This document shows positions 1 to 64,000 of a stretch of DNA of 64,000 bases, one piece after another. Positions within the stretch are counted from its first letter, which is position 1. The number at the start of each line of letters is the position of its first letter. Below the pieces are notes generated by a model that saw nothing but the letters and a program-made list of their open reading frames with translations, ran no database searches and was not told the origin of the DNA. This DNA comes from an uncultured archaeon (GTDB lineage: Archaea > Asgardarchaeota > Lokiarchaeia > Sigyniarchaeales > SOKP01). Position numbers and translations under genes: made by a program. The stretch spans positions 16,985-80,984 of the forward strand of contig CAZALK010000020.1 in NCBI GenBank assembly GCA_964486045.1, written 5' to 3'.

Positions 1-87
1 GAAAAATTAAAAGAATTTAGATTATCTACTCTTATCTAGTGAAATTCTTATTCAAAGATATGAAAATCACTTAGTAATTTTATAGTT

Positions 88-1305
88 TCAACTACTTTCA
101 TACTTTTTCTTTTTTCTAAATATCAAAAATAAAACTATCGCAATGGATAAAGGAACAGCAATTCCCATAACTAGCATAGCTTGATTTCCCAAAAAGTATA
201 ACACTAATCCTGATATAGGTGCTCCCAGTGCAATTCCCGCAACAACTAACGCATAAAAAGTACCAGTGGCAACACCTCTGTTATGTTTTTCAGTATTATT
301 TCTCATAATTCCAGCTGAAGTAGGGAAAATCATTCCATGCCCAATTCCAAAAATAATCATCCCAAATATTGGAAGTGGTGAGATCACTGAAATTGTTAAT
401 ACGAGAAAACTAAGGGAGACAAATAATAATCCATAAATCATTATTTTTGATTTTCCTTTCTTATCACTCAATATGCCTGATGGGTAATGAACCAATATTG
501 ATAATAACACTAAAACACTAAAAATCATTCCAATTTGACCATCGGTATAACTAGAATCCTTAAGAAGAATTGAGTATGTCGCTGTAATAATACCTAGATT
601 AAAATTCAACGCTAAAATGCCTAAATATGGAGAAATCATCTTCTTAGAGGCAATTACTTCCCTAAAAATAGCAAGTTCCTTCTTTAAACTTAATTTCTCT
701 TTAATTGGTTGATAGATTGTTGGTAGAACAAATGATAATGCCGCCATAACAAACAATAATATTGAGATAATAAGAAATAAATTCTTATAACCAATTTGTG
801 TAGCACCCACACCCCCAATCATAAAGCCAAATAGGAGTGCTATCCCAAATGAAATTCCATATAATGCCATTCCTCTCCCACTTTTCTCTTTTGGTGTTGC
901 ATCAGATAGATATGCCATTGTTCCTGGGCCTCCAAAACCACCACCTAATCCATGAAAAATCCTAGCAAAAAGTAAAAAATAAGGATCTTGAGCAAGCGAA
1001 TATAATAAAATTGATATTCCGTCTAAAACAATACCAATCGTAATTAAAACTTTTCTCCCAAATTTGTCAACTAATCTTCCTGAAATGATATTCGCTGGTA
1101 TGTGAACCATTGAATAAGCACCAACAATAAAAGAAGCAAGTATAACTGACGCCCCCAAACTAATAGCGTAATTAGAGATAATTGGAATCGCTACTGTGCT
1201 ATCAAAATTCACTATAAAGGTTAATGACAATAATACAATGTAATGCTTTCTTCCAATTTTCGATGTCTTAGATATGCTAATTTCTTTACTTTTTCCCGAT
1301 CTCAA
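88..1305 (-). CDS. MFS-type transporter
   Basis: 405-aa ORF with a hydrophobic multi-pass profile. The loop motif SGRLVDKFGRK fits the MFS TM2-TM3 signature (G-x-x-x-D-x-x-G-R-K). The gene ends in TGA. Confidence 0.8.
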   Translation of the reverse strand: MRSGKSKEISISKTSKIGRKHYIVLLSLTFIVNFDSTVAIPIISNYAISLGASVILASFIVGAYSMVHIPANIISGRLVDKFGRKVLITIGIVLDGISILLYSLAQDPYFLLFARIFHGLGGGFGGPGTMAYLSDATPKEKSGRGMALYGISFGIALLFGFMIGGVGATQIGYKNLFLIISILLFVMAALSFVLPTIYQPIKEKLSLKKELAIFREVIASKKMISPYLGILALNFNLGIITATYSILLKDSSYTDGQIGMIFSVLVLLSILVHYPSGILSDKKGKSKIMIYGLLFVSLSFLVLTISVISPLPIFGMIIFGIGHGMIFPTSAGIMRNNTEKHNRGVATGTFYALVVAGIALGAPISGLVLYFLGNQAMLVMGIAVPLSIAIVLFLIFRKKKKYESS

Positions 1306-1579
1306 TGTCGCGTATTTTATTACTTATGTTTTTTTCTAAAATTATGTTAATTTTTGAGTGATTTCTTAATATTGATAGTACGTTATTGAAATATCAAAAT
1401 TATTATTACAATTTAAAATTGATTTTTTAATTCCCTTCAGATAAATCCATATTTTAGTCATTTAGGACAAGCAAATGTATACTAGAAAATAAAACTCATT
1501 AATGTTATAGTTCAAAGAGTTTCGAATAAAATTTCAGTAAGCTTAAATTAAAATTCCAATTAAAATACTTGAGCATATT

Positions 1580-1912
1580 ATGGGATCTTCTAAAAACCGT
1601 TTAGAAAGGGAGAGGGAAACAATGAATACGATGATTTACATGTATTGTAAGAACAATCATGATTCTAAAGATATATTATGTCAAGATTGTTCAGAGCTTT
1701 TGGAATATTCTGGAGAAAGACTCAAATATTGCCGGTTTGGTGAAAATAAACCTACTTGCGAGAAATGCCCGATACATTGTTATAAACCTGCTACTAGAGA
1801 AAATATTCGAAAAGTAATGCGTTATGCTGGACCTCGAATGATTTATACACACCCTATTATGGGATTTCGGCATCTATTTAGAAAAATTAAAAAATTTGAA
1901 AATTCCGATTAA
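1580..1912 (+). CDS. nitrous-oxide-stimulated promoter family (YgbA-like) cysteine-rich protein
   Basis: 110 aa. CKNNH..CQDC..LKYCRFGENKPTCEKCPIHCYKP..IRKVMRYAGPRM matches the Cys pattern and the VMRY-GPRM block I associate with the YgbA_NO family. Confidence 0.7.
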   Translation: MGSSKNRLERERETMNTMIYMYCKNNHDSKDILCQDCSELLEYSGERLKYCRFGENKPTCEKCPIHCYKPATRENIRKVMRYAGPRMIYTHPIMGFRHLFRKIKKFENSD

Positions 1913-1976
1913 CTTGTTTTTATTTTTCTTCCCATCGTTTATTTGAGAATATGGGTTCCAAAATCTAAAAATCAAA

Positions 1977-2213
1977 ATGGAAAGCATTAAGAAATTTGGT
2001 GTTGATGCTATTATCGTAAATTGTCCTGCATGTTTTCAGCAATTTAATACTCGACAAAGGGATCTTTCTAAAAATTTTGAAGCAGAGGTTAACATTTCTA
2101 TCTTATATTTGACTGAATTATACGCCTTAGCGATTGGAGTTAATCCAGACGAGTTAAGATTAAAATTTCATCGAACAAGATTGATTGCAGTTCTAGAAAA
2201 GCTTGGAATATAG
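1977..2213 (+). pseudogene. isolated C-terminal CCG-domain fragment (HdrB/GlpC-like), probable gene remnant
   Basis: 78 aa. GVDAIIVNCPACFQQF is the typical C-terminal CCG-domain block of HdrB-type subunits, which are about 300 aa. The upstream in-frame sequence hits TGA at 1944-1946, and what lies before it is not HdrB-like. Confidence 0.4.
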
Positions 2214-2348
2214 AAAAAGGACTCAATATCATAATAATTACTTTTTTTTATTTTCTAATTTTTAGCTCTTTAGTACTGTAAAATTTAAATAATAATGAAT
2301 TCTTTAGTAAATTGGAGTTTTTAAATGTTTTAAATCAAGAACTCTATC

Positions 2349-3206
2349 TTGGTATGTTTTAAGAATATAAGAATTTATCAACCCATTTTAAGAGAAAATA
2401 TAAAGATGATTCTCTATAATTTAAATCGAGAAGCTCCTTGGTTTTACCACCATATTGAAAATTACTATCATCTATTTTTGAATATTAGATTTAATAATAG
2501 AATAATTACTGAAAGATTGATAAATTTTTCAATAGAATTGGATATCCAAGGATTTGAAGGTATTATTTTTTATATGTATAAGCCACATCCTAGAAAGATA
2601 ATATTCGACATATATAACCATTCAATTGATCAAACCCATAAGATTGATAACTTAAATTACATATTAAATAAGCAACCACTGAATTCATTTGATTTTGCAA
2701 TCATACCTTTTGGCTATTTTAAAGATGAGCATAAATTTAGATTATCAATAACTAATAAAGAATTAGAATCAAGTTTTGATATCTTTTCTTGGGCGCCATC
2801 AAAAATTTACAAAAATGTGAAATCTGTTATTAAAATAGATAATCGATATAGAGAGTTAATACCCATTGATGATTATAAAGGATTTTTTTTTCAAGTAGAC
2901 GGTTCGTTTAAAGGGAATGAAACTGGACGTTTATTCGATTTGATTAATCATCTTGTTGAATTAGATAAGAGTACTGATGAAATTAGTAAGAAATCTGCCT
3001 TTGAGCCTATGGATTTAGAAATAAAAACTTTAGTGTCTAAAACTAATGAGTTTTTATTTGAATTATGCAAAAAAACAGTTCCGCTAGGAATCAAAAACAT
3101 ATTACGAGAATTAGAAAGACTTAAATTCAATATTGACAGTCTGTCGAAAGAAGAAATCTTTAATTGGCTTGATGACCTGATTGATTTTTATGCTAGGAGA
3201 GAATAA
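2349..3206 (+). CDS. hypothetical protein
   Basis: Long ORF with no recognisable motif. The real start is more likely the ATG at 2406 (MILYNLNRE). Confidence 0.5.
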   Translation: MVCFKNIRIYQPILRENIKMILYNLNREAPWFYHHIENYYHLFLNIRFNNRIITERLINFSIELDIQGFEGIIFYMYKPHPRKIIFDIYNHSIDQTHKIDNLNYILNKQPLNSFDFAIIPFGYFKDEHKFRLSITNKELESSFDIFSWAPSKIYKNVKSVIKIDNRYRELIPIDDYKGFFFQVDGSFKGNETGRLFDLINHLVELDKSTDEISKKSAFEPMDLEIKTLVSKTNEFLFELCKKTVPLGIKNILRELERLKFNIDSLSKEEIFNWLDDLIDFYARRE

Positions 3207-3353
3207 AGTATAAGAAAAATATTAAATTGGATTTCAGATCAGAGATAAGCGTCTATTCATCTCTGTGTTTAATTTTATTGAATATTACATGAATTAAAGC
3301 TCCAATGAAATAAATTATTCCGATAAATAGTAACCCAAATTTTAGTGTCGCGC

Positions 3354-3758
3354 TTAATGATGCAATGAATGCATTCCATTCGTTATGAAAGATCGAGACA
3401 TAATTAATAAATTCACATTTTCAATTATATCGAAAATTCCTGTTAAAAATGGTGTAACAACAATATAAGTCCCAATTGTCTGTATTTTGTTTTCGGATTT
3501 TTGTAATACTAGAACTACAAGGCTAAATGCCAATGAAACATAGCCAATTATAAATAAGAAGTCCCAAAAAATCGCTATTTTCTGACTGGCAATGCCTTCA
3601 TAATCCCACACTTCAAAAATTTTCTCAACTTGACTAGAATTCCAGGCAAATTCATAATCTAATATTCCATAAGTCGAAACTGTTGAATCGATGGGGATAA
3701 ATACGAAGATTTCTACTAAAAATACTATTAGAAATCCTACTGCAGTAAGTATAAACAA
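3354..3758 (-). CDS. hypothetical membrane protein
   Basis: 134 aa with about 4 hydrophobic segments and no recognisable family. Confidence 0.45.
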   Translation of the reverse strand: MFILTAVGFLIVFLVEIFVFIPIDSTVSTYGILDYEFAWNSSQVEKIFEVWDYEGIASQKIAIFWDFLFIIGYVSLAFSLVVLVLQKSENKIQTIGTYIVVTPFLTGIFDIIENVNLLIMSRSFITNGMHSLHH

Positions 3759-3969
3759 TAGTTTTATTTTCGGAAATTCCTTAAATTTATCTAAAAACAG
3801 TTTATATTTTCACGTTTTAACTTGATAATTTTCATGAGACTCATTTAAACATAATATTGTTTTCAAAATACTTAAAACTAAATAATTTACTTTTATAGAG
3901 AATCATTAATTTTAATTGGCTCGGTTTATTTTCAATAGTGTAATAAATAAAACTAATTAAAATGCTATT

Positions 3970-4212
3970 ATGTGTTTAGCTATACCCGGGAAAATCTTGA
4001 AGATTGATGGGAATTCTGCTTTAGTTGATTTTAATGGCCTTACGCAAAATGTGATAGTTGTTTTAATTCAAAATCCCGAAGTGGGTAAATTCGTTATTGT
4101 TCACGCGGGTTATGCTATTGAAATGATGAATGAGAAAGATGCCCTAGAATCAATTGAACAATGGAAAGAACTTGCTGAAGAACAGAATTTAGATTTGTCC
4201 GATATATTATAA
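3970..4212 (+). CDS. hypC: [NiFe]-hydrogenase maturation chaperone HypC/HupF
   Basis: 80 aa. It has the canonical N-terminus MCLAIPGKI with the essential Cys2, and HypC-like length and fold pattern. Confidence 0.9.
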   Translation: MCLAIPGKILKIDGNSALVDFNGLTQNVIVVLIQNPEVGKFVIVHAGYAIEMMNEKDALESIEQWKELAEEQNLDLSDIL

Positions 4213-4228
4213 TAAACTTAATCAACTT

Positions 4229-5032
4229 TTATAAATCAAATAACTCTGATTTTAGTTTTTTTAATTTTCTATAGAGATTCTTAATCGCTTTAATACCCTC
4301 TGAATTTGAGTTAAAGTCGATAGGAGATTCTCCTTTCAAGTCCGCTCTGCCTATTTCGGGGTCAATATTGATTGAATGGTAAAGTGGGATATCCCAATTC
4401 TTTATCCGTTGATTAATTATTTCTAATTGAGTGTCATCGGTTAATTTATTTGCAATAAGATAGATATTAATAACTCCTAATTTTTTGGATAATTCTATAA
4501 TTTTCTTACACAAATCTAATGATTTTTGGGAAGGTTCCGTTATTACTAACATTACGTCAATTCCTTTTGCTGTCCCCCTACCTAAATGTTCTAAACCCGC
4601 CTCAAAATCAACGATTATAACTTCTTCTCTCTTTACAATTAAATTATAAAGTAATGTCCTAATTAATGCATTTTCAGGACAAAGGCATCCGGTCGCAGGT
4701 TCTTCAATAGAACCCAATACTAGAAGTTGTAACCCATCTGGTCCTGAAATCTTATACTTATCTGGGATATCTGAAACCTTTGGGTTAATGTTATATATAC
4801 CTGATCCTGCCCCGTTGACACTTACTCTCTCGTCAATAAGTGTTTTCATTTCTGAGATAGGAACTATTTTTTTTTTTGTCTCATTTTCAATTCCTAATGT
4901 ATAACTAAGATTCATAGCAGAATCATTATCAATCGCCAGAACCTCATAGCCATCTTTAGCAAACATTCTTGCCAAAGTACCGGCAACTAACGTTTTTCCG
5001 ACACCTCCCTTTCCTGAAACCGCAATTTTTAT
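4229..5032 (-). CDS. cooC: CooC-type nickel-insertion accessory ATPase (MinD/ParA P-loop family)
   Basis: The track ORF (4229..4975) lacks the Walker A. The in-frame upstream extension reads IKIAVSGKGGVGKTLVAGTLA (deviant Walker A). An ATGCLCPENA Cys-x-Cys motif as in CooC is present. There is no ATG/GTG/TTG upstream of the P-loop; the candidate ATA at 5032..5030 lies 8 nt after GGTG. Confidence 0.7.
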   Translation of the reverse strand: MKIAVSGKGGVGKTLVAGTLARMFAKDGYEVLAIDNDSAMNLSYTLGIENETKKKIVPISEMKTLIDERVSVNGAGSGIYNINPKVSDIPDKYKISGPDGLQLLVLGSIEEPATGCLCPENALIRTLLYNLIVKREEVIIVDFEAGLEHLGRGTAKGIDVMLVITEPSQKSLDLCKKIIELSKKLGVINIYLIANKLTDDTQLEIINQRIKNWDIPLYHSINIDPEIGRADLKGESPIDFNSNSEGIKAIKNLYRKLKKLKSELFDL

Positions 5033-5274
5033 AGTTCTAGCACCACATAATTGTTAAATATCAAAATCTTTTTGATATTAAATTTTATTCAATTTATATA
5101 AAATTTACTACGATAATAATATCATCTATTCTACTGTCTAGTAGTTAGATTAATAAATGATGACATAAGTAATTCCTAAACGATTTGGGTAGAGGAAATT
5201 ATTAAAAACTAGTAAAATAATTAAAAATTAATAATTAATATATCAATTTATGTATTAAAATTTTTTATCAATTA

Positions 5275-6096
5275 TTGATTATGACAGAGTCAAGAAATAG
5301 AGGACTTGCTCCGAAGAATGATGTTGAGCACGCTTATTTTAGTGGCATGATTATTCAACGAGTTCGTAATTTCGTAAAAAATGATAGTGTCAATGAACTC
5401 GTCAATTGGGGATATGGATCAAGTAGTAGAACGATTGATCCTAAAACTGTAAAGATCAAAGGAGATCGGGGTACTAATGGAATTTTTACTGCGTTTAAAT
5501 CAGAAAACGCTGAACTTTACCAATCACTGTTACCAAAACAGCTTGCAATACCAGAAAAGCCCATTATCTCTTTAGTTACAGTAGATTACAATACTGGTAA
5601 TTCTATAACCCGTTACAATGAAGGTATGGTTATGATAAAGGGTATATGTCCTGATGGTGAAGAAACTTGGTTTGTATTGAGTATGCCCGTTGAAACATGG
5701 TTAATGATGGAAATGGGAGTGGACTGGGGTTTTCCAAAACAAATTTTTGATATTACAGTCGCAAAAGAGAATACTTTAGTCTTGAATAAAGGTGTTAAAC
5801 ATTTAGCTCTTGACCTAACTCCAGACTCCTCTTTAAAGAAGGAAGACATTCTTATTCCTAAAGGAGATGCTTGGGGAATTAATAATATGGCAGTAATTCA
5901 CCCTGTTAGAAAAGATATTTTGTTGAGATTTTCTTATGGGCCCATAAGCGTTCAAGAAAGGGTACAAGGAATAGTGAGAGTCTCAATTGATCGAAAACAA
6001 TCTTGGGCGGAATTAATTCCTGAAGGTTTAAACATTCCTGGTGTGTCACAGAGATATGTACCTGTTGGAGACTCATTGATAAAAAAAGTCTTTTAA
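5275..6096 (+). CDS. acetoacetate decarboxylase (ADC) family protein
   Basis: 273 aa. EMGVDWGFPKQ resembles the catalytic-Lys block (GRE-x-x-x-YPKK) of ADC-family proteins, and the length is compatible. Confidence 0.5.
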   Translation: MIMTESRNRGLAPKNDVEHAYFSGMIIQRVRNFVKNDSVNELVNWGYGSSSRTIDPKTVKIKGDRGTNGIFTAFKSENAELYQSLLPKQLAIPEKPIISLVTVDYNTGNSITRYNEGMVMIKGICPDGEETWFVLSMPVETWLMMEMGVDWGFPKQIFDITVAKENTLVLNKGVKHLALDLTPDSSLKKEDILIPKGDAWGINNMAVIHPVRKDILLRFSYGPISVQERVQGIVRVSIDRKQSWAELIPEGLNIPGVSQRYVPVGDSLIKKVF

Positions 6097-6136
6097 AATC
6101 GGTGAAATTTTTATTTCAAAACCGTTAAAAGTAGGG

Positions 6137-7192
6137 TTGGTAGGAACAGGAGCAATGGGATATGCTCATTTACAAGCTTATCTTAAATATCCTGAAAAAA
6201 TCAAATTAGTAGCAGTTTGTGATTTACAAGAACAAGCTGCTAAAGCATATGCAAAAGCCGCAAAAATATCGTCTATTTACACTGATTTTGAAAAGATGCT
6301 AAAACAAGAGGATATCGATGCGGTTGATATATGTACCATCCATGATCAACATAAATACGAAACGATTTTAGCTGCTGAAACAGGTAAACACATATTACTT
6401 GAAAAACCCATGGCTTGTTCAATGAAGGATTGTCGAGACATGGTTCAAGCAACTAAAAAAGCCGGAGTTACTTATATGATGGCTCAAGTTCTTCGATATC
6501 TACCTTCCTCTCAGGCTGTATTAAGTCTTATGGAGAATAAGGAAATCGGTTCTATTAATGCGGTACGAGGAGACTCTATTCTAAAACAATCCTTGATTTT
6601 ACCTCATGATCATTGGATGTTTGATGGTAATCGTGCAGGCGGAGGTGTTTTGATTACACTTTCAATCCATATGATAGATCTTTTAAGGTATTTTATTGGA
6701 GATGTGAGAAAAGTCAATGGTATCTGTAAAAATTTTAACCATTTATTTGTAAATGACGCTGAAGACTTCTCAAGTGCTACTTTAGAATTCAAAACTGGGA
6801 CAATTGGGAATATCTTTGGAAGTCTTTCAATTGGGAGAACTCCTTGGAATATAAAATACATGATTTTTGGTGATTCTGGGACAATTTATTCAAATCCTCC
6901 TCCCATAAAAAAAGGACACTATCAAATCGGTAATGCGATGTTATCATCTAAAAAATTAGATTTGGAGGATAAAACAACTCAGAAAGGAAAGTTTATACCA
7001 ATAAATCAGGATTCAACAAAAGTCGTAAGCGAAAATCCATTTATTAACGAAGTTATTCATTTTGCTGATTGCTGTCAAACTAATGAAGAACCAATAAGTA
7101 GCGGGAAAGATAACTTAAATACTATGAAAATAATCTTTGGTATCTATAAATCATCTAAAACTAGTGAAGTGATTAATTTGAATGATATATAA
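6137..7192 (+). CDS. Gfo/Idh/MocA family NAD(P)-dependent oxidoreductase
   Basis: N-terminal Rossmann motif (V)GLVGTGAMG, an EKP motif (LLEKPMA) and a C-terminal alpha/beta domain. It overlaps the next gene by 11 nt. Confidence 0.8.
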   Translation: MVGTGAMGYAHLQAYLKYPEKIKLVAVCDLQEQAAKAYAKAAKISSIYTDFEKMLKQEDIDAVDICTIHDQHKYETILAAETGKHILLEKPMACSMKDCRDMVQATKKAGVTYMMAQVLRYLPSSQAVLSLMENKEIGSINAVRGDSILKQSLILPHDHWMFDGNRAGGGVLITLSIHMIDLLRYFIGDVRKVNGICKNFNHLFVNDAEDFSSATLEFKTGTIGNIFGSLSIGRTPWNIKYMIFGDSGTIYSNPPPIKKGHYQIGNAMLSSKKLDLEDKTTQKGKFIPINQDSTKVVSENPFINEVIHFADCCQTNEEPISSGKDNLNTMKIIFGIYKSSKTSEVINLNDI

Positions 7193-7934
7193 AAATGATT
7201 TGTTAAGAAGAAATTACACATTTGAGCAAGCAAAATTAATTCAAATTAAATATCAAAACTTCATTAAGAGCTCAAATATTGATGTAAATTCTAATGATAC
7301 TACCTCAATAAAGACTATTGCCGGAGTAGATATTTCCTATTATAGCAGAAAAAAAGCTGAATATGGCGTCGCTTGTGCAGTAGCTTGGAATATTGAAAAC
7401 GAATTAATAGAACAATCCTCTTTCAAGAGTGGTATTATTAAGTTTCCATATAGACCGGGATTCCTAGGATTTCGAGAGTGTAGACTACTTGCTAAGGTGA
7501 TCTCTAAACTTCGAAGAAGACCGGATCTTATATTATGTGATGGTCATGGAAAAATCCACCCCCGAAGATTCGGGGAGGCAGTTCACCTTGGTTTTGCTCT
7601 TAATATTCCTACAGTTGGAGTAGCCAAGAATCACTTCATTGGATATTCCGAATGGAATGAAATAAAAAGGTTCAAAGGAAAGAAAACACCTATTTGGGCA
7701 AACAAGCCTTTAAATAAAGCTGTGGAATTATCAAATGAATTGTTAGGGTGTGCTGTTTGCTTAAAAACTGATACCAAACCAGTATTCATTAGCAAAGGTT
7801 ATAAAATAAATCTCGAGGCTGCAGTGGCAATTTGTTTAGCTACAACTAAAAATCATAGACAACCAGAACCGCTTTTTTTGGCAGACCACCTTTCTAGAGC
7901 AAAAACAACTGAAATGCATCCATTAGATATTTAA
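7182..7934 (+). CDS. nfi: endonuclease V
   Basis: IAGVDISY, PYRPGFLGFRE, DLILCDGHGKIHPRRFGEAVHLG and PTVGVAKN match the conserved Nfi blocks. Confidence 0.9.
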   Translation: MIYKNDLLRRNYTFEQAKLIQIKYQNFIKSSNIDVNSNDTTSIKTIAGVDISYYSRKKAEYGVACAVAWNIENELIEQSSFKSGIIKFPYRPGFLGFRECRLLAKVISKLRRRPDLILCDGHGKIHPRRFGEAVHLGFALNIPTVGVAKNHFIGYSEWNEIKRFKGKKTPIWANKPLNKAVELSNELLGCAVCLKTDTKPVFISKGYKINLEAAVAICLATTKNHRQPEPLFLADHLSRAKTTEMHPLDI

Positions 7935-7944
7935 TAATAGTAAA

Positions 7945-9183
7945 TTAGGCCATTTCTCCCAAAACCTTTAGCGCAAGCTCTCTTACATCAATATCTATGT
8001 CTTTCGTGAGCTCTTTTAATAAATCTTTAAAAGCTTTATTCTCAAAACCAAATTTTGTTAGAGCTTTGATAACTTTAAATCTAATTACCCAGTCTTCATC
8101 ATGAAGTAAATCAAGAAATGCTTCATAAACTTTTTCATTTCTTATTTCCCCAAGAATTTTTAAAACAGCTCTTTTGACATCATTATTTTTGTTGTCCAGG
8201 TCTTTAATTAAATTATTAATGACAACTTTTTTGTCAATATCATCCAACAGATTAAACATTCTCTTAAAAAGTGAAATCTGAAACTGTCCTGGAAAGTTAA
8301 AAACTACAGATTTATATTCCCTTTCTATTGGTTGATTAGTATTTCCTTGGTTTAATTCTAATAAAATATTATTCAACCTTCGGTTTTCATTTTGATACTG
8401 GGATAATTCTTCTTTTAGATTGTTAAATTCATCGGTGGTATAAGTCAAGCTTACAGGAGTACCATCATCTGTTTCTAATCTCTGCTTTAAGTATCGAACT
8501 TGCGCTTCGTAATCATCTAATTCTAATGCTAAAGCTTCAATCTTTTGAAATGCTAGGGATAATTCTTCCGAATTCGATTCCTCTTTTTGTTTTTGTGATT
8601 GAATCTTTAACGAATCAATTTTTGTACGTAATATTCCATTTTCTTCCATTAATTGAAAATTCAAAAGCTTCATATTATCAATTTCCTCACTTTCTTCCAT
8701 ATAATCTTGATTGGTAACTTCAAATTCACTTTTTCCAGACTTCATCGAGTTGATTTGACTTTTCAATTCTTCAATTTCACTTCTGAAATTTTCACTTTCT
8801 TCCGTAAATGCAAGTATCAATTCTTGAGCTTGAATCAAATCCTCATTATCTTGGTTAGTAAAATTTCCATCTTTAGAATCCTCAATTTTTAATATCAGCT
8901 CATCGATTTTAGTGTTTTGTTTCTCATTAATTTCGTCTTTCTTAATTAATTTTTGTCTTTGGGAGATAACTAGATCCTTTAAAATGTCAAGTTCACTTGG
9001 AACAGTACCAACATCTAATGTCGTTGAATCAGATTGTTCGCTGATCAACATTTTCTGTTCAGTTATAACACCTTTCAACCGGTTAATCTCTTCATTGAGT
9101 GAGTTAATTTTGGCTTCTAATTCTGCATGGGATTTTGTTTCTTTTTCGACAGTATCAATTATATCTTTAAAATCTTTACTCAT
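7945..9183 (-). CDS. coiled-coil protein with C-terminal HEAT-like (PBS-lyase type) repeats
   Basis: About 270 aa are E/K/L/N-rich with a heptad-like pattern. The C-terminus then reads NNDVKRAVLKILGEI..LHDEDWVIRFKVIKALTKFG..DIDVRELALKVLGE, typical of HEAT_PBS repeats. Confidence 0.6.
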   Translation of the reverse strand: MSKDFKDIIDTVEKETKSHAELEAKINSLNEEINRLKGVITEQKMLISEQSDSTTLDVGTVPSELDILKDLVISQRQKLIKKDEINEKQNTKIDELILKIEDSKDGNFTNQDNEDLIQAQELILAFTEESENFRSEIEELKSQINSMKSGKSEFEVTNQDYMEESEEIDNMKLLNFQLMEENGILRTKIDSLKIQSQKQKEESNSEELSLAFQKIEALALELDDYEAQVRYLKQRLETDDGTPVSLTYTTDEFNNLKEELSQYQNENRRLNNILLELNQGNTNQPIEREYKSVVFNFPGQFQISLFKRMFNLLDDIDKKVVINNLIKDLDNKNNDVKRAVLKILGEIRNEKVYEAFLDLLHDEDWVIRFKVIKALTKFGFENKAFKDLLKELTKDIDIDVRELALKVLGEMA

Positions 9184-9333
9184 GGCTTATACATCTAAAT
9201 AATTGTATTTTATATGAATCAAACTGACTTCAATTATATTAATATCAATATTCATATAATATATTTTAGGTTGCTTCAAACTATAAAAAAGAAAGTGATA
9301 ATTGAGAAAGTGAAAAAAATATCTTTCTTGAAA

Positions 9334-9813
9334 TTATTGAATTTTAATTTCTTTTATTACATCTCCCTTGGCAATAGAATCAATAACTTTTTGATCAGCA
9401 ATAGGATCTACAACACCGCCAAAGATAGTATGTTTATTATTAAGGTGTGTGGTTGGAACATGTGTAATAAAGAATTGAGACCCGTTTGTGTTGGCACCAG
9501 CATTCGCCATAGCTAGAATACCTGGTTTATCAAATTTTCTTCCTGACTGAAACTCGTCAGCAAACGGATATGATGTTTGTCCTCCTTGAAATGGAAATGA
9601 AGTAATATCTTTATTTCTAGGACCACCGGTACCCTTACCCAATGGATCTCCACCTTGAATCATAAAATTTGCGATTACTCTATGAAAGACAATTCCATTA
9701 AAATAACCTTGTTTTGCTAAGAATAAAAAACTAGCTATTGTTAGTGGAGCATCATCATCAAATAACTCAAGATTAATATCTCCCTTATTAGTTACCATCA
9801 CAATTTTAGTCAT
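9334..9813 (-). CDS. cyclophilin-type peptidyl-prolyl cis-trans isomerase
   Basis: FHRVIANFMIQGGDP, GILAMANAG-NTNGSQFFIT and KHTIFG are canonical cyclophilin blocks. Confidence 0.9.
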   Translation of the reverse strand: MTKIVMVTNKGDINLELFDDDAPLTIASFLFLAKQGYFNGIVFHRVIANFMIQGGDPLGKGTGGPRNKDITSFPFQGGQTSYPFADEFQSGRKFDKPGILAMANAGANTNGSQFFITHVPTTHLNNKHTIFGGVVDPIADQKVIDSIAKGDVIKEIKIQ

Positions 9814-9962
9814 ACAATAAGATAAGATTTGGTATTTTTTATTCTTTTTCAGATATAATTATGTTGTACAAGTGTGTTTGATCACAATGAAAAACTTAAA
9901 AGGAAGTACGATTATAAAACTTTATAAAAGGTGGTATTAAGAAATATCATTTAGATCTGAAA

Positions 9963-12113
9963 ATGACTCAAAACGACATCTCCTTTTTCTTTAACCCCGC
10001 AAGCATCGCAGTTATTGGCGCAAGTGCTATAGAGGGTAAACTTGGTAATACAGTTTTAAATAATATTATTAAATCTGGGTATAAAGGAAAAATTTTTCCA
10101 ATTAATCCCGGAACTGATAAAGTTTGTGATATTCCATGCTATAAAAGTGTTCTAGATGTACCAGAGAATATTGACATTGCTATTTTTGTAATCCCTGGTA
10201 AATTTGTAAATCCTGTTGCTGAAGAATGTGGTAAAAAAGGAGTAAAGGGATTAATAGTAATTTCTGATGGATTTAAAGAAATTGGAGGAAAGGGTGTAGA
10301 AAGAGAGGAGCACCTAATACAAATTGGCAAGAAATACGATATGAGAATTTTAGGTCCTAACTGCTTGGGATTCATTGGACTTAACTATAATGGTTCATTC
10401 GCTACCGAAACCCCTAAAAAAGGGGGAATTGCTATGATTTCACAATCAGGTGCTATGCTTACAGGCATGATGGATTATTCCATGACACAAGCTTTTGGAT
10501 TCTCCTATAATATTAGCCTTGGGAATAAAGCTGACTTAGGAGCAGTAGACTTTATAGAATTTTTAGCGGAAGATGAAAATACCAGTGTTATCTTATGCTA
10601 TCTAGAAAGCATAACTAATGGTCAGAAATTTTTAGAAATTCTGCCTGAAGCTACACGAAAAAAACCAATTGTTATTTTGAAATCAGGAGTAAGTGAAGCT
10701 GGCGCTAGAGCTGCGTCTAGTCATACTGGAGCACTGGCAGGCGCAGATATTGCGTATGATCTTGCTTTTGAAAAATGTGGTGTTATAAGAGCCAAAACAA
10801 TAGAAGATCTATTTGACTATGGTGAAGTTTTCTTGTATCAGCCTGTTCCTGCGAATAATTCTTTTGCAATAATAACAAATGCTGGAGGTCCTGGAATTGT
10901 TGCTACTGATGCATTTGAACGAGAAAATTTGAAATTTGCTAGTTTTTCAGAGTCAATACTTCATGCACTAAGAACAGGATTGCCTTTACACGCATCAATT
11001 TTTAACCCAATTGATATTATTGGGGATGCTACTCCTGATAGATATGATTTTACAATTAAAACCATTTTTGGTTTAAACGGTAAAACAGAATCCAATGAAA
11101 TTTCAACCCAAGGTGTTTTAATAATTGTTACTCCACAGGCTCCAACAGAACCAACTAAAGTAGCAAAATTAATTCATGAAATTTCTACTCATCATTTAGA
11201 AGAAAAGCCAATTGTATGTTCCTTCATCGGAGGAAAAAATATGTCGGAGGGTAGAGAATACTTAAAACAAAATCATATCCCTTGTTATCACTTTCCAGAC
11301 CGAGCAGCCCACTCATTAAAAACACTCGTAAAAAGAGGTAAATACTTAAAAAGTACTCCCCTAAGTGATTTAAAAATTCCCAAATTTGAAGTAAATAAAA
11401 AAAGAGTAGATGAAATATTCGCAAGTATTAGAGAAGATAAGAGAACGGTCTTATTAAGCTATGAAACAAGCGAGGTTTTTGATTGTTATGGAATTAAATC
11501 CCCTACTTCTAGACTAGCCAGAACTCCTCGACAAGCAAGAAAACTGCTCTCAGAAATCGGTAAATCAGTAATGAAAATTGTTAGCCCACATATAATTCAT
11601 AAAACCGATGTCGGAGGAATTCTATTAAATATTGAGACAGAACAAGATGCTTTTGAGGCTTACATCCAAATTGTAAGTAACGCTAAAAAATTTGGTCCAC
11701 AAAATGCGAAAATTTATGGTGTGGAAGTGCAAAAAATGATCGACTTTAAAACTGAGAGAAAAGTTAATGAAATTATCATAGGGATGTCGGGAGATCCTCA
11801 ATTTGGGCCACTCCTCATGTTTGGTAGTGGTGGAATTTATGCAAACTTCATGCAAGATGTATCTTTCGCTTTAGCGTATAAATTTACCAAAGCTGATGCT
11901 AGAAAATTGATTGAAAGCACAAAAATCTTCAACCTCCTTCAAGGAGTGAGAGGGGAATCACCTTCTGATGTAGAAGCTGTACTTGATGTGCTTCTAAGAT
12001 TATCCCAACTTGTAAATGATTTCCCAGAAATTGTAGAATTAGATATCAATCCTCTTTTAGCATTTGTCAAAGGTTATAGCGCTGTAGATATTAAAATCAC
12101 AATAAAACGATAA
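9963..12113 (+). CDS. ADP-forming acetyl-CoA synthetase (fused alpha+beta; acetate--CoA ligase [ADP-forming])
   Basis: 716 aa. It has an N-terminal CoA-binding block (SIAVIGAS), a succinyl-CoA-synthetase-like flavodoxin domain with SSHTGALAG (phospho-His loop), and a C-terminal ATP-grasp domain. Confidence 0.85.
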   Translation: MTQNDISFFFNPASIAVIGASAIEGKLGNTVLNNIIKSGYKGKIFPINPGTDKVCDIPCYKSVLDVPENIDIAIFVIPGKFVNPVAEECGKKGVKGLIVISDGFKEIGGKGVEREEHLIQIGKKYDMRILGPNCLGFIGLNYNGSFATETPKKGGIAMISQSGAMLTGMMDYSMTQAFGFSYNISLGNKADLGAVDFIEFLAEDENTSVILCYLESITNGQKFLEILPEATRKKPIVILKSGVSEAGARAASSHTGALAGADIAYDLAFEKCGVIRAKTIEDLFDYGEVFLYQPVPANNSFAIITNAGGPGIVATDAFERENLKFASFSESILHALRTGLPLHASIFNPIDIIGDATPDRYDFTIKTIFGLNGKTESNEISTQGVLIIVTPQAPTEPTKVAKLIHEISTHHLEEKPIVCSFIGGKNMSEGREYLKQNHIPCYHFPDRAAHSLKTLVKRGKYLKSTPLSDLKIPKFEVNKKRVDEIFASIREDKRTVLLSYETSEVFDCYGIKSPTSRLARTPRQARKLLSEIGKSVMKIVSPHIIHKTDVGGILLNIETEQDAFEAYIQIVSNAKKFGPQNAKIYGVEVQKMIDFKTERKVNEIIIGMSGDPQFGPLLMFGSGGIYANFMQDVSFALAYKFTKADARKLIESTKIFNLLQGVRGESPSDVEAVLDVLLRLSQLVNDFPEIVELDINPLLAFVKGYSAVDIKITIKR

Positions 12114-12159
12114 TAGGTACATTGTTAAAAAATAAAATAAAAATAAATATATAAAAGAA

Positions 12160-13233
12160 TTGAAGAAGATGGTAAAAGTATTTTATTTATGTTCATTGAG
12201 AGAACGTGCTGGGAAAAGTTTCCTTTCGATTGGATTCATCCAGAAATTAAAGAAAGCTGGTAAAAAGTTTGCCTATTTTAAACCAATTGGGGTCCCAAGA
12301 GCGGCCTTTTCCAGCAAATCTGATTCAGATGTTGATTTTGTCCTCAATACAGTATATGAAACTGACCATCCCTATGATCTAATTTCTCCAGTTTCAATTC
12401 CAGCTTCATATTATGTAGATTTAGTTGATGCTAATAAAAAAGGTGGATACCTTCTAAAGATTAAAAGCGCTTATGATGAACTCACTAAAGATGTTGATTA
12501 TGTGGTTATTGAAGGGAATCCAAGTATTAGGAAATTTGTACGAACAGGAATTGATGATGTGACTATAGCACAGAATCTTGGTATTAAAGAATTAATCTAT
12601 GTTTCTGTAGATTCAAGTGATCGATGTATTGATAACTTCTTTTTTACGAAAGAATATTTTGATTTCCGTAAAATCGGCATTTTAGGTGTTCTTTTTAATA
12701 AAATAGATTTTGAATATATTGCAAGAATTAAAGAGATCTCAGAAGACCATATTAATCGATATAATATTCCCGTTTTAGGTATTATCGAAAAAAGCGTAGA
12801 AATATTCTCACCACGAGTGAACGAGATAATAGAGCAAATTGGGGGAGAATTACTAAATGACTCAGCATCAGCAGGATTGAATAACCTCGTAGAGACCTTT
12901 CTCATTGGTGCAATGAATGCTCAGAGTGCTTTAAAATATTTACAGCAAGTGAAAAAAGCAGCATTTATCACGGGAGGAGATAGAACAGACCTCGCACTGG
13001 CAGCACTTGATCAAGATGTATCAACATTAATCCTAACAGGTTTCATCCAACCCGATATGGGTGTTATTACTGCGGCAAATAAAAAGGGAATTCCAATTAT
13101 CTTGAGCCCCTCTGATACTTATACTACCATGAGAAATTTAGAACGTTTGAAACCAGGAATTCAAGAAGATGAAATAGAAAAAGTTTTAAAGATAATTGAA
13201 AAAGAGATTGACTGGGATTTTTTATTAAAATAA
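12160..13233 (+). CDS. DRTGG-domain protein related to the phosphotransacetylase N-terminal region
   Basis: 357 aa. A DethiobiotinSynthase-like N-domain is followed by FITGGDRTDLALAAL (DRTGG motif). It lies immediately downstream of the acetyl-CoA synthetase. Confidence 0.65.
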   Translation: MKKMVKVFYLCSLRERAGKSFLSIGFIQKLKKAGKKFAYFKPIGVPRAAFSSKSDSDVDFVLNTVYETDHPYDLISPVSIPASYYVDLVDANKKGGYLLKIKSAYDELTKDVDYVVIEGNPSIRKFVRTGIDDVTIAQNLGIKELIYVSVDSSDRCIDNFFFTKEYFDFRKIGILGVLFNKIDFEYIARIKEISEDHINRYNIPVLGIIEKSVEIFSPRVNEIIEQIGGELLNDSASAGLNNLVETFLIGAMNAQSALKYLQQVKKAAFITGGDRTDLALAALDQDVSTLILTGFIQPDMGVITAANKKGIPIILSPSDTYTTMRNLERLKPGIQEDEIEKVLKIIEKEIDWDFLLK

Positions 13234-13271
13234 AAAAAAAATTAGATATCGATTTAAAACTTCATATCCCT

Positions 13272-13562
13272 TTAGACTAATGCTCCAAGAAAAGCTAGAA
13301 TCCCAAAAAGTATTAGCATAGGTAAGATGAAAATAATAAACACTAAACCTATAATACCTAATATAAGACCCGCAATCGCCATCCCCTTTGATTCATCAGC
13401 AATTAGCCCAATAATACCAAATAGAATAGCCGCTCCAGGAAAATAGAATGCACTATAAGGAAGAACTACTGGAATCAAAGCGAACAATAACCATCCAAAG
13501 AAACCCAATATACCACAAATTAAAGCAAGAATACCAAATATTTTTCCCAATTTTTGCACCAT
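13272..13562 (-). CDS. small Gly/Ile-rich membrane protein
   Basis: 96 aa, almost entirely hydrophobic, with repeated GLILGIIGL-type segments. Confidence 0.45.
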   Translation of the reverse strand: MVQKLGKIFGILALICGILGFFGWLLFALIPVVLPYSAFYFPGAAILFGIIGLIADESKGMAIAGLILGIIGLVFIIFILPMLILFGILAFLGALV

Positions 13563-13765
13563 TTATTTATTTTTTTAAGGTAACACTCTGAAAGTGTATG
13601 ATATTAATGGGACCATGAAGTATATAAGTTTATATCTTTTCCCTTTATCATCACTTCTCGCTTTTTCTACTTTTCAATTTTGGGGAGTTAATGTATAGAA
13701 CTAATATATTAAAAAAGATATTGATTGGAGTTTACTGTTTTAAATTAAGCCAGATTCTTCATCCC

Positions 13766-14323
13766 TTAATTATTTGCGAGTTTTCTTTTTTTAAAATTAT
13801 GTTCGTATAATTTTTCCATTATTGGTTTCATAGCAGGACAGTTATCCCAATTGCCATTAAAATCACACTCTAAACAAATTTTTTTAACATGCTTAGCTCT
13901 AATGTAGGCAATAACACCCACAATAAAATTGATCTCGAATAAGAGCGAAATCTTAAGAAATAGAAAGAGAGGAAGAAAGAGAGTAGAGACTATCAGTAAG
14001 CCTGTTCCTATACCAATTGATATTTTTGAAAAAATTTTTAAAAATTTATGCTTTGTTAACCCAAATATATTTAAAACTATTGGGATGAAGAAAATATAAG
14101 CTAGGAAAAACATTGTAAAAAGATTTAACAAGCTTAGATTAAGAAATAAAATAATGAATAGAATCGTAAAACCGACTGTTGGATAAAAAGTAAAACACCC
14201 AATGCATAATTTTTTTCTTCCAATATGATAGACATGAGTGGAAAATCTTTCACAGTTTGGGTGATGTGATAAAAGTATCGGTTTAAGATCTGATAAAATA
14301 AGTGAAATACGAGATAACTTCAT
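13766..14323 (-). CDS. membrane protein, DUF2085-like
   Basis: HHPNCERFSTHVYHIGRKKLCIGC followed by TM helices resembles the DUF2085 pattern (H-x-P-x-RSF...C-x-RC). A second Cys cluster is present at the C-terminus. Confidence 0.4.
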   Translation of the reverse strand: MKLSRISLILSDLKPILLSHHPNCERFSTHVYHIGRKKLCIGCFTFYPTVGFTILFIILFLNLSLLNLFTMFFLAYIFFIPIVLNIFGLTKHKFLKIFSKISIGIGTGLLIVSTLFLPLFLFLKISLLFEINFIVGVIAYIRAKHVKKICLECDFNGNWDNCPAMKPIMEKLYEHNFKKRKLANN

Positions 14324-14461
14324 TTTAAATCCTTTTAATGATTATTAATTAATAAGAAACATTCTATCGATAATGGTTATATTATCCTTTCATATATACT
14401 AATGTTAGGTAAATGAAATAAAAAAAAATTGAATAATTTGAATTTTAATTTCTTTTTGGAT

Positions 14462-14674
14462 TTAATCCCTGACAACTAGATATATTATACAGCCAATACA
14501 TCCTGTTACGAGAACGATCAATAACCAAACTGCAGCATTCATGTCTCTTTTTTTTGCATCTTTATAAACCCAGACTGCTAAAACTATACCAATCACAAAA
14601 AATAAGATAACTACTACCATTAAAATTAAGTATATTCCAGCAAATAACCCAAATGGATCAAGTTGAAAAATCAT
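14462..14674 (-). CDS. small membrane protein with PLD-nuclease N-terminal (PLDc_N)-like domain
   Basis: 70 aa with two TM helices. WVYKDAKKR....WLLIVLVTGCIGCIIYLVVR matches the PLDc_N pattern. Confidence 0.5.
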   Translation of the reverse strand: MIFQLDPFGLFAGIYLILMVVVILFFVIGIVLAVWVYKDAKKRDMNAAVWLLIVLVTGCIGCIIYLVVRD

Positions 14675-14943
14675 TTTATTTTCCTCTTTGAATTTATTTA
14701 ATTTTTGTTTAGAATTTTGATTTATACTAATTACTTACGTGATTCAAGTATATAAACTTATTTTCCATAATTACACTTAAATGTTATCTTACTCAATTTT
14801 GAATGAATTCTATGTCTGAAATTGAAAGGTTGTCAAATTATTGGAAATTTTGTTTTAAGAAATAAAAAACTAATTTAAATTTGAAATATGTGCATGATAT
14901 AATTGCCATTAAAAGAAATTTTTTTAGTAAAAAGTGAGTAATT

Positions 14944-16128
14944 ATGGTATCTAGAAGAATTAATGAAATTTCTTATGCTATTCGTGAAATAGCTGCTGTT
15001 GCTAATGAAGTTGCGAAAAGTGGGAAGAAAATTTACCATTTAAATATTGGAGATCCTGTTATATATGATTTTACTACACCTCATTATATTTCTCAAGCGT
15101 TAGCGGATGCTACCTTTGGAGGAAAAAACTACTACATTGATTCTTTAGGTGCACCGGAACTCAGAGAGGAATTAAGTAATTCTATAAACCAGAGATATAA
15201 GTTAAATGTAAACTCTAACGACATTTTAGTAACAACAGGGGTTACAGAAGCAATATTCTTTATTATAGCTGGGATTATAGAAGATAAGAAGGAATTATTG
15301 ATTCCCGGACCTAGCTATCCACTTTACATAAATTATTCAAAATTTTTTGATGGTGTTCCAATAGAATATGAACTCGATGAAAATAATAATTGGGAACCAA
15401 ATATTGATGATTTAAGAAAAAAAATTACAAACCAAACCCAAGCAATTCTAATTTGTTCTCCTAATAACCCAACTGGTGTAATGTTCAGTAAAAAAAATAT
15501 TAAAGATATAATAGATATCGCGGGGGAGTATAATTTATTCATATTATCAGATGAAATTTATGATCAGATCATCTATGATAAACAGTTTACATGCCCAGCA
15601 ACTCTTAGTAATGATGTCCCAGTTATCGGACTTAATGGGTTTTCTAAAACTCATTTAACTACAGGGTGGAGGTTGGGGTATATGTACTATCATGATCCTA
15701 TGGATAAATTACATGATTTAAGACAAGGCATAGCAAAGATGGCTAGGGCAAGGTTATCAGCTAGCTCTACTGCTCAGTATGCTGCCATTGAGATATTAAA
15801 AAATCCCGGGACACATACTCAAGAAATGGTTACTAAATTAAAAGAAAGAAGAGATTACTCTTATGATAGATTGAGAAAAATTGAAGGGGTTACTTGCGTA
15901 GAAGCTAATGGTGCTTTTTACTTATTTCCTAAATTTGATTTTTCCGAATTAAAAAAGTGGAAGAACGATAAGGAATTTGTCGTTGAGTTTCTTAAAACTA
16001 CTGGAGTTTGTACTGTATATGGTTCTGGTTTTGGCGAATACGGAAAGAACCATGTTAGATTAACATTTTTACCAAAAATAGAGATTTTGGAGATTGTCTA
16101 TAATCTTCTTGAAGATTTTATAAGATAA
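14944..16128 (+). CDS. class I/II pyridoxal-phosphate aminotransferase (aspartate/alanine aminotransferase-like)
   Basis: 394 aa. CSPNNPTG, the SDEIY block and the PLP-lysine block GFSKTHLTTGWRLGY are present. Confidence 0.85.
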   Translation: MVSRRINEISYAIREIAAVANEVAKSGKKIYHLNIGDPVIYDFTTPHYISQALADATFGGKNYYIDSLGAPELREELSNSINQRYKLNVNSNDILVTTGVTEAIFFIIAGIIEDKKELLIPGPSYPLYINYSKFFDGVPIEYELDENNNWEPNIDDLRKKITNQTQAILICSPNNPTGVMFSKKNIKDIIDIAGEYNLFILSDEIYDQIIYDKQFTCPATLSNDVPVIGLNGFSKTHLTTGWRLGYMYYHDPMDKLHDLRQGIAKMARARLSASSTAQYAAIEILKNPGTHTQEMVTKLKERRDYSYDRLRKIEGVTCVEANGAFYLFPKFDFSELKKWKNDKEFVVEFLKTTGVCTVYGSGFGEYGKNHVRLTFLPKIEILEIVYNLLEDFIR

Positions 16129-16177
16129 ATCTCTCAAACCTTAAGATATAAGACTAGAAAAAAAGAGAAACTTCTAA

Positions 16178-16456
16178 ATGGTACTTAAAGACAAAGCAAA
16201 AAGCGAACGGAAGAGCCTTTATTTTGATTTAATATGTGGTGTAATAAGTTCAACCTCTGCTTTAATAGGTATAATCTTTATTACCTTTATGCATGAAATT
16301 ACCAATATGACGGGTTTGCTAGCTGGTTTGACTTTTTGGACTGCATATTTAGTTTTTTCGTTATTTTTATTATCCGTTGGGTTATATACTAGGTGGAAAG
16401 ATAAAAAATTTGACAATAAACCGCCAAGAAAAGATTTAAAACCACAGATAGTATAG
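16178..16456 (+). CDS. small membrane protein
   Basis: 92 aa with two hydrophobic helices. It ends in TAG, followed immediately by TAA. Confidence 0.4.
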   Translation: MVLKDKAKSERKSLYFDLICGVISSTSALIGIIFITFMHEITNMTGLLAGLTFWTAYLVFSLFLLSVGLYTRWKDKKFDNKPPRKDLKPQIV

Positions 16457-16572
16457 TAATATTACTTTCTGGTGCCTACTTCCCTGATAATTTTCACCAC
16501 CAACGTTTTAACATGTTGTTTTAATCATTACAAGAAGAAATTTTTTATATTAAAACCGCATTTTAGTGAATT

Positions 16573-17682
16573 ATGATCAATAAATTTTATGAGAATCTAG
16601 CTGCATTAGTAGTTAATTATTCCGTAAAAGTAAAAAAGGGAGATAGAATATATATTACTGGTCCTGCTTTCGCTAAAGAACTCTTTCAAGCTCTCTATGT
16701 TGAAATTATAAAATCTGGGGGAAATACTTTTCTTCTACCACAAATAGAAGGAATTGGAGAACTAAAATATAAATATGCATCTGAAGAACAATTAATATAT
16801 GTAGATCCCATTTTTAAATTATTACTCAAAGAAATTGATGGTTACATATTAATACAAGGAGATTATAATACTCGGAAATTAAGTTTGATCGATCCAAGAA
16901 AAATTGCAAAATCTCAAGGATCACCTGATAACCGGGAGCTCTGGGAAATTTTAATGGATAGGATTGGTAGAAAGAATCTTAGTTACCTTGTTGTGCCATT
17001 TCCGTGCAATTCATTAGCCCAAGAAGCAAATATGGATTTATTTTCCTATTTTGAGTTTGTCCAAAATGCTTAGTTACTTCACAAAGATGATCCTGTTAAA
17101 GAATGGTCAGAAATCGATAAAAAACAACAAAAGATTTGTGAAGTTTTAGATAATGTTGATAAAATTCAAATAATTGGTGAAGATACAGATTTAGCACTTT
17201 CAGTGAAAGGGAGAAAGTGGATTAATTGTTCTGGACAATTAAATTTACCTGATGGAGAGGTTTGCACAGGACCATTAGAAAACTCTGCTAATGGACATAT
17301 TAGATTTACATATCCTGGATTATATCAAGGGAGAGAAATTACAAACATATATTTGGAATTTAAAGACGGAATAGTTTTAAAAGCTACAGCAGAAAAAGGG
17401 GAAGAGATATTAAAAGAAATATTAAAAATTGAAAATGCTGATAAGCTAGGGGAATTTGCTATCGGGACGAATTATGGAATCACTCAATATACTAAAAATA
17501 TATTATTTGACGAGAAATTGGGAGGTACAATACATCTTGCTCTTGGGGGAGGACTTGAAGAAGCTGGTTCTAACAATAAAAGTGCTCTACATTGGGACAT
17601 TATAAAAGATATGAAACAGTCTGGATCAAAAATTCTTGCTGATGATAAAATTATATATGAAGAAGGAAAGTGGAAGATATAA
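16573..17682 (+). CDS. M29 family aminopeptidase (AmpS/PepS-like), interrupted by one in-frame TAG at 17071..17073
   Basis: Track ORFs 16573..17073 and 17203..17682 are in the same frame. The 129-nt gap reads LLHKDDPVKEWSEIDKKQQKICEVLDNVDKIQIIGEDTDLALSV with no further stop, and this aligns with the conserved DPV-x-x-W ... G-TDL block of AmpS. C-terminal blocks LGEFAIGTN and HLALG are present. Confidence 0.8.
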
Positions 17683-17820
17683 AATAGGATTAAGAGGATT
17701 AGTTAATGCATTCAATTTAATAAGCCACATCTTTTTTTCTTTTCTTGAAAAAGAATAGATTTATATACATATTTGTCTTATTTTTTTCTGGAATAATAAT
17801 TGAATAATCCCATTTTAAAA

Positions 17821-17964
17821 TGGGGTGAATTATAGTCAACACGTAGAGTCACTGTACTGTTAAGAATAATGATTTCATTAGCCTTAATAGATGTATATGT
17901 GATACACGAGACAGGAAATCAATTAGAATTCCAAAAAATAAAATTTTTACTATAATTCACCCCA
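17821..17964. repeat. perfect 16-bp inverted repeat with a 112-nt spacer in a 640-nt intergenic region
   Basis: TGGGGTGAATTATAGT at 17821..17836 is the exact reverse complement of ACTATAATTCACCCCA at 17949..17964. The arms are G/C-richer than their surroundings. Confidence 0.7.
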
Positions 17965-18320
17965 CCCTTATTATATTCAGATATTAATTCAAATATCTAA
18001 TTGAGAATTTTTCTGTTTTTTCTTTAATATTAATCACATTTTTTATTTAATACCCCTCAATAGAATATCTCTAAAATTTTATTCTCAAACGATTATAATA
18101 TCTAAGTATTACATTAGAAAATATAATTCCATAGGATTCCTTTAAGTAAATATTAAGATAATTTTACACACAAATTATTTATCAAAAAGTTATGGCTCTT
18201 CTTGGTTAACTTTAAGGATAAAATTATTTGGACATAAAATTGTGCGGAATGTCATAACAAAAAATAAGAAAAATATAGTTACTTAAAAATATGGTTTATC
18301 TTTAAATAATTAGAACCAAA

Positions 18321-18653
18321 TTGTCCATAAAAAAAAAGATGAAAATTAGCAACAACGAAGAAGATCATGAGTTAGATTGTTATCTGAATATACTTGAATA
18401 TTTCCAGAATGTCAAGATAGATAAAAAAAATACTGACATTTGGAAGAACCAATCTTTTATCGATCTTATGAAATTGTTAGAAAATAAAAAAAATAGGGCC
18501 TTGGTAACCAATGCTATAATCTTAATTTTATCCTTATTTGATGATATCCCTCCAGATACTTATAATAGCCGCGGAGAAGATATTAACATGATTTCTATTG
18601 AAGATAGAAAATCTCTATTTGCCGGTTTAGATGAAGACTTTTTACCTAATTAA
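18321..18653 (+). CDS. hypothetical acidic protein
   Basis: 110-aa ORF with no recognisable motif. Confidence 0.35.
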   Translation: MSIKKKMKISNNEEDHELDCYLNILEYFQNVKIDKKNTDIWKNQSFIDLMKLLENKKNRALVTNAIILILSLFDDIPPDTYNSRGEDINMISIEDRKSLFAGLDEDFLPN

Positions 18654-18787
18654 ACTGAATCAGTTTTATTTCTTTTATAGTTTCAATCATTCAAGTAAAA
18701 AATTCCTAAAAACATTCATTTAAATTTTTATAGTTTCATTTTTATTACAAACAGTTATAGATTTATTTCTATGGATAAGGGGATACC

Positions 18788-21700
18788 ATGCACATAAATC
18801 AAAAGATTTCTCTTAAAAAAAAGAGGATCAATTGCTTATTTGTTATAATTTCGATGTTTTTTTTAATTTTATTCATTAATTTGAATTTAATCAATAATTC
18901 GAATCTAACTATCTATGATTCAAAAAATCCAAATGAAGACCATAATGATTCCTTTCAAAATATAAAAACTTCCAATTCAGAATCTATTTTATTCCAAGGA
19001 ACTGAAGCCCATTTAAATATAACTGATACTGGTAATTTCTATGAATATAATCAAGAGATATCAGTATCGAATCAAGGGGAAACAAATTTAACATATTATT
19101 TAGACGATGTACATGACTGGAAAGGTTCAACAATAGAAACTACGATAACAAATATTCAAGATACTAGAAATTGGATTAATAATTCTGGATTTAAATCTCC
19201 TATAATTTATAGAGTATATCAAGTCTTTCAGACAGATCATAACTATTCAAATAATAATAATCTAAATTGGGCTAGTCCAGAATCTTCTGTTTTTGAGTCA
19301 GGAGCAAAATATATTAGAGTTCATTTTGTTAATTTTTCTTTTGAGCTAAGTTATGATTTTTTATATCTTGCTAATGAAACTAATGATATCTACTATGTGA
19401 ATGATAGTAAAGCATATGATTTATTTTCTCCGTGGATTCCTGGGGAATATATCAAAATAGATTATGATTCTGATAATTCTGTTGATGATTATGGTTATTA
19501 TATCGATTATTATGAATATATTAATGATAGTTCAAATACCGTAATTAATTCAGAATGGAGTTTTAATTATAACCAAATTGGAACAACTGGAAGGAATTAT
19601 AATGGGGTAAGTGAGATTGACAATAGTACAGCTATGTATGTTGCTATGTATGCAGAATATCTGGATTACAATCAATTTAGTTATGAAGATGGAGCATTTT
19701 CTGAAGTTTATCAGGATTTTAGTATACCTAGAGGTACAGTAAGTGACGCTTACATAAGTTTTGATTATTATGCTCAATATGGATTAGCAACGAATGATAA
19801 CTATGTATATGTTTCAATTAATAATAAAAAAATATATTCCAAAGGAATTGCAGATCTATTAGAGTTAGGTAAGAACCAATGGCATAAAACTGGAAAAATC
19901 ACTACTAATTTTTGGGTTAATTCTTCTTCTATTTTTGATTCAAATGTTCAAAATCAGCAATTTAATATTTCAATAGGGATAAAATGTGCTGGTGGGTATA
20001 CATACACTAATTTTGATGATGGCTTTTTAAATATTATTTGGTTTGATAATGTATCCTTAGTTTTATCAACAATAGGAAACTCAAGCCAAGATGATATAAA
20101 TTTAAAAATTAATTCAGAGAATTTATTTGAAGGAAATGAATGGGGGTTTTCAAACTTAAACTTCACCGGAATTTGGGAAACAAATCCAGTAACTCTATCA
20201 ATAAATACAACATCGCCGGATCTAAATTTCATTTTAAATACTACGATATATGGGAATCACTCTGGGACTTCAAAAATTAATCAACAAAATGATGAAGGAA
20301 TTAGCTATAAAATTTTGAATAACGGGTCAATTTATTGGGATTTTTTTCACAATTTTTATATGCCCTCTCAATACTCTGATTTTGAATTCAATATACAAAA
20401 GCCAAAAAATTGGAAATTTTTAGATAGTTTAGATCCTACTCTACAATCTCGATCATATGAAGGTGGAGATATAGGAGATTCATTTTTGAAGATTAACAAA
20501 ACAAATGCAATTTTTCCTGGATGGTGGTCATTTAGAGCTGAATCTCCTAATTACCTTAATATTTTAAATTCTAAAATACTTAAGGAAAGTCAGTGGGTTA
20601 CAAATGCGTCATTTAACACCGGAGAATCAACTCGAATAAAAACTCAATTAAATTACTCAGGTGAAATACCAAATGATGCAGGAGTAATTAATCTTACAAT
20701 ATATCATCCCAATGGAACGATTTTTTATGAAGAAAGCGTAGCGCCATTCGGTGGTAATGTATCATTTTCAGAAATTACCTTTGGGGTGTATAATACTAGT
20801 GGCGGTCTTTATGAATATACTCTATTTTGGAGTAATAGTACTGCATTAGGAGGTTTAATATCAAGTTTTATTGTCATGCATCAAAGTTCAATAACTTTAT
20901 TAAAACCGGATAATGCAATTTCCGATTTAATAACAGATGCTTTTTTTGGAGATATAATTCCATTACGGATCCAATTAAAAGATTTAGAAAATAATAGATC
21001 ACTTTCAGGAGCCATGGTTACTTATAATTGGTCAACAGGGTTAGAGAACTTTGCAGAAGCAGCTTTAGGAATATATGAAACAATATTAGATACCTCTGAA
21101 TTAAATTCAAATGGCTTTTATGAGATTTTCATCAATTCTTCCAAACTTGGATTTACAAATTATAATATAACAGTAAAAATCAATTTGCTTGAGGAAACTA
21201 ACTTACTCCGCTTGGAATCATCGTATTATATTGAATTACATGATAATAGTACAGTTAAATATAGTTATACTAATTTTTCAGGAGGTGGTATTTCAAGTGC
21301 TATTGTAGACATTAATTTAAATAATTCCTATTAGAGTATAACAGATTTTCTTGACGGTAATTATACTGTAGAATTCGATACTTCATATATTAATAATTTA
21401 GGAGTTCATCAAATAGAATTAAACTTTTCTAAACCTGCATTTGAAACTAAATATGCATTACTTCAGTTTGAAATAATAGAACAGTCTGTAAATTTGTCTG
21501 TATATATAAATTCTCAAAAAATTCAAGAAAACTCATTAATCGAAGCGATGTTTAAAGGAACTTTAAATATATCCGTAAGAATTTTTGCTACAATTGATGA
21601 GACCTATCTTTCAGGAGGTAATGTGACATGGGATTCTGACAAATATTATAAAGAAATTTTAGAAGGATCAAATTCTTGGTTTAATTATTCAATTCAATTA

Positions 21701-23590
21701 TCAAGTAACAATTTCTCAATGGGTTTAAATTTCGTGCTCATACAATTTGAGCAAGCAAATTATAGAATCAGCAGTTTTGGGTTCCAAATATTAATGGAAG
21801 CGCAAACTGTAAACATATCAACGTTTATAAATGGAGAAGAAATTCCTGAAAATTATATTGAAGAGTTAACTTTCAAGGAATCAATGAATATTTCAGTAAA
21901 AGTATTTGCTAATGGTGAGAGTGTTTATTTATCTGGGGCAAATGTCACATTAATCGGTGATACCCTTAACACAATAGTACCTGAAACTGTTTTTCCATGG
22001 TATAATACTTCCATTATAATTTCGAATTCTTATTTTAACCCCGGTGTAAATTATGTTTATTTAAAATTTCAACTTGAAAATTATACAACAGACACTTTTT
22101 CATTTCAATTGATAATCAAAACCCAAACACTTAATTTGTCTGTATATGTAAATTCAGAGAAAATATCAGAAAATAATCTTTTAGAATTCAGATTTAATGA
22201 AGAATTCTCTATTTCTGCCCAGAGTTTTGCGACTGCAGAGGAAGTTTATTTAACTGGAGGAATATTAACTTTTATTGCTAGTACTTATGAAAAAAACTTA
22301 ACAAATCTTTCCGATTGGTATAATTCAACAATATCCTGTTCACCAGACATTTTCTCAATAGGAGTTAATTATATATATTTGAGATTTCAAAAGGAGAATT
22401 ACTCTACAACTCTTTTTTCTTTTCAATTACTAATTGATCAAATTGATCTTCAAGTAGATTCGATAGGTTTTGAGGACACTATTAATGTCGAAATAGGTGA
22501 GACATTTATTATTCAGCTAAAACTATTAAATCCTAATAATAATATGACGATTGAGTCCGCTACTATAAGTTTCACGTGGGAATATGGATTTGGAGTGTTT
22601 AACGCTACACAAAATGGAATTTATCAATATACATTAAAATTACCTAAAAATCTAAGAGGAAATTATCAATTTAATCTAATTATTATTCCAGATAATACAA
22701 CTTATAAAGCAGTCCAACATTCTTTTGTTGTTGTAATTAATGAGCCAATTATCCAAAATAATTCTCCAGGATTTTTATTATTGAGCATTATTCTCATTTT
22801 AATTGGTATTGTGAGTGCATTAGGAGTTCTTAGTTTGAGATCTTATGTATTATTGCCAAGAAGAAGGAAAAAGGAATCAGAATTATTATCGAAGACTCAA
22901 AGATTCAAGGATCTTAAAAATATTCAAGCAATTGTTATGATACATAGAATAAGTGGAATACCACTTTACACAAAGACTTATTCGATTTTAGAAAAGCATA
23001 AAAAAGAATTGTTTTCAGGGTTTATTCAAGCTATTACAACAATTGGAGAAGAATTTACTGATTCTGAAGAAATAGAGAGTAGATTGGATGCAAAGAAAGA
23101 AAACTTCGGAATTGAAAAGATAATTGAATTAGATTTTAAATATTTTTATTGCTTAATTTCGGATAAAGAAGATATAAGAATAGTATTTATCCTCAAAGAA
23201 AAATCTTCAGAACGACTGAAAAGTCAAGTTTCACATCTTTTGCTGGCTTTAAACCTCAAATTATCACAATATATAGAAGATTGGGATGGTTCTTTAGACA
23301 TATTTGAGGAGATGGTTCCTACGATAATAGGTGAGTATTTCGAGTTATATTATAAAGGCTCATTTAAACTTCCTAAAAAATTAAATCTTTTTAAATTAAG
23401 GAAAGATAAGTCTCTGTCGAAGATGGAAATTCGAGTTCTAAATGTAGTTGAATCAATGTTAAAAAGGGGTGAGGAGATTCTAACTTTAAACAGTATTCTC
23501 GAATTGGTTAGTGAAGAAAATAAAGATCTGATTATTGAAGCAATTGAGGTATTGATAGAAAGAAAATTAATTATTCCCGTCAATCCTTAA
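18788..23590 (+). CDS. giant (about 1600 aa) sequon-rich surface protein with one TM helix and a cytoplasmic longin-like + wHTH tail; interrupted by one in-frame TAG at 21332..21334
   Basis: Track ORFs 18788..21334 and 21494..23590 share a frame. The gap translates without stops and continues the 107-aa repeat pattern (..LLQFEIIEQSVNLSVYINSQKIQEN). Features are an N-terminal anchor/signal helix (CLFVIISMFFLILFINL), very many N-x-S/T sequons, and SPGF + TM (LLLSIILILIGIVSALGVLSL) + RRRKKE. A roughly 240-aa tail follows. Confidence 0.75.
21482..22444 (+). repeat. three tandem 321-nt (107-aa) coding repeats inside the surface protein, with a more diverged copy upstream spanning the TAG
   Basis: Repeat heads are QSVNLSVYINSQKIQEN, AQTVNISTFINGEEIPEN and TQTLNLSVYVNSEKISEN. 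Shared blocks are NISV..FA...E.VYLSGG.VT and G(V/L)N(Y/F)..L.FQ..NY....F.FQ, at a period of 107 aa counted by hand. Confidence 0.8.
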
Positions 23591-23638
23591 ATTTATAATA
23601 ATAAAATTCAAATTTTAATTTATTTTTCTTTGACTTGA

Positions 23639-24259
23639 ATGGTAAATCCAGAAGAACTAAGATTTATCTGCACAAGATGTGGGAACTGTTGTACAGATCG
23701 CGATACTATTGTTAATATTACATACTTAGATATTTTAAGATTAAAAACAAGTTTAAAATTAGATCTGAAAGAAACCATTGAAGTTATTGGATTTTATGTA
23801 TTTCACAAGAAGTTAACTGAAAGAAACTTGAAGAAAATGGTTGTTTCTCCAATAGAAACTGAAAGGGGTTTAGCATTTACTGGTCTTCTTAAAAATAGCT
23901 TAGGTGAGTGTTATTTTTTTGATAATAAAAAATTGGAATGTTTAATTTATGATGTAAGACCTATGCTTTGTAGAACTTTTCCTTTCTCCTTTTATACAAC
24001 CAAGAATATTGAAAATCAAGCTAAAGGAAAGGTTGAGATTTGTTATACTGAGAAAGCTAAGGAATATTGCCCGGGTATAGGTTTAGACTCAGAAATTATT
24101 GAACATGATCACTGGTTAAAAATTGGTAAAGAAACTTTAAAACAACTAAAAAAAAACCATCTTTTTAATGAAAAATGGAATATTAACGTCAAAAATGGAA
24201 GTATATTACCAAAAGTGAAAAATTATCTTAGAACTATATTTAAGATTAACGAAACTTAA
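23639..24259 (+). CDS. YkgJ-family (UPF0153) cysteine-cluster protein
   Basis: FICTRCGNCCTD is present at the N-terminus, with later CLIYDVRPMLCRTFPF and CPGIG blocks typical of the zinc/iron-chelating YkgJ family. Confidence 0.7.
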   Translation: MVNPEELRFICTRCGNCCTDRDTIVNITYLDILRLKTSLKLDLKETIEVIGFYVFHKKLTERNLKKMVVSPIETERGLAFTGLLKNSLGECYFFDNKKLECLIYDVRPMLCRTFPFSFYTTKNIENQAKGKVEICYTEKAKEYCPGIGLDSEIIEHDHWLKIGKETLKQLKKNHLFNEKWNINVKNGSILPKVKNYLRTIFKINET

Positions 24260-24284
24260 GCCAACAAGTTAAAATAACGTTAAT

Positions 24285-25466
24285 TTAAAGATTTAAAAAA
24301 TTTTGAACAGTGTATTGAGTGCAAGCTAATAAAGACCAAAATAGCATCCTTAACTCAATCTTATATGCTAATTTATCAATTCTCCAATTAAAATCTTTAT
24401 CAAGATTTTCTAAACTAAAATATTCTGTTGATTTTATAATGAAATTGAGTAATCGACTGCTTAATATTGATTCTTGATTTTTCATGTCAAGTAAGCTTAG
24501 TATTAATAATGTTTTAGCAGAATTTGTTACTAAATCATCAATAGAACCCTTTTGAGTTAAATCTTTTTTAAGCTCATTAATATAGAGGGTATTAAACTTT
24601 GAAGTATTTATTTTCCTGTCCAATATTTTAAAGAACCCTATATAATTATAAATATCCAATACTGGATTAAATCTTTCTATATTTAATAAATCTAATCCTA
24701 AAACATGAGATAATAAATATTCTTTATTCAAGGGGATAATCCCACTTTTTTCTAAAATTTTTAAGGATTGTAAGGTATAGTGATTCAATTTTAATTTCTC
24801 TGGTATGAAAATTTTGAATTCTGCTATTAGAAACTCTTTGATCGCTTGAAGATTTATTATATCAATATTATGTATTAAATCCAATTCGGTTGTAATAGCA
24901 AGTCCATAAAAGATATTAATAGGATCAGGTACGCTATTTTTGGAATAACTAAACACTTTATTAGAAATATAGTTTTTTAAGATTCCTACTATTTCTGTTG
25001 ATGTAAAAGGAAATTCAATCCCTAACATCTTTAAGATTGAGATATAATAATAGGAACTTTCCAAATCTAAGAAAGCAGGATTAATTATTCGTGAATTCAG
25101 CAGATTGACAGTATTTATTTTAAATCTATTTATGATATTTGGATCTACAGATGGTAGATTGCCAATATCATCCAGGAAAATATTCGTTTTTTCCTTTGAA
25201 TCATTTTCAATTTTTTCAATGTTTTTAGGTTTAATATTATCCTTTGGAACAATGGAAGGTATTTGCTTAAAATCTTCTGCATATCTTTGATAATCTTTAT
25301 CTAAATTTGTCTCTTCTAATTTTTCGACAGAAGATTTGAACACTTCCGTTTTCAGTTTCTTTAAAGTTTCAATAGAATCCTTCCTAGCTTCTTCTAATTG
25401 TTTTAAAATATCTAATTCATCACTTTTCTTTTCCTTTGTATTTCCAGGTCCTTTTTCCTCATTCAT
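24285..25466 (-). CDS. hypothetical protein (charged coiled N-terminus plus helical-repeat C-terminal region)
   Basis: 393-aa ORF with no catalytic motif recognised. Confidence 0.45.
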   Translation of the reverse strand: MNEEKGPGNTKEKKSDELDILKQLEEARKDSIETLKKLKTEVFKSSVEKLEETNLDKDYQRYAEDFKQIPSIVPKDNIKPKNIEKIENDSKEKTNIFLDDIGNLPSVDPNIINRFKINTVNLLNSRIINPAFLDLESSYYYISILKMLGIEFPFTSTEIVGILKNYISNKVFSYSKNSVPDPINIFYGLAITTELDLIHNIDIINLQAIKEFLIAEFKIFIPEKLKLNHYTLQSLKILEKSGIIPLNKEYLLSHVLGLDLLNIERFNPVLDIYNYIGFFKILDRKINTSKFNTLYINELKKDLTQKGSIDDLVTNSAKTLLILSLLDMKNQESILSSRLLNFIIKSTEYFSLENLDKDFNWRIDKLAYKIELRMLFWSLLACTQYTVQNFLNL

Positions 25467-25644
25467 TATCGTATTATCAAACTTGGTAAGATTCTTTTTG
25501 GTTTTTTCTATTTTAATAGATAAATCTGATATATTTAAATATTCTTCAATACCCGTGAGAGCAATATATTCTTTTATTTTATCAGAAATAATATTCTTTT
25601 CTTTGAATTGATGTATTTTGTTAACAAAACTAGGAGATATTAAT

Positions 25645-26058
25645 TTAAATAATCTTTAAAGCTTCAATTTTTTTGATATCCAAATCTATTAAGTATTCAA
25701 TTATGATTTTGAATAAGATTTTAGTCACATAATCATTAAGATAATGTAGTAAATAAGAACTATAATCAGGTTCCTTTATATTATTTTTGTTAATCTCACT
25801 TAAATAATTAGTTTGAATTTCTGTCAATTTGCTTATTGGCACTCCAAGAGTATTTAAGCCTGTTTTTATTGCTTTTAACATTTTATAAAGAGTTGCTTTG
25901 AATGTTTTTTCTGTCTCAGTTGAAGTATCTATCTCTAAATTGATATTTTTATAAGAAACAAGGTCTTTTAAATACAAGTAAGATCTCTTGTAATAATCTA
26001 CAATCTCGTTTTTCATATATGATAAAAATTCAGTGAGGAAATTTAGTGAATCTTCCAT
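25645..26058 (-). CDS. hypothetical helical protein
   Basis: 137-aa ORF on the same strand, upstream of 24285..25466. Confidence 0.4.
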   Translation of the reverse strand: MEDSLNFLTEFLSYMKNEIVDYYKRSYLYLKDLVSYKNINLEIDTSTETEKTFKATLYKMLKAIKTGLNTLGVPISKLTEIQTNYLSEINKNNIKEPDYSSYLLHYLNDYVTKILFKIIIEYLIDLDIKKIEALKII

Positions 26059-26151
26059 TTCCCGATTTCCTATTTTATTAAAAGGTATATATTGAAAATT
26101 ATAAATCTATGTTAACATATATATGTTATAAAAAATAAAACATTTTCACTT

Positions 26152-26916
26152 ATGGAGGGTAATATTTTCGACCAGATTGCTAAAGATTATCACTCAAAAA
26201 GGAGAAAACCGTGGAAACCTCTTGAATTCTTTTTTAATTATTTAAAAAGGAAGAAATATTTGTTTAGAGGGATGTCTCTAGATTTGGGTTGTGCAAATGG
26301 TAGAAATTTCAAGATTTTAGGAAATTATCCCAAAAAGCTAATAGGAATTGATAATTCACTTGAATTCCTAAAATTAGCTCAGATTGGTTTAAAGAACTCA
26401 GAAAAATATCTAAAATCAGAATCAAATTTAATTCAAGTTCTTCTTGCAGATTTAAATTACCTACCAATTAGAAAAAATTCAATCCAAAATATTTTCTCCA
26501 TCGCGACTATTCACCATATTAAGCATAAATCTACACGAAATAAACTCATATCTCAATTTAATCATATTTTAAAAATAGATGGAAACCTTTTAATAACTGT
26601 GTGGCGTAAATGGCAAAAAAAATATCGAAGTTATTTTCTTTTAGATGGAATTAAAAGGAGTTTTAGTTTTAAACATAAGAAGCAACAAAAAATTGATGGT
26701 TTGAGTCAGTTTGGGGATAAATATATACCATGGACGCTTTCAGAAGAAAATATGATATTTAGTAGATATTATCATTTTTTTTCCAAACGAGAGGTTAAGA
26801 ATTTATTAAAGAACTTTACGATAAAAGAATTTAAAATTATGGGTGGTCCAAATAATCATGATAACTTTTTTATTTTAGCCCAAAAAAAAATTATCAGTGG
26901 CATTCAATCGAGTTGA
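26152..26916 (+). CDS. class I SAM-dependent methyltransferase, Trm9/ALKBH8-MT-like
   Basis: IFDQIAKDYHSKRRKPWKPLEFFFNYL followed by LDLGCANGRN (motif I) resembles the Trm9 N-terminal block (HFS-TR-x-x-WP...FL) plus the SAM motif. It ends in TGA. Confidence 0.55.
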   Translation: MEGNIFDQIAKDYHSKRRKPWKPLEFFFNYLKRKKYLFRGMSLDLGCANGRNFKILGNYPKKLIGIDNSLEFLKLAQIGLKNSEKYLKSESNLIQVLLADLNYLPIRKNSIQNIFSIATIHHIKHKSTRNKLISQFNHILKIDGNLLITVWRKWQKKYRSYFLLDGIKRSFSFKHKKQQKIDGLSQFGDKYIPWTLSEENMIFSRYYHFFSKREVKNLLKNFTIKEFKIMGGPNNHDNFFILAQKKIISGIQSS

Positions 26917-27385
26917 GGGTTTTCAACAGACTTGGTTTAAAATTATCATACATGCTTTCTATTACTGCCGTATGAATATTTATTAGTCTCTCAGATATTT
27001 CGCAAAAGAAAATACCATGTATTACCCTTTCAACAAAATATCTTTTTCTTATCATTTTCCTTCGATGCCCATACCAGAATGTAAATTCATGGGCCATTAG
27101 CCAATCTCTTTCTTTTTTAGTTACTACAATGCCTATTGCATTATAGGTTTCAATGCACCTTTCAACTTCTTTATAATAGAAAAGATTTGCTCTATCTTTT
27201 TTTTCCCAATTTAATTCAATTGTGGAATCTGGACCCCAAATCTCATCATAGTCATTTTGAGAATGAAATATAATTGAACCATTGTTTTCATCACCTTCAA
27301 ATTCTGTTTCTTTAAACCAAATCGCCATCTTATTAATTGATAAATTGCATTCCGATTTTTTGTATACATAAAAACTATATTCCAT
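26894..27385 (-). CDS. hypothetical protein
   Basis: 163-aa ORF. Its 3' end overlaps the convergent methyltransferase gene by 23 nt. Confidence 0.4.
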   Translation of the reverse strand: MEYSFYVYKKSECNLSINKMAIWFKETEFEGDENNGSIIFHSQNDYDEIWGPDSTIELNWEKKDRANLFYYKEVERCIETYNAIGIVVTKKERDWLMAHEFTFWYGHRRKMIRKRYFVERVIHGIFFCEISERLINIHTAVIESMYDNFKPSLLKTLNSIECH

Positions 27386-27531
27386 GGTTGAACCTACTCA
27401 GGTTGATTGTTAATTGAATAAGGAAACTTATTTCTAAAATATATTTAGTATTTATAAAGCTTCTGGTACAAGAAAATACCTAAAAATAAAATAGGTATAA
27501 AGGTTGAAACTACTAATTAAAATAATAGATT

Positions 27532-28143
27532 TTACCGCTTGAGCATTTCCTTCCCTTCTTCAATCCATTTTGCTATTCTTTCTAGAGAAACACCACTGAT
27601 TAAAGATACTAATTCTTCAGGATTCTCCTTAATTAACTCCTCCACAGATCCAACGCCAAGTTCTGCAAATTTCTTTGCTGTAGCAGCACCTAAACCGGAT
27701 AGATCAGTTAAACTTGTTCCTGCTTCTTCAGTTTTAACTTTCTCTCTTTTTACAGGTTTTTTCTTCTCTTTTTTTACAGTATCTGCTTTTTTCTTCACTG
27801 CGGGTATTTTAGGGGCTTTTTCAATAATTTTTTTGGTTTTTACTTCAGGTTTCTCTTTCTTAGGTTTGAAAGGGGTATTCTTCTTCTCTTTTTTTACGAA
27901 GGGTTTCCTTTTTTTTTTCTTCTTCTCAGTTACCTTAAGTGACTTAAGTTTTTCAACGTTTTCTGGATAGGAAGAACGTCTAAAAAAATCAATTTTAATA
28001 TTTAATTCCTTTAATTGACTAATATATCTTCCTGAATCCTTTATTTCCCTCAGAGAGTAACCTTCACCCTTTCTCAAAAAAGACTCTCTCGAGGGACTTT
28101 TTACTAGGGCAGTGAGTTCTATTTTATTCCCCATGATTAACAC
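27532..28143 (-). CDS. ribosomal protein L13e-like domain fused to a Lys-rich linker and a C-terminal helix-hairpin-helix domain
   Basis: The N-terminus VKSPSRESFLRKGEGYSLREIKDSG...IKIDFFRRSSYPENV fits the eL13 pattern (GRGFSL-EL-x-aG ... vD-RR). The middle is K-rich. The C-terminus LSGLGAATAKKFAELGVGSVEELI is an HhH. Confidence 0.55.
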   Translation of the reverse strand: MLIMGNKIELTALVKSPSRESFLRKGEGYSLREIKDSGRYISQLKELNIKIDFFRRSSYPENVEKLKSLKVTEKKKKKRKPFVKKEKKNTPFKPKKEKPEVKTKKIIEKAPKIPAVKKKADTVKKEKKKPVKREKVKTEEAGTSLTDLSGLGAATAKKFAELGVGSVEELIKENPEELVSLISGVSLERIAKWIEEGKEMLKR

Positions 28144-28269
28144 ATGATTATTATAATACTAAGGTAATTTTGATAGACTTAGAAACCATTTATTTTTTTC
28201 TATTTATATCAAATGCCTTAAAAACAGTTTAGATAGGTATTTTCAGAATCAAACTTATCACGAAGATCT

Positions 28270-28908
28270 TTATTCCCTTTTAACGATGTCTAATTGTTCT
28301 AATTTTTTAAGTGCATCAGCAATCTCATTTCTTTTCGAGCTTAACATTCTCGAAATTTTCAGAGCTGAATTTTTTCCAGTGCATAATAAAGCAATTTGAA
28401 AATCATAATCGGTTATTAAACCCATTGTCAAGACTTTTTCTAATACACTTTTTGCGACCAGCAATTCAGGAAATCCTTCTGCGATTTTTCCTCCCCTTGT
28501 TAGATTTTCAACATCAGCATTTAATGTTTGAAATCGACCCTTTTCCGTTGTAGCTCTAAAGACTTTAAGATCTGACTGATGCTTTTTCCAAAATCTTTTT
28601 GCAATTTTATGAATTACATCCTTTATTTTTTCTGTATCATCATCTGCGTCAGAAATCGAACAAAATAAGACTCTAGATAAAGGATGATAATAAATTAGAA
28701 CAGTTGAATCTTCAGATTCTATAACTCTATTCATCTCATTCACTCGTCTTCCCTTTACCATTGATTCTTGAATGATATCGATTGTTTTACTAATCACATT
28801 AAAAAATCCAGTTAAAATATCATCTTGGATTTTTTTTAATTCTTTAAAGGTTGATTCAAAAAGTGAAATTCCATTATCTCCATCGATTAAATAAACTTTA
28901 TATATCAA
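28270..28908 (-). CDS. longin-like (SNARE-like fold) domain + C-terminal winged-helix protein
   Basis: 212 aa with a TTG start. IYKVYLIDGDNGISLFESTF..ILTGFFNVISKTIDII..TVLIYYHPLSRVLFCSISD follows a beta-beta-alpha-beta-beta-beta-alpha pattern. It aligns with the cytoplasmic tail of the 18788..23590 protein. The C-terminal ALKISRMLSSKRNEIADALKKLEQLDIV is wHTH-like. Confidence 0.55.
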   Translation of the reverse strand: MIYKVYLIDGDNGISLFESTFKELKKIQDDILTGFFNVISKTIDIIQESMVKGRRVNEMNRVIESEDSTVLIYYHPLSRVLFCSISDADDDTEKIKDVIHKIAKRFWKKHQSDLKVFRATTEKGRFQTLNADVENLTRGGKIAEGFPELLVAKSVLEKVLTMGLITDYDFQIALLCTGKNSALKISRMLSSKRNEIADALKKLEQLDIVKRE

Positions 28909-29059
28909 ATTTTCAACAAATTTGCACTATATTCTTCTTATAAAAGTAATAAAATCTCATCCTTTTGAATTTTTATTAAATCAAGTTTCTAAATAATTAA
29001 AATTAAAAGCTGAAAATTTATACATTTTATAAAAACTATTTAAATTCACGATTTCAAGA

Positions 29060-30307
29060 ATGAAAACAAAGAAAGTATTTCTTTTTATGTTCTTATTTTT
29101 TTTTCCGGTATCAATTTCAGCTTATCCGAACTTACCGACACCATCAACAATGTTGGATAATTTTCCATTCACATCTTCCCCTGATTATGGTGTTTCTAAT
29201 TATAATATTACCCAAAGTGTAAAATATAATATAGAAATCAACTTTACTTTAACTCACAAATCAGGTCCTGGTTCCTATTATTTTAAATTTGCACGATTAA
29301 ATAACAGAATGCCAAACTCAACAAAGTCTCAATATACTCCCCCTTATCAAGAGAGTAATCTTTTATATAATAATATAACAGGATACTCAGTGCTTAATAT
29401 GGACCATAATGACCAATTTAATAACACTTATGACTCTTTTAACGCAACATTACTACCCGAAGAAACAGTTACATTAAGTCAACACTATATCACTGAAGTA
29501 AATGCTATCAATTTTCTGGAAGTTGATATGGCAGATATTGAGGTCTATAATACGTCAGATGAAATATTCTCTTTATATTCTAACAATACAGAACTATATT
29601 ATGAGCGAAACAATTCCGTTTTAGTTGATTTGTCTAATAACCTTGTAGATCCAGCTGATAATCCGATAGAAAAAGCGCAGAAGATTTTTAACTGGGTTAT
29701 AAGCAACCTTGAATATAATGGAGAGTTACCTGCTCAAGAAAAGGGAGCCCTTTGGGCTTATAATAATCTAAAGGGAGATTGTAGTGAATATTCGAGTTTG
29801 ATGATTACATTATTACGTATTCAAGGTATACCAGCTCGCAAAATAACCGGATTCTTAGTATCTAATAACCTCGCTTTGAGACCTCAAGCAGGTAATTCTT
29901 GGAACTTCTATGTCTCAGATTCAGGCGATAACATGTTAGGACATGCTTGGATTGAATATTATGTTCCTAATATTGGCTGGATTGCAAGTGATCCTACTTG
30001 GAAAACAGGTTATTTTAATAATATTGATTATCTTCGGTTCCATCTCAATGTAGGAGCGAACATCTTTTTTCCTCCTGATAGTACTGTGAGTGAGTTTGCT
30101 AATCCCATTTTTGCTTATTCTGGAGGAGCAACCTTTACATTTAGTTATGACATTGATATAACCGTTATAGAGTCGAACCTGTTACCGTTGGAGCAATTCC
30201 CATTATTGTTTGCTATATTTATTGGGGTAGGGGCTGCCGCTGTGCTATTTACACTGATTATTATAATAAAAAGAAGTCGCAAGAAAGATTTTTTTGAATA
30301 TGAATAA
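29060..30307 (+). CDS. secreted/membrane-anchored transglutaminase-like cysteine protease-fold protein
   Basis: It has a signal peptide (KKVFLFMFLFFFPVSISA). The Cys-His-Asp core is GDCSEYSSL...GHAWIEYY...ASDPT. A C-terminal TM anchor is followed by KRSRKKD, and an oligo-T run follows the stop. Confidence 0.8.
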   Translation: MKTKKVFLFMFLFFFPVSISAYPNLPTPSTMLDNFPFTSSPDYGVSNYNITQSVKYNIEINFTLTHKSGPGSYYFKFARLNNRMPNSTKSQYTPPYQESNLLYNNITGYSVLNMDHNDQFNNTYDSFNATLLPEETVTLSQHYITEVNAINFLEVDMADIEVYNTSDEIFSLYSNNTELYYERNNSVLVDLSNNLVDPADNPIEKAQKIFNWVISNLEYNGELPAQEKGALWAYNNLKGDCSEYSSLMITLLRIQGIPARKITGFLVSNNLALRPQAGNSWNFYVSDSGDNMLGHAWIEYYVPNIGWIASDPTWKTGYFNNIDYLRFHLNVGANIFFPPDSTVSEFANPIFAYSGGATFTFSYDIDITVIESNLLPLEQFPLLFAIFIGVGAAAVLFTLIIIIKRSRKKDFFEYE

Positions 30308-30339
30308 ATAATTCCAAGATTTAGTTTTCTTTTTTTTTT

Positions 30340-31806
30340 CTAAATATAAGTATGGATTAACTCCAGCAGATTTTTTGAGAAATCTGGTAAGTTTTTCTCT
30401 ATTTTTTTAATTTCAAGAGATTTTTCAATAAACATTAGTAAATATAAGTTATATTTTTCAACTTGGATTTTTTTAAAAACAACTTTCTTAGAGTCGTCAG
30501 CAATTCCGGTGGATACTAAAAAATCTTGTTTCAATACTTTGAATTCCTTAAAGGTTTTATACAAGGTTTGAAAGTGAGGTGCTGAGATTTCAAAAACCCT
30601 GTCAGATATCTCAGATTTTGAAAAATTGGATAATATTATTCCATTTTCGTTAAGTAATAAAATTGCGTCTGAATTCGTTTTTCTTGCGAATTGCTTCAAT
30701 TGATTTCTGAATAATTCTCGATTAGGACTTAACTGAGAAAGTCCATATGAATAAGCAGTAATAAGACTCCAATGGTCGAAAATACTAGTTTGGAATATTT
30801 TAGTTAAAAATCGATCAGATCTCTTTTCTACCTCATCAGCAATAATTTCTAAATTTTTAAATATTTCTTTTGAACCCTTCAGATCAGGATCGAATTTATT
30901 TAAACACACAACTATGGGCGGAAATTCATCTAATTCGACTAATATTTTCGAAATTCTTTGGAAAAGATTTAATGCTTCTTCAATTCTCTCTACATCTTGT
31001 ATATCAATAAAGAAGAAAATTAGATCAACATTATATAAATAGACTTGACTTTGCTCAAGAAATCTTTCTAAATATTTTTTTTGGCCACCTATATCCCATA
31101 GAGAGATTAACGAGTTCTGTTCTTCAAATATATTCTCTTCTGTTCTTTCAACACCTTTAGTAGGTAATGATTTGATAATTTCTGAATATTTCTTTCTGAT
31201 TCCATAAAGAAAACTTGATTTACCAGCCTTATCTAATCCTGTCAATAATATTTTAATTTGTCTTTTTGGAGAAAAAGGATCTTTTAATTCTTTTGTAAAC
31301 TCGAATAGTTCTTCTCTAATATCATCCATTATTCGTTTCTGGTCATTAAATTCTTTTACATTCTGAATTTGTGTAGCTGTTTTATCGATTATAATCCTTA
31401 AATATTTCATATTTTCATAAAAAAAAACCTTATCTTCTTCGTCAATTAATACAGTTATTGTCGCAGCTAGTGCTTGACCGCGTGCTTTTTCATCAGGGAT
31501 AAGAAAAAAATAAGTTAAGCCATTCAATTTTAAATCAGGAAAAGGAAGAATTCCAAAGTAGTTAACTCCTATGTCTGATCCCTGAGAATTTTGATAAACT
31601 GAATCACCCATAAGCAAACTAATAGTTTTCATAGCTATTAGAAGTCCTGATTTCTCTTCTAGGTTAGAAGGCCATATTATTCTAGGTGTTGGGCCTTTTT
31701 CATCAAAAATACTTAAAACAACCGCTTTTATTAGATTGGATTTTTTGTCACCTGTATCGTTTCCTTTCATCTTCTTCTTATTCGAATTTGAGTCGGTTTT
31801 TGCCAA
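30340..31806 (-). CDS. three-domain GTPase: N-terminal longin-like domain + Rag/Gtr-like G domain + C-terminal roadblock-like domain
   Basis: 488 aa. The N-domain covers about aa 25-145 (LIKAVVLSIFDEKGPTPRIIWP...ILPFPDLKLNGLTYFFLI). G1 is LLTGLDKAGKSS, G3 is WDIGGQ, G4 is NKFD and G5 is QTSIFDHWSLITAYS..LSP (as in Rag TSIWD...LIP). About 125 aa of alpha/beta C-domain follow. It ends in TAG. Confidence 0.7.
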   Translation of the reverse strand: MAKTDSNSNKKKMKGNDTGDKKSNLIKAVVLSIFDEKGPTPRIIWPSNLEEKSGLLIAMKTISLLMGDSVYQNSQGSDIGVNYFGILPFPDLKLNGLTYFFLIPDEKARGQALAATITVLIDEEDKVFFYENMKYLRIIIDKTATQIQNVKEFNDQKRIMDDIREELFEFTKELKDPFSPKRQIKILLTGLDKAGKSSFLYGIRKKYSEIIKSLPTKGVERTEENIFEEQNSLISLWDIGGQKKYLERFLEQSQVYLYNVDLIFFFIDIQDVERIEEALNLFQRISKILVELDEFPPIVVCLNKFDPDLKGSKEIFKNLEIIADEVEKRSDRFLTKIFQTSIFDHWSLITAYSYGLSQLSPNRELFRNQLKQFARKTNSDAILLLNENGIILSNFSKSEISDRVFEISAPHFQTLYKTFKEFKVLKQDFLVSTGIADDSKKVVFKKIQVEKYNLYLLMFIEKSLEIKKIEKNLPDFSKNLLELIHTYI

Positions 31807-31969
31807 TGTATTCCCTTATCTCTTGCATTAAAATAAGTGATGTTAGATTTTTATTATTATCTCTAACTTATAGTTTAATAAAATCTTGAAATCACATTAA
31901 TAGATCCAAAATAACAATTATTATTAAATCATTACTTTTCTCTCTGAAAAACTGATAATTAAAAAAAAA

Positions 31970-33778
31970 TTATGAAAAAAATCCCAATCTTACTAGTTTA
32001 GACGGTAAAAAGATTCTATTTACAAAATCCTCTAGAGTTAGATTACTTTTTGTAAGTTCAGTTAAAGATATATATTCAATTGCACCATTTTGGATAAACT
32101 GGTGGTAAACCTCTTGATTTTTAACTTTTTGTATTACATTAATTTCAGAATCTTCCCGAAAATGAGCAGTATTTGTATAATATGACATTTTTCCTTTGAA
32201 TTGGGGAATCGCTACTCCTGGAAAATGTTTTAGATCTAATTTTGCAAATCTGGAGGGTGATTTTTCAGAGGTATTTTCACTTAATACATGGCGAATATTA
32301 CTATTCTTAGATAGCTCTTTACAGACTTGATTCATCTCAATTAGGATTTTTTTGCCAAAAGTGAATACATCTGAACCTTCGTGCAGCTCGTAATCTGTTA
32401 AGAATTTAATAGCTTCGTTTAAACCAATAAAACTTATTGATAAGTATTGATTTTCTAAATTATAGAGATTCTGATTCTTAATATTAGTATTAAATAACGG
32501 CAAGTGATTTGACTGTAACCTTCTTCTTATGATATCATATTTTTTTAGTAAAATCCTAGAAGATAAATTCATTTTAGCTTTGAGTATCTCTAAGAAATCA
32601 TCTTCATCCTTACTCAGATAAGCAAAGCGAGGAAGGTTCAAACAAACCTCTTGAAGCATCCCTTGGTTATCATAACTAGGATAAGAAATTTTTTTACCTT
32701 TTTCATCATTGAAAAGGTGAGCATTTGAATTTAATAAAATTGGAGTTCTCATTGTTAATGTTTCATCCCAGACTTTATGATAAGCATCACCATACTTATT
32801 TAACAGTGTTTCATTAATATAAATTTCATGTTTGGGAGTATTAAATGGATTTTTATTATCATCACCTCCTTTAAAATTATAGGTAAAGGAGTTAAATATC
32901 TTCAGACAATCCTCATAATAATCTTCATAACATCCCTCGATTTTTCCAAAGGGTCCAACTGCAGGGTATTTTAATAAATATTTAACAATAGTAGGGTGAG
33001 TCATAATAGTGGTTGGAGGAATTGTCCGACCGGTTATTACTGAAAAATAATTCATTTCATAAATGAAATTCCTTATTATATGATTTAAATCTTGTTCATT
33101 AGATTCTTTAACATATGGTGCTAAGTAGATATTAATATTATTATATCCTTGACTTCCACAAATTTCATTTTGAGTTAATAATAACCATTTAATTAAATGA
33201 TCGCAGGCTTCCCTTAAGTTTTTTGCTGGTTTAAGTTTGCAACAAGGAAGATTTTTATTTAGAGGTGGTAAGCCATTTTCTAAAACGATACTGGGATCCC
33301 AAATTTGAGTCAGTGGTTTTAAATCAAAATATCGCAACTTATGAATATGGATGTCTCCGTATAAATGAGCCTTGGATTCTTCATTGGTGAGAATTCTTAA
33401 ATGAGCATATTCTTCAGAGATTCGATTTGAAGCCCAATTATGTATTTTCTCGGGGTTTATCACAATTTTTGGGTAATCAACCAAACCCTTTTCGAGAATT
33501 TCTTCATAATCCATTAATGGCATTCCAATTCTAGTGTATAATTTACGTTCATTTTCAAAATGTTGTTCAGAAAGTATTGAGCATACAATTTCTCTTATAT
33601 GCGGTCCAGAAAGAAATTTGATGCCAGAACTAATGATCCTTCTTACTACAAGTTCAGTAATCCTCTTAGCTTTGTCTTCACTCAAGTTAGTCTCTTTAAC
33701 AATGCTTTCAAAAATTATCGGGGAGTTAAAATCTGTTAAATCCCCTTCAGTTCTGAAAACTTTTGGTAATAAATCCAT
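31970..33778 (-). CDS. class III (anaerobic) ribonucleotide reductase NrdD-like protein with N-terminal ATP-cone
   Basis: 602 aa. The N-terminal KVFRTEGDLTDFNSPIIFESIVKETNLSEDKAKRITELVVRRI is an ATP-cone pattern. The C-terminal YYTNTAHF...GAIEYISL resembles the NrdD blocks. The extreme C-terminus is LVRLGFFS. Confidence 0.5.
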   Translation of the reverse strand: MDLLPKVFRTEGDLTDFNSPIIFESIVKETNLSEDKAKRITELVVRRIISSGIKFLSGPHIREIVCSILSEQHFENERKLYTRIGMPLMDYEEILEKGLVDYPKIVINPEKIHNWASNRISEEYAHLRILTNEESKAHLYGDIHIHKLRYFDLKPLTQIWDPSIVLENGLPPLNKNLPCCKLKPAKNLREACDHLIKWLLLTQNEICGSQGYNNINIYLAPYVKESNEQDLNHIIRNFIYEMNYFSVITGRTIPPTTIMTHPTIVKYLLKYPAVGPFGKIEGCYEDYYEDCLKIFNSFTYNFKGGDDNKNPFNTPKHEIYINETLLNKYGDAYHKVWDETLTMRTPILLNSNAHLFNDEKGKKISYPSYDNQGMLQEVCLNLPRFAYLSKDEDDFLEILKAKMNLSSRILLKKYDIIRRRLQSNHLPLFNTNIKNQNLYNLENQYLSISFIGLNEAIKFLTDYELHEGSDVFTFGKKILIEMNQVCKELSKNSNIRHVLSENTSEKSPSRFAKLDLKHFPGVAIPQFKGKMSYYTNTAHFREDSEINVIQKVKNQEVYHQFIQNGAIEYISLTELTKSNLTLEDFVNRIFLPSKLVRLGFFS

Positions 33779-33970
33779 GATGAGGTTATTATCGATTTTT
33801 TTTAGTTTTAATATTTACCTTTGAATTATTATATTCAAAAACCTTAAAAAAAAAAATTATTAATGGATTACATTAGATGTTAATTTTACTTTTTACATGA
33901 TTGTACTCAATCTTTAAATAGATCCATAAGGAGCATTTAGTTTGAGTACTAAAGCTTTTTATAGAATTTC

Positions 33971-34798
33971 TTGACTCTCTTTATGTTATTTTATAGGGAG
34001 AACGTAAATTATTATATGTCAAAATTATACTCATATTCCTCTTTACAACGATTTTTTAGCAGTATTTATTATATCTTGCAGGAGATTGATACAAAAATTG
34101 TTGAAGTCTGGTGTGAAATTCCAAGGATTACATTTTTTAAGAATCTTAGTAATTCTAAGCTTAGAGATTTCTTAGGGAAGTTTGAATTTATCTCCATTAA
34201 GAAGGGGAACTATATTTACTATGTTGTAATTAATAAAATATTATTTATCATCGATTGCATCAAATATTTACAATTTGACATTAAAAATCTTTCTGAAATT
34301 TTAGACTATAGTGGATTTGAGACATTAATAAAAGAGATTTTATCTAAAAACAGTTATCGGTCAATTACAAACTTCCGATTTTCAGATAAAAATAAGGTAG
34401 GATCAGAAAATTCACAGAAAAGGTATGAAATTGATGTTATAGGAATTTATTATAATTTTATTTTAATTATAGATGCAAAACAATGGAAACATAGAGATAC
34501 GTTTGGTTCATTAAATAAAGCAGCAACAAAGCAATATCATAGATTATTAGCCCTAAAAAGAAATCCAGGAGTCTTCGCAAAACTTATCTCTGAAATACTA
34601 GGTGAAAAACCCAATAAAAAAAAACACTTTCCATTAATATTAATTCCCGTTATTGTAACACAAGAAAATAATTATATTAAATTAAATGATGATCAGGTAC
34701 CACTTGTTTCGATTTATGAGTTAAATGCTTTTTTAGATGAATTACCAAACAACTTACACTATTTTAAAACCGTTCAAGTAGATAGAGTTTTTTTATAG
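33971..34798 (+). CDS. hypothetical protein with PD-(D/E)xK nuclease-like core
   Basis: YEIDVIGIYYNFILIIDAKQWK provides a D...(D)-x-K motif in a beta-strand context. The likely start is the ATG at 34016. It ends in TAG. Confidence 0.4.
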   Translation: MTLFMLFYRENVNYYMSKLYSYSSLQRFFSSIYYILQEIDTKIVEVWCEIPRITFFKNLSNSKLRDFLGKFEFISIKKGNYIYYVVINKILFIIDCIKYLQFDIKNLSEILDYSGFETLIKEILSKNSYRSITNFRFSDKNKVGSENSQKRYEIDVIGIYYNFILIIDAKQWKHRDTFGSLNKAATKQYHRLLALKRNPGVFAKLISEILGEKPNKKKHFPLILIPVIVTQENNYIKLNDDQVPLVSIYELNAFLDELPNNLHYFKTVQVDRVFL

Positions 34799-34868
34799 AA
34801 AAAATATTAATTTTCACCTATTTGTGAAAAATAATTAATCAATTAAAAAGATGCATCAACCCAAGATG

Positions 34869-35954
34869 TTATTTTTTTAATCCTAAATAATGTTTTACTT
34901 GTTTTTTTATAAGATTCATAGCAATAGAAATAATACCACTCTTAACTTGAGGATGTGAAAACAGTATTAAAATCATATCTTTAAGACTCGAAGTTTCTAG
35001 ATCAAGAAATGCCATATCTAAAACTCCCTCAGTACCTCTCACTGATATCGATCTTAAAGCTCCAGCACTTAAACCATCGATGATATCCGCACTTATCATT
35101 GAAAGATTTATCCCTATTGTACCAAATAAGGATTCCGATATTCTACTTGAAATAGCTGACGCTAACATTGTCCCATCTGTTTTTATGATTGCTGATGCCT
35201 CAATTTTTGAATCTAAAGTTATCAATTCTTTTAATATCTCATTCATCGAAGCTGGTGGTAATTTATTTTTTGGTTCTTTCTGAGAAGTTGATTTAGGTTC
35301 TTTTAGTTTTATTTTATTTACGATAATTTTCTTTGATAGAAAACCAAGAACCTCCGACATGTCTTTCTCTAGTTTCTTCTGTTTTATAATAGCAAGATCT
35401 GAGTCTACAGTTTTAAGGGGGAGCGGAGTTGTAGATGGTTTAGGTTTCTTAATTTCAACTTCGAGAACAGATTTTTTAAGTTCTTTTAGTGCATCTGAGA
35501 TAACTCCATTAGATTTAGGGATGAGAGAAATGAATTCTTTTTTGTCTGAGAGAATAGTACCTTTAAATGGTTTCGGGGTTATTTCTTGTAATATTGGGGG
35601 GGTTTTTTCTTCTAAATTGTGTTTCGTTTCTAGAGGTATTTCTGTAAGGGAATCCGATTCAATTTCTTCATTATCTTCTATTGGAATATCACCAAGCTTT
35701 GAAAAATCACTTAGTTTCTCTTCTTCTATCGGTATCTCATGTAATTCTAATTCTTCTGGTTCTAGATCTTCCGGTACTTTAGGTTCTTCTATTATTTGAG
35801 TAATAGGAACTTTTTTTGCTTTTTCTTCTTTAACGGTTTTAGGTTTTTTAGGTCTAGAGGTTCTAGTAGAAATTGGTAGTAATGCCCCACATGTTCTACA
35901 GATACGAGTTTTTTTCTCATTATTTGTTGTCCCACAGTTATTACAAATTATTAT
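34869..35954 (-). CDS. zinc-ribbon + acidic linker + Roadblock/LC7 (MglB/LAMTOR-like) domain protein
   Basis: The track gives only 34869..35360 (the roadblock part: ASAIIKTDGTMLASAIS...ISVRGTEGVLDMAFL). The frame stays open upstream to the TAA at 35960..35958, which I checked codon by codon. That extension encodes ICNNCGTTNNEKKTRICRTCG (CxxC..CxxC) plus an E/P/K-rich linker. No ATG/GTG/TTG lies in the extension; an ATA at 35954..35952 is 8 nt after GGGGGAG. Confidence 0.65.
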   Translation of the reverse strand: MIICNNCGTTNNEKKTRICRTCGALLPISTRTSRPKKPKTVKEEKAKKVPITQIIEEPKVPEDLEPEELELHEIPIEEEKLSDFSKLGDIPIEDNEEIESDSLTEIPLETKHNLEEKTPPILQEITPKPFKGTILSDKKEFISLIPKSNGVISDALKELKKSVLEVEIKKPKPSTTPLPLKTVDSDLAIIKQKKLEKDMSEVLGFLSKKIIVNKIKLKEPKSTSQKEPKNKLPPASMNEILKELITLDSKIEASAIIKTDGTMLASAISSRISESLFGTIGINLSMISADIIDGLSAGALRSISVRGTEGVLDMAFLDLETSSLKDMILILFSHPQVKSGIISIAMNLIKKQVKHYLGLKK

Positions 35955-36190
35955 TGATTATTCTCCCCCAGTATGATTTTAGCACTAATACTACAGTAAA
36001 TTTTAGAAATTTTTAGTTATTAGTTTTATAGTGTTTAATTTATAAATAGAAATTTGATATTATTAATATTAGCAACTTGAATTTGCCAATTTAATTTGTA
36101 CTTTTAATGAATATTTTTAAAATTCCTAATTCTAATTACAGTCATTAAAGTTGAATAAAAAATAGTCATAAATTATTTTAGAAACTGCTA

Positions 36191-37165
36191 TTATTTATAG
36201 AGGATCTCTTTCAATATTTTTGCGAAAGCTTCAAAGTCTTCTTTGTTAAAAACAGGATTATCTTTTAATAGAAGTAAGTAATAGGGTGTGGACTCTTTTC
36301 GTAACGAAATCTGTTTAAACATGAAATTTTTCCCATATCTTTGTACAATCATTCTTTCCTCGTACTTTTTCTCCAAAACGCTTGTGGATTGAAAGGAATC
36401 ATGAAGAGTGAGAAAATATGGGGTTGAAGCGGTGAGTAGGTGCCGAGTCTCATCATCCTTATAATAAGATCCAATTATTAGTGAATTGTCGTCAATTACT
36501 ACTACCCCACCGGAATCTACCTTTTTAGCAAATTCTACAATTGTTTTTTCAATTAATTCAGATTTTGGATAGAGACTTAAAAGGATTTCAGACATGGCTG
36601 CTATTATTGATGAGAATTCATAAATGGAGGTTTCATAGAAATAAATTTCCTTATAATCTGTAGCGTTTCTTATTAGTTCCTTTAAATCTATTATAAGATT
36701 TTCCATTTCATTTAAGGCACCCCTCTTTAAAGCAGGATCATATTTATGAAGGAAAACATAGATTGGTGGTTCAATTTCCAATTTGTTAAACTGCTCAATA
36801 ACATCTTTAAAATAACTTATTGCTTCAGGTATTCGCGGTTTATTCTGGATATCAATAACATAGATGGCAATTTCAGTTCCATCAAAGTATTTATTTGGCT
36901 TTTTTAAATAGGAGATCCTATAGCTAACCTGCCCGCCTAAATCCCATTCACTTATCTCTTTTCCTAGAAAATCGAATATTCTCCTTTGCGCTCCTCTCGT
37001 AGGAGATAATACAGCAATTTTTGAGAATTCTCTTTGGAGAGATAAAATTATGCTTGTCTTGCCTGCATCATCTAGCCCCGTAAATAAAATCTTTGAAGAT
37101 TCGGGTTCAGCTTCTAGATCATCTTTTTTTAAATACAAGATTGATTGTTTAAGATTTTTCTCCAT
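36191..37165 (-). CDS. Rag/Gtr-like small GTPase (G domain + C-terminal roadblock-like domain)
   Basis: 324 aa. G1 is ILFTGLDDAGKTS, G3 is EWDLGGQ, G4 is FLHKYD (His-Lys-x-Asp as in RagA HKMD) and G5 is YETSIYEFSSIIAAMSEILLSLYP (compare RagA [21 protein letters not shown]). A roughly 125-aa C-domain follows (VVVIDDNSLIIGSY...). Confidence 0.75.
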   Translation of the reverse strand: MEKNLKQSILYLKKDDLEAEPESSKILFTGLDDAGKTSIILSLQREFSKIAVLSPTRGAQRRIFDFLGKEISEWDLGGQVSYRISYLKKPNKYFDGTEIAIYVIDIQNKPRIPEAISYFKDVIEQFNKLEIEPPIYVFLHKYDPALKRGALNEMENLIIDLKELIRNATDYKEIYFYETSIYEFSSIIAAMSEILLSLYPKSELIEKTIVEFAKKVDSGGVVVIDDNSLIIGSYYKDDETRHLLTASTPYFLTLHDSFQSTSVLEKKYEERMIVQRYGKNFMFKQISLRKESTPYYLLLLKDNPVFNKEDFEAFAKILKEILYK

Positions 37166-37259
37166 AATTCAATTTCACCTATAATCTTATAATTAGAAAT
37201 TTACAAATATATTCTTTATCAAAATACAAAATTATATTATTGTTTATTTAGATTACGGA

Positions 37260-38615
37260 TTAAAATTTGTTTTGGAAAAATAATTTGAAATCCTGATAAT
37301 TTCTAATTTCTACCGGACTTGGGATCTCTTTGTTATTTTGGATAATATTCAACGAATTTGGTATTTTTGGTGTGATTTTAATTAATGAGATAATCTCGTT
37401 AGGGAACTTTGCAGGATCTGCCGTTTCGAAAATTATACCCTTGCATTTTGCATCTAAAGTATAATTATTTCTGTAAATATCTAAAGATGCCCATCCAACA
37501 GCCCCATGAGGTTCGATGATCCTGTGATATCTTTTGTAAAAATTTATAATTGTCTGTTTTGTTAACTTATCATTTATTGAATATGACACGATTTCACGTC
37601 TAATTTTGCCTAAATTTGGATATTTTTGCATTACACCAGTCTCATCAATCTGACCGTTATACAAATCTATAATTCGTGCAAAGTTCGAAGGGTGGCCAAC
37701 GTTCATAGCATTACTAATACAATTTTTTGAAGGTTCTACTTTTTCATATATACCTGTTTCTAAAAATCTTGGAAATTCGTTGTTCTCATTTACTGCTGAG
37801 ATAAATTTTCGTACAGGTAAACCCATTTTATATGCTATTAATCCACCCATAAGATTTCCAAAGTTCCCAGAAGGCACTGAAAAAATAACTTTCTCATCAG
37901 TTTCTTCAATAACACGGGAATAACTATAGAAATAATAAATAGCTTGAGGGATTAATCTCCCAATATTTATTGAATTCGCTGAAGAGAGCCCAGAGTCTTT
38001 TAAATCAGGATCAGCAAAAGCAGATTTGACTATACTTTGACAATCATCAAATTTCCCATTAATCCCAATTGCTGTTATGTTCTTTCCAAGTGTGCTCATT
38101 TGTTTTCTTTGTAAATCACTTATTTCATTTCTAGGGAATAAGACGATAACTTTTATTCTTTTAACATCAAAAAATGCTTGAGCTACAGCTCCACCAGTGT
38201 CTCCTGATGTTGCAGTAAGAATCACACTTTTCTTATCTTCAATTTCAAGAAAATATTCCATAATTTTTGCGAGTGTTCGAGCCCCAAAATCTTTAAAACT
38301 CGCGGTTGGACCTTGGTCTAGATAACAGACATAATCATTTTCGCGAATTTTTTCAATGGGCACTAAAAAATTAAGAGCATCTTTTAAAATTTTCTTGAGG
38401 TCATTATTAGGTATACAGCCACCTATAATTTCAGAAATAACCTCAAATCCAACATCATTTATCTTCAAATTTTTAAAGTTATTGATAATTTCCATAGATA
38501 ATTTAGGAATTTTATTCAGCATATATAATCCTTTATCTAACGCTTGCCCTCTTAGTACCGCTGTTTTAAAATCAACATCCGGGGTTCTATAATTTGTGGA
38601 ATGATATTTTATCAT
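37260..38615 (-). CDS. thrC: threonine synthase
   Basis: 451 aa. The PLP-lysine block PTASFKDFGAR, SGDTGGA and SANSINIGRL match long-form ThrC. Confidence 0.9.
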   Translation of the reverse strand: MIKYHSTNYRTPDVDFKTAVLRGQALDKGLYMLNKIPKLSMEIINNFKNLKINDVGFEVISEIIGGCIPNNDLKKILKDALNFLVPIEKIRENDYVCYLDQGPTASFKDFGARTLAKIMEYFLEIEDKKSVILTATSGDTGGAVAQAFFDVKRIKVIVLFPRNEISDLQRKQMSTLGKNITAIGINGKFDDCQSIVKSAFADPDLKDSGLSSANSINIGRLIPQAIYYFYSYSRVIEETDEKVIFSVPSGNFGNLMGGLIAYKMGLPVRKFISAVNENNEFPRFLETGIYEKVEPSKNCISNAMNVGHPSNFARIIDLYNGQIDETGVMQKYPNLGKIRREIVSYSINDKLTKQTIINFYKRYHRIIEPHGAVGWASLDIYRNNYTLDAKCKGIIFETADPAKFPNEIISLIKITPKIPNSLNIIQNNKEIPSPVEIRNYQDFKLFFQNKF

Positions 38616-38782
38616 AGATTTTTCAAAACAATTTCAATCGTTATAATAAAATCAATCAACGCTCAAAAATTAAATACTTATGACTTATCTTTAAAATTTT
38701 TTGAAGACAATTTTAATTCCTTAAAATAGTTTAATACATAATAATGATTCATATCTCTGAAAACCATTGAGGTGACAATAAT

Positions 38783-39532
38783 ATGAATAATGAAGATAAA
38801 GAGAAAACCTATGGGATTGAAGAAATATATGAAATGCTTGATAAAAAATTGAATCATGAAGAAATTTACAATTATATTGAAACAGGTATATTAGAGGGAC
38901 AGATGGTTGATGATAAATGGCAGATGACTCAAAAATCTATAAATAGTTTTATGAAAACTTTAGCTGAAGAAAGAGCATATATGGTTGGACCTTTTACACT
39001 GGATATTTCAGATATTAAATTAGAAGGTAGGATTCTAGACATAGGAGGAGGTGGAGAAGGGATTATAGGACAATTTAAGAAAGAACAAGTAATCGCAATT
39101 GATAAAAAAAAGAACGAGTTAGAAGGAGCACCTAAAAGTGGTGACTTAAAAATAATTATGGATGCGAAAGACTTGAAATTCTTAGATAATACATTTGATA
39201 CTGTTACCGCGTTTTTTTCGATGATGTACGTTCCTTTTAGTGATCACATTCTAATTTTTCAAGAAATTTGTAGAGTGTTAAAAATAGATGGGGAATTTTT
39301 ACTCTGGGATGTTAATATCCCTAAGAGGACAAATAAATCAAAAGATATTTATGGGGTGACCCTAAAGGTTAAAATTCCTGAAAAAATGATAGAAACGGGT
39401 TATGGTGTATTTTGGGTTAGAAAAAAAGATGTAGATTATTACAAACAGGTTGCTACAAATACTGGATTTAAGATTTTAGAGCAAAAAGTAGAAAATCAAA
39501 TATTCTTCTTACGATTCAAGAAAGAGATATAA
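38783..39532 (+). CDS. SAM-dependent methyltransferase with N-terminal excisionase/MerR-like HTH
   Basis: ILDIGGGGEG (motif I) and FDTVTAFFSMMYV (motif II/III) are present. The N-terminal 60 aa look like a helix-turn-helix DNA-binding domain. GAGGTGA lies 7 nt before the ATG. Confidence 0.65.
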   Translation: MNNEDKEKTYGIEEIYEMLDKKLNHEEIYNYIETGILEGQMVDDKWQMTQKSINSFMKTLAEERAYMVGPFTLDISDIKLEGRILDIGGGGEGIIGQFKKEQVIAIDKKKNELEGAPKSGDLKIIMDAKDLKFLDNTFDTVTAFFSMMYVPFSDHILIFQEICRVLKIDGEFLLWDVNIPKRTNKSKDIYGVTLKVKIPEKMIETGYGVFWVRKKDVDYYKQVATNTGFKILEQKVENQIFFLRFKKEI

Positions 39533-39581
39533 TAATTAAGTTGAAATTATGACAAATTCTACCATTAATCAAACGGGTGTC

Positions 39582-40106
39582 TTATAAAGATTCTGCTAGC
39601 TCGTTAATTTTAACTAGTACTTCTTCTGGAGTGCTTACTCCATAGACAATATCATTTCTCCTATCATCTATTTTTTGATTGGCAATTTTAGAAGACCACC
39701 CTTCAACACTTGACAAAGCAACAATAGGTTTATTGTATATCCATGCGAAACTAATTTCAGATAAGGTTCCTGCCTTACCACTAATAGCTAAACATATATC
39801 TCCCGTGAGAACAACTACTATATTTCTCGCTTGAGAAAAGGGACATGGAATTACAATATCTACATATTTATTAGCACGATCTTTTTCCTTGTATGGTATA
39901 ATTCCAATGGTTAATCCATTATTTTCTTTGACACCTTTACAAATAGCCTTCATTACTCCAGATAACCCACCACAAGCTACAGCGTAGTTATTTTTTGCGA
40001 GTAATCTCCCAATTTCAATTGTTTTATCCTCTATTTCTTTACTGATTTCGCTTGCTCCAATAACAGATATTACTGCTTTATAATTATCTTTAAAATTAAA
40101 TTTCAG
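39582..40106 (-). CDS. TIGR00725/LOG-like (SLOG superfamily) protein
   Basis: The track ORF begins at 39953, but the in-frame upstream sequence reads ISVIGASEISKEIEDKTIEIGRLLAKNNYAVACGGLSGVM. That is the conserved N-terminal Rossmann block of the family. No ATG/GTG/TTG is present; the candidates are CTG at 40106 (9 nt after GGAGGG) or ATA at 40115. Confidence 0.6.
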   Translation of the reverse strand: MKFNFKDNYKAVISVIGASEISKEIEDKTIEIGRLLAKNNYAVACGGLSGVMKAICKGVKENNGLTIGIIPYKEKDRANKYVDIVIPCPFSQARNIVVVLTGDICLAISGKAGTLSEISFAWIYNKPIVALSSVEGWSSKIANQKIDDRRNDIVYGVSTPEEVLVKINELAESL

Positions 40107-40144
40107 CTTAATTATCCCTCCGTTTATTGTAATTAAAAGAATTT

Positions 40145-41158
40145 TTAAGACATGGTTTGTCTTTTTATCCCAATGTTAACTAAATCATTTATAATTGCTG
40201 ATGCTGCCTCAAAACCACCTGCTCCTCTCCCTATTAAGATTATTGGTCCTGCGTATTTAGTTTGTAATTCGATTACATTTAAAGTTCCATTTATATTTAA
40301 TGGGGAAGACTTGTCAATTAACATTGGTTTAACAATAAGTTTATTTGATTCTGCCATCGCTAAATGTTTTATTACATAACCCTCTGATTTTGCAAGATCT
40401 ATTGCCTGAGGTGTTATTTTTGAAATGCCTTCAATTTTAACATCAGTTATGCTTTTTGAATAATCCAGTAAATCATTAGCTATTATTACCAATTTGCCTG
40501 CCGCATCATACCCCTCAATATCTAACGTCGGATCTGTTTCAGCATATCCCAATTCCTGTGCTTCACTCAATGCAAAAGCAAAATTAACACTTTCTGCAGT
40601 CATTCTACTCAAAATATAGTTATTCGTCCCATTAAGGATAGCCTTGATGCTTAAGATTTCATTTCCAATTAAATTCTCTCTTATACCTAAAGTTGGAACA
40701 GAACTAGCTACCGTAGCTTCATATTTTAAACTACAATTATTTTCTTTAGCTATGTTCTTAATTTTTTCATATTCTAAGTAGAAAGGACCTTTATTTGAAG
40801 AAATCACATCTATATGGTTCTTTAAAGCTTCAATGATGTGAGTAAGCCCAGGTTCACCCGTTTTGTGATTAGTGGGTGTGGTTTCGATACAAACATCAAT
40901 TTTTAGTTTTGAAATTAAATCAATTGGCGTTACACCATTTTTCCAGTTTGGCAAATTTTTGATGTCTTTCTTGTTATTAAGTAACTCCTTTAAGCCAATT
41001 CCATCTTCTTTAATTAAAGCTCCATCAATCTCAAATATTGAGTTCACATTAAATTTTAAATCAAATTTTCGTTCAAAAAATTCTTCTTTTTCATACAATA
41101 ATTGAAGAAAACTAGTACCTACGACACCCATTCCAATTAAACAAATTTTAATGTCCAT
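40145..41158 (-). CDS. hom: homoserine dehydrogenase
   Basis: The N-terminal Rossmann motif is IKICLIGMGVVGTS. The central and C-terminal blocks NGT-NYIL and AQELGYAETDP are canonical. Confidence 0.9.
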   Translation of the reverse strand: MDIKICLIGMGVVGTSFLQLLYEKEEFFERKFDLKFNVNSIFEIDGALIKEDGIGLKELLNNKKDIKNLPNWKNGVTPIDLISKLKIDVCIETTPTNHKTGEPGLTHIIEALKNHIDVISSNKGPFYLEYEKIKNIAKENNCSLKYEATVASSVPTLGIRENLIGNEILSIKAILNGTNNYILSRMTAESVNFAFALSEAQELGYAETDPTLDIEGYDAAGKLVIIANDLLDYSKSITDVKIEGISKITPQAIDLAKSEGYVIKHLAMAESNKLIVKPMLIDKSSPLNINGTLNVIELQTKYAGPIILIGRGAGGFEAASAIINDLVNIGIKRQTMS

Positions 41159-41257
41159 TTGCCTCAGGAGATCTTTTTTATTCTAAGATTTAGTTGATAA
41201 ATTAAATTAGTCGGCTACCATACAATTACCACGTTAATTATAAGAAATTAATTCCTT

Positions 41258-41749
41258 CTAATTCGTTATGAGAAATAATTCTTTTTCATCACAAATCATT
41301 CTAATTTCATTTACTATCTCATTTTTTGTAGTTCCTTCAGAAAATTCAATTTTAAGTTTTACATTACTAACTTCTTCAAATTCCGTAAAAACTGCATGCA
41401 ATTCTAGCACTCTAATACTTTTAGAAGCCAATCTTTGTAATGTATCTAGAATATCTGTACCAAAAACATGTCCAGTTAAGAGAACAATTATACCCTTTCT
41501 TTCTATCCCATAACTAACATTCTCAATTTGAATATTCTTTTCTTTTAACTCCAATTTAATATTTTGCATACTTATTTCTTTTATATCTTCAATCAGCTCA
41601 AAATTGATATTGACAGGTATCATATTATTTATCTTCCTATCATGGAAGTGCAATATGCCATAAATGTTCCCCCCATTCTGCGAAATTGGCTTTATTAATT
41701 CTATTAAACTTCCTGGAGTATCAGGGATCTTTACTTCTAAATTTATCAT
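41258..41749 (-). CDS. ACT-domain (amino-acid-binding) regulatory protein
   Basis: 163 aa. LEVKIPDTPGSLIELIKPIS has the beta-alpha-beta ACT signature, and a second ACT-like half is present. It lies directly upstream of hom and ends in TAG. Confidence 0.65.
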   Translation of the reverse strand: MINLEVKIPDTPGSLIELIKPISQNGGNIYGILHFHDRKINNMIPVNINFELIEDIKEISMQNIKLELKEKNIQIENVSYGIERKGIIVLLTGHVFGTDILDTLQRLASKSIRVLELHAVFTEFEEVSNVKLKIEFSEGTTKNEIVNEIRMICDEKELFLITN

Positions 41750-41804
41750 AATTTAATCATTTCAAATTTTATTTTTTTTGCAGTTATATTGAATATGCTA
41801 CTTC

Positions 41805-42767
41805 TTAAAATCTAATAACTTCTACAGATTCAGTTCCATCGTTTATCTTCAAAAGATTTGGATCATTAATAATTTTACCTATTAAATTCGCATCTAACCC
41901 ATATTCTTGAAAAATCTGTATCAATTCATTTGTTTTATGTACTGGAGCAGTTAATATGAATGAAGTAGTGAGATACATTTGAATAAATGTTTGTAGATCA
42001 TAATTTTCATCTAATAATACTGGTGGTATTTTGATTTTTGTAATATCCACATTAGCACCTACATTTGAATATTTTACCATTTGTAATATCGTTCCAAAAA
42101 TTCCGCCATTAGATACATCCTTTGATGAGTTAGCTAAATTCTTTTTTGCAATAGCATTCATAGCTTTTCTTTTCTGTAATACATGTTCAGATAATTTAAA
42201 AGTAGTTGTGTCATAATAAAGATTACTTGCTGTGCTTACTCTTCCATCAAAATCAACAGCTAAGATTATATCATCTCCTACTTGGGCGTTTCCAGCAGAG
42301 ATATAATCTTCCTTCTGAATTTCACCAATCATGGTAGAACTTAATTCATAACATTTCCCATGTATATTTGTATGACCTCTTATAATTGGAACTCTAAATT
42401 TATTAGATCCCTCACATATCCCCTTTAGAATTTCTTCACATGATTCAGGATCCTTTACAGAAATTATTATACTTGCTGCGAGTGGGGTACCACCACATGC
42501 ATAAATATCATCAACACTGACTAAAATAGAACTATACCCTGCTCCGCGCCCAAAATTCTCGATAAAAGATGTTTTTATCCTATCGGTTGTTACAAGTATA
42601 TATTTTTCGTTATTTTTTATCGCTGCCGCGTCTTCTCCGATGTCTAAATAGATATCTGTACTTTTAAAAGAATTTTTATCAATATACTGAATTATCGGGG
42701 TAATTTCTTTCTTTTCAATAATATTTTTATTGGTTTTAATGGTTTCAGCAATCTTTTTAAGTATCAT
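41805..42767 (-). CDS. AIR-synthase-related (PurM/ThiL/HypE superfamily) protein
   Basis: DIGEDAAAI...LVTTDRI is the N-domain motif of the PurM superfamily. The 320-aa length is compatible with it. The subfamily is not resolved. Confidence 0.6.
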   Translation of the reverse strand: MILKKIAETIKTNKNIIEKKEITPIIQYIDKNSFKSTDIYLDIGEDAAAIKNNEKYILVTTDRIKTSFIENFGRGAGYSSILVSVDDIYACGGTPLAASIIISVKDPESCEEILKGICEGSNKFRVPIIRGHTNIHGKCYELSSTMIGEIQKEDYISAGNAQVGDDIILAVDFDGRVSTASNLYYDTTTFKLSEHVLQKRKAMNAIAKKNLANSSKDVSNGGIFGTILQMVKYSNVGANVDITKIKIPPVLLDENYDLQTFIQMYLTTSFILTAPVHKTNELIQIFQEYGLDANLIGKIINDPNLLKINDGTESVEVIRF

Positions 42768-42862
42768 TTATGAAATTAATATAAAGTTATTAATAATTAA
42801 TTTTTCTTAATTTACCTAAGGAAATTTAAAATTTATAATATAAACAAAAATTATTTTATACA

Positions 42863-44362
42863 ATGGAAAGATTATTTGAATCTTCGCTAATTAAAGGATT
42901 TATATTTAGTGCCTACGGGGAACTAGGACCACAACCCGTTTATACATGGCCTAATTATTATACCGAAAAAGAAATAAAACAAATTAAAACTGAAGAAAAG
43001 AAATCTCTAATTTTATCATTAAGGGATGTCACTCAAATCTCAATAAAGAATCTCAGCTTATTTATAAGTGACAGAGAATTCTCACAAGAAAAAGACTTCC
43101 AAAATCTAAGATATTTCGCTATTTTACCCTATCCTGATTTTAAAGCAACATCTCTCACTTATTTTCATTATATTGAAAATGGTACTTTTGACCTACCTGT
43201 CGCCACCGCATTTTCAATATTAGTTGAGGAATATAGAAGAAGTTTCTTATACAATAATATAAACAGAATTAAACCGATAGTATCTGAATTCTTTACTCGG
43301 TTTGATCAAAAATTACTTGAGAATTATCCTCCTAAAGAAGAAATAGAAGAATTTTTTATTGAGTTGTTTAAACAGCTTAATGAGATTGAAAAAAATCCAT
43401 CAACCCCGATCACCTCTCACCGAAAATTAAAACTTATTTTTGCAGGTTTAGATGATTCTGGTAAAACCAGCTTCCTTTTAAGTGTTGATCGTAAATATAG
43501 TAAACTTATTGGGTTAAAACCAACTACAGGAGCGAGTATCAAATCAATTGAAGCTCTAGGTGCTACAATCTTTTTGTGGGACTTAGGTGGCCAGTTGAAA
43601 TTTCGAAGAAAGTATATAGATAAGGCTGAGATTTACTTATATGAAGCTGATTTAATTTTCTATTTTATTGACGTAAGAAATGAAAGTAGATTTGAAGAAA
43701 GCATAGAATATCTTCTTAGCATAAAAAAAGTATTAGGAGATTTTAAACAAAATACTCCAATTGTCTACATATTATCAAAAGGAGATTCTGATATTATAAA
43801 TACAGGAGAAATCAAAAATAATATTGAAAATGTGAAGAAAAAACTATTTGAAATTACTCCTAAAGAATCCCCTGAATTATATGTCACCAGTATCTTTCAA
43901 ATTTTTACAATTCTAAGGGCATTTTCTTCTGGAATTTCAAAATTAAGCCCTAATAGAAATTTAATAAATCATAACCTTAGAAATTTCTCTCTTAAAACAA
44001 AGGCTTTTTTAACATTACTCTTAAGTGAAGATGGTTTAGTTTTAGCAGACTTCTATTCCTCAAAAGCAAAGAAACTAACAAAGATTCCCAAATCTGAGGA
44101 ACTCATAAATGTTTTTGAGGTAACTGCACCTCAATTTGCCATGCTATTTAAAATCTTCTCAAGATTCAAAGCTTTAAAAGAAGAAGAAGCGATATTTAAA
44201 GTGTCTGATTCTGTAATCCTTTTTAAAAGGATCAAAGTTGTTGAGGAAAACATGTTCATTCTATTTCTGGTTGATAATGAGAAAAGAAAGGAAAAAATCA
44301 ACATTAAATTGCCCGTTTTCTTAGAGCAAACAAAAGAGTTATTGTTAAGATATATTGCATAA
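42863..44362 (+). CDS. three-domain GTPase: N-terminal longin-like domain + Rag/Gtr-like G domain + C-terminal roadblock-like domain (paralog of 30340..31806)
   Basis: 499 aa. The N-domain reads LIKGFIFSAYGELGPQPVYTWP...ILPYPDFKATSLTYFHYI. G1 is LIFAGLDDSGKTS, G3 is WDLGGQ, G4 is LSKGD and G5 is VTSIFQIFTILRAFSSGISKLSP. The C-domain reads LTLLLSEDGLVLADF.... Confidence 0.7.
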   Translation: MERLFESSLIKGFIFSAYGELGPQPVYTWPNYYTEKEIKQIKTEEKKSLILSLRDVTQISIKNLSLFISDREFSQEKDFQNLRYFAILPYPDFKATSLTYFHYIENGTFDLPVATAFSILVEEYRRSFLYNNINRIKPIVSEFFTRFDQKLLENYPPKEEIEEFFIELFKQLNEIEKNPSTPITSHRKLKLIFAGLDDSGKTSFLLSVDRKYSKLIGLKPTTGASIKSIEALGATIFLWDLGGQLKFRRKYIDKAEIYLYEADLIFYFIDVRNESRFEESIEYLLSIKKVLGDFKQNTPIVYILSKGDSDIINTGEIKNNIENVKKKLFEITPKESPELYVTSIFQIFTILRAFSSGISKLSPNRNLINHNLRNFSLKTKAFLTLLLSEDGLVLADFYSSKAKKLTKIPKSEELINVFEVTAPQFAMLFKIFSRFKALKEEEAIFKVSDSVILFKRIKVVEENMFILFLVDNEKRKEKINIKLPVFLEQTKELLLRYIA

Positions 44363-44381
44363 GTGCATTAATATACACACT

Positions 44382-45284
44382 TTAAAATAAAACTTTTAAA
44401 GGATTACTTTTTGAAATCTCTTTTTTTAAAACTCTTTTCCTATAATAGGAATTGACCCCAGAGATCAGAGCAACCGCAGGTACCACACATTTTGCGAACT
44501 TAAGTGGACCAAATAAAATGAAATCGCTTGGTGCACATGCACAATATACCATGATAGAGGCTATACTACCACATCGTGCAACCTCTCCATATTTCTTTAT
44601 AAAATCCCAACCATAAATCACATTAGCAGGAGCACATCCTGTAGGTAATCCAAACTTATTTTTTACTAAATGAGATGTCTCAAAATTTATTGAAATTGAT
44701 GGTAGATCTAACACTGCTGAATCGACCAAAATATTTTCAATTTTTGCCTTCAATGCTTTTGGAATTAATATTTCTTCTAATAATTTTAATTTCTGCATAG
44801 GAAAAAGATATCTTCTCCCAAAAGTTAACAAAATTGCGTTTCTGACCCCGATATTTTTTAATCTTTCAAGGTTTTCCTCGGTTGTCGCTTCATCTATACT
44901 GTTTAAAATAGCTCGATCAAGCAATCCTATTTCTTTTAATCCTTCCATTGCAGGAATACGAGAAAAATCAGTTAACCCATCAACCAAAAAAGGATAATCA
45001 ACAATATCAGCTACAAATTCACACTCTTTTATGAGTGCTTTAGGGTATGCACCAACGACATCAATTATTCCCTGCATTTTTGTGTCTTCAATAATTTCAG
45101 TAAATTCATTTAATTCGTTTTCAACGAGTAGTTTATCTATTTCACCGGTTTTCTCATTTAATAGCGCATCGTGATTCCCGTAAAAAACAGTACCGATCAT
45201 CGCAATAGGGTTTTGGCCAGGATTTCCCCCAATTCGATTCTTCCCTATTTGCAATACTTTCTGTTCGGTTTCGAAATTTAGCAT
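44382..45284 (-). CDS. mtrH: MtrH-family corrinoid:tetrahydromethanopterin/THF methyltransferase
   Basis: The N-terminus FETEQKVLQIGKNRIGGNPGQNPIAMIGTVFY matches the conserved MtrH start (F-x-x-EQ-x-V-x-x-I-G-x-x-x-I-GG-x-PGE-x-P-T-x-x-x-G-T-I-FY). The length is 300 aa. Confidence 0.8.
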   Translation of the reverse strand: MLNFETEQKVLQIGKNRIGGNPGQNPIAMIGTVFYGNHDALLNEKTGEIDKLLVENELNEFTEIIEDTKMQGIIDVVGAYPKALIKECEFVADIVDYPFLVDGLTDFSRIPAMEGLKEIGLLDRAILNSIDEATTEENLERLKNIGVRNAILLTFGRRYLFPMQKLKLLEEILIPKALKAKIENILVDSAVLDLPSISINFETSHLVKNKFGLPTGCAPANVIYGWDFIKKYGEVARCGSIASIMVYCACAPSDFILFGPLKFAKCVVPAVALISGVNSYYRKRVLKKEISKSNPLKVLF

Positions 45285-45358
45285 AATTCATGAATTTTTC
45301 GTTGTTATTTAATATAAAGAGAAAAATGATTCTATTATTCTGCGTGAACAATTATCAT

Positions 45359-46231
45359 TTATACTTTATTTTCTGCAAATGGTTTATCCAACATTAGTAA
45401 TTTAATAAAATTCGACACTTTATCATCGGGAATTATCAAGAATTTTCCTTTTATAGAATAACCATGAGCTTTTGCCCATGGATTCATTTTTTCAGAATAA
45501 GTCTTTTTATCCATCCGTAACACCTTTCTGATTAAATTTAACTCAACTTTTTTTAATTTAGTGACAATTTCCTTTATTTTTTTCTTTCTATTATTCTTTA
45601 CTGGCTCTCCCACCAAGGTTCCAACATATATAATGCTAATTATAAACTCGGGAATATACCGATGCATTAGAAGGACAATAATCGCAGCAATAAACGAGCT
45701 TGCGGCACTGATCGAGAAGTGAATATCTACCCAAGCATATCCAATATTATATAATTGAATTTGAATCAACATTCGGATAATATTGACAACATAAAAAATA
45801 ATTGATGAAATAATAAGAGCTTTAGTTTTTCTCCAAACTACATCCCTTTTTGTTTCCCTATCTTGGCTATGTGGCGTGAAAACAATCACACCTACAAAGA
45901 TGACAATTGCCTGAACGCCTGTACAAAATGTCTCAAAATAAATGGATGATTTCCCAGGAATATTAAATTTCCAATGATACAATGGTCCTGGTTCATGAAC
46001 AGCTGTAGCATTCATATTAAAAAAAAGATTTAGAAAATAAACTGTTTGCTTAACTGTAATTTCGTGTAACCAGTAATTCATCTCTAAATCGAAAAACAGA
46101 TAAACCAAATAAGCAGAAATGGGTGCACCTATAGCTAATAAAATCAGAGATCTTATTGAAAAGATATATTTCTTTTCATTAAATTCGATTATTGGCTTTT
46201 TAAAATTCATTAATTCTTTAAACTTCTGCAT
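45359..46231 (-). CDS. archaeosortase/exosortase-family membrane protein with soluble C-terminal extension
   Basis: Multi-pass membrane protein with ordered Cys...Arg...His candidates: ETFCTGVQAIV, VVNIIRMLIQ and VDIHFSISAAS. An extra charged C-terminal region of about 85 aa is present. Confidence 0.5.
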   Translation of the reverse strand: MQKFKELMNFKKPIIEFNEKKYIFSIRSLILLAIGAPISAYLVYLFFDLEMNYWLHEITVKQTVYFLNLFFNMNATAVHEPGPLYHWKFNIPGKSSIYFETFCTGVQAIVIFVGVIVFTPHSQDRETKRDVVWRKTKALIISSIIFYVVNIIRMLIQIQLYNIGYAWVDIHFSISAASSFIAAIIVLLMHRYIPEFIISIIYVGTLVGEPVKNNRKKKIKEIVTKLKKVELNLIRKVLRMDKKTYSEKMNPWAKAHGYSIKGKFLIIPDDKVSNFIKLLMLDKPFAENKV

Positions 46232-46451
46232 CCAATTTTTCCTCTCTGTCTTTCAAATGTTTAAAATGGTAATGAAATCTGTCTATAATTACATAATTTA
46301 AAATTAGTAATAATGGAATCATTACAAACCCAAGATTATAAGAACTCTCTGAAGTTAATAAAGGAATAGAATACCCAATTATAAATGCAAACAATAAGTT
46401 AATAGATAATAATAGCCAAATTAATACTTTCTTCTTAATTATTTGTTCCAT
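46218..46451 (-). CDS. small two-helix membrane protein
   Basis: 77 aa. It overlaps the start of the archaeosortase-like gene by 14 nt, suggesting translational coupling. Confidence 0.4.
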   Translation of the reverse strand: MEQIIKKKVLIWLLLSINLLFAFIIGYSIPLLTSESSYNLGFVMIPLLLILNYVIIDRFHYHFKHLKDREEKLDAEV

Positions 46452-46687
46452 GGTTTACAAAACATAAATTTATGATATAAAAACAAATTAATCATGATAA
46501 AAAATCTTTATTAAAGGTTAAATAAACTGATATTTAATTTTATTTCTAATCTCTTTTAGTCAATTTATTTAAAAGCTATTAGAAGCGCTTTTTAGGTTTG
46601 TTTTAGCCAAAAAATTAAAATTAAATAATATGATAACTTAATATCTAATAGAAATTTCAGAATAAAAGGAGTTTGTGGAGTCCAACA

Positions 46688-47290
46688 ATGGTTCTTGAAG
46701 TGAAACCACCACCAAAAGAAAAAAATAGTCTAACATATACTCTCCAAAATTTCGTTGCTAAGTCAATTTTGCCTATAGAAAAAGACTTAGACTTACCCTT
46801 ATTGGCTACCAAATTAAACAATTCAAAATATGACAAAAACAGCTTTCCTGGACTTTTTGTAAGGTTTAAACACCCAAAGTGTGTGATTATAATTTTTAGG
46901 AATGGAAAACTAATCCTAACAGGTTTAAAATCAGCTTCTAATATAGATTTAGTCTTAAAAGAGTTAATTCTTAAATTAGAGAAAATTGAAACAATAGAGA
47001 CATTGAAAGACCAAATCAAGGCTGAAATTGTTAATATTGTAGTCACTGCTAATTTATTTAGGGAAATAAACTTAGATGCGGCAGTGATTAAGTTAAATAA
47101 TGCAATTTATGAGCCTGAGGTGTTTCCGGGATTAGTTTATCATTCCTCTTCTCCAGTAAAATCTGTTTTTTTGATTTTTAGTACAGGTAAAATCGTTCTC
47201 ACGGGAATACGGGAAGAAAACGTAATTGAACCTGTTTTAGTTAATCTTGGCCGTTTATTAAAAGAGGAAAATTTATTTAGAAATGTCTAA
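46688..47290 (+). CDS. tbp: TATA-box binding protein
   Basis: It has two TBP repeats: IQNFVAKSIL...FPGLFVRFKHPKCVIIIFRNGKLILTGLKS and IVNIVVTANL...FPGLVYHSSSPVKSVFLIFSTGKIVLTGIRE. The track start is the TTG at 46673, but the ATG at 46688 is more likely. Confidence 0.9.
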   Translation: MVLEVKPPPKEKNSLTYTLQNFVAKSILPIEKDLDLPLLATKLNNSKYDKNSFPGLFVRFKHPKCVIIIFRNGKLILTGLKSASNIDLVLKELILKLEKIETIETLKDQIKAEIVNIVVTANLFREINLDAAVIKLNNAIYEPEVFPGLVYHSSSPVKSVFLIFSTGKIVLTGIREENVIEPVLVNLGRLLKEENLFRNV

Positions 47291-47417
47291 CCTCGGATCA
47301 ACATTCAGTATAATTTATTAAAATTATGAATAAGATTTTTTTTCTATGAAATATTGTAAATGTTGAAGAATAAAGTTAATTTTTAAAAAAATAAAATTTC
47401 ATAAAGGGAGAATTAAT

Positions 47418-48272
47418 ATGTCAGAAAATAACCAGAGTAATCAAAACTCAGAAAAAGTAGAAGAAGCAGAAGCAAAAAAACCTGAGGATGAAGAAATAAA
47501 AGCTAAAACCAAATTCACTTTTAAATGCACTCGAGGTGGCGATTGTTGCATAGCTCGTGGACCTATTCCTATTACTTTTTGGGATTTAGAATTATGGGCA
47601 AAAAATGGAGTTGTTGCAAATTTCATGCCATATTTGGACATCTACCAAAAACCAGATGGAGCAATTGATTTAATATTAAAACCATTACCCCCAAAACCTA
47701 AAGAAGGAGAAGAAGAAGATACTAAAAAAGATCCATTCGGGGGGGGTATTCCGATTGAAGAATTACTTGATGTCAAGTGCCCGTTGTATAATAAGGATGA
47801 TAAAAAATGTCTTATTTATGACAATCGTCCACTAAGTTGCAGAACTTATCCTTTGGAATTTGATGGAAAGAATTATATCTTAGTCGATGCTGATTGTCCT
47901 GGTATAGGTGAATCGGGCATGACTAAGGAAGAATTAGTGAAGATGAGAGAAACAGCAAAAACAATGAATTATGAATTAACAAGGATGAGAATCGCTTTAC
48001 CAGTTTTAAATCAAGTTGTCTCCAATAATTTTATGAGAATGCTAATGAAACAACAAATGAATGCCATGAGTAATATGTCAGATGATGATCGGGGCAAACT
48101 TGACGATATACTCAAAAAACAAGAACCGGAACATAACCATGACTCAGAACATAACCATGACTTAGAACATGATCATGACTCAGAACATGATCACGACTCA
48201 GAACATGATCACGACTCTGAACATGATCACGACTCAGAACATGATCACGACTCAGAACATGATCATGAATAA
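47418..48272 (+). CDS. YkgJ-like cysteine-cluster protein with His/Asp-rich repetitive C-terminal tail
   Basis: FKCTRGGDCC, CLIYDNRPLSCRTYPL and CPGIG blocks make it a paralog of 23639..24259. The C-terminal (EH[ND]HD[SL])x8 tail is present. GGGAG lies 7 nt before the ATG. Confidence 0.7.
   Translation: MSENNQSNQNSEKVEEAEAKKPEDEEIKAKTKFTFKCTRGGDCCIARGPIPITFWDLELWAKNGVVANFMPYLDIYQKPDGAIDLILKPLPPKPKEGEEEDTKKDPFGGGIPIEELLDVKCPLYNKDDKKCLIYDNRPLSCRTYPLEFDGKNYILVDADCPGIGESGMTKEELVKMRETAKTMNYELTRMRIALPVLNQVVSNNFMRMLMKQQMNAMSNMSDDDRGKLDDILKKQEPEHNHDSEHNHDLEHDHDSEHDHDSEHDHDSEHDHDSEHDHDSEHDHE
48129..48272 (+). repeat. 18-bp tandem repeat x8 (coding) GAACATGATCACGACTCA
   Basis: Eight consecutive near-identical 18-mers run to the stop codon. 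The first two have AAC (Asn) in place of GAT/GAC. Confidence 0.9.
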
Positions 48273-48327
48273 CAAACTTTTTTCTTTATTATAATTTTTT
48301 TGTAAATAAATACAAACTGCTTGTATT

Positions 48328-48846
48328 ATGAGAGAGATAAAGGTTAAAAATTCAAAGATCAGACTTGTTCAAGGAGATATTACAGAATTGGTGATAGATG
48401 CGGTTGTAAATGCAGCGAATTCTCAGCTTAGACTTGGTGGAGGAGTTGCAGGAGCAATTAGAAGGAAAGGTGGGCCGACAATTCAAGAAGAATGTGACGT
48501 AATTGGTGAAACATTTGTAGGTGGGGCTGTTATTACAACCGGTGGAAATTTGAAAGCTAAACATGTAATCCATGCTGTGGGTCCTAGGATGGGTGAAGGA
48601 AATGAAGATACTAAATTAAGGAATGCCACTTTGAATAGTTTAAGGTTAATGGATGCTTATAGATTAAAAACTATTGCCTTTCCAGCAATATCTACTGGAA
48701 TTTTTGGGTATCCAATCGGTAAATGTTCAAAAATCATGATTACGACAGCAAAAGAATATTTAAGTACTAAAACTCAAATTAATGAAGTTATTTTTTGCCT
48801 ATATACGAGTTCAGATCTCGAAGTTTTTGAAAAAGAGTTAAAATAA
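48328..48846 (+). CDS. macro-domain protein (ADP-ribose / O-acetyl-ADP-ribose hydrolase-like)
   Basis: GDITELVIDAVVNAANSQLRLGGGVAGAI, HAVGP and FPAISTGIFGYP are canonical macro-domain blocks. Confidence 0.85.
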   Translation: MREIKVKNSKIRLVQGDITELVIDAVVNAANSQLRLGGGVAGAIRRKGGPTIQEECDVIGETFVGGAVITTGGNLKAKHVIHAVGPRMGEGNEDTKLRNATLNSLRLMDAYRLKTIAFPAISTGIFGYPIGKCSKIMITTAKEYLSTKTQINEVIFCLYTSSDLEVFEKELK

Positions 48847-48958
48847 TTCATTCTTGACGTTACTTTTTTTATTAAAGTTATATTTATAATCAGAAGAAGA
48901 ATAAATTATAGTAAGATATTTTCTCAATATAATTACAGTTTATGGGTTTATCTTTAAG

Positions 48959-51871
48959 ATGAGTGATTATAAGTATATAAAATTCTTTGAAGATTTAAGA
49001 GTGGGAGATGTACCTCTTGTAGGAGGGAAAAACGCTTCACTTGGTGAATTATTGAGCTTTGGAATGCCTGTTCCATTTGGTTTTGCAATAACTGTGAACG
49101 CTTTTGATTATGTGTTAGATACTAACTTCTTTACTATAAAAGATAAGGAAGTGTCACTTAGGGAGTTGATTGCAAGAGATATTAGAAGGATTTCTAACGA
49201 ATTGAAATCAGAAGATATAAAAGTCGTTGAGAAAGTAGACAAAATTTGCGCTAATATTCGCTATGTTATCGAACAATCAAAAATTCCGGATTCTCTCTCA
49301 GATGAAATCTTACAGGCTTATTCAAAGTTAAATGAAAAATTAGGGACAAAATCTACATTCGCAGTTAGGAGTTCCGCCACAGCTGAGGATCTACCTGATG
49401 CATCGTTTGCAGGACAACAAGATACGCATTTAAATATCTCGGGTGAAGATAATATTTTAGAATATGTTTTGAAGGATATGGCTTCTATTTTTACTACGAG
49501 AGCAACTATGTATCGTGAACGTGCGGGTTTTGACCACTTTTCTGTAAAGTTAAGTGTTTGTGTCCAGTTTATGGCAGGTGGTTTGGGTGGTGTTAAGTCT
49601 TCTGGTGTAATGTTCACTGAAGACCCTGATTCAGGTAATCCAAATGTTATTTCAATTAGAGGAACATGGGGCTTAGGAGAATTGATCGTGCAAGGTGTTG
49701 AAAAAGGAGACGAATTCTTAGTATTCAAACACGACCCCAAAGGACTAAGGATAATTCGTCGTGAATTAGTAAATAAAGAAAAAATGATGATATTTACTAA
49801 TAAGACTGAAAGTATAGGTACTGAAGTCGTTCCGGTACCGGAAGACAAACAAAGAATGTATAGTTTAACAGAAAAGGAAGTTTTAACCTTAGCAGAATAT
49901 GCACTAAAGATTAGAGAACATTATGGTAAAAGAATGGATATTGAATGGGCTGTTGGGAACAATAATGAAGTATACATCGTTCAAGCACGTCCCGAGACAG
50001 TTCATAGCATGAAAGGAGATGTAGAGGAAATATTTTATCTTCTTGAAGATCCCATGAAATTAATTCAGGATGGTTTATTAGTAGAAAATTCTGGAATTGC
50101 AATTGGTCGAAGAATTGGATATGGAAAAGTTAAGGTTATCGAATCAATTAGTGATGCAAATTTATTAAGAGAAGGAGATATTCTTATTACTGAGGAAACA
50201 AATCCAGATTGGACATCCTATATGCAAAATCTTGGTGGTGTTATCACGGAACGCGGTGGCCCAACCTGTCATGCGGCCATAGTTTCAAGAGAATTAAATA
50301 TTTCGTCAATTGTTGGGGCTGATGACATTATACAGGTAATGAAGGAAAAGCAACGAGATGGGATTGACTATGTAACAATAGATTGTAGTGAAGGGGAACC
50401 AAGAATATGGTTAAAAGATGTAGAATATGACTTTGATACAATTGAATTCGCTAAACTCCCACAAACAAAAACTAAGGTATTGGTAAATTTAGGAATACCG
50501 AAGGGAGCTCTTTCCTCAGGGAAATATCCCGATGGAACGGGGTTAGCAAGATTAGAATTTATAATCAACGATGAGGCCCAAATCCATCCAAATGCTTTAA
50601 TTGATTTCGAAGCTTTGATTTTGCGTCTTGAAATTTTACTCGATCAAAGAAATAAAATTGAAAACATAAAAAAAAGTGATTTGTATCCTAAAGATCCTTT
50701 TAATCAAGAAATATATCAATTAAGGCAGACATTAGATAAAATCAGAGAAGTTACTTTTGGGTACGATGATAAAAAAGAATTTTATGTTGATAAATTAGCT
50801 GAAGGAATTGCTACTATTGCTGCGGGAGTATGGAAAACTTTACCAGATGGCAGTGCTGCTGAATGTGTAGTAAGGCTTTCAGACTTTAAGACCAATGAAT
50901 ATGCAAATTTAATTGGGGGTTGGATCTATGAAGGAGAAGAAAATAACCCCCTTTTGGGCTTCAGGGGTTGTTCTCGCTATTCCCACGATGAGTTTCAAGA
51001 AGCGTTCCTCCTGGAATTAAGAGCTATCAAAAAAGCTCGTGGTTGGGGGCTGTCCAATATTATTCCGATGCTTCCGTTCTGTCGCTCCCATAACGAGGCA
51101 GCTCGGATATTAGAAATCATGGAAAGTGAAGGATTAGTTCGAGGAGAAGATGGATTAAAGGTTTATGTTATGGCAGAAATCCCTTCGAATATTATATGTG
51201 CTGACTTATTCAGTGAAATTCTTGACGGATTTTCCATAGGATCGAATGATTTAACGATGCTGACCTTTGGCGTTGACCGGGATGAAGCAAAGCTAATACC
51301 AATCGCTAACGAATTCAAATATACAACAAATAGTGAAGCTTTAAGAAGATCATTAAAACACCTCATTAAGACTGCTCATGAATATAATAGAAAAGTTGGA
51401 ATTTGCGGTCAAGCTCCGAGTGATGATCCCGATTTCTTAAGGTTCCTTGTCCAAGAGGGTATAGACTCCATCTCATTAAATTTCGACACATTCGCAAAAG
51501 GGAGGATTAATACGTGGCGTACTGAAGTAATTGAGAATAAACTTAAGGATGATGAAGAAGGAAAAAGCAAATCTTACGGTTTTCTTAGTGATTGTGATAA
51601 TTTAATTAACAACATCAGAATTCCTCGGGGAAAATTACGAAATTTGGTGAGAAAGCAAGGAAAAGAAGTCGATAAGAAACTTGGAGAATATACTGAACGT
51701 TATAATCAAATATTCCAAGAGATTCAAGATATTTCAGCGAAATTTGTTGAAGACATAGCTCAAACACAAAAGTTTGAGGATGTGTTTAAGAAATATGATG
51801 GTAAAATGACAATTTTTGAAGAGGAAATCCCCAAACTTCAGAAAGAAATTAGACGATTCAAGATATATTAA
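48959..51871 (+). CDS. ppsA: phosphoenolpyruvate synthase / pyruvate, water dikinase-like enzyme with about 130-aa C-terminal extension
   Basis: An N-terminal ATP-grasp domain (VGGKNASLGEL, RSSATAEDLPDASFAGQ) is present. The swivel phospho-His domain reads GGPTCHAAIVSRELNI. The PEP-utilising TIM barrel shows GFSIGSNDL and ICGQAPSD. The extra charged helical C-terminus follows. Confidence 0.8.
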   Translation: MSDYKYIKFFEDLRVGDVPLVGGKNASLGELLSFGMPVPFGFAITVNAFDYVLDTNFFTIKDKEVSLRELIARDIRRISNELKSEDIKVVEKVDKICANIRYVIEQSKIPDSLSDEILQAYSKLNEKLGTKSTFAVRSSATAEDLPDASFAGQQDTHLNISGEDNILEYVLKDMASIFTTRATMYRERAGFDHFSVKLSVCVQFMAGGLGGVKSSGVMFTEDPDSGNPNVISIRGTWGLGELIVQGVEKGDEFLVFKHDPKGLRIIRRELVNKEKMMIFTNKTESIGTEVVPVPEDKQRMYSLTEKEVLTLAEYALKIREHYGKRMDIEWAVGNNNEVYIVQARPETVHSMKGDVEEIFYLLEDPMKLIQDGLLVENSGIAIGRRIGYGKVKVIESISDANLLREGDILITEETNPDWTSYMQNLGGVITERGGPTCHAAIVSRELNISSIVGADDIIQVMKEKQRDGIDYVTIDCSEGEPRIWLKDVEYDFDTIEFAKLPQTKTKVLVNLGIPKGALSSGKYPDGTGLARLEFIINDEAQIHPNALIDFEALILRLEILLDQRNKIENIKKSDLYPKDPFNQEIYQLRQTLDKIREVTFGYDDKKEFYVDKLAEGIATIAAGVWKTLPDGSAAECVVRLSDFKTNEYANLIGGWIYEGEENNPLLGFRGCSRYSHDEFQEAFLLELRAIKKARGWGLSNIIPMLPFCRSHNEAARILEIMESEGLVRGEDGLKVYVMAEIPSNIICADLFSEILDGFSIGSNDLTMLTFGVDRDEAKLIPIANEFKYTTNSEALRRSLKHLIKTAHEYNRKVGICGQAPSDDPDFLRFLVQEGIDSISLNFDTFAKGRINTWRTEVIENKLKDDEEGKSKSYGFLSDCDNLINNIRIPRGKLRNLVRKQGKEVDKKLGEYTERYNQIFQEIQDISAKFVEDIAQTQKFEDVFKKYDGKMTIFEEEIPKLQKEIRRFKIY

Positions 51872-52061
51872 TCAGCCAAACTTAAAAAATGCTATTCTTT
51901 CTATTTGGTAGTATACATTCCAATATAAAATGACCCTCACTAAAGCATGAGATTTGGAAATTTGGTATTTCCTAAAAATAAATTCAAAAACAAAAAAATT
52001 AAATTTTAAATAATATTTCAAAATTTAAATTCCTCATTAAATACACTATTTTTGGTGATTT

Positions 52062-52343
52062 TTGTCCATGGCAAACGGATTTAACGACGTAATAAAAACA
52101 GCTTTCGAAGAAGTTGAAAATCTTTTAAATGGGTTGTTAGGTGACCGAAGCGTACCCCGAAACATTAAAAGAGTTGCTCAGAAAGGTATCGATGAACTTA
52201 ATAAAGAGGATGAAACCGCTGGTGTGCTTGCCAGTAATGTTATGTATATGGTTGATGATTTAAGTTTAGATCCAAATATACCCTTTCATTCCCGTACTAC
52301 TATTTACAGAATTATTTCTATTTTAGAAAAAATTAAAGATTAA
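52062..52343 (+). CDS. UPF0147 family archaeal protein
   Basis: DRSVPRNIKRVAQKGIDEL...VDDLSLDPNIPFHSRTTIYRIISILE matches the UPF0147 pattern (D-x-x-V-PRN-I-R-x-A...DPN-M-P...R). The probable start is the ATG at 52068. Confidence 0.7.
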   Translation: MSMANGFNDVIKTAFEEVENLLNGLLGDRSVPRNIKRVAQKGIDELNKEDETAGVLASNVMYMVDDLSLDPNIPFHSRTTIYRIISILEKIKD

Positions 52344-52462
52344 ATCATTTCAAGAGCAATATTTAACTAATTATTTTTATTTGAAAAATTGGGGATTAAT
52401 CAACTCCTATTTATTAAATTTCATTTTATTAATACAAGAATTTATAGAATCCTAATACCTAT

Positions 52463-52536
52463 GGGAAGGTGGTCTAGATTGGTATGATTCTTGGTTCGGA
52501 ACCAAGAAACCGGGGGTTCAAATCCCCCCTTTCCCA
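52463..52536 (+). tRNA. tRNA-Pro (anticodon CGG)
   Basis: The 74-nt cloverleaf was folded by hand. The acceptor stem is GGGAAGG/CTTTCCC (one G-U). The anticodon stem is CTTGG/CCAAG with loop TTCGGAA, giving anticodon CGG. The T arm is GGGGG-TTCAAAT-CCCCC, the discriminator is A, and CCA is not encoded. It forms a G/C-rich island in AT-rich DNA. Confidence 0.85.
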
Positions 52537-52626
52537 ATAAATCTAACCCATTCATTTATAAAGTGAAATGTATTTAATTAGATAGGAATTAAGCAATTTA
52601 TTTAATTTAATTGGGGACTTTGAATT

Positions 52627-53331
52627 ATGGCATTAGATCTAAACGGATGGATTGATGGTATAACAGCCACAGGTGTAGTAGTTTTTGGTATATTTGTAGG
52701 TTTATTCTTTTTTTACGAGTCAAGAAAGAGGAATGCAAAACTTTTAGCTTATTTGGGTTTAGCTAATTTGTTTGCTGGTCTTATGTTTTTAGGTGTGTTT
52801 TTAGATTTCCTTTTTGTACTCATATTACAGCAGAATATTGTTAATAATGGAATTGTAGCATTACTTTCTTATATCTGGTTTGCTCCTGTAATAATATCAG
52901 CGATGTATATTGGAGCTGAGCTCTTAGCTCCAAAAATAAAAAAACCTATATTCATAATCTTCTTAATTATTTCCATTATCTTTGAAATTGTAATATTCAT
53001 AGATCGTACAAATTCATTTAATTTCGTCCCTGCTATACCTATCCCTCCACCTATAAATTTAATTGATTATAATGTCAGTCTTCTCTCTTTAGCTGGAATA
53101 CTTATGGGTGGGTTATTATTACTGGTTTTGGTATTTTTAGGATTAGGATTTTTATATAAAGCATTGCAATCTTCAGGAGTAATTCGAAAAAATTTCTTAC
53201 TATTATCTGCTGGTTCAATTTCTTTCTGTATTTTTGGGTTATTAGAAGGTTTAATTGCTCCGGGACCGCTTGTAATTTTTATAAGGTTGGGTTATGGTAG
53301 TTCCTTTATACTCATGTATTTCGGTCTGTAA
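52627..53331 (+). CDS. hypothetical multi-pass membrane protein
   Basis: 234 aa with about 7 hydrophobic segments and no recognisable family. Confidence 0.5.
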   Translation: MALDLNGWIDGITATGVVVFGIFVGLFFFYESRKRNAKLLAYLGLANLFAGLMFLGVFLDFLFVLILQQNIVNNGIVALLSYIWFAPVIISAMYIGAELLAPKIKKPIFIIFLIISIIFEIVIFIDRTNSFNFVPAIPIPPPINLIDYNVSLLSLAGILMGGLLLLVLVFLGLGFLYKALQSSGVIRKNFLLLSAGSISFCIFGLLEGLIAPGPLVIFIRLGYGSSFILMYFGL

Positions 53332-53439
53332 AAGATATCCTTAAGTTCTTTTTTTTTACTCAGCGAATAATATTTATATGTAAAAATTAAATTAATTGTT
53401 AAGAGTGAATTATTTATTGGTAGTTTTTAGTAAAATCCT

Positions 53440-54492
53440 TTGAAAACCATGGAAAGACAAATAATTAAAGCTGTAGTATACAGTAATTTAGATGAAGAAT
53501 TGGGTCCCGATCCTAAAGCTTTTACACCTGATAATTTTCCTCTAGTAAATTTAATGCTTATTAGTATGAAAACCTTTGCCGTTCTTACTGGTGAGAAAGG
53601 ATTTATACCGGAGTCACTAGTTATTCTTCCGTTTCCATCACTTAAACTAAAGGGTTTAATTAAGTATATTAATTGGGAGGACCCAAAGAAACGAGGGGGT
53701 TTTGGCCAATCTAATATTGCGATATTTTTCCAAGAAATGGATGATGCAATTTTTTATAAGTATTTAAAGGAACTCTCAGCTCCGTTTAACGATGTAGCCC
53801 AAAACATCGCATTTTTAGAAAAATCTAATGCTCCTAAGGAAGATTATATTAATGAGTTAATAAATCTTCAAAATGCATTAACCGAAATTTTAGAAGAATT
53901 AAGAAGCATAGAGCTTTCGAAGTCAAACGTTGAGTCGTTGGAAGGGAGAATTAAGGATAGGAATTTGATAGATTTTCAATTTAAAATTATTCTTGTAGGG
54001 GATCCAACGGTAGGAAAAACAAGTCTAATTCTAAGATATACTGATAATGCTTTTAGGCGAGCATATGTTTCAACTATGGGTGTTCATGTTTCAAATAAAA
54101 TATTTAAAGCTGAAGATTCTGCGATTATCCAGCTTGTTTTATGGGACATAGGAGGTCAAGAAAGATTTAAAATAATGAGGCAACAGTTTTATCAAGGATC
54201 TGATGCAGTATTTATAATTTTTGACCTTACTAATCCCGATTCATTTAGAGGTGTGCCTAATTGGTATTCAGATATACAAAAACTATTAAAATTAAATAAA
54301 GAAGATACTCTAGGTTTCCTAGTTGGAAATAAGAGGGATTTAGATAAGGACATAAAAATAAAATCTGAAGAGGCTCAAAATCTGGCCGAACAGTTCAATT
54401 TAGAATATCTTGAAACTTCAGCACTCTCAGGAGAAAACGTTTATGCCGTTTTCAGCAATATCGCCAATTTACTCTATGAATCGAGAAAATAA
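53440..54492 (+). CDS. N-terminal longin-like domain + Rab/Ras-like small GTPase
   Basis: 350 aa. The N-domain IIKAVVYSNLDEELGPDPKAF...LVILPFPSLKLKGLIKYI belongs to the same family as the N-domains of the Rag-like proteins. G1 is LVGDPTVGKTS and switch I is YVSTMGV. G3 is WDIGGQERF, G4 is GNKRDL and G5 is ETSALSG. The probable start is the ATG at 53449. Confidence 0.75.
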   Translation: MKTMERQIIKAVVYSNLDEELGPDPKAFTPDNFPLVNLMLISMKTFAVLTGEKGFIPESLVILPFPSLKLKGLIKYINWEDPKKRGGFGQSNIAIFFQEMDDAIFYKYLKELSAPFNDVAQNIAFLEKSNAPKEDYINELINLQNALTEILEELRSIELSKSNVESLEGRIKDRNLIDFQFKIILVGDPTVGKTSLILRYTDNAFRRAYVSTMGVHVSNKIFKAEDSAIIQLVLWDIGGQERFKIMRQQFYQGSDAVFIIFDLTNPDSFRGVPNWYSDIQKLLKLNKEDTLGFLVGNKRDLDKDIKIKSEEAQNLAEQFNLEYLETSALSGENVYAVFSNIANLLYESRK

Positions 54493-54671
54493 TTTTGGGT
54501 GAATAGATCGTGAAAGGATGGTTTCACGAACTTATAATTCTCTAAGAAATCTATCATTTAGATTAAGAATTTTTTTAAATTCAGACGGTTAACAGTGAAG
54601 TTTAAACTATAAATTGCCCGATTAAATTATATTAATTATTTCATTATTTTTCTATAAAGAGAGTAGATAAT

Positions 54672-55505
54672 TTGTATATTGATTGTCATGCACACTTATT
54701 TTTTAACCCTATTCACACAGAAGCTATTGATGAAGATATCACAGGTGTTATCCCAACTCCTAATACAGATTTTATAAGTAAAACGATCTCTAACGCAGAA
54801 GAGAAAGGAGTTAGTCATTTTGTTGGAGTAATAAGCGATCCTAATAATTTTCCCTATTATCAGATTCAATTGGAGTTAGAAAATATTATACACATAATCG
54901 GGATCTCAAGGGGTAATGCACTTGGAGACCAAACACATATGTTTTCTCTACTGGAAAAGGAAATAGAAACAAAAATACCTCAAGGTATAGGAGAGATTGG
55001 TTTAGATTATGAATATGGTTTTGATAAGTTAAATATCCATGAAAAAAACTTGATGAAAAAAAAACAGCAGGAATTATTTGGAAAGTAAATTCAAATAGCA
55101 AAAGAAATTAATATCCCTATTGTCGTGCATGCTGGGTATGGAACAGATAAAGATATTGTTACAATATTAAAACAAGAACAAGCTCAAGATGTGGGGGGGC
55201 AAATTCATGGGTATATGTCTAATGAGGTGTTAGTTTCTGAACTACTTGATATTGGTTTTTACTTTTCATTTGGATATTTTCACACGAGAGAAGACGAATT
55301 CAAAAAAATAATTGAATTAGTCCCTTTAGAACACCTTCTTGCTGAAACTGATTATCCATATCATTTACTGGATTCTCCAAAGAGATTTATATTTCCAGAA
55401 GATGTAGTTTTAATAACTGACGAGATTGTTACTTTAAAAGTGATTGATTCTAAAATTTTTTGTAATCAGGTAATGAGAAATGCTAGACGACTCTTTAGAT
55501 ACTAG
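54672..55505 (+). CDS. tatD: TatD-family metal-dependent hydrolase, interrupted by one in-frame TAA at 55086..55088
   Basis: Track ORFs 54672..55088 and 55125..55505 share a frame. The junction reads KKQQELFGK*IQIAKEINIPIVVHAG and aligns with the conserved TatD block Q-x-x-x-F-x-x-Q-[IL]-x-[IL]-A-x-E-x-x-x-P-[VI]-x-[IV]-H, with the stop at the Gln position. The N-terminus is IDCHAHL. The final stop is TAG. Confidence 0.75.
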
Positions 55506-55807
55506 ATACGACATAGAAACCGAGAAGATCCAACTCACTGAATATTTAGAAATGTTAAGATTTATTTTTACTTTTAGTTTTAAATTCAAAAATCTTAAAT
55601 AAAAATTACTTATTATACTGAACTAATAAAAATTTTCGTCAAAAGAAGAGATAACAGATGAAGGTTGTCTTATTTAAGACAATTTTTTAAATATTTTAGA
55701 TGTAAAGATTCTTAATTAAAATAACACCAATATTTTATAAAACTACATATATAAGTTTACAAATGAAGAAAGACTAACTATTTTGTTATATAACGCATTT
55801 CTTTATT

Positions 55808-56857
55808 ATGATGAAAGAGATTATTAAATCTATTGTCTACACCTCAATGGATGAGAGGTTAGGACCGAGTCCGCATTTATGGTTGCCATTAGATTTACCC
55901 GAAGATATTCGAATGGGAGTAAGCATAAAATCAATTACGATGCTTACAACAGATCAAGGAATTATCCCTAAATCATTAGTAATCATGCCCTTCCCTTCTT
56001 TTGGACAAAAAGGATTGATAAAATATATTGAACGTGCAGATGATTCTCGCCGCGGAGGTATAGCATTATCATCAATTACACTATTATTTGATGAAGCCGA
56101 TGATCTTATTTTCTATAAATACTTGGATTACCTTGAAACTGCGTTTTCTAAAAGCGCCCAGAAAATTATTGAATTAGAAAATCAGAATGCAGAAAGCGTT
56201 GAGATTTATGCAGAGATAAATATCCTTCGAAAAAACCTCACAGAAATTTTAAATGATTTACAAAACAAAGAAAAATCAATTATTGAAGGAAAGGCGTTTC
56301 CTAAAGAAGAAACTGATAAAGAGTTAGTTGGATTTCATTCCAAAATTATTGTATGTGGAGATCCATCTGTAGGTAAAACCAGTACTATCCTACGATTTAC
56401 TGATAACGCTTTCATCCGTACTTATATCCCTACTTTAGGTGTAAGTATTTCTGAGAAAACTATCAAAATAAAAGAAGAGTATGTGAATTTAATCTTTTGG
56501 GATATAGCTGGACAAAGTAAATTTGAAATGATGAGGAGACATTTTTATCAAGGTGCAGAAGCGGTAATTGTTATATTTGATCTAACAAATCGTAAGTCAT
56601 TTGAAAGTGTTTCAGGTTGGTATAAGGACATAAAGAGGTACATCGAAATCTACCAAAACACTTTAATAGGGTTTGTTTTAGGAAATAAAGAGGATTTAGT
56701 TGGTGAGAGGAAAGTTTCAACTGCAGAGGCTAGTAGTGTAGCCAAAAGTCTAAACATTGGATACGTCGAGACTTCAGCTAAGACTGGTAAAAATGTTGAA
56801 CAGTTATTTTATAGAATAGCAGATTCTTTATTAAAAACAAAAAAAAAAAATGATTAA
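55808..56857 (+). CDS. N-terminal longin-like domain + Rab/Ras-like small GTPase (paralog of 53440..54492)
   Basis: 349 aa. The N-domain reads IIKSIVYTSMDERLGPSPHLW...LVIMPFPSFGQKGLIKYI. G1 is VCGDPSVGKTS and switch I is YIPTLGV. G3 is WDIAGQSKF, G4 is GNKEDL and G5 is ETSAKTGKNV. There is no C-terminal Cys (no prenylation motif). Confidence 0.75.
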   Translation: MMKEIIKSIVYTSMDERLGPSPHLWLPLDLPEDIRMGVSIKSITMLTTDQGIIPKSLVIMPFPSFGQKGLIKYIERADDSRRGGIALSSITLLFDEADDLIFYKYLDYLETAFSKSAQKIIELENQNAESVEIYAEINILRKNLTEILNDLQNKEKSIIEGKAFPKEETDKELVGFHSKIIVCGDPSVGKTSTILRFTDNAFIRTYIPTLGVSISEKTIKIKEEYVNLIFWDIAGQSKFEMMRRHFYQGAEAVIVIFDLTNRKSFESVSGWYKDIKRYIEIYQNTLIGFVLGNKEDLVGERKVSTAEASSVAKSLNIGYVETSAKTGKNVEQLFYRIADSLLKTKKKND

Positions 56858-56872
56858 AAATTTGAGATAAAA

Positions 56873-57448
56873 ATGAATTTAGAAGAAATTATTTTCAAAA
56901 GAAGAACAATTAGAAGATTTAAGCAAGATCCAATCTCGTTAGACACCTTAAAGAAGTTAGTGGATTTTGCTCGTGTTGCCCCAATGGCAAGTAATATTCA
57001 AGCCCTTGAATTTATCATCATTAAAGAGGAGGAAGAGAGAAAAAAAGTTTTTCAACTAGTACATTTTGCTAGTTCACTTCCTAAAGATCAAAGAACTCCT
57101 GAAAGCGGAAGAGAACCTACTGCTTATATCGTAGTTCTAGCAAATACCAATATAAAAAAATCCTTTGTAGATTTCGATGTTGGAGCGGCTGTTGAAAACA
57201 TATTACTCGGTGCAATTAATTTTGGGATTGGGACATGCTGGATGGCTAACATCAACGCGAAAAAAATAAGAGAAATGTATGAAATCCCTGAGCATTATGA
57301 TATAAAACAGGTCATCAGTTTAGGAATCCCGGATGAAGAATCTGTTATGGAACCAATTGAGGATTCATTTAAATATTGGAAAGACCAAGATGGAAAGATG
57401 CACATTCCTAAAAGAGATTTAAAAGATGTGATATTCAAAATCTATTAA
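56873..57448 (+). CDS. nitroreductase-family protein
   Basis: RRTIRRFKQDPIS, the APMASNIQ block and the C-terminal GIGTCWM block are typical of FMN-dependent nitroreductases. Confidence 0.8.
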   Translation: MNLEEIIFKRRTIRRFKQDPISLDTLKKLVDFARVAPMASNIQALEFIIIKEEEERKKVFQLVHFASSLPKDQRTPESGREPTAYIVVLANTNIKKSFVDFDVGAAVENILLGAINFGIGTCWMANINAKKIREMYEIPEHYDIKQVISLGIPDEESVMEPIEDSFKYWKDQDGKMHIPKRDLKDVIFKIY

Positions 57449-57639
57449 ATTTTCATAAATTTATTTCTTTTTTTTACTTATCCCCTTTACACCTCATTTT
57501 TCGGCTTCTATCTTAGGTAGATTAATATTTAAACCCTTTTATCAAGTTTAGCTTCAATGTTATTCTTATCTATATTTTAATGAATGGTAAAGTTTTCATT
57601 AAGATATGACTCAACTTCAATTTTATAGTCTATGTATAT

Positions 57640-58527
57640 TTGAGTGAAACAAGAAAAAGATTAAAAAAGAAGTCCCTATATTTTATTTACAAAGTAAAAA
57701 ACAATATTAAAAAAATAGAGGAAAAATGCATGAAGATAATAGAAATTGAAGGTGTTGGTGAAAAATATGCTAAAACTTTAGAGAAAGCAGGTATAGCAAA
57801 TGTCAAGGACTTAATACCTTTAAAATGGAAAGAAATTAAGGATCTCGCTGCTAAAACAGATATTTCTTTAAAATTAGTTGAAAAATGGCAAGATCAGGCA
57901 GAATTAATGAAAATAAAAGGTGTTGGTCCTGAATATTCCGAAGTCTTGAATAGAGTTGGAATAGATTCAACTCGAGAACTTGCCTATCGAAACCCTAAAA
58001 ATACACTTGAAAAAATTGTTGAATTTGACAAGAAACAACCTAATGTCATAAGAAAAATCCCAGTTGCTAAAGATATAGAAGGCTGGATTACTGAAGCCAA
58101 AGGTATGATTAAAGAGAAAAATGTAAAGATTACAACAAAAACAACTCCTATAATTGACATCGAGGGAATTGGTGATAAATTTGGAAAAACTTTAGAAAAA
58201 GTGGGTGTAAGTTTTGTCGAAAATCTTGTGGGTTTAGATAAAGACGGCATAAAAGAATTAGCTTCGAAAACGAAAATCTCAGAAAAATTAATAGACAAAT
58301 GGGCAGAACATGCAGATTTGATGAGAATAGGGGGTGTGGGACCGGAATATTCTGAAGTATTGAATGAAATTGGAATCGACTCAGTAAAAGAATTTGCACA
58401 ACGTAACCCCAAAAATACTTTAGACCGAATAATGGCCTTGGATAAAGAAAAACCAGACATTTTCAGGAGACCACCATCTTTAAAAATGGTTGAAGAATGG
58501 ATTGAAGAAGCCAAGAAAATTAAATAA
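57640..58527 (+). CDS. tandem DUF4332-type helix-hairpin-helix protein (internally duplicated)
   Basis: It consists of two copies of about 130 aa. Copy 1 reads IEGVGEKYAKTLEKAGI...IKGVGPEYSEVLNRVGIDSTRELAYRNPKNTLEKI. Copy 2 reads IEGIGDKFGKTLEKVGV...IGGVGPEYSEVLNEIGIDSVKEFAQRNPKNTLDRI. The likely start is the ATG at 57730. Confidence 0.65.
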   Translation: MSETRKRLKKKSLYFIYKVKNNIKKIEEKCMKIIEIEGVGEKYAKTLEKAGIANVKDLIPLKWKEIKDLAAKTDISLKLVEKWQDQAELMKIKGVGPEYSEVLNRVGIDSTRELAYRNPKNTLEKIVEFDKKQPNVIRKIPVAKDIEGWITEAKGMIKEKNVKITTKTTPIIDIEGIGDKFGKTLEKVGVSFVENLVGLDKDGIKELASKTKISEKLIDKWAEHADLMRIGGVGPEYSEVLNEIGIDSVKEFAQRNPKNTLDRIMALDKEKPDIFRRPPSLKMVEEWIEEAKKIK

Positions 58528-58584
58528 TATTTTTTTATCTTTATTTTTTAGTTGAGATCAATATATTGCTGTTTGATTTTAGTT

Positions 58585-58818
58585 TTACATGGGTACAACT
58601 ATGTGTGTTTGAGTTCTATCAACACCCTCAATCCTATGAAGCTTTGCTAGAATAGTTTTTGCGATGGTTTCAACATCCTTTCCTTCTACTTTTGTAATTA
58701 TATCAATACCTCCAGTTACGCCATAAGTTTCTTTAACTTCTGGAATCTGATTTAATTCTTTAATAACAGATTCTACAAATCCAGCTTTAATTTTCATTAA
58801 GACAAAACATAACGTCAA
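58585..58818 (-). CDS. stand-alone Lrp/AsnC ligand-binding (RAM) domain protein
   Basis: 77 aa. FVLMKIKAG....VIKELNQIPEVKETYGVTGGIDIITKVEGKDVE....I..KLHRIEGVDRTQTHIV is the AsnC_trans_reg pattern without an HTH. Confidence 0.7.
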   Translation of the reverse strand: MTLCFVLMKIKAGFVESVIKELNQIPEVKETYGVTGGIDIITKVEGKDVETIAKTILAKLHRIEGVDRTQTHIVVPM

Positions 58819-58938
58819 TTTTTAAAATCTCCTCTATAATATTATTAATATAATTGTTAAAATTATCTTGAGAATTTATATTATTTTTTATTGTTTAATA
58901 TTAAGATTGAATTGATATTTAATTGTTGGAAAGCTTAA

Positions 58939-60535
58939 TCTCGGTTAATTTGATCACTTTTCTAATGTTTTAATAAATTATTCGGGGATCAATAATTGTA
59001 TAAGCCACATCTGCTATAAGCGTTCCTGAAATTATTATAATTGTAGAAAATACAAGTATTCCCATTGTTACTGTGTAATCGCCCTCGGTGATAGCGATAT
59101 ATAAATAATATCCCATACCGCCATAATTAAACGTGAATTCTACGAACATTGATCCCAAAAGTGATACTGCAATTCCTCCTGTGATAATGTGGCTTGTAGG
59201 GAGTATTCCGTTTCGAAAAGCATGTTTATTTATAACATCGCTTTCTTTAACTCCCTTAGACCGTGCAGTCCTAATATAATCCTGATCCAATACATCTAAC
59301 ATACTAGATCGGGTTTGACGGGTGATCGAAGATAAAGATACAAATATCATACAAAATGCTGGCAGAATCAGATGAGTCATTGTATCTAACAAATAGATTG
59401 GATCATTGTATAAAATACTATCAATAAACCTAAATCCTGTACTAACTCCGCCAAGAGGGATTGGAGTCGGTAAGGAGGGATTGTTTGAAAATAAGACTTG
59501 GATATAAACTTCACCATAAGTAAATTGTCTAATTGATATACCCATAAATAATTGTACAACTATAGAAATATAAAACAGTGGAAGTCCTGCTCCTACTATG
59601 CCCAAATCTCGAATAAGGGCATCTTTTGGGGTATTTCTATCTCTTGCTGAAGCAATTCCTAATTTTATAGCAATGATAGGAACAACAACAATCGAGAATA
59701 GCATTAATTCAATGGTTCTTGGAAAAATAACACCTATAATATCAAGTACTTTTTCTCCTTGTAATATAATATAAGATTCACCCCAGTCCCCAAGAAAGAA
59801 ATTTCTAATATATATGCTAAGTTGTACATACCATGGATTGTACCAACCTATTCTTATCTTTTCTCTTTCAAGAGCTAGAATTGCATCAGGAGTAAGCAAG
59901 CCTAAATCCTCAAATTTACTCATAATAGGATCGACATCCATAAGATGAGTTAAAATCCAAGTAAATGTTAAAACCGCAATTAAGATAGGAATCATTAGTA
60001 ATATTCTCTTAAAGATATATCTCGCCATATTCTGGACTTGACGTGCCATTTTTTTCCTCACTTTACAAATATTAATTTTGAAACCTTTTCTTAGCCAACT
60101 TACTTAAGCCTAGAAAATCCCCTTCTCTGCCTTGTTTAGATGATTTTCAATTAGGTTTTTTTATATTTCATAAGGATGGTTTAAAAAAAAATTCGCTGTA
60201 TTTAGTATTTACGTTCTTTTTTCAAGATATTTACGTTCGTAATTCTTTACCCATTGATAATTTTGTATTTTTTTTTTTCAATAAGAGAGAGTAAATTTAC
60301 CCTTGTTTAGAAAAGTAGAAAAACCATCATCATTAAATAAAATAATAACTTTTTTATGGAAATTTTTTGATAATTTTATAATCATGCATAAAGAAATTGA
60401 AAACTTAGTGGAAATATTTGTTGAAAACTATAAAGAAATTAATAAGGATAAAATAAATTGAAGTTTCCCAATTTTAGTCTTTGCAGATGCCAAAGATCCA
60501 ATGTTTCTTCGATTAAAACATATAATTGGTCAAGA
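58939..60535. repeat. segmental duplication, copy A (permease + divergent intergenic region + 5' fragment of the Fe-S gene)
   Basis: It aligns by eye with 60686..62273. The alignment is identical over the permease 3' third and nearly so over the intergenic region, and is more diverged in the permease 5' two-thirds. Confidence 0.85.
58970..60061 (-). CDS. ABC peptide/nickel-type transporter permease (DppB/OppB family), copy 1
   Basis: 363 aa and multi-pass. The EAA-loop region DYIRTARSKGVKESDVINKHAFRNGILP matches DppB/OppB. No cognate binding-protein, second permease or ATPase gene is adjacent. Confidence 0.8.
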   Translation of the reverse strand: MRKKMARQVQNMARYIFKRILLMIPILIAVLTFTWILTHLMDVDPIMSKFEDLGLLTPDAILALEREKIRIGWYNPWYVQLSIYIRNFFLGDWGESYIILQGEKVLDIIGVIFPRTIELMLFSIVVVPIIAIKLGIASARDRNTPKDALIRDLGIVGAGLPLFYISIVVQLFMGISIRQFTYGEVYIQVLFSNNPSLPTPIPLGGVSTGFRFIDSILYNDPIYLLDTMTHLILPAFCMIFVSLSSITRQTRSSMLDVLDQDYIRTARSKGVKESDVINKHAFRNGILPTSHIITGGIAVSLLGSMFVEFTFNYGGMGYYLYIAITEGDYTVTMGILVFSTIIIISGTLIADVAYTIIDPRIIY

Positions 60536-60679
60536 CCCTTACTCGGTGTAATAAGTTTTGGGATTAGAACATGCTGGATGGCTAACATAAATGCAAAAAA
60601 AATAAGAGAAATGTATAAAATCCCTGAATATTATGACATAAAACAAATTATTAGTTTAGGAGTCCCAGATGAAGAATCC
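60303..60679 (+). pseudogene. chimeric duplication scar: degraded 5' copy of the 62041.. Fe-S gene fused to a 3' fragment copy of the nitroreductase gene
   Basis: 60303..60535 parallels 62041..62273 but has an in-frame stop (..AAATAAATTGAAG..). 60538..60679 parallels 57202..57343 (LLGVISFGIRTCWMANINAKKIREMYKIPEYYDIKQIISLGVPDEES versus the intact nitroreductase). Confidence 0.8.
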
Positions 60680-60685
60680 ACTATA

Positions 60686-62273
60686 TTTCGGTCATTTTGA
60701 TCACTTTTTTAATGTTTTAATAAATTATTCGGGGATCAATAATTGTGTAAGCTACATCTGCTATTAGCGTTCCTGAAATTATTATAATTGTAGAAAATAC
60801 AAGTATTCCCATTGTTACTGTGTAATCGCCCTCGGTGATAGCGATATATAAATAATATCCCATACCGCCATAATTAAACGTGAATTCTACGAACATTGAT
60901 CCCAAAAGTGATACTGCAATTCCTCCTGTGATAATGTGGCTTGTAGGGAGTATTCCGTTTCGAAAAGCATGTTTATTTATAACATCGCTTTCTTTAACTC
61001 CCTTAGACCGTGCAGTCCTAATATAATCCTGATCCAATACATCTAACATACTAGATCGGGTTTGACGGGTGATAGTAGATAAAGATACAAATATCATACA
61101 AAATACAGGCAGAATCAAATGAGCGATAGTATCCAACAAATAAATTGGATCATTATATAAAATACTATCAATAACCCTAAATCCTGTGGTAACTCCGCCA
61201 GGAGGGACTGGAATCGGTAAGGAGGGATTATTTGAATATACGACTGGGACATAAACTTCACCATAAGTAAATTGTCTAATTGATCTGCCCATAAATAATT
61301 GTACAAGTATAGAGATATAAAATAACGGGAGTCCTGCTCCTACTATGCCCAAACCTCGAATAAGGGCATCTTTTGGTTTATTTCTATCTCTTGCTGAAGC
61401 AACTCCTAATTTCATAGCAATGATAGGAACAACAACAATCGAGAATAGCATTAATTCAATGGTTCTTGGAAAAATGACACCTATAATATCAAGTACTTTT
61501 TCTCCTTGTAATACGATATAGGATTCACCCCAGTCTCCAAGAAAGAAATTTCTAAGATATATGCCAAGTTGTACATACCACGGATCATACCAACCCATTC
61601 TTATCTTTTCTCTTTCAATAGGTCCAGATCTAACTTCCATCCAACCCTCAAATTTACTCATAATTGGATTAACATCCATCAGATGAGTTAAAATCCAAGT
61701 AAATATTAACACCGCAATTAAGATAGGAATCATTAGTAATATTCTCTTAAAGATATATCTCACCATACTCTGGACTTGACGTGCCATTTTTTTCCTCACT
61801 TTACAAACATTAATTTTGAAACTTTTTCTTTGCCAACTTACTTAAGCCTAGAAAATCCCCTTCTCTGCCTTGTTTAGATGATTTTCAATTAGGTTTTTTT
61901 ATATTTCATAAGGATGGTTTAAAAAAAAATTCGCTGTATTTAGTATTTACGTTCTTTTTTCAAGATATTTACGTTCGTAATTCTTTACCCATTGATAATT
62001 TTGTATTTTTTTTTTTCAATAAGAGAGAGTAAATTTACCCTTGTTTAGAAAAGTAGAAAAACCATCATCATTAAATAAAATAATAACTTTTTTATGGAAA
62101 TTTGTTGATAATTTTATAATCATGTATAAAGAAATTGAAAACTTAGCCGAAATATTTGTTGAAAATTATAAAAAAAATAATAAGGTTAAAACAAATTGGG
62201 ATTCCCCAATTTTAGCATTTGCAAATGCTAAAGATCCAATGTTTCTTCGATTAAAACATGTAATTGGTCAAGA
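60686..62273. repeat. segmental duplication, copy B
   Basis: See copy A. The offset is 1747 nt at the left edge and 1738 nt at the right edge, a net 9-nt indel that matches the 363-aa versus 360-aa permeases. Confidence 0.85.
60717..61799 (-). CDS. ABC peptide/nickel-type transporter permease (DppB/OppB family), copy 2
   Basis: 360 aa. The C-terminal roughly 120 aa are identical to copy 1, and the N-terminal two-thirds carry scattered substitutions plus a divergent 15-aa patch. Confidence 0.8.
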   Translation of the reverse strand: MRKKMARQVQSMVRYIFKRILLMIPILIAVLIFTWILTHLMDVNPIMSKFEGWMEVRSGPIEREKIRMGWYDPWYVQLGIYLRNFFLGDWGESYIVLQGEKVLDIIGVIFPRTIELMLFSIVVVPIIAMKLGVASARDRNKPKDALIRGLGIVGAGLPLFYISILVQLFMGRSIRQFTYGEVYVPVVYSNNPSLPIPVPPGGVTTGFRVIDSILYNDPIYLLDTIAHLILPVFCMIFVSLSTITRQTRSSMLDVLDQDYIRTARSKGVKESDVINKHAFRNGILPTSHIITGGIAVSLLGSMFVEFTFNYGGMGYYLYIAITEGDYTVTMGILVFSTIIIISGTLIADVAYTIIDPRIIY

Positions 62274-62880
62274 GCACAAACTTCCAAACGAATTGATGAG
62301 CACTGCTCAAACTATAATTACATATTTTGTTCCATTCAATCAAGAAGTAGTCCTTAGTAATGTTGGGGGTATAAAAGCTTCTCGAAAATGGGCGTTGGCT
62401 TATATTGAAACAAATAAGTTATTGAACAATTTGACTCGATCCTTATCAAATACATTACAAAACAAAAATTATGAATGCTTTGAAATACCTCCAACACACA
62501 ATTTTGATAAAACCACATTAAAAGGATACTGGTCTCATAAGCATGTAGCTTATATTGCGGGTTTAGGAAGATTTGGCCTACATAAAATGCTAATAACTGA
62601 AAAGGGATGCTGTGGAAGGTTAGGAAGTTTGATAACATCAGCAAGGATTGAAGCTACAGAAAGAAAAATAAATGAATATTGCCTTTATTATCAGAATAAC
62701 AGTTGTAAACAGTGTATTGCTAGATGTACTTTCGATATACTTAAGGATGATTCATTTGATCGACATAAATGTTATAATGTTTGTTTAGAAAACGGTAAAC
62801 TTTATTCTGCATTAGGGTTATCAGATATGTGTGGGAAGTGTGCATGTGGTGTTCCTTGTTCACTTAAAAATCCTTGTTAG
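62041..62880 (+). CDS. QueG/reductive-dehalogenase-like iron-sulfur protein
   Basis: HVAYIAGLGRFGLHKMLITEKGCCGRLGSLIT resembles the QueG core (aGLG-x-x-GK-x-x-L). Two Cys clusters are present: CKQCIARC and CGKCACGVPC. The likely start is the ATG at 62122. It ends in TAG. Confidence 0.5.
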   Translation: MFRKVEKPSSLNKIITFLWKFVDNFIIMYKEIENLAEIFVENYKKNNKVKTNWDSPILAFANAKDPMFLRLKHVIGQEHKLPNELMSTAQTIITYFVPFNQEVVLSNVGGIKASRKWALAYIETNKLLNNLTRSLSNTLQNKNYECFEIPPTHNFDKTTLKGYWSHKHVAYIAGLGRFGLHKMLITEKGCCGRLGSLITSARIEATERKINEYCLYYQNNSCKQCIARCTFDILKDDSFDRHKCYNVCLENGKLYSALGLSDMCGKCACGVPCSLKNPC

Positions 62881-62953
62881 TATGGGATGTCACTAACTTA
62901 CTCCTTTTAAAATGGTTGAATTGACATGGATTTTTGGAAATAAAATAAAAAGA

Positions 62954-64000
62954 TTATTGCAGAGGATACACACCATATTTATGAGTAGCTTCGACCATCC
63001 ACTTTATTCTTTGATATGTCATAGCAGGATGAGAATTGGAGGGTGATAATATATATCCTCCTCCCGGGCCTAATGCTTTAATAGCGTATTTAACTGCTTC
63101 TTCAACTTCTTTTTGTGTCCCTTTTACCAGTATATGCGATGTATCTATATTTCCAAGTAAACACAATTTATCCCCTACTTTCTTTTTTACCAAATTTAAG
63201 TCAACATAAGGAGGCTCCAAACAATGAAGACCATCAAAACCTGATTCAACTATAAAATCCAAGAGTGAAGTTATATCACCATCTGAATGAAATATAATTT
63301 TTCCACCCCATTCATGCACAGCTTCGGTTACTCTTTTCATGCAGGGTAAAACGTATTGGTTTATATATTTTGGATTGAGTAATGGTCCCGATTTAAATGC
63401 CATATCCCCTCCCTCAAAAAATATTTGTGCACCAGCTTCAGCATAAGTTTTAAACAATCCAATTACAAATTCAGTAGTTTGTTCAAAACGCTCTTCTATC
63501 AATTTAGGATTCTTACGTAACGCTCTTGCAAAACTATTCATTCCCATCCCTTGCCATACGGGGGGAAATACACTAGCAAAATCATCCTGTGCCATAAAAC
63601 AAAAATCTGGATTCTTGAATTTCCCACTTCTACGGATGATTGTTCTATACAGCTTTTTAGCTCGATTGTAAATCTCGGGTAAATTAGGTTTTGGATAATT
63701 ATCCCAATCTAATTGATTCTTAATCACACCATCAATATAATATGGAAAAATATGTCCATTATCATTTAATATCTTATAAACTCGACCAAAAATATCAGTC
63801 ATTCTTTCTTTGCTCTCAAATTTGAATGGGATATACCCGATTCCACAAGTATCATACCCTACTATGGTCGCAGTTTCTATGGCACGCAAGAAGACATTTA
63901 TTTCTATCTCAGCTATTATGTTATTTACACGCTCAACCCAATCATCGGGATGTTGTTCCTCAAGTTCATCAATAATATCAAAAGCTGTTCTAGGTGGTTT
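62954..64000 (-). CDS. uroporphyrinogen-decarboxylase-family (MtaA/MtbA/CmuA-like) methyltransferase, 5' end beyond the window
   Basis: IFHSDGDITSLLDFIVESGFDGLHCLEP and ILSPSNSH blocks are URO-D family. The frame stays open from the track start (TTG at 63889) to position 64000, so the gene is partial. Confidence 0.7.
   Translation of the reverse strand, partial: KPPRTAFDIIDELEEQHPDDWVERVNNIIAEIEINVFLRAIETATIVGYDTCGIGYIPFKFESKERMTDIFGRVYKILNDNGHIFPYYIDGVIKNQLDWDNYPKPNLPEIYNRAKKLYRTIIRRSGKFKNPDFCFMAQDDFASVFPPVWQGMGMNSFARALRKNPKLIEERFEQTTEFVIGLFKTYAEAGAQIFFEGGDMAFKSGPLLNPKYINQYVLPCMKRVTEAVHEWGGKIIFHSDGDITSLLDFIVESGFDGLHCLEPPYVDLNLVKKKVGDKLCLLGNIDTSHILVKGTQKEVEEAVKYAIKALGPGGGYILSPSNSHPAMTYQRIKWMVEATHKYGVYPLQ

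Follow-up and report, generated by a model that had tools for sequence, protein, structure and literature searches.

In eukaryotes, Rag GTPases (RagA/B–RagC/D, or Gtr1–Gtr2) are heterodimers of two paralogs, with a roadblock domain after the G domain. In their partner Ragulator, or EGO, the lipid-anchored LAMTOR1/Ego1 is the scaffold for four roadblock subunits (LAMTOR2/3 and LAMTOR4/5), of which LAMTOR2/3 sit on the C-terminal domains of RagA/C. We know of no TOR pathway in archaea.

Roadblock proteins are known to regulate or scaffold small GTPases, as in MglB–MglA and Ragulator–Rag (PMC10933270), and gene pairs of the MglA/MglB kind, found in bacteria and archaea, are the classical prokaryotic arrangement of a GTPase and a roadblock protein (PMC9481161). 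Asgard archaea harbor Rag-, Arf- and Rab-like GTPases in large number, and roadblock and longin proteins likewise. To match each regulator to its GTPase is hard, according to Tran et al. 2024 (PMC10933270), as the genes do not as a rule form operons. An Asgard operon of a LAMTOR1-like roadblock gene, a Rab-like GTPase and a DENN protein has been described, whose GTPase its authors set apart from the Rag family (Liu et al., bioRxiv 10.1101/2020.10.19.343400). An Asgard 'RagGtr' group has been placed with the eukaryotic Rags in a published phylogeny (bioRxiv 10.1101/2024.02.28.582541). Tran et al. 2024 (PMC10933270) aligned one protein of Promethearchaeum syntrophicum MK-D1, WP_147663357.1, with the Rag-like class as a GTPase with a roadblock domain and gave it the label 'XGR'; its crystal structure, PDB 8YL2, was released on 2025-09-10 under the title 'homo tetrameric RagA-like small GTPase ... 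LokiRagO'. According to this title LokiRagO is a homotetramer, in contrast to the eukaryotic heterodimer. Our search of the literature available to us found no paper for 8YL2, 8ZLA, 9M28 or LokiRag(O).

The locus considered here lies in a 64,000-nucleotide stretch, called the window, of a contig from a Lokiarchaeota (Promethearchaeota) genome. Like the operon of Liu et al., it is a conserved Asgard neighborhood that joins a roadblock-superfamily protein to a small GTPase; where that operon has a Rab-like GTPase and a DENN protein, the GTPase here is of the Rag kind. The GTPase itself is already known, since its ortholog has been crystallized and classed as Rag-like. What is new is an undescribed zinc-ribbon/roadblock protein encoded next to it and the long conservation of this pairing, which make the protein a candidate partner for archaeal Rag-like GTPases. 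The locus offers one deeply conserved candidate pair, on the GTPase side of which a crystal structure is already available. Whether archaeal Rag-like GTPases have Ragulator-like or MglB-like partners can thus be addressed directly with two recombinant proteins.

The GTPase

The first-pass annotation had proposed two adjacent genes on one strand, the first of them for a Rag/Gtr-type GTPase whose G5 motif and following helix resemble those of RagA. Both open reading frames are present at the coordinates given, on the minus strand (Table 1), and GLDDAGKT, WDLGGQ, HKYD and ETSIYEFSSIIAAMSEILLSLYP stand in the 324-aa product exactly as it had read them. The resemblance to RagA is borne out by HMMER, which aligns ETSIYEFSSIIAAMSEILLSLYP to the corresponding RagA segment, with 'ETSIYEF...LYP' opposite 'RTSIWDE...LIP'. 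A short conserved extension at the N-terminus is followed by the G domain and by a C-terminal domain that is probably of the roadblock type. LokiRagO, its ortholog by genomic position (48% identity over residues 23–322), has this layout too. Its G motifs, namely G1 GLDDAGKT, switch I PTR, G3 DLGGQ with the catalytic Gln, G4 HKYD and G5 TSIY, are invariant across 54–72 homologs, barring the G4 His: at residues 140–143, K141 and D143 never vary, while H140 is kept in at least 90% (alignments A1 and A4). An HKxD G4 in place of NKxD and a TSI(W/Y) G5 with a helix leading into the C-terminal domain are both present, as in the eukaryotic Rags.

Pfam Gtr1_RagA (PF04670) matches the full protein with 86.7 bits (E 2e-24, cut-off 22), against 61.7 bits for Arf. 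With the G domain by itself, Gtr1_RagA covers the whole domain at 69.8 bits, and Arf covers its first two thirds at 61.7 bits; in a profile search of the PDB RagA scores 70.4 bits and Arl3 63.3. The lead of Rag over Arf/Arl is modest, and on the G domain alone small. A sequence search of the PDB matched 8yl2 at E 7.5e-88 in a full-length alignment, which together with the Pfam E-value puts the match far above chance, and hhalign gave 98.5% probability against human RagA. Among the 60 best PDB sequence matches listed there is no MglA chain; they belong to the Rag/Gtr and Arf families. The NCBIfam scan yielded a generic small_GTP match alone, below its cut-off. Pfam, hhalign and the ranking in the PDB profile search agree, and the ortholog is deposited as 'RagA-like', which supports the assignment to the Rag/Gtr type that the first-pass annotation had made.

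The C-terminal domain stands where Rag proteins have their roadblock domain. Alignments to RagA by hhalign and hmmsearch run about 45 residues into it, ending at RagA residue 224–225 and so covering helix 1 and strands 1–2, and the full-length alignment to 8yl2, whose protein is labelled GTPase-roadblock, includes the domain. The AlphaFold2 model of the GTPase, built with 54 close homologs, is of low confidence and unusable for the fold (mean pLDDT 55.5, C-domain below 50); Foldseek with this model ranked 8yl2 first, followed by Gtr1/RagA, yet with an rmsd of 13–15 Å, and serves here for the titles of the entries only. No match was found by hhalign between this domain and the roadblock domain of the neighboring protein.

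Table 1. Features of the GTPase–roadblock locus, in window coordinates
Feature	Position	Strand	Description and basis
Threonine synthase (thrC) gene	37260..38615	-	Directly upstream, 94-nt gap; Pfam Thr_synth_N and PALP
Rag-type GTPase gene	36191..37165	-	324 aa; ORF, Pfam Gtr1_RagA, PDB 8yl2 match
G domain (residues 23–200)	36566..37099	-	Motifs from translation; Pfam
C-terminal domain, ~124 aa (residues 201–324)	36194..36565	-	Located as the roadblock domain in Rags
Spacer, 236 nt, AT-rich	35955..36190	-	Carries GGGGGAG at 35969–35963
Zinc-ribbon/disordered linker/roadblock gene	34869..35954	-	361 codons; probable near-cognate ATA start 35954–35952
C4 zinc ribbon, N-terminal (CNNC ... CRTC)	35874..35954	-	Invariant Cys; Pfam in orthologs; AlphaFold2
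Disordered linker	35550..35864	-	Charge and motif counts; pLDDT <50
Two conserved helices before the roadblock domain (~residues 151–167, 184–208)	35331..35504	-	AlphaFold2, pLDDT up to 90
C-terminal roadblock/LC7-fold domain	34872..35261	-	AlphaFold2 and Foldseek
NERD-domain gene	33971..34798	+	Convergent with the roadblock gene; Pfam NERD

The zinc-ribbon roadblock protein

The second product had been annotated as a clear Roadblock/LC7 domain preceded by a CxxC..CxxC zinc ribbon and a long acidic linker. The domain is clear by its predicted fold and not by its sequence. AlphaFold2 models it with pLDDT 77–89 in the order helix-strand-strand-helix-strand-strand-strand-helix, and the best 50 of 124 Foldseek matches in the PDB (E≤0.001) are all roadblock proteins or complexes containing them, each with probability 1.00; target TM-scores of the matches listed are 0.57–0.79. 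They include, with target TM-scores of 0.6–0.79, MK-D1 Roadblock3, the Thor roadblock, a Streptomyces protein (3kye), MglB and LAMTOR2/p14; on the last of these the modelled domain superposes with target TM-scores of 0.70–0.79. The best structural matches are the stand-alone roadblocks of Asgard archaea (MK-D1 9JUE Roadblock3, 9JQ8 Roadblock2 and 7YH1; Thor 7F8M), with E about 2e-7 and 15–21% identity over the full domain, but each of these consists of one domain of about 120 aa, whereas the window protein has 361 codons with zinc ribbon and linker. The model thus confirms the roadblock assignment at the fold level; it resembles Asgard roadblocks, MglB and LAMTOR2 about equally and does not discriminate between LAMTOR2 and MglB.

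At the sequence level, Pfam Robl_LC7 (PF03259) has no match to the window protein at E≤1 and weak matches in 8 of 41 orthologs (best E 1.6e-4). A phmmer search of the PDB gave 7f8m at E 0.25, to which hhalign assigned 44% probability, and hhalign of the roadblock domain against an approximate LAMTOR2 sequence found nothing. A profile-versus-PDB search was dominated by a spurious 'Cake' repeat match and was set aside. Sequence search returns only the protein's own small family, 94 representatives among 1.84 billion, which argues that this is not a generic roadblock protein; the family is restricted to Lokiarchaeota. The literature search gave nothing relevant on proteins combining a roadblock domain and a zinc ribbon in Asgard archaea.

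The zinc ribbon ahead of this domain is well founded: its cysteines are invariant in 41 orthologs, 37–39 of which match Zn_Ribbon_1 or DZR (best E 1e-5), and AlphaFold2 models it with pLDDT 71–78. The linker is acidic only in part, since residues 63–135 carry a net charge of -16 while residues 31–62 are lysine-rich and basic (net +5). It bears three to four conserved motifs of the L-x-E-I-P type (HEIP, GDIP, TEIP, QEIT), and conservation is confined to islands at L70/E72/I73/P74, I89/P90 and L121–I124 in an otherwise variable stretch; distant homologs retain LQSIP/LKPIP motifs. The helices that follow carry the motif 'LKQKxLEKDMxEVLxFLSKK', in which L194, E195, D197, M198, L202, F204, L205, S206 and K208 are invariant.

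The start of this gene is probably not a canonical one. Its frame is open for 361 codons, from 35954 to 34872, and no ATG, GTG or TTG precedes codon 199. The ATA at its head aligns with the Met of orthologs, which when full-length have 340–370 aa and begin MIICxNCG, and it lies two codons past a TAA and 8 nt past the Shine-Dalgarno-like GGGGGAG, a strong site. This ATA is therefore the probable start codon. Start codons across the surveyed genes of the family are frequently weak (TTG, GTG, ATA, ATT), and non-canonical starts cause gene callers routinely to shorten its members. A scan for promoters and terminators, which relies on bacterial consensus sequences, gave no excess over shuffles and was uninformative.

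Conservation of the pair

The two genes are neighbors widely elsewhere. Of the informative GTDB species loci, 77 of 77 have the roadblock gene downstream of the GTPase gene and in the same orientation, with a gap of 108–295 nt in 74 of them, and the pair recurs in independent metagenome contigs (L089–L108). It is also kept in the distant lineages L086 and L111, where the roadblock protein is 28–29% identical: in L086 (28%) a RagO-type gene ends about 128 nt upstream, and in L111 the gap is 39 nt. The pairing on one strand is accordingly older than the divergence of these lineages. Opposite-strand genes are inserted between the two in L021, L032, L079 and L112, and L088 has the roadblock gene with no GTPase upstream; with a spacer usually longer than 100 nt, these insertions indicate that co-transcription is not required.

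The pair belongs to a larger syntenic block that also comprises thrC, the NERD gene, a longin-GTPase-roadblock gene and a transglutaminase gene. The NERD gene is its most persistent member, found in nearly all loci, whereas thrC keeps its position in about 25 of 80 species loci and in the distant L111 and L112. NrdD, a methyltransferase and a SLOG protein are likewise encoded around the pair, and three Rag-like GTPases fall within 14 kb of the window. Among the genes profiled around the pair (27532–46231) there is neither a second free-standing roadblock gene nor a LAMTOR1-like scaffold gene.

The LokiRagO locus of MK-D1 shares with the window the GTPase, the convergent NERD-like gene, the longin-GTPase-roadblock gene and the transglutaminase, but has neither the zinc-ribbon roadblock gene nor thrC; there the GTPase stop lies 8 nt from the NERD-like gene. 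The roadblock gene was likewise not found at the loci nearest to MK-D1 (L081, L083–L085). ORFs of 307–309 aa at MK-D1-like loci were considered as counterparts and rejected, as they encode leucine-rich-repeat proteins.

A candidate partner for the GTPase

In the explanation we favor, with a probability of roughly 0.4, the RagO-type GTPase has a dedicated partner in the roadblock protein. The roadblock domain of this partner, probably dimeric, would dock on the oligomeric GTPase at its roadblock platform, as LAMTOR2/3 do on the C-terminal domains of RagA/C, while the zinc ribbon, the basic segment and the LxEIP motifs would link the GTPase to another surface or partner, and the weak start codons may hold the partner below the level of the GTPase. 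A physical interaction of this Rag-Ragulator-like kind is plausible. The first-pass annotation had called the two genes a Rag-Ragulator-like pair: the Rag/Gtr-type GTPase, the roadblock-fold neighbor with its zinc ribbon and the wide adjacency stand, and the make-up of Ragulator does not, as there is one roadblock gene, with a zinc ribbon and a charged linker in place of four subunits on a lipidated LAMTOR1. MK-D1 lacks the neighbor. A more far-reaching version is doubtful at best: it makes the block of thrC, GTPase and roadblock gene, with longin-GTPase-roadblock genes nearby, an archaeal forerunner of Rag-Ragulator signaling, in which the docked roadblock dimer would tether the GTPase to a membrane or other partner through the same zinc ribbon, basic segment and LxEIP motifs, and the module would report amino-acid status by way of the threonine pathway.

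The synteny of the whole block calls the partner explanation into question, because the adjacency may simply be inherited gene order. The two genes would then be neighbors by descent, with no direct functional link, and the roadblock protein would serve other GTPases or a different process, a reading that we hold to be rather unlikely. It accounts for the kept order of the flanking genes, for the insertions and the loss of adjacency in L088, for the missing gene in MK-D1 and for spacers that probably leave each gene its own promoter; in MK-D1, moreover, GTPase genes do not as a rule share an operon with roadblock genes (Tran et al., PMC10933270), and the GTPases and roadblock domains of Lokiarchaeota number in the dozens (PMC4917890). 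It fits less well that the pairing outlasts the loss of thrC (77 of 77 loci against about 25 of 80), that it survives down to 28% identity always on the same strand, and that the gap is 39 nt in L111. Evolutionary rates were also compared, with GTPase and roadblock distances correlating at r 0.76 (partial 0.52 given NERD) and those of GTPase and NERD, the control, at 0.69 (partial 0.29), so that the signal of the pair exceeds the control only marginally.

Dedicated partnership could also take another form, in which the roadblock protein binds the G domain of the GTPase, and not its roadblock domain, and serves as GAP or exchange factor, as the MglB dimer does for MglA. Structurally, MglB matches the domain strongly, 'predicted regulator of Ras-like GTPase activity (Roadblock/LC7/MglB family)' is the JGI name of several orthologs, the genes adjoin as mglA and mglB do, and the GTPase retains the catalytic Gln. 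We nevertheless regard an MglB-like role as unlikely, since the GTPase does not resemble MglA: it scores best with the Gtr1_RagA and Arf families, the 60 best PDB matches listed contain no MglA chain, its G3 is DxxGQ, and it has a roadblock-type domain of its own, which offers the site for roadblock-to-roadblock docking that the Rag-Ragulator arrangement uses. The 230-residue N-terminal extension of zinc ribbon and linker further distinguishes the partner from MglB.

The roadblock protein might, finally, pair with the flanking longin-GTPase-roadblock proteins and not specifically with the 324-aa GTPase, a suggestion prompted by the three Rag-like GTPases nearby, by the roadblock gene of L086, which has Rag-like GTPases on both sides, and by L111, where a longin-GTPase-roadblock gene follows two genes further on. 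This is improbable, because the immediate upstream neighbor is always of the RagO type, and the longin-type genes lie 2–6 kb away and are present in MK-D1 as well, which has no roadblock gene. A defence module around the conserved NERD nuclease-like gene, suggested by the persistence of that gene and by its weak similarity in PADLOC to part of MkoA (E 1e-5), is scarcely credible, as PADLOC has no significant match for the GTPase or the roadblock protein, the NERD gene is convergent and not co-oriented, and the genes, unlike those of mobile defence islands, are vertically conserved at 64–88% identity across more than 77 species.

Conservation of the gene pair

The Rag-type GTPase gene of the window is followed, on the same strand, by a gene for a zinc-ribbon roadblock protein, and this order is retained well beyond the window. 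Of 186 GTDB species genomes encoding a GTPase relative, the survey covered the best 80 (64-84% identical); three of these were uninformative, their contigs stopping less than 300 nt past the GTPase. All 77 informative loci have the roadblock gene downstream of the GTPase and in the same orientation. The spacer is 108-295 nt in 74 of them; in the other three, insertion of an unrelated opposite-strand gene brings it to 1.0-3.2 kb. The pair is seen again on independent metagenome contigs and in distant loci, so that the adjacency is conserved elsewhere. In one of these (L111, GCA_054386575.1) thrC (threonine synthase) is followed by a RagO-type GTPase gene (the ortholog class of LokiRagO of Promethearchaeum syntrophicum MK-D1; 50% identity), then, 39 nt further on, by the zinc-ribbon roadblock gene, and after that by a NERD-like gene, an LGR (longin-GTPase-roadblock) gene and transglutaminase. 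In another (L086), whose roadblock protein has 28% identity, the C-terminal 80 codons of a RagO-type gene stop about 128 nt before the roadblock gene, and another Rag-like GTPase lies downstream.

The order is not without exceptions. Three ECF-transporter genes separate the two genes in L112, and L088 has a roadblock gene with no GTPase upstream. In MK-D1 the GTPase gene is followed by the NERD-like gene, the LGR gene (WP_147663355.1) and transglutaminase, with no roadblock gene between the GTPase and the NERD-like gene, which lies 8 nt from the GTPase stop; the loci closest to MK-D1 also lack the zinc-ribbon roadblock gene. The inserts found in four lineages encode a 393-aa enzyme-like protein, a membrane protein, a leucine-rich-repeat protein and an ECF transporter module, and therefore the pair is not an obligate operon. 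The arrangement is old and widespread in Lokiarchaeota, not universal, and does not require co-transcription. As a separate observation, leucine-rich-repeat proteins of about 310-330 aa recur beside RagO-type GTPase genes in separate lineages.

Features of the window and of homologous loci (L numbers)
Feature	Position	Strand	Remarks
Roadblock reading frame	35954 -> 34872	-	open for 361 codons
GTPase ORF	36191-37165	-	324 codons, ATG start
GTPase N-terminal extension	37100-37165	-	22 residues, MEKNLKQSILYLKK...
Rag-like GTPase (488 aa)	30340-31806	-	Gtr1_RagA family, ~180-aa N-terminal extension
Rag-like GTPase (499 aa)	42863-44362	+	Gtr1_RagA family, ~180-aa N-terminal extension
NrdD-type anaerobic ribonucleotide reductase	31970-33778	-	between NERD and 488-aa GTPase
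NERD-domain gene	33971-34798	+	convergent with roadblock gene
Threonine synthase	37260-38615	-	94 nt upstream of GTPase, same strand
Homoserine dehydrogenase	40145-41158	-	3 kb farther upstream
MtrH-family methyltransferase	44382-45284	-	
tRNA (Pro-CGG)	52462-52537	+	sole tRNA of the window
Linker with L-x-(E/S/P/A)-I-P motifs	35550-35768	-	
Serine-rich ORF (146 aa)	35359-35799	+	antisense to linker-coding region
Insertions between the pair	L021 7056-8237; L032 7074-7586; L079 3038-6249; L112 5011-8354	opposite	
Leucine-rich-repeat genes	L079 4908-5900; L083 6223-7146; L085 5094-6023		

The GTPase

The motifs quoted in the first-pass annotation (GLDDAGKT, WDLGGQ, HKYD and ETSIYEFSSIIAAMSEILLSLYP) are all present in the translated GTPase. 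Its assignment to the Rag/Gtr type is borne out by profile comparisons. In Pfam, Gtr1_RagA (86.7 bits, E 2e-24, residues 25-238) scores above Arf (61.7 bits), and for the G domain by itself the values are 69.8 versus 61.7 bits, the Rag model covering the entire domain and the Arf model only its first two thirds. A 72-homolog profile searched against the PDB ranks RagA (70.4 bits) ahead of Arl3 (63.3), Gtr1 (59.8) and RagC (51.3), with Rag alignments that extend beyond the G domain, and hhalign aligns residues 23-242 to residues 7-224 of human RagA (a sequence identical to PDB 6ces_A; 98.5% probability), entering its C-terminal roadblock domain by about 45 residues. The top PDB match, by a wide margin, is 8yl2 (E 7.5e-88, residues 10-319; released 2025-09-10), entitled 'Crystal Structure of Homo Tetrameric RagA-like small GTPase from Asgard Lokiarchaeota (LokiRagO) in complex with GTP'. 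Its chain is MK-D1 WP_147663357.1. Tran et al. 2024 (PMC10933270, supplement) include this protein in their Rag-like alignment together with human RagA and code its architecture as XGR (unknown extension, GTPase, roadblock). Therefore, the GTPase half of the pair is of a known, structurally characterised kind.

The C-domain, proposed to occupy the place of the Rag roadblock domain, is predicted to have the roadblock fold by homology to RagA and 8yl2; the AlphaFold2 model is too poor to support the fold (mean pLDDT 55.5), because the homolog alignment (77-88% identical to the query) is too shallow, and thus the assignment rests on homology, not on that model. The N-terminal extension, in which S8, I9, Y11, L12, K13 and K14 are invariant among 54 close homologs and the hydrophobic moment is highest across residues 3-14, could form an amphipathic helix like that of Arf.

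The roadblock protein

Full-length orthologs of the roadblock protein (340-370 aa, 49-75% identity) share one layout, in which a C4 zinc ribbon leads into a lysine-rich segment and then into a variable, acidic linker bearing three conserved L-x-(Q/H)-E-I-P islands; a pair of conserved helices and a conserved C-terminal domain (about 130 residues) follow. The zinc ribbon proposed earlier holds, as its cysteines are invariant across the orthologs and Pfam detects it in 37-39 of 41; the long acidic linker needs amending, since residues 63-135 (net charge -16) are preceded by a basic stretch at residues 31-62 (+5). Similarly, the 'clear' Roadblock/LC7 domain stands at the level of fold but not of Pfam sequence matching, in which Robl_LC7 finds no match in the window protein and matches only 8 of 41 orthologs. 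With 100 orthologs, AlphaFold2 models the C-domain confidently (pLDDT 77-89) as a helix, two strands, a helix, three strands and a helix. The 50 Foldseek matches listed, of 124 in the PDB at E<=0.001, are roadblock structures throughout, all with probability 1.00 and target TM-scores of 0.57-0.79, including MK-D1 Roadblock3 (9jue), a Thor roadblock (7f8m), Streptomyces 3kye, LAMTOR2/p14 in Ragulator and MglB. This agreement confirms the fold of the modelled domain, which by itself does not separate a 'LAMTOR-type' from an 'MglB-type' protein.

The family is narrow and specific, a scan of all 1.84 billion cluster representatives yielding 94 members at E<=1e-3, and its layout is retained down to 29% identity, distant members carrying LQSIP or LKPIP motifs in the linker. 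In the family alignment, conservation within this fast-evolving acidic stretch is confined to three to four short L-x-(E/S/P/A)-I-P motifs, which persist at 28-29% identity (P0379, P0386, P0392); they look like candidate short linear binding motifs for some partner. The serine-rich ORF antisense to the linker probably arises from the acidic, lysine-rich coding strand rather than being a gene.

A near-cognate start codon

An AT-rich spacer of 236 nt separates the two genes, and the roadblock frame contains no ATG, GTG or TTG until codon 199, for which reason a mechanical ORF list gives only a 163-aa ORF. The frame opens TAA-TCA-ATA-ATA-ATT-TGT, with GGGGGAG 8 nt ahead of the first ATA. Orthologs start MIICxNCG, so the ATA at 35954-35952 occupies the place of their ATG and is probably the start, in a region (35952-35969) that includes GGGGGAG. 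Across 77 species the codon at this position is ATG in 33, TTG in 25, GTG in 3, ATA in 9 and ATT in 7, that is, near-cognate ATA/ATT in 16 and TTG/GTG in another 28. The ATA/ATT cases have very strong Shine-Dalgarno-like sites of the GGAGG(G/A)GAG type 6-9 nt upstream; 12 of the 16 have no canonical in-frame start from the upstream stop to the first zinc-ribbon cysteine, and the ORF is nevertheless intact over 303-364 codons where the contig permits. Gene callers therefore mis-start these genes, as in one homolog over-extended upstream (P0121), another truncated (P0122) and L112, where the gene is called as starting downstream of the zinc ribbon.

A candidate functional pair

Roadblock proteins regulate or scaffold small GTPases. 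The reading preferred here, at a probability of roughly 0.4, is that the roadblock protein is a dedicated partner of the GTPase, which as a dimer would dock, much as Ragulator does, on the predicted roadblock platform of the GTPase itself; the partner's zinc ribbon, basic segment and LxEIP motifs would connect to something else. In its favour, order and strand survive deep divergence of the roadblock protein, the link outlasts the loss of thrC (77/77 against about 25/80 loci), and the roadblock family is narrow (94 representatives). However, the entire neighbourhood is syntenic, spacers are long, and there are insertions and one adjacency loss. That the order is simply inherited, with no direct link between the two proteins, is somewhat less probable. 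Mirror-tree correlation between the GTPase and the roadblock domain (r 0.76; partial 0.52 given NERD), compared with the GTPase-NERD control (r 0.69; partial 0.29), leans toward pairing and is mostly shared phylogeny.

The Rag-Ragulator-like pair of the first-pass annotation thus survives in part: the Rag-type GTPase, zinc ribbon, roadblock fold and conserved adjacency stand, but the fold is not LAMTOR-specific and the MK-D1 locus lacks the neighbour. With MglB among the structural matches, the roadblock protein might instead, like MglB, act on the G domain as a GAP or exchange factor, a reading that is unlikely. Two further Gtr1_RagA-family GTPases nearby bring the count to three within 14 kb, and a hub serving all three is a more doubtful reading still; the GTPase retained upstream of the roadblock gene is of the RagO type. 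A defence module is highly improbable, since PADLOC yielded nothing significant, the NERD gene giving a weak match to part of MkoA (E 1e-5).

Relation to published work

Reports of Rag-like GTPases with fused roadblock domains in Lokiarchaeota go back to 2016 (PMC4917890), those of MK-D1 have been modelled (PMC10933270), and published trees include eukaryotic Rags in an Asgard 'RagGtr' group (bioRxiv 10.1101/2024.02.28.582541). Liu et al. described a conserved operon of a roadblock protein, a Rab-like GTPase and a DENN protein, and found most eukaryotic signature proteins outside conserved neighbourhoods (bioRxiv 10.1101/2020.10.19.343400). In MK-D1, GTPase genes are generally not in operons with roadblock genes, which makes partner matching difficult (Tran et al., PMC10933270). 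Small GTPases encoded together with a roadblock-fold partner are a known kind of arrangement, to which the present pair belongs, and nothing at the locus is categorically new. The GTPase is already known; what is new is the pairing and the partner's zinc-ribbon/linker/roadblock architecture. The searched literature holds no description of this family or of its link to RagO-type GTPases, which may be because the pair is missing in MK-D1, the reference organism. The locus offers a concrete, testable GTPase-partner pair, with a candidate interaction, where such pairings are lacking.

Neighbouring genes

The 488-aa GTPase is 39% identical over its full length to the MK-D1 LGR protein, and the block GTPase/NERD/LGR/transglutaminase is common to the window, MK-D1 and L111, the NrdD-type gene being missing from this place in the latter two. 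No neighbour persists more than the NERD gene, which nearly all loci have and which in MK-D1 directly adjoins the GTPase. About 25 of 80 species loci keep thrC in its position upstream of the GTPase, as do the distant L111 and L112; L012 and L014 hold only C-terminal remnants of it. This ties an amino-acid pathway gene to a Rag-type GTPase, which may be coincidence.

The window has a G+C content of about 30%, and close homologs of the studied genes are all in Asgard metagenome-assembled genomes (MAGs), mostly labelled Promethearchaeota (ex-Lokiarchaeota). The JBHL-series MAGs (L010, L018, L020, L024, L028, L029, L041, L050) are labelled Hod-, Hermod-, Thor- or Odinarchaeota; their GTPase orthologs are 70-84% identical to Promethearchaeota ones, with the same synteny, and the phylum labels of these records look unreliable.

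Follow-up and report, generated by a model that had tools for sequence, protein, structure and literature searches.

The window, a stretch of 64,000 nucleotides from a marine-sediment Lokiarchaeon (Promethearchaeota), encodes three Rag-like proteins, here denoted RagL1 (42863..44362, plus strand), RagL2 (30340..31806, minus strand) and RagL3 (36191..37165, minus strand). In the list of open reading frames, RagL1 starts with ATG and encodes 499 aa that combine a longin domain, a Rag-like G domain and a roadblock domain; all features of RagL1 described below lie on the plus strand. RagL2 (488 aa, TTG start) shows the same three-domain layout, with NKFD as the G4 motif and a longin domain that contains a GP motif and the tripeptide A108-R109-G110, and RagL3 (324 aa, G4 motif HKYD) consists of a G domain and a roadblock domain, without the N-domain. 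RagL1 and RagL2 are located 11 kb apart on opposite strands and do not form an operon, and RagL3 lies 5.7 kb from RagL1. In the annotated neighborhood, RagL1 is monocistronic, its neighbors being an AIRS-like gene in divergent and an MtrH-like gene in convergent orientation. A weak candidate for a TATA-like box, TTTATAAT (42832..42839), recognizable from the sequence only, lies 24 nt 5' of the RagL1 ATG, with a very AT-rich spacer.

The top-scoring Pfam family for RagL1 is Gtr1_RagA (PF04670; 66.8 bits, E 2.5e-18, against a gathering score of 22 bits), with a match that spans aa 190-410 and model positions 1-224 of 232 and runs on into the C-terminal domain (CTD). The corresponding scores of RagL2 and RagL3 are 88.6 and 86.7 bits, above the Arf score in all three proteins, and by these scores a chance match to the Rag family is excluded. 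Among PDB sequences, the matches of RagL1 are 8YL2, 8ZLA, RagA and Gtr1, the best being 8YL2 and 8ZLA (E 3.8e-25 and 2e-15, respectively). The AlphaFold2 model of the full-length protein (pLDDT 80) comprises three domains, namely, longin (aa 1-177), G domain (aa 188-360) and roadblock (aa 365-498), and a Foldseek search with this model retrieves 8YL2 at the top (E 2.6e-18), followed by RagA/RagC and Gtr1/Gtr2, with TM of about 0.7 normalized on RagL1; all the top matches are Rag or Gtr structures aligned over about 300 columns (range 294-345). The initial annotation of RagL1 as a longin/Rag-like/roadblock protein is thus confirmed by Pfam, the structural model and Foldseek. RagL1 is not a new type of protein, this layout having already been described for Asgard archaea, and its family identity and three-domain architecture are hardly in doubt.

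The Arf/Rag-like G domain (43424..43942, aa 188-360), delineated by Pfam, PDB sequence matches, AlphaFold2 and Foldseek, retains the G1, G3 and Rag-like G5 motifs that had been noticed previously, all of which are located in the 499-aa open reading frame. The P-loop, or G1, is GLDDSGKT (43445..43468, aa 195-202), with G195, L196, G200 and K201 invariant in the A2 alignment, and G3, in switch II, is WDLGGQ (43577..43594, aa 239-244), with W239, D240, G242, G243 and Q244 invariant in A2 and the complete motif present in 119 of the 120 RagL1 orthologs. The G5 motif and the interdomain linker, TSIF...KLSPN...NLRNF (43886..43987; TSIF at aa 342-345 and KLSP at aa 360-363), are aligned by phmmer with positions 160-250 of human RagA (TSIW...LIPN...NLRNF). 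The low-confidence part of the full model is switch I (aa 213-234), in which the G2 motif PTTG (43520..43531) includes T221 and in which P220, T221 and G223 are invariant in A2. The G4 motif (43775..43786, aa S305-D308) is, as originally read, SKGD and not N/HKxD. K306 and D308 are invariant in A2, and SKGD is present in 112 of the 120 orthologs, the others having SKAD, SKSD or TKGD (two sequences lack a regular expression match); Ser is the first residue in 117 of the 120, and SKGD, as judged from the alignment, is a fixed signature of the RagL1 orthogroup. The same conservation pattern indicates that the nucleotide-binding elements of RagL1 (K201/T202, T221, DLGGQ including Q244, K306/D308 and the TSI of G5) are intact and under purifying selection.

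In GTPases, guanine specificity is conferred by the G4 Asp and the G4 Lys stacks on the base; the HKxD form of the motif, which is absent from RagL1, is typical of eukaryotic Rags, and SRP-type GTPases carry TKxD. Among the representatives of the longin/G/roadblock clusters, the first G4 residue is S in 7, H in 5, T in 3, N in 2, D in 2 and V in 1, and within the RagL2 orthogroup, the motif is NKFD in 95 sequences, HKFD in 13, TKFD in 5 and SKFD in 2. Because the first residue varies within the archaeal family, we treat HKxD as a typical but not a defining feature of the RagGtr family; SKxD is a normal, selected state in its archaeal members. The description of G4 as degenerate in the initial annotation is contradicted by the conservation of SKGD, which departs from N/HKxD in its first residue alone. 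Neither do we find support for the accompanying suggestion that the change in G4 could switch the preferred nucleotide, because the Lys that stacks on the base and the Asp that confers specificity are always kept and Ser is the commonest first residue among the representatives. The replacement of Asn or His by Ser might be taken to imply that RagL1 is a pseudo-GTPase or prefers XTP or ATP, a very improbable reading given the invariant Lys and Asp, the conserved Ser, the intact state of all the remaining catalytic motifs, and the variation of the first residue in LokiRagO and RagL3 (HKxD) and in SRP-type GTPases; altered nucleotide specificity through the G4 Ser is accordingly rejected. RagL1 would switch between GTP- and GDP-bound states, with the usual specificity for guanine. 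Equally improbable is the affinity implied by the public name of the RagL1 orthologs, 'ADP-ribosylation factor-like protein', namely, that RagL1 is an Arf-like or SR-beta-like GTPase rather than a Rag. GLDxxGKT in the P-loop and WDxGGQ are indeed Arf-type motifs, and the Pfam families Arf (56.3 bits) and SRPRB (27.1 bits) both score above their cut-offs; against this affinity, Gtr1_RagA scores higher and reaches the CTD, RagA can be aligned with both the roadblock CTD and the TSI-F/LSPN/NLRNF linker, the top structural matches are all Rag or Gtr, and in front of the G domain stands a longin domain, not an Arf-style N-terminal segment. Arf family members consist of the G domain alone, with an N-terminal amphipathic helix and an interswitch toggle, whereas the G domain of RagL1 lies between 187 aa of longin and linker on its N-terminal side and a roadblock domain on its C-terminal side.

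The N-terminal domain (42863..43393, aa 1-177; ββ-α-βββ-αα) is a longin domain of the 'GAP longin' type found in FLCN, NPRL2 and SMCR8. The AlphaFold2 model of this domain alone (pLDDT 88, pTM 0.86) retrieves in Foldseek, as the top match, a Lokiarchaeal longin dimer, 8YQG (E 5.6e-7), and then chains of the GATOR1, FLCN-FNIP2, Lst4, SEAC and C9orf72-SMCR8 entries. The GP motif of longins, defined by its placement before strand β2 (PMC12290439), is represented by G22-P23 in the β1-β2 loop (42926..42931), which is invariant across both longin-bearing orthogroups in A3, an alignment of 27 N-domains from the RagL1 and RagL2 orthogroups, and is present in 68 of the 70 family representatives that cover this column. 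The position is that of G20-P21 in the NPRL2 sequence, and FLCN has H-G-P; both sequences were checked. The Pfam Folliculin family matches 8 of the 27 N-domains in A3 (best E 2.3e-4) and the full-length RagL2 (E 0.0017), in all these cases below the gathering score, and does not match the N-domain of RagL1 itself. The A3 profile compared with PDB sequences yields noise only (E 0.6 or worse), and hhalign of A3 with a single FLCN sequence yields a 5-column non-hit; because both these profile searches are empty, the link to FLCN is made by the fold search, the motifs, the sub-threshold Pfam matches and one weak pairwise alignment. No DENN or NPRL-specific C-terminal domain is present in RagL1, in which the longin domain is followed instead by the G domain and roadblock. 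Many of the N-domain family matches lack a P-loop and may be stand-alone longins, although some are fragments. Between β2 and α1, RagL1 contains an orthogroup-specific insert, I38-D55 (42974..43027), which corresponds to a 21-column gap in all RagL2-orthogroup rows of A3 and has a lower pLDDT (61-68 over aa 41-50). An insert of about 25 aa had been proposed for the N-domain; it is real in comparison with RagL2, but its length is 18 aa in RagL1 and 20-21 aa in most orthologs, over 21 alignment columns.

The two longin-bearing paralogs differ in the β4-β5 loop. In RagL1, this loop (E105-V113; 43175..43201) is variable across the 120 orthologs and has no conserved Arg, with F109 occupying in A3 the Arg-finger column of RagL2 and FLCN. 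In contrast, the tripeptide ARG, containing R109, is present in 118 of the 120 RagL2 orthologs, and in a single BLASTP comparison (E 0.001), the A-R-G of RagL2 is aligned with A163-R164-G165 of FLCN. At the sequence level, the RagL2 N-domain resembles FLCN only weakly, and R109 is a putative, FLCN-R164-like Arg finger. Because 19 of the 21 longin-GTPase representatives keep the Arg, its loss in RagL1 is probably derived; R126 or R135, both nearly invariant in the RagL1 orthogroup (A2), could be an alternative finger. The same asymmetry is observed in a genome where the RagL1 ortholog is only 58% identical. What is new here is, accordingly, the identification of the RagL1 N-domain as a longin of the FLCN/NPRL2/SMCR8 type with the GP motif and without the Arg finger, and, at the level of sequence, the asymmetry of the Arg between two ancient sister paralogs.

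The antiquity of these paralogs is apparent from their divergence. In the G domain and roadblock, RagL1 and RagL2, each the closest paralog of the other among the three Rag-like proteins compared, are 37.5% identical, and the identity to RagL3 is 27.5% for RagL1 and 30.1% for RagL2. Within each orthogroup, the identity is at least 62%, compared to 27-38% between the paralogs, and the full-length RagL1 orthologs are 58-91% identical (120 compared; the RagL1 and RagL2 orthogroups, the two searched, each contain at least 120 full-length clusters). These values mark the three Rag-like paralogs as old and exclude the recent, lineage-specific duplication that would have spoken against a conserved pairing; the initial annotation correctly placed RagL1 in a set of three diverged Rag-like proteins, and both partners it named are found on the minus strand. 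RagL3 is the ortholog of LokiRagO (PDB 8YL2; E 7.5e-88). At least 18 clusters or loci have orthologs of RagL1 and RagL2 on a shared contig, and RagL3 is found near RagL1 in 11 of the 12 related loci and also in two that are more distantly related. However, 12 related MAG loci are collinear over the entire 25-kb neighborhood, such that the co-location of these genes could be plain synteny of related genomes, and in the complete genome CP070831.1, no Rag-like gene lies within 10 kb on the upstream side of the RagL1 ortholog; synteny as proof of functional linkage is therefore largely rejected. A little weight is carried by the persistence of the trio, within 8.5 kb, in the rearranged locus L013, in a genome where the RagL1 ortholog is only 58% identical.

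Taken together, these observations place RagL1 among the functional GTPases of the Asgard Rag/Gtr ('RagGtr') family; the explanation as a whole, which includes the dimerization and pairing proposed below, we hold only tentatively, with a nearly even chance of being correct. Like Rags, RagL1 would dimerize via the roadblock domain and, like 8YQG and FLCN-FNIP, probably also via the longin domain. RagL2 is favored as the partner because it is the closer paralog, with the same architecture and complementary Arg-finger status, and the pair would be asymmetric, with a catalytic Arg supplied by RagL2 only. Such a pair would correspond, in a single assembly, to a Rag heterodimer joined with a longin GAP pair resembling FLCN-FNIP or SMCR8-C9orf72, and its two G domains could hydrolyze GTP at different rates and differ in nucleotide state. 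The vague idea of a heterodimer with one or the other paralog is narrowed by the Arg asymmetry to a named partner, RagL2, and its R109. The crystallization of the Lokiarchaeal longin domain 8YQG as a dimer is in favor of pairing, and the available text of Tran et al. (2024) predicts roadblock-mediated Rag-like dimers in MK-D1; against it, neither of the solved Lokiarchaeal relatives is a heterodimer, 8YL2 being a homotetramer and 8ZLA/9M28 a monomer. A specific RagL1:RagL2 pairing is plausible without being probable, and the stronger proposition, that the two proteins form an obligate asymmetric heterodimer with a longin GAP pair covalently linked to a pair of Rag-like GTPases, is rather unlikely.

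A serious competitor, possible although we would not call it probable, retains the same family and architecture but has RagL1 form a homodimer or homo-oligomer like LokiRagO, with no dedicated Rag-like partner, the missing Arg finger then implying slow intrinsic hydrolysis or the need for a separate stand-alone GAP. The closest solved relative, 8YL2, is a homotetramer and 8YQG is a dimer of a single longin domain; homodimers were modeled for longin-bearing Rag-like architectures in the available text of Tran et al.; and the lack of a common operon for RagL1 and RagL2, the gene order in CP070831.1 and the potential stand-alone longins all fit this arrangement. Against it stand the co-conservation of the RagL1 and RagL2 orthogroups and the loss of the Arg in one sister combined with its strict retention in the other, which is the pattern of the FLCN/FNIP, NPRL2/NPRL3 and SMCR8/C9orf72 heteromers. 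Partnership of RagL1 with RagL3 via the roadblock domains, analogous to that of RagA/B with RagC/D, is improbable. RagL3 does have a roadblock CTD, a G4 motif (HKYD) like the HKFD of LokiRagO and the proximity to RagL1 described above, but it is the most distant paralog of RagL1, lacks the longin domain, which would leave half of the putative interface without a counterpart, and, being the ortholog of LokiRagO, is less likely as a partner because the latter crystallized, and was deposited, as a homotetramer.

Eukaryotic amino-acid sensing has at its core the Rag GTPases and their longin-domain GAPs (GATOR1 and folliculin), and the Asgard precursors of this machinery are studied for the origin of such sensing. 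If RagL1 and RagL2 do pair as proposed, they would represent a self-contained prokaryotic 'Rag plus its GAP' module, the one-sided Arg-finger asymmetry would predate eukaryotes, and GP-motif longins, whose client GTPases are left open in PMC12290439, would be directly tied to Rag/Gtr GTPases; two further genes in the window, 53440..54492 and 55808..56857, would tie these longins to Ras/Rab-like GTPases as well. By fold and motif, the longin domain that these Rag-like GTPases carry belongs to the GAP type.

LokiRagO (8YL2, a homotetramer with GTP) and LokiRagM (8ZLA/9M28, a monomer; oligomeric states as stated in the PDB titles) belong to the same family as RagL1, with a shared G domain and C-terminal roadblock. 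Neither solved chain is orthologous to RagL1, their G4 motifs are HKFD and HKID, respectively, versus SKGD, and their matches span only the G domain and roadblock of RagL1, with no longin seen in them; a literature search found no paper describing the 8YL2 or LokiRagO/LokiRagM structures. The longin-GTPase-roadblock Rag-like proteins of MK-D1 ('Ca. Prometheoarchaeum syntrophicum'), an organism of the same class, have the identical domain order in the available text of Tran et al., and, as far as their available text goes, the published accounts of Asgard longin-GTPase-roadblock proteins do not class the longin as a GAP type or mention the Arg-finger status of the paralogs or the SKGD signature. 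RagA/B-RagC/D and the yeast Gtr1-Gtr2 resemble RagL1 in the combination of a G domain with a roadblock CTD and in the presence of at least two diverged paralogs per genome; unlike RagL1, eukaryotic Rags have no fused longin, and the Arf-like P-loop GLDxxGKT of RagL1 differs from the RagA sequence. The annotated RagL1 neighborhood contains no genes for the Ragulator/EGO scaffold or TORC1, and Asgard archaea have no PI3K-like TOR kinase homolog according to the available text of Liu et al. FLCN-FNIP2, GATOR1 (NPRL2-NPRL3), C9orf72-SMCR8 and the stand-alone Asgard 'FLCN/SMCR8 longins' (PMC12290439) share with RagL1 the longin fold and the GP motif in the β1-β2 loop, and SMCR8/C9orf72, like RagL2/RagL1, include one Arg-bearing and one Arg-less member. 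RagL1 differs from the longin GAP complexes in the covalent fusion of the longin to a Rag-like GTPase and in the absence of both the DENN/NPRL C-domain and the Arg finger. With the bacterial MglA-MglB system, a small GTPase and its roadblock-dimer GAP, RagL1 shares, so far as the available descriptions of that system go, the principle of a roadblock/longin dimer as a GTPase-regulating platform; in MglA-MglB, which has no longin, the two components are distinct polypeptides and the G domain is of another subfamily.

The C-terminal roadblock domain of RagL1 (43955..44356, aa 365-498) has the secondary structure α-ββ-α-βββ-α in the AlphaFold2 model, and the Foldseek alignments to RagA, RagC, Gtr1 and Gtr2 are long enough to include it together with the G domain. 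It contains a segment of 11 aa, S399-P409 (44057..44089), that is missing from RagL2 and RagL3 in pairwise alignments, a length difference overlooked in the initial annotation. The segment aligns with human RagA without gaps and is therefore a deletion in RagL2 and RagL3; the sequence LTKIPKSE is conserved in the consensus of the RagL1 orthogroup.

The gene for RagL1 (42863..44362, plus strand), the GTPase under study, has an ATG start codon and specifies a protein of 499 aa with GLDDSGKT (aa 195-202), WDLGGQ (aa 239-244), SKGD (aa 305-308), TSIF (aa 342-345) and KLSP (aa 360-363); ORF listing and motif positions thus bear out the reading frame and motif set of the initial annotation. Two paralogs lie on the minus strand, namely RagL2 (30340..31806; 488 aa, G4 motif NKFD) and RagL3 (36191..37165; 324 aa, G4 motif HKYD), the latter without an N-terminal domain. 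Gtr1_RagA is the top Pfam family for RagL1, RagL2 and RagL3 (66.8, 88.6 and 86.7 bits, respectively; cut-off 22 bits), with Arf in second place. The window has a G+C content of ~30%, RagL1 is present in marine-sediment metagenomes, and its closest relatives come from MAGs labelled Promethearchaeota or Lokiarchaeia.

The AlphaFold2 model of RagL1, built on 71 sequences (mean pLDDT 80, pTM 0.63), consists of a longin domain (aa 1-177, ββ-α-βββ-αα topology), a G domain (aa 188-360) and a roadblock domain (aa 365-498, α-ββ-α-βββ-α). In a Foldseek search, the best PDB match of the whole model is 8YL2 (E 2.6e-18), the GTP-bound LokiRagO, described in its PDB title as a homotetrameric RagA-like small GTPase from Asgard Lokiarchaeota, followed by human RagA/RagC and yeast Gtr1/Gtr2, with ~300 aligned columns and TM ~0.7 on the target. 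The C-terminal domain is a Rag-type roadblock. When the C-terminal 210 aa are aligned with human RagA by phmmer, TSIF pairs with TSIW and LSPN with LIPN, and NLRNF is identical, so the G5 motif is indeed Rag-like. The family and architecture originally proposed likewise hold in Pfam, AlphaFold2 and Foldseek. The longin/G domain/roadblock layout is already known from the literature: Tran et al. 2024 include it in their list of 74 MK-D1 small GTPases, and the asgardarchaeote 'RagGtr' is an established group within which the eukaryotic Rags are nested (Vargova et al.).

The G4 motif SKGD had been described as degenerate. Among the 120 best database clusters of the RagL1 orthogroup, all ~500 aa long and 58-91% identical over the full length, 112 have SKGD, three SKAD, two SKSD and one TKGD, with two lacking a regex match. 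In the 71-sequence conservation alignment, which includes the RagL2 and RagL3 paralogs, K306 and D308 are invariant, as are G195, G200, K201, T221, D240, G243 and Q244. In GTPases generally, it is the G4 Asp that determines guanine specificity and the Lys that stacks against the base; the first position tolerates substitution. Because only this tolerant position differs while Lys and Asp are invariant, SKGD is, judging by sequence conservation, a conserved variant and not decay. The motif also varies in the RagL2 orthogroup (NKFD 95, HKFD 13, TKFD 5, SKFD 2), and across 50%-identity representatives of longin/G/roadblock proteins the first residue is S in 7, H in 5, T in 3, N in 2, D in 2 and V in 1. 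The suggestion that the G4 change switches the preferred nucleotide is accordingly unsupported, given the invariant K306 and D308 and a first residue that varies across the family. An intact guanine-nucleotide-binding site is under selection in RagL1, and we infer that the protein is a GTP/GDP switch.

The N-terminal domain of RagL1, modelled separately from 27 sequences (pLDDT 88, pTM 0.86), is closest in fold to 8YQG (Foldseek E 5.6e-7, TM 0.64/0.73), the solved structure of a dimeric longin domain that belongs to a Lokiarchaeal roadblock-longin protein. LOV/PAS look-alikes aside, all further matches are entries of longin-GAP complexes: GATOR1, chain N of the FLCN-FNIP2 complex 6ULG (in which FLCN itself is chain L), the Lst4 longin domain, SEAC (including 8adl_S, Npr2) and C9orf72-SMCR8; the top 50 contain no SNARE, adaptor-sigma, SRX or TRAPP longins. 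A literature search found no paper describing 8YL2, 8ZLA or 8YQG. In A3, an alignment of eight RagL2-type and nineteen RagL1-type N-domains (27 in total), the RagL1 and RagL2 domains are 28-30% identical and share an invariant G22-P23 in the β1-β2 loop. By sequence, this is the 'GP motif', reported to be specific to the GAP longins FLCN, NPRL2, SMCR8 and C9orf72 and to stand-alone Asgard longins of the FLCN/SMCR8 type (PMC12290439). Checked against the PDB, the corresponding sequences are ELHGPRTLF in FLCN, with R164 within SLARGFQRW, and FSEFHPTLGPKITYQVP in NPRL2, with R78 within KKYSRNALL.

The arginine finger separates the two paralogs. The β4-β5 loop of RagL2 contains A108-R109-G110, conserved as 'ARG' in 118 of 120 orthologs and aligned with A163-R164-G165 of FLCN in a single BLASTP comparison (E 0.001). 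RagL1 has F109 at the matching position, and its orthologs do not conserve the loop; the RagL1 N-domain is a GAP-type longin without the finger. Pfam Folliculin matches 8 of the 27 A3 domains (best E 2.3e-4, below the gathering score), with no match for that of RagL1 itself, and the relationship to FLCN is supported by fold and motifs and weak by sequence statistics. When 1.84 billion cluster representatives were scanned in full with HMMER, only 128 relatives of the RagL1 N-domain emerged: longin/G/roadblock proteins (Arg in 9, no Arg in 13), longin-GTPases of ~350 aa whose P-loop, GDPxVGKT, is Ras/Rab-like, and shorter proteins without a P-loop that may be stand-alone longins or fragments. 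Because 19 of 21 longin-GTPases of ~350 aa keep the Arg, the finger is, on sequence evidence, probably an ancestral feature that the RagL1 lineage has lost.

Two window genes, 53440..54492 and 55808..56857 (both plus strand; 350 and 349 aa), fall in the ~350-aa group. Each small GTPase has an N-terminal domain of ~185 aa that is homologous to the longin of RagL1 (E 5e-12 and 3.8e-11, respectively, against the A3 HMM), Arg in the finger column (KKR-GG and SRR-GG) and a Ras/Rab-like G domain (GDPxVGKT, NKED) without a roadblock tail. In total, the 64-kb window encodes four GAP-type-longin/GTPase fusions and five small GTPases. The first ~22 aa of RagL2 (31741..31806, minus strand) form a Lys-rich low-complexity extension ahead of the longin, MAKTDSNSNKKKMKGNDTGDKK, found with variable sequence in most RagL2 orthologs and absent in RagL1; this stretch may act as a polybasic tail for binding membranes or a partner.

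In the G+roadblock region, mean identity is 37.5% between RagL1 and RagL2, 27.5% between RagL1 and RagL3 and 30.1% between RagL2 and RagL3, compared with at least 62%, 76% and 75% within the RagL1, RagL2 and RagL3 orthogroups, respectively. The duplications are thus old, and the objection that the paralogs are recent lineage-specific duplicates therefore does not apply. Full-length RagL2 orthologs form at least 120 clusters; judged by equal lengths of the longest contigs, RagL1 and RagL2 orthologs share a contig in 16 cluster pairs, and they do so on two further contigs recognised through loci L004 and L007.

By analogy with all structurally characterised Rags, RagL1 would dimerise through its roadblock domain and, like 8YQG and the longin GAP pairs of eukaryotes, probably also through its longin domain. 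After the duplication, RagL2 would have kept the catalytic Arg and RagL1 lost it, the pattern of Arg loss in one sister known from FLCN/FNIP, NPRL2/NPRL3 and SMCR8/C9orf72. Because of this likeness we favour, tentatively, a RagL1:RagL2 heterodimer in which RagL2 alone supplies the finger, a one-sidedness that would build asymmetry into GTP hydrolysis. Nearly as likely, RagL1 forms a homo-oligomer, given that, of the Lokiarchaeal relatives with solved structures, one is a homotetramer and the other a monomer, and that RagL1 and RagL2 are not co-transcribed. The initial annotation had proposed RagL2 or RagL3 as the partner, of which RagL2 is plausible. RagL3 is unlikely to fill this role: it is the ortholog of LokiRagO (phmmer E 7.5e-88 over aa 10-319), has diverged furthest from RagL1 among the paralogs and has no longin domain. 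R126 or R135, both nearly invariant in the RagL1 orthogroup, could provide an alternative finger in RagL1 itself. The Arg-finger asymmetry between RagL1 and RagL2 is the single point deserving experiment.

In twelve related MAG loci the gene order of the window is kept from RagL3 to the pyruvate phosphate dikinase (PPDK) gene, which alone is only synteny. At the distant, rearranged locus L013, where the RagL1 ortholog is 58% identical, the NrdD, threonine synthase and homoserine dehydrogenase genes between the paralogs are missing and the trio is kept within 8.5 kb with signatures intact: GP, 'TARGN' and NKCD in RagL2, HKYD in RagL3, and SKGD with an Arg-less loop in RagL1. The complete genome CP070831.1 has no Rag-like gene in the 10 kb upstream of its RagL1 ortholog.

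RagL1 is flanked by a divergent AIRS-like gene (41805..42767, minus strand) and a convergent MtrH-like gene (44382..45284, minus strand; MtrH-family methyltransferase, Pfam E 9.4e-53), a triplet widely conserved among the related loci L001-L017, with no obvious functional link among the three. No further mtr subunit genes occur among the scanned neighbours of the MtrH-like gene. The gap between RagL1 and the latter is 19 bp in the window, the two stop regions share 4 nt at three loci (L013, L015, L016), and the adjacency is retained in CP070831.1, where the upstream genes differ. Four ORFs that match no Pfam family at E <= 0.001 keep their position in related MAG loci: 45359..46231 (minus strand, 290 aa), 34869..35360 (minus, 163 aa), 35359..35799 (plus, 146 aa) and 41258..41749 (minus, 163 aa), the last with a counterpart tagged ACT_10 at L016.

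Follow-up and report, generated by a model that had tools for sequence, protein, structure and literature searches.

Fusions of a longin domain to a small GTPase have been described repeatedly in Asgard archaea. According to the summary in PMC4917890, Klinger et al. 2016 reported longin domains on Arf-like and Rag GTPases, further fusions were described by Liu et al. (preprint 10.1101/2020.10.19.343400; 2021), and Tran et al. 2024 (PMC10933270) recorded the 'LG' and 'LGR' architectures of Prometheoarchaeum MK-D1, in which WP_147663426.1 is an 'LG' protein placed within the Rab clade. NPRL2-like longins have also been published for Asgard archaea. Asgard small GTPases and their longin and roadblock partners are central to debates on the origin of eukaryotic membrane and nutrient signalling, and the literature on Asgard fusions yielded no biochemical characterisation of the fused forms. 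The two genes that are the subject of this report, A (53449..54492, + strand) and B (55808..56857, + strand), lie in the window, the whole stretch of 64,000 nucleotides of Lokiarchaeial DNA that was analysed, and belong among these fusions, since each encodes a longin domain followed by a small GTPase, in the same order as the Asgard LG proteins. The G4 region of WP_147663426.1 (WYSDV...GNKCDL) resembles that of A and B, and the 'LGR' type is matched by two further genes of the window, C and D. The longin-GTPase fusion itself is therefore already known, and the locus does not represent a new kind of protein; what the LG/LGR catalogues do not describe are the GP and Arg motifs in Ras-like fusions, the A-B tandem and its gene neighbourhood, and the addition made here consists of testable hypotheses of a built-in GAP and of an A:B heterodimer.

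Longin domains also occur in the eukaryotic complexes FLCN-FNIP, which serves RagC/D, GATOR1 (NPRL2-NPRL3; RagA/B) and C9orf72-SMCR8 (ARF/Rab), with which A and B share the longin fold and the GP motif and, as a candidate counterpart of their finger, a conserved arginine between strands 4 and 5. The catalytic arginine fingers of these GAP longins are FLCN R164, NPRL2 R78 and SMCR8 R147. In the eukaryotic complexes, however, the regulator is separate from the GTPase, whereas in A and B both form one polypeptide; the eukaryotic longins continue into a C-terminal DENN or NPRL2-specific domain, where A and B carry the GTPase instead and have no DENN or NPR2 Pfam match; their clients are Rag or Arf proteins, while the putative client in A and B is Ras/Rab-like; and the arginine is found in only one subunit of the eukaryotic heterodimers, while both A and B keep it. 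Rag/Gtr heterodimers and the bacterial MglA-MglB system likewise combine a small GTPase with a roadblock/longin platform, and the Rags, too, are as a rule paired paralogs; yet the Rag platform is C-terminal, of the roadblock type and non-catalytic, whereas the longin of A and B is N-terminal, and MglA/MglB keep the platform on a protein of its own, while in A and B it is fused.

The sequence-only reading had described two paralogs, of 350 and 349 aa, that are alignable over their full length and flank a tatD gene. The open reading frames and the peptides it quoted were found, and A and B align end to end with 155 identities in 347 positions (45%; E 2e-107). The length of 349 aa holds for B, while that of A depends on the choice of start: the TTG at 53440 gives 350 aa, and the ATG at 53449 gives 347 aa. 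The ATG is the most likely start of gene A and the TTG an unlikely one, because its orthologs are 345-350 aa long and begin with M-[EK]-R-Q; an identical 347-aa protein is also annotated in public assemblies. Median identities are 58% between A sequences, 63% between B sequences and 44% between A and B, which argues for an old duplication.

The G domain of A (aa 176-347; 53974..54489, + strand) belongs to the Ras superfamily, as judged from Pfam, motifs and Foldseek, and carries the P-loop at G184-S192, T209 in switch I, DxxGQ at 233-237, NKxD at 294-297 and SA at 324-325. Pfam Ras (PF00071) matches residues 182-344 of A, in the numbering from the TTG start (E 2.8e-45), and 179-341 of B (E 6e-48). 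The Rab/Ras-type motifs listed from the sequence are all present, in the variants GDPTVGKTS/GDPSVGKTS, YVSTMGV/YIPTLGV, WDIGGQ/WDIAGQ and GNKRDL/GNKEDL in A and B, respectively, together with ETSA; G1-G5 are whole in both proteins and unchanged across the 65 A-type sequences and in no fewer than 56 of the 57 B-type ones. Since all G motifs, including the catalytic switch II glutamine Gln237, are kept in the 65 A orthologs, hydrolysis is expected to require an arginine from outside the G domain. The best 50 Foldseek and best 60 sequence matches of the G domain in the PDB are all Rabs, with Rab43, Rab11, Rab1 and Rab3 as the best Foldseek matches (TM 0.82-0.88), and identity to Rab1, Rab3, Rab8, Rab11 and Rab43 is 28-35%, with G1-G5 shared. 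The signature motifs RabF1-F5 of the Rab family are IGVDF, KLQIW, RFRSIT, YYRGA and LVYDIT; their counterparts in A are MGVHV, QLVLW, RFKIMR, FYQGS and IIFDLT, which resemble the signature at RabF4 and RabF5 and agree with it in part at the other three.

Eukaryotic Rabs, on the other hand, have a prenylatable cysteine that A and B lack, and A and B add an N-terminal extension of 175 aa. The absence of this cysteine had been noticed from the sequence and is borne out: A ends in ...LLYESRK and B in ...KTKKKND, and a cysteine within the last 6 residues occurs in only 1 of 65 A-type and 2 of 57 B-type orthologs, in agreement with published statements that Asgard GTPases lack prenylation cysteines (PMC10933270, PMC4917890). 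The C-terminal geranylgeranylation motif of a Rab in the strict sense is thus missing from both. In published phylogenies, Asgard 'RasL' proteins group with Rab/Ras/Rho/Ran as a whole and not as sisters of the Rabs, no Asgard sequences being specifically sister to Rabs (preprint 10.1101/2024.02.28.582541). By sequence, A and B are Ras-like ('RasL', Rab-resembling) Asgard small GTPases.

The first ~175 aa of A and B have no Pfam match, and the N-domains no NCBIfam match either. The AF2 model of the A N-domain (aa 1-158; 53449..53922, + strand), obtained with pLDDT 90.7 and pTM 0.86, consists of strands 6-15 and 19-26, helix 32-47, strands 58-62, 67-77 and 85-95, and helices 96-125 and 130-159, that is, the longin topology β-β-α-β-β-β-α-α without an N-terminal helix; a model that includes the linker and switch I has pTM 0.67, with low confidence at linker residues 160-169 and switch I residues 205-210. 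The sequence-only reading of a longin-like domain joined to the G domain by a coiled linker is thus upheld in its fold, which the model indicates to be a genuine longin in A and B, but not fully in its linker, part of which is the final longin helix (about 130-158). The first and second Foldseek matches of the N-domain are the Lokiarchaeota longin 8yqg (TM 0.74-0.76, E 3e-7), a Roadblock-Longin protein and the closest solved structure; ranks 3-10 are taken by GATOR1 chains of NPRL2 length, yeast Npr2 (8adl_S) and chains of the FLCN complex (E 1e-5 to 3e-3), with NPRL2 itself at E 1e-5, and Lst4 and C9orf72/SMCR8 are further structural relatives. Going by these model comparisons, the closest relatives after 8yqg are GAP longins, and the domain is assigned to the FLCN/NPRL2 type. 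A profile of 18 N-domains (alignment A3) matches the 8yqg sequence at E 1.5e-5. The GP motif is common to 8yqg and A, while 8yqg has neither a fused GTPase nor an arginine at the aligned finger position, both of which A and B have; in the library of papers searched, none on PDB 8yqg or LokiRagM was found.

According to PMC12290439, the GP motif of FLCN, NPRL2, SMCR8, C9orf72 and some Asgard longins closes the loop that leads into strand 2. In the A N-domain it is found at the junction of strands 1 and 2, as Gly19-Pro20 (53503..53508, + strand), which aligns with G20-P21 of NPRL2, and the loop between β4 and β5 contains a candidate arginine finger, Arg82-Gly83 (53692..53697, + strand); the corresponding residues of B are encoded at 55862-55867 and 56051-56056 (both + strand). 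The 65 A orthologs all carry G19, P20, R82 and G83, in a domain that averages about 57% identity. GP is present in all 18 rows of alignment A3 and in 30/30 syntenic B orthologs, 22 of which have R and 8 of which have K at position 82. The arginine is lost in 6/6 divergent paralogs without G19, compared with 9/113 sequences in which G19 is kept (Fisher p = 1.4e-6, uncorrected for phylogeny). Direct comparison with PDB-verified human sequences, by hhalign with single sequences and with metazoan profiles, gave short or non-significant matches: in NPRL2 only the segment from strand 1 through GP to strand 2 aligns (E 0.002-0.008), a weak, non-significant local match pairs R82 with FLCN R164 (E 0.48), and in a global alignment R82 stands one column off NPRL2 R78. 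The link to the GAP longins therefore rests on structure, on the motifs and on the similarity of Rag-fused homologs to Folliculin: Pfam Folliculin (PF11704) matches 6 of the 18 N-domains, all of them Rag-fused (best E 2e-4), and one family member, P0326, exceeds the Pfam cut-off.

The two Rag-like genes of the window bear the same domain. Gene C (30340..31806, - strand; 488 aa) joins a longin to a Gtr1/RagA-type G domain (Pfam Gtr1_RagA 185-399) and a C-terminal extension, has a weak Folliculin match at 97-158 and orthologs that are 74-99% identical, and its N-domain matches that of A at E 2e-16. Gene D (42863..44362, + strand; 499 aa) is a diverged paralog of C (E 2e-79) with a Rag-like G domain (Gtr1_RagA 190-410), and its longin has an 18-aa insert and no arginine at the finger position in alignment A3. 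The proposal that one N-domain is attached to two GTPase families in the window, as a portable module, withstood a profile comparison of the Rab-like with the Rag-like N-domains (hhalign E 1.4e-16), all four N-domains (A, B, C and D) being found; an exhaustive profile search detected it with Ras-like GTPases, with Rag-like GTPases plus a C-terminal extension, in a Ras-TIR fusion, behind an N-terminal extension and as a tandem double longin. A regulatory island made up of the window's five GTPase genes was considered and dismissed, since ordinary metabolic genes lie between them.

The tatD-like gene (54672..55505, + strand) does lie between A and B, but it is not whole, being broken by an in-frame TAA at 55086-55088; the parts on either side of the stop correspond to positions 1-111 and 131-253 of Pfam TatD_DNase, and the same split occurs in an independent assembly. 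A tatD between A and B was not found in 80 related loci, nor in locus L081, and in the closest relative the interval is filled by unrelated minus-strand genes. A functional tie between A/B and tatD was rejected on these grounds, and tatD is a lineage-specific insert, incidental to the pair. The wider arrangement is conserved in the order PEP synthase, UPF0147, membrane protein, A, B, nitroreductase. The membrane protein, directly upstream of A (52627..53331, + strand; 234 aa), is polytopic, with about 6-7 hydrophobic segments and no Pfam or NCBIfam match, and in 38/60 loci an ortholog more than 60% identical is encoded no more than 300 bp upstream of A; it is a putative partner. The nitroreductase-family gene (PF00881; 56873..57448, + strand) begins 15 bp downstream of B and is found within 120 bp after B in 30/38 pairs. 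B orthologs follow A in 31/43 loci that have enough flank, head to tail, with spacers of 163-500 bp in 23/38 pairs and of 1-3.3 kb in the others, and adjacency and orientation are kept where A orthologs are only 54-76% identical. These observations point to A and B as an ancient tandem pair in a conserved Lokiarchaeial gene block. Of the related loci, 79/80 come from Asgard MAGs, the exception (L067) being labelled Candidatus Deferrimicrobium sp.; all named A/B homologs come from Asgard MAGs. The only RNA that Rfam detected in the locus is an upstream tRNA.

Taken by analogy with the eukaryotic GAP longins, it is somewhat probable that the longin of A and B is a tethered regulator that activates GTP hydrolysis by the G domains of its own pair. 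The longin domain would regulate its attached G domain from within the same chain; the longin sheets would dimerise, as in longin/roadblock modules, probably as an A:B heterodimer, for which synteny is the sole basis; and Arg82, predicted to lie beside the GP loop, would be offered to the nucleotide pocket of a G domain, either in its own chain or in the other chain of the dimer, and would work as a tethered GTPase-activating element comparable to FLCN Arg164 on RagC and NPRL2 Arg78 on RagA. A and B could thus be a self-contained, self-timing switch, whose output and any membrane attachment would be independent of prenylation. With a GAP permanently attached, such a switch would apparently be undercut unless the GAP were itself regulated, and the Lys82 of 8/30 syntenic B orthologs and the missing arginine of D and 8yqg cut against an arginine finger. 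The weak sequence alignment to human NPRL2 and FLCN and the lack of a DENN or NPRL2-specific C-terminal domain also count against the GAP reading. These same exceptions fit a longin that serves for dimerisation, as a scaffold or for localisation only, with GP and Arg as structural elements or a binding surface: like the C-terminal roadblock domains of Rag/Gtr or MglB-type platforms, it would join two G domains or anchor them to a partner, for example the upstream membrane protein, whose frequent proximity to A agrees with this, as do the dimeric nature of the 8yqg longin and the models of Tran et al., in which longin/RB-GTPase fusions are dimers with variable G-domain positions. We regard this as somewhat doubtful, given the complete invariance of the four motif residues in the A lineage, the joint disappearance of Gly19 and Arg82 and the catalytic GAP subunits NPRL2/Npr2 at the top of the eukaryotic structural matches; dimerisation and catalysis can, moreover, coexist.

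A longin acting instead as an auto-GEF, or as a stabiliser of the nucleotide-free state, in the way of TRAPP (Bet5/Trs23), Mon1-Ccz1 and DENN on Rabs, would suit the Rab-like G domain and the fact that longin regulators of Rab GTPases are mostly GEFs (PMC10933270), and DENND10 and the sedlin complex are among the fold matches. They rank low, however (DENND10 13th, E 6e-3; sedlin 43rd, E about 0.7), compared with NPRL2; TRAPP, adaptin and DENND longins lack the GP motif (PMC12290439), and in Pfam it is Folliculin, rather than Sybindin or Sedlin, that shows similarity, so that this role appears quite unlikely. Very unlikely, in turn, is a pair without joint function, in which independent duplicates are adjacent by descent and the N-domain serves, for example, in PAS/GAF-like ligand sensing. 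The A-B spacer does accept 1-3.3 kb insertions of unrelated genes, B is missing within 5 kb in about a quarter of the loci with enough flank, and the longin fold class includes sensor domains (PMC4917890); but the conserved adjacency and orientation and the retention of the same motifs in both paralogs speak against it, and the LOV and PAS structures among the low-ranking fold matches are non-significant (E > 0.1, probability < 0.5).

The tethered-GAP reading can be extended to an obligate longin-longin A:B heterodimer in which each Arg82 and GP loop completes its own or its partner's active site, and in which fused units on Ras- and Rag-like G domains are ancestral, the eukaryotic folliculin, GATOR1 and C9orf72-SMCR8 GAPs and their clients having arisen by gene fission; this extension we hold to be doubtful. 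If it were true, the fusion would reveal which clients the GP-motif longins of Asgard archaea serve, a point left open by PMC12290439. If Arg82 or the GP motif controls hydrolysis, the longin-GAP mechanism would predate eukaryogenesis, and the clients of archaeal folliculin/NPRL2-type longins would have been identified.

The paralogous genes A and B are ORFs on the same strand, A running from 53440 (TTG) or 53449 (ATG) to 54492 (+) and B from 55808 to 56857, in a window of approximately 30% G+C whose proteins have their closest homologs in Asgard archaea, among MAGs labelled Promethearchaeota or Lokiarchaeia. A probably starts at the ATG at 53449; public assemblies carry an identical 347-aa protein, and A orthologs, of 345-350 aa, begin at the same Met. 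As the sequence-only reading had proposed, the two proteins can be aligned along their full length (45% identity end to end, E 2e-107), and all of the peptides and G motifs it cited are found in the A and B translations. A and B are a conserved paralog pair, whose identity and architecture, an N-terminal longin followed by a Ras-like G domain, are nearly certain. The hundreds of public orthologs bear the database name "Rab family GTPase".

The Pfam Ras family (PF00071) matches residues 182-344 of A and 179-341 of B (E 1e-45 to 1e-48), and the top PDB matches to the G domain are all Rabs, both by sequence and by the fold of the AlphaFold2 model, which compares with Rab43, Rab11, Rab1, Rab3 and Rab8 at TM values of 0.82-0.88 and 28-35% identity. 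The P-loop, the switch I Thr, DxxGQ with its catalytic Gln, NKxD and SA are invariant across the 65 A-type and at least 56 of the 57 B-type sequences drawn from 80 related genomic loci. These results uphold the assignment of a Rab/Ras-type G domain with intact motifs, "Rab-like" denoting resemblance and not membership, since a published phylogeny groups Asgard Ras-like GTPases with Rab/Ras/Rho/Ran collectively and not with Rabs specifically (preprint 10.1101/2024.02.28.582541). The claimed absence of a C-terminal Cys is evident in both sequences, in line with reports that Asgard GTPases have no prenylation signals and that the prenylation machinery is missing too (PMC10933270, PMC4917890).

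Residues 1-175 match no Pfam or NCBIfam family. AlphaFold2 modeling of the N-domain alone (the first ~158 aa), using an alignment of 18 sequences, gave a model of pLDDT 90.7 and pTM 0.86, in which the order strand-strand-helix-strand-strand-strand-helix-helix corresponds to the longin topology, and the full-length model agrees. A Foldseek search of the PDB placed at ranks 1-2 the dimeric longin domain of a Lokiarchaeota Roadblock-Longin protein (8yqg; TM 0.74-0.76, E 3e-7), whose sequence is also detected by the profile of the 18-row alignment (E 1.5e-5). Ranks 3-8 and 10 are occupied by 362-370-residue chains of NPRL2-containing GATOR1 entries and by yeast Npr2 (8adl_S), at E 1e-5 to 3e-3, and ranks 9, 11 and lower by weaker matches to folliculin-complex chains (8dhb_J at rank 9, E 2.6e-3), Lst4, DENND10 and C9orf72/SMCR8. 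Query sequences for human NPRL2 and FLCN were checked against the PDB, and the identities of the Foldseek chains are supported likewise. Topology and structural matches together substantiate the term "longin-like".

A 2025 survey (PMC12290439) defined a GP motif just ahead of strand 2. The motif and an arginine finger are the marks of the GAP-type longins (FLCN, NPRL2, SMCR8 and C9orf72) and of certain Asgard longins that stand alone. A and B have Gly19-Pro20 (A numbering) exactly where strand 2 begins, and Arg82-Gly83 within the β4-β5 loop. Gly19, Pro20 and Gly83 are invariant in 65 A orthologs, whose median identity to each other is only 58%, and in 30 syntenic B orthologs; position 82 is R in every A ortholog and in 22 of those of B, the other 8 carrying K. 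Arg82 is lost in six out of six divergent paralogs devoid of Gly19, versus 9 of 113 sequences that retain it (Fisher p 1.4e-6, indicative only, since the sequences are related to one another). In comparison with the GAP longins FLCN and NPRL2, the A/B longin has the fold, the GP motif and a candidate Arg. Alignment to the human sequences is weak: the GP is matched to NPRL2 G20-P21 (E 0.002-0.008), the match of R82 to FLCN R164 has an E value no better than 0.48, and in a global alignment with NPRL2 R82 falls one column off R78. What A and B encode is a Ras-like GTPase with intact catalytic motifs, covalently joined to a folliculin/NPRL2-type longin that keeps the GP motif and a candidate arginine finger, the two hallmarks of GAP longins.

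The N-domain is also carried by Rag-like GTPases. A search within the window detected it in gene C (30340-31806, minus strand; E 4e-15; by BLASTP, 31% identity over 163 residues, E 2e-16), which combines it with a Gtr1/RagA-type G domain and a C-terminal extension, and which shows a weak Pfam Folliculin match within the N-domain; in the 18-row alignment that family matches six N-domains, every one Rag-fused (best E 2e-4). Gene D (42863-44362, plus strand) is a full-length paralog of C (E 2e-79). For its claim that one N-domain serves both GTPase families, the sequence-only reading had set a profile-profile comparison as criterion beforehand, and this yielded a probability of 98.75% (E 1.4e-16, 134 columns). 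When 1.84 billion representative proteins were searched exhaustively with a profile, only 293 clusters came back, which indicates a small family. Its dominant form is a longin plus Ras-like G domain of ~345 aa, accompanied by longin plus Rag-like G domain with C-terminal extension (460-580 aa), proteins of ~290 aa in which a ~110-aa N-terminal domain precedes the longin, longins with C-terminal regions of unknown kind, a longin-Ras-TIR protein, and two longins in tandem; the last two are P0261 (525 aa) and P0384 (409 aa), one being longin, Ras-like GTPase and TIR and the other two tandem GP-motif longins. This range of architectures supports the view of the N-domain as a portable module.

Gene C (488 aa; "ADP-ribosylation factor-like protein" in databases) is unusually conserved, its best 120 database matches being 74-99% identical and nearly all 485-490 aa long, and the A family is far less so (54-83%). 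In gene D, 11 kb from C and on the opposite strand, the longin domain contains an insert of 18 aa and lacks Arg where the candidate finger would be; the two genes form an Arg-bearing and Arg-less pair, reminiscent of FLCN/FNIP and NPRL2/NPRL3. A third Rag-like GTPase, of 324 aa and without the longin N-domain (36191-37165, minus strand), is a close match to 8yl2, a solved structure (E 7e-88), and a relative of the "monomeric Rag-like GTPase LokiRagM" (8zla, E 2e-30). Five small GTPase genes thus lie within 27 kb of the window, interspersed with metabolic genes.

Across the 80 related loci the recurrent gene order is PEP synthase, UPF0147, a 234-aa polytopic membrane protein, A, B and nitroreductase. 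A B-type gene follows A in 31 of the 43 loci having at least 4.5 kb of downstream sequence; of 38 pairs, 23 have a spacer of 163-500 bp and the others one of 1.0-3.3 kb, and nitroreductase begins within 120 bp after B in 30 of the 38. The membrane-protein gene lies upstream of A in 38 of 60 related loci; in the window (52627-53331, plus strand) it ends 117 bp before the ATG at 53449, and its product, which has ~6-7 hydrophobic segments and matches no known family, is a candidate for the membrane partner of GTPases devoid of a lipid anchor. A tRNA-Pro (CGG; 52462-52537, plus strand) lies between the UPF0147 and membrane-protein genes. Sequences are more similar within the A and B types than across them, which argues that the duplication is old, and extra tandem copies in some genomes (two A-type genes then B at L040, 5001-7137; adjacent B-like pairs at L067, L069 and L070) indicate that the family grows by local duplication. 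Many related genomes (L002, L007, L009, L020, L024, L029, L031, L034, L036, L040, L064 and L066) also carry, on the opposite strand just 3' of nitroreductase, a small GTPase of ~170 aa and a single domain, which shares 36-38% identity with the G domain of B; the equivalent position in the window (57640-58527) holds a DUF4332/HhH protein.

The tatD-like gene (54672-55505, plus strand) does lie between A and B as described, and its association with them is spurious. None of the 80 related loci has tatD in the A-B spacer, which in the closest relative is filled by two unrelated minus-strand genes, and the gene itself is interrupted by an in-frame TAA at 55086-55088 (ELFGK, stop, IQIAKEINIPIVVH) that is also present in SRR8799001, an independent assembly from Logan. 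On these grounds tatD is incidental, and probably a pseudogene: the spacer tolerates insertions, with different cargo in related genomes.

The explanation that we favour by a small margin over all others combined is that of a longin-Ras-like GTPase pair with a built-in GAP. The longin domains would pair up, probably as an A:B heterodimer, and Arg82, beside the GP loop, would reach, in cis or in trans, the active site of a G domain, so that the switch may carry its own off-timer; the GAP mechanism taken by itself is at best an even call. A longin that is purely scaffolding or localising, a role with which the dimeric 8yqg and the Lys in some B orthologs are compatible and to which the coupled loss of Gly19 and Arg82 is less easily fitted, appears unlikely. 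Decidedly less probable is an auto-GEF: a GEF-type longin, the TRAPP subunit sedlin, does figure among the Foldseek matches, at rank 43 (E 0.7), and TRAPP, adaptin and DENND longins have no GP motif (PMC12290439). The least credible reading has A and B acting as duplicates independently of each other, their N-domain serving some unrelated function; the wider spacers would suit it, and the recurrent tandem speaks against it.

Longin-GTPase fusions of Asgard archaea have already been published, so that the architecture of A and B is not new: five longins fused to Arf-like GTPases were described in Lokiarchaeum (Klinger et al. 2016, by way of the summary in PMC4917890), and LG, LGR and GXLX architectures figure among the 74 GTPases of MK-D1, where WP_147663426.1, tagged LG, falls inside the Rab clade (PMC10933270) and resembles A and B in sequence around G4. 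The 2025 survey poses the question of client GTPases for such longins in Asgard archaea, and fusions go unmentioned there (PMC12290439). The cited literature on Asgard longin-GTPases, which for Klinger et al. means that summary, does not state that Ras-like fusions conserve GAP-type motifs, that the Gly19 and Arg82 motifs are lost jointly, or that the A-B tandem is conserved in a fixed neighbourhood. The A/B locus offers a clean experimental handle on the question of whether longin-GAP control of small GTPases predates eukaryotes.
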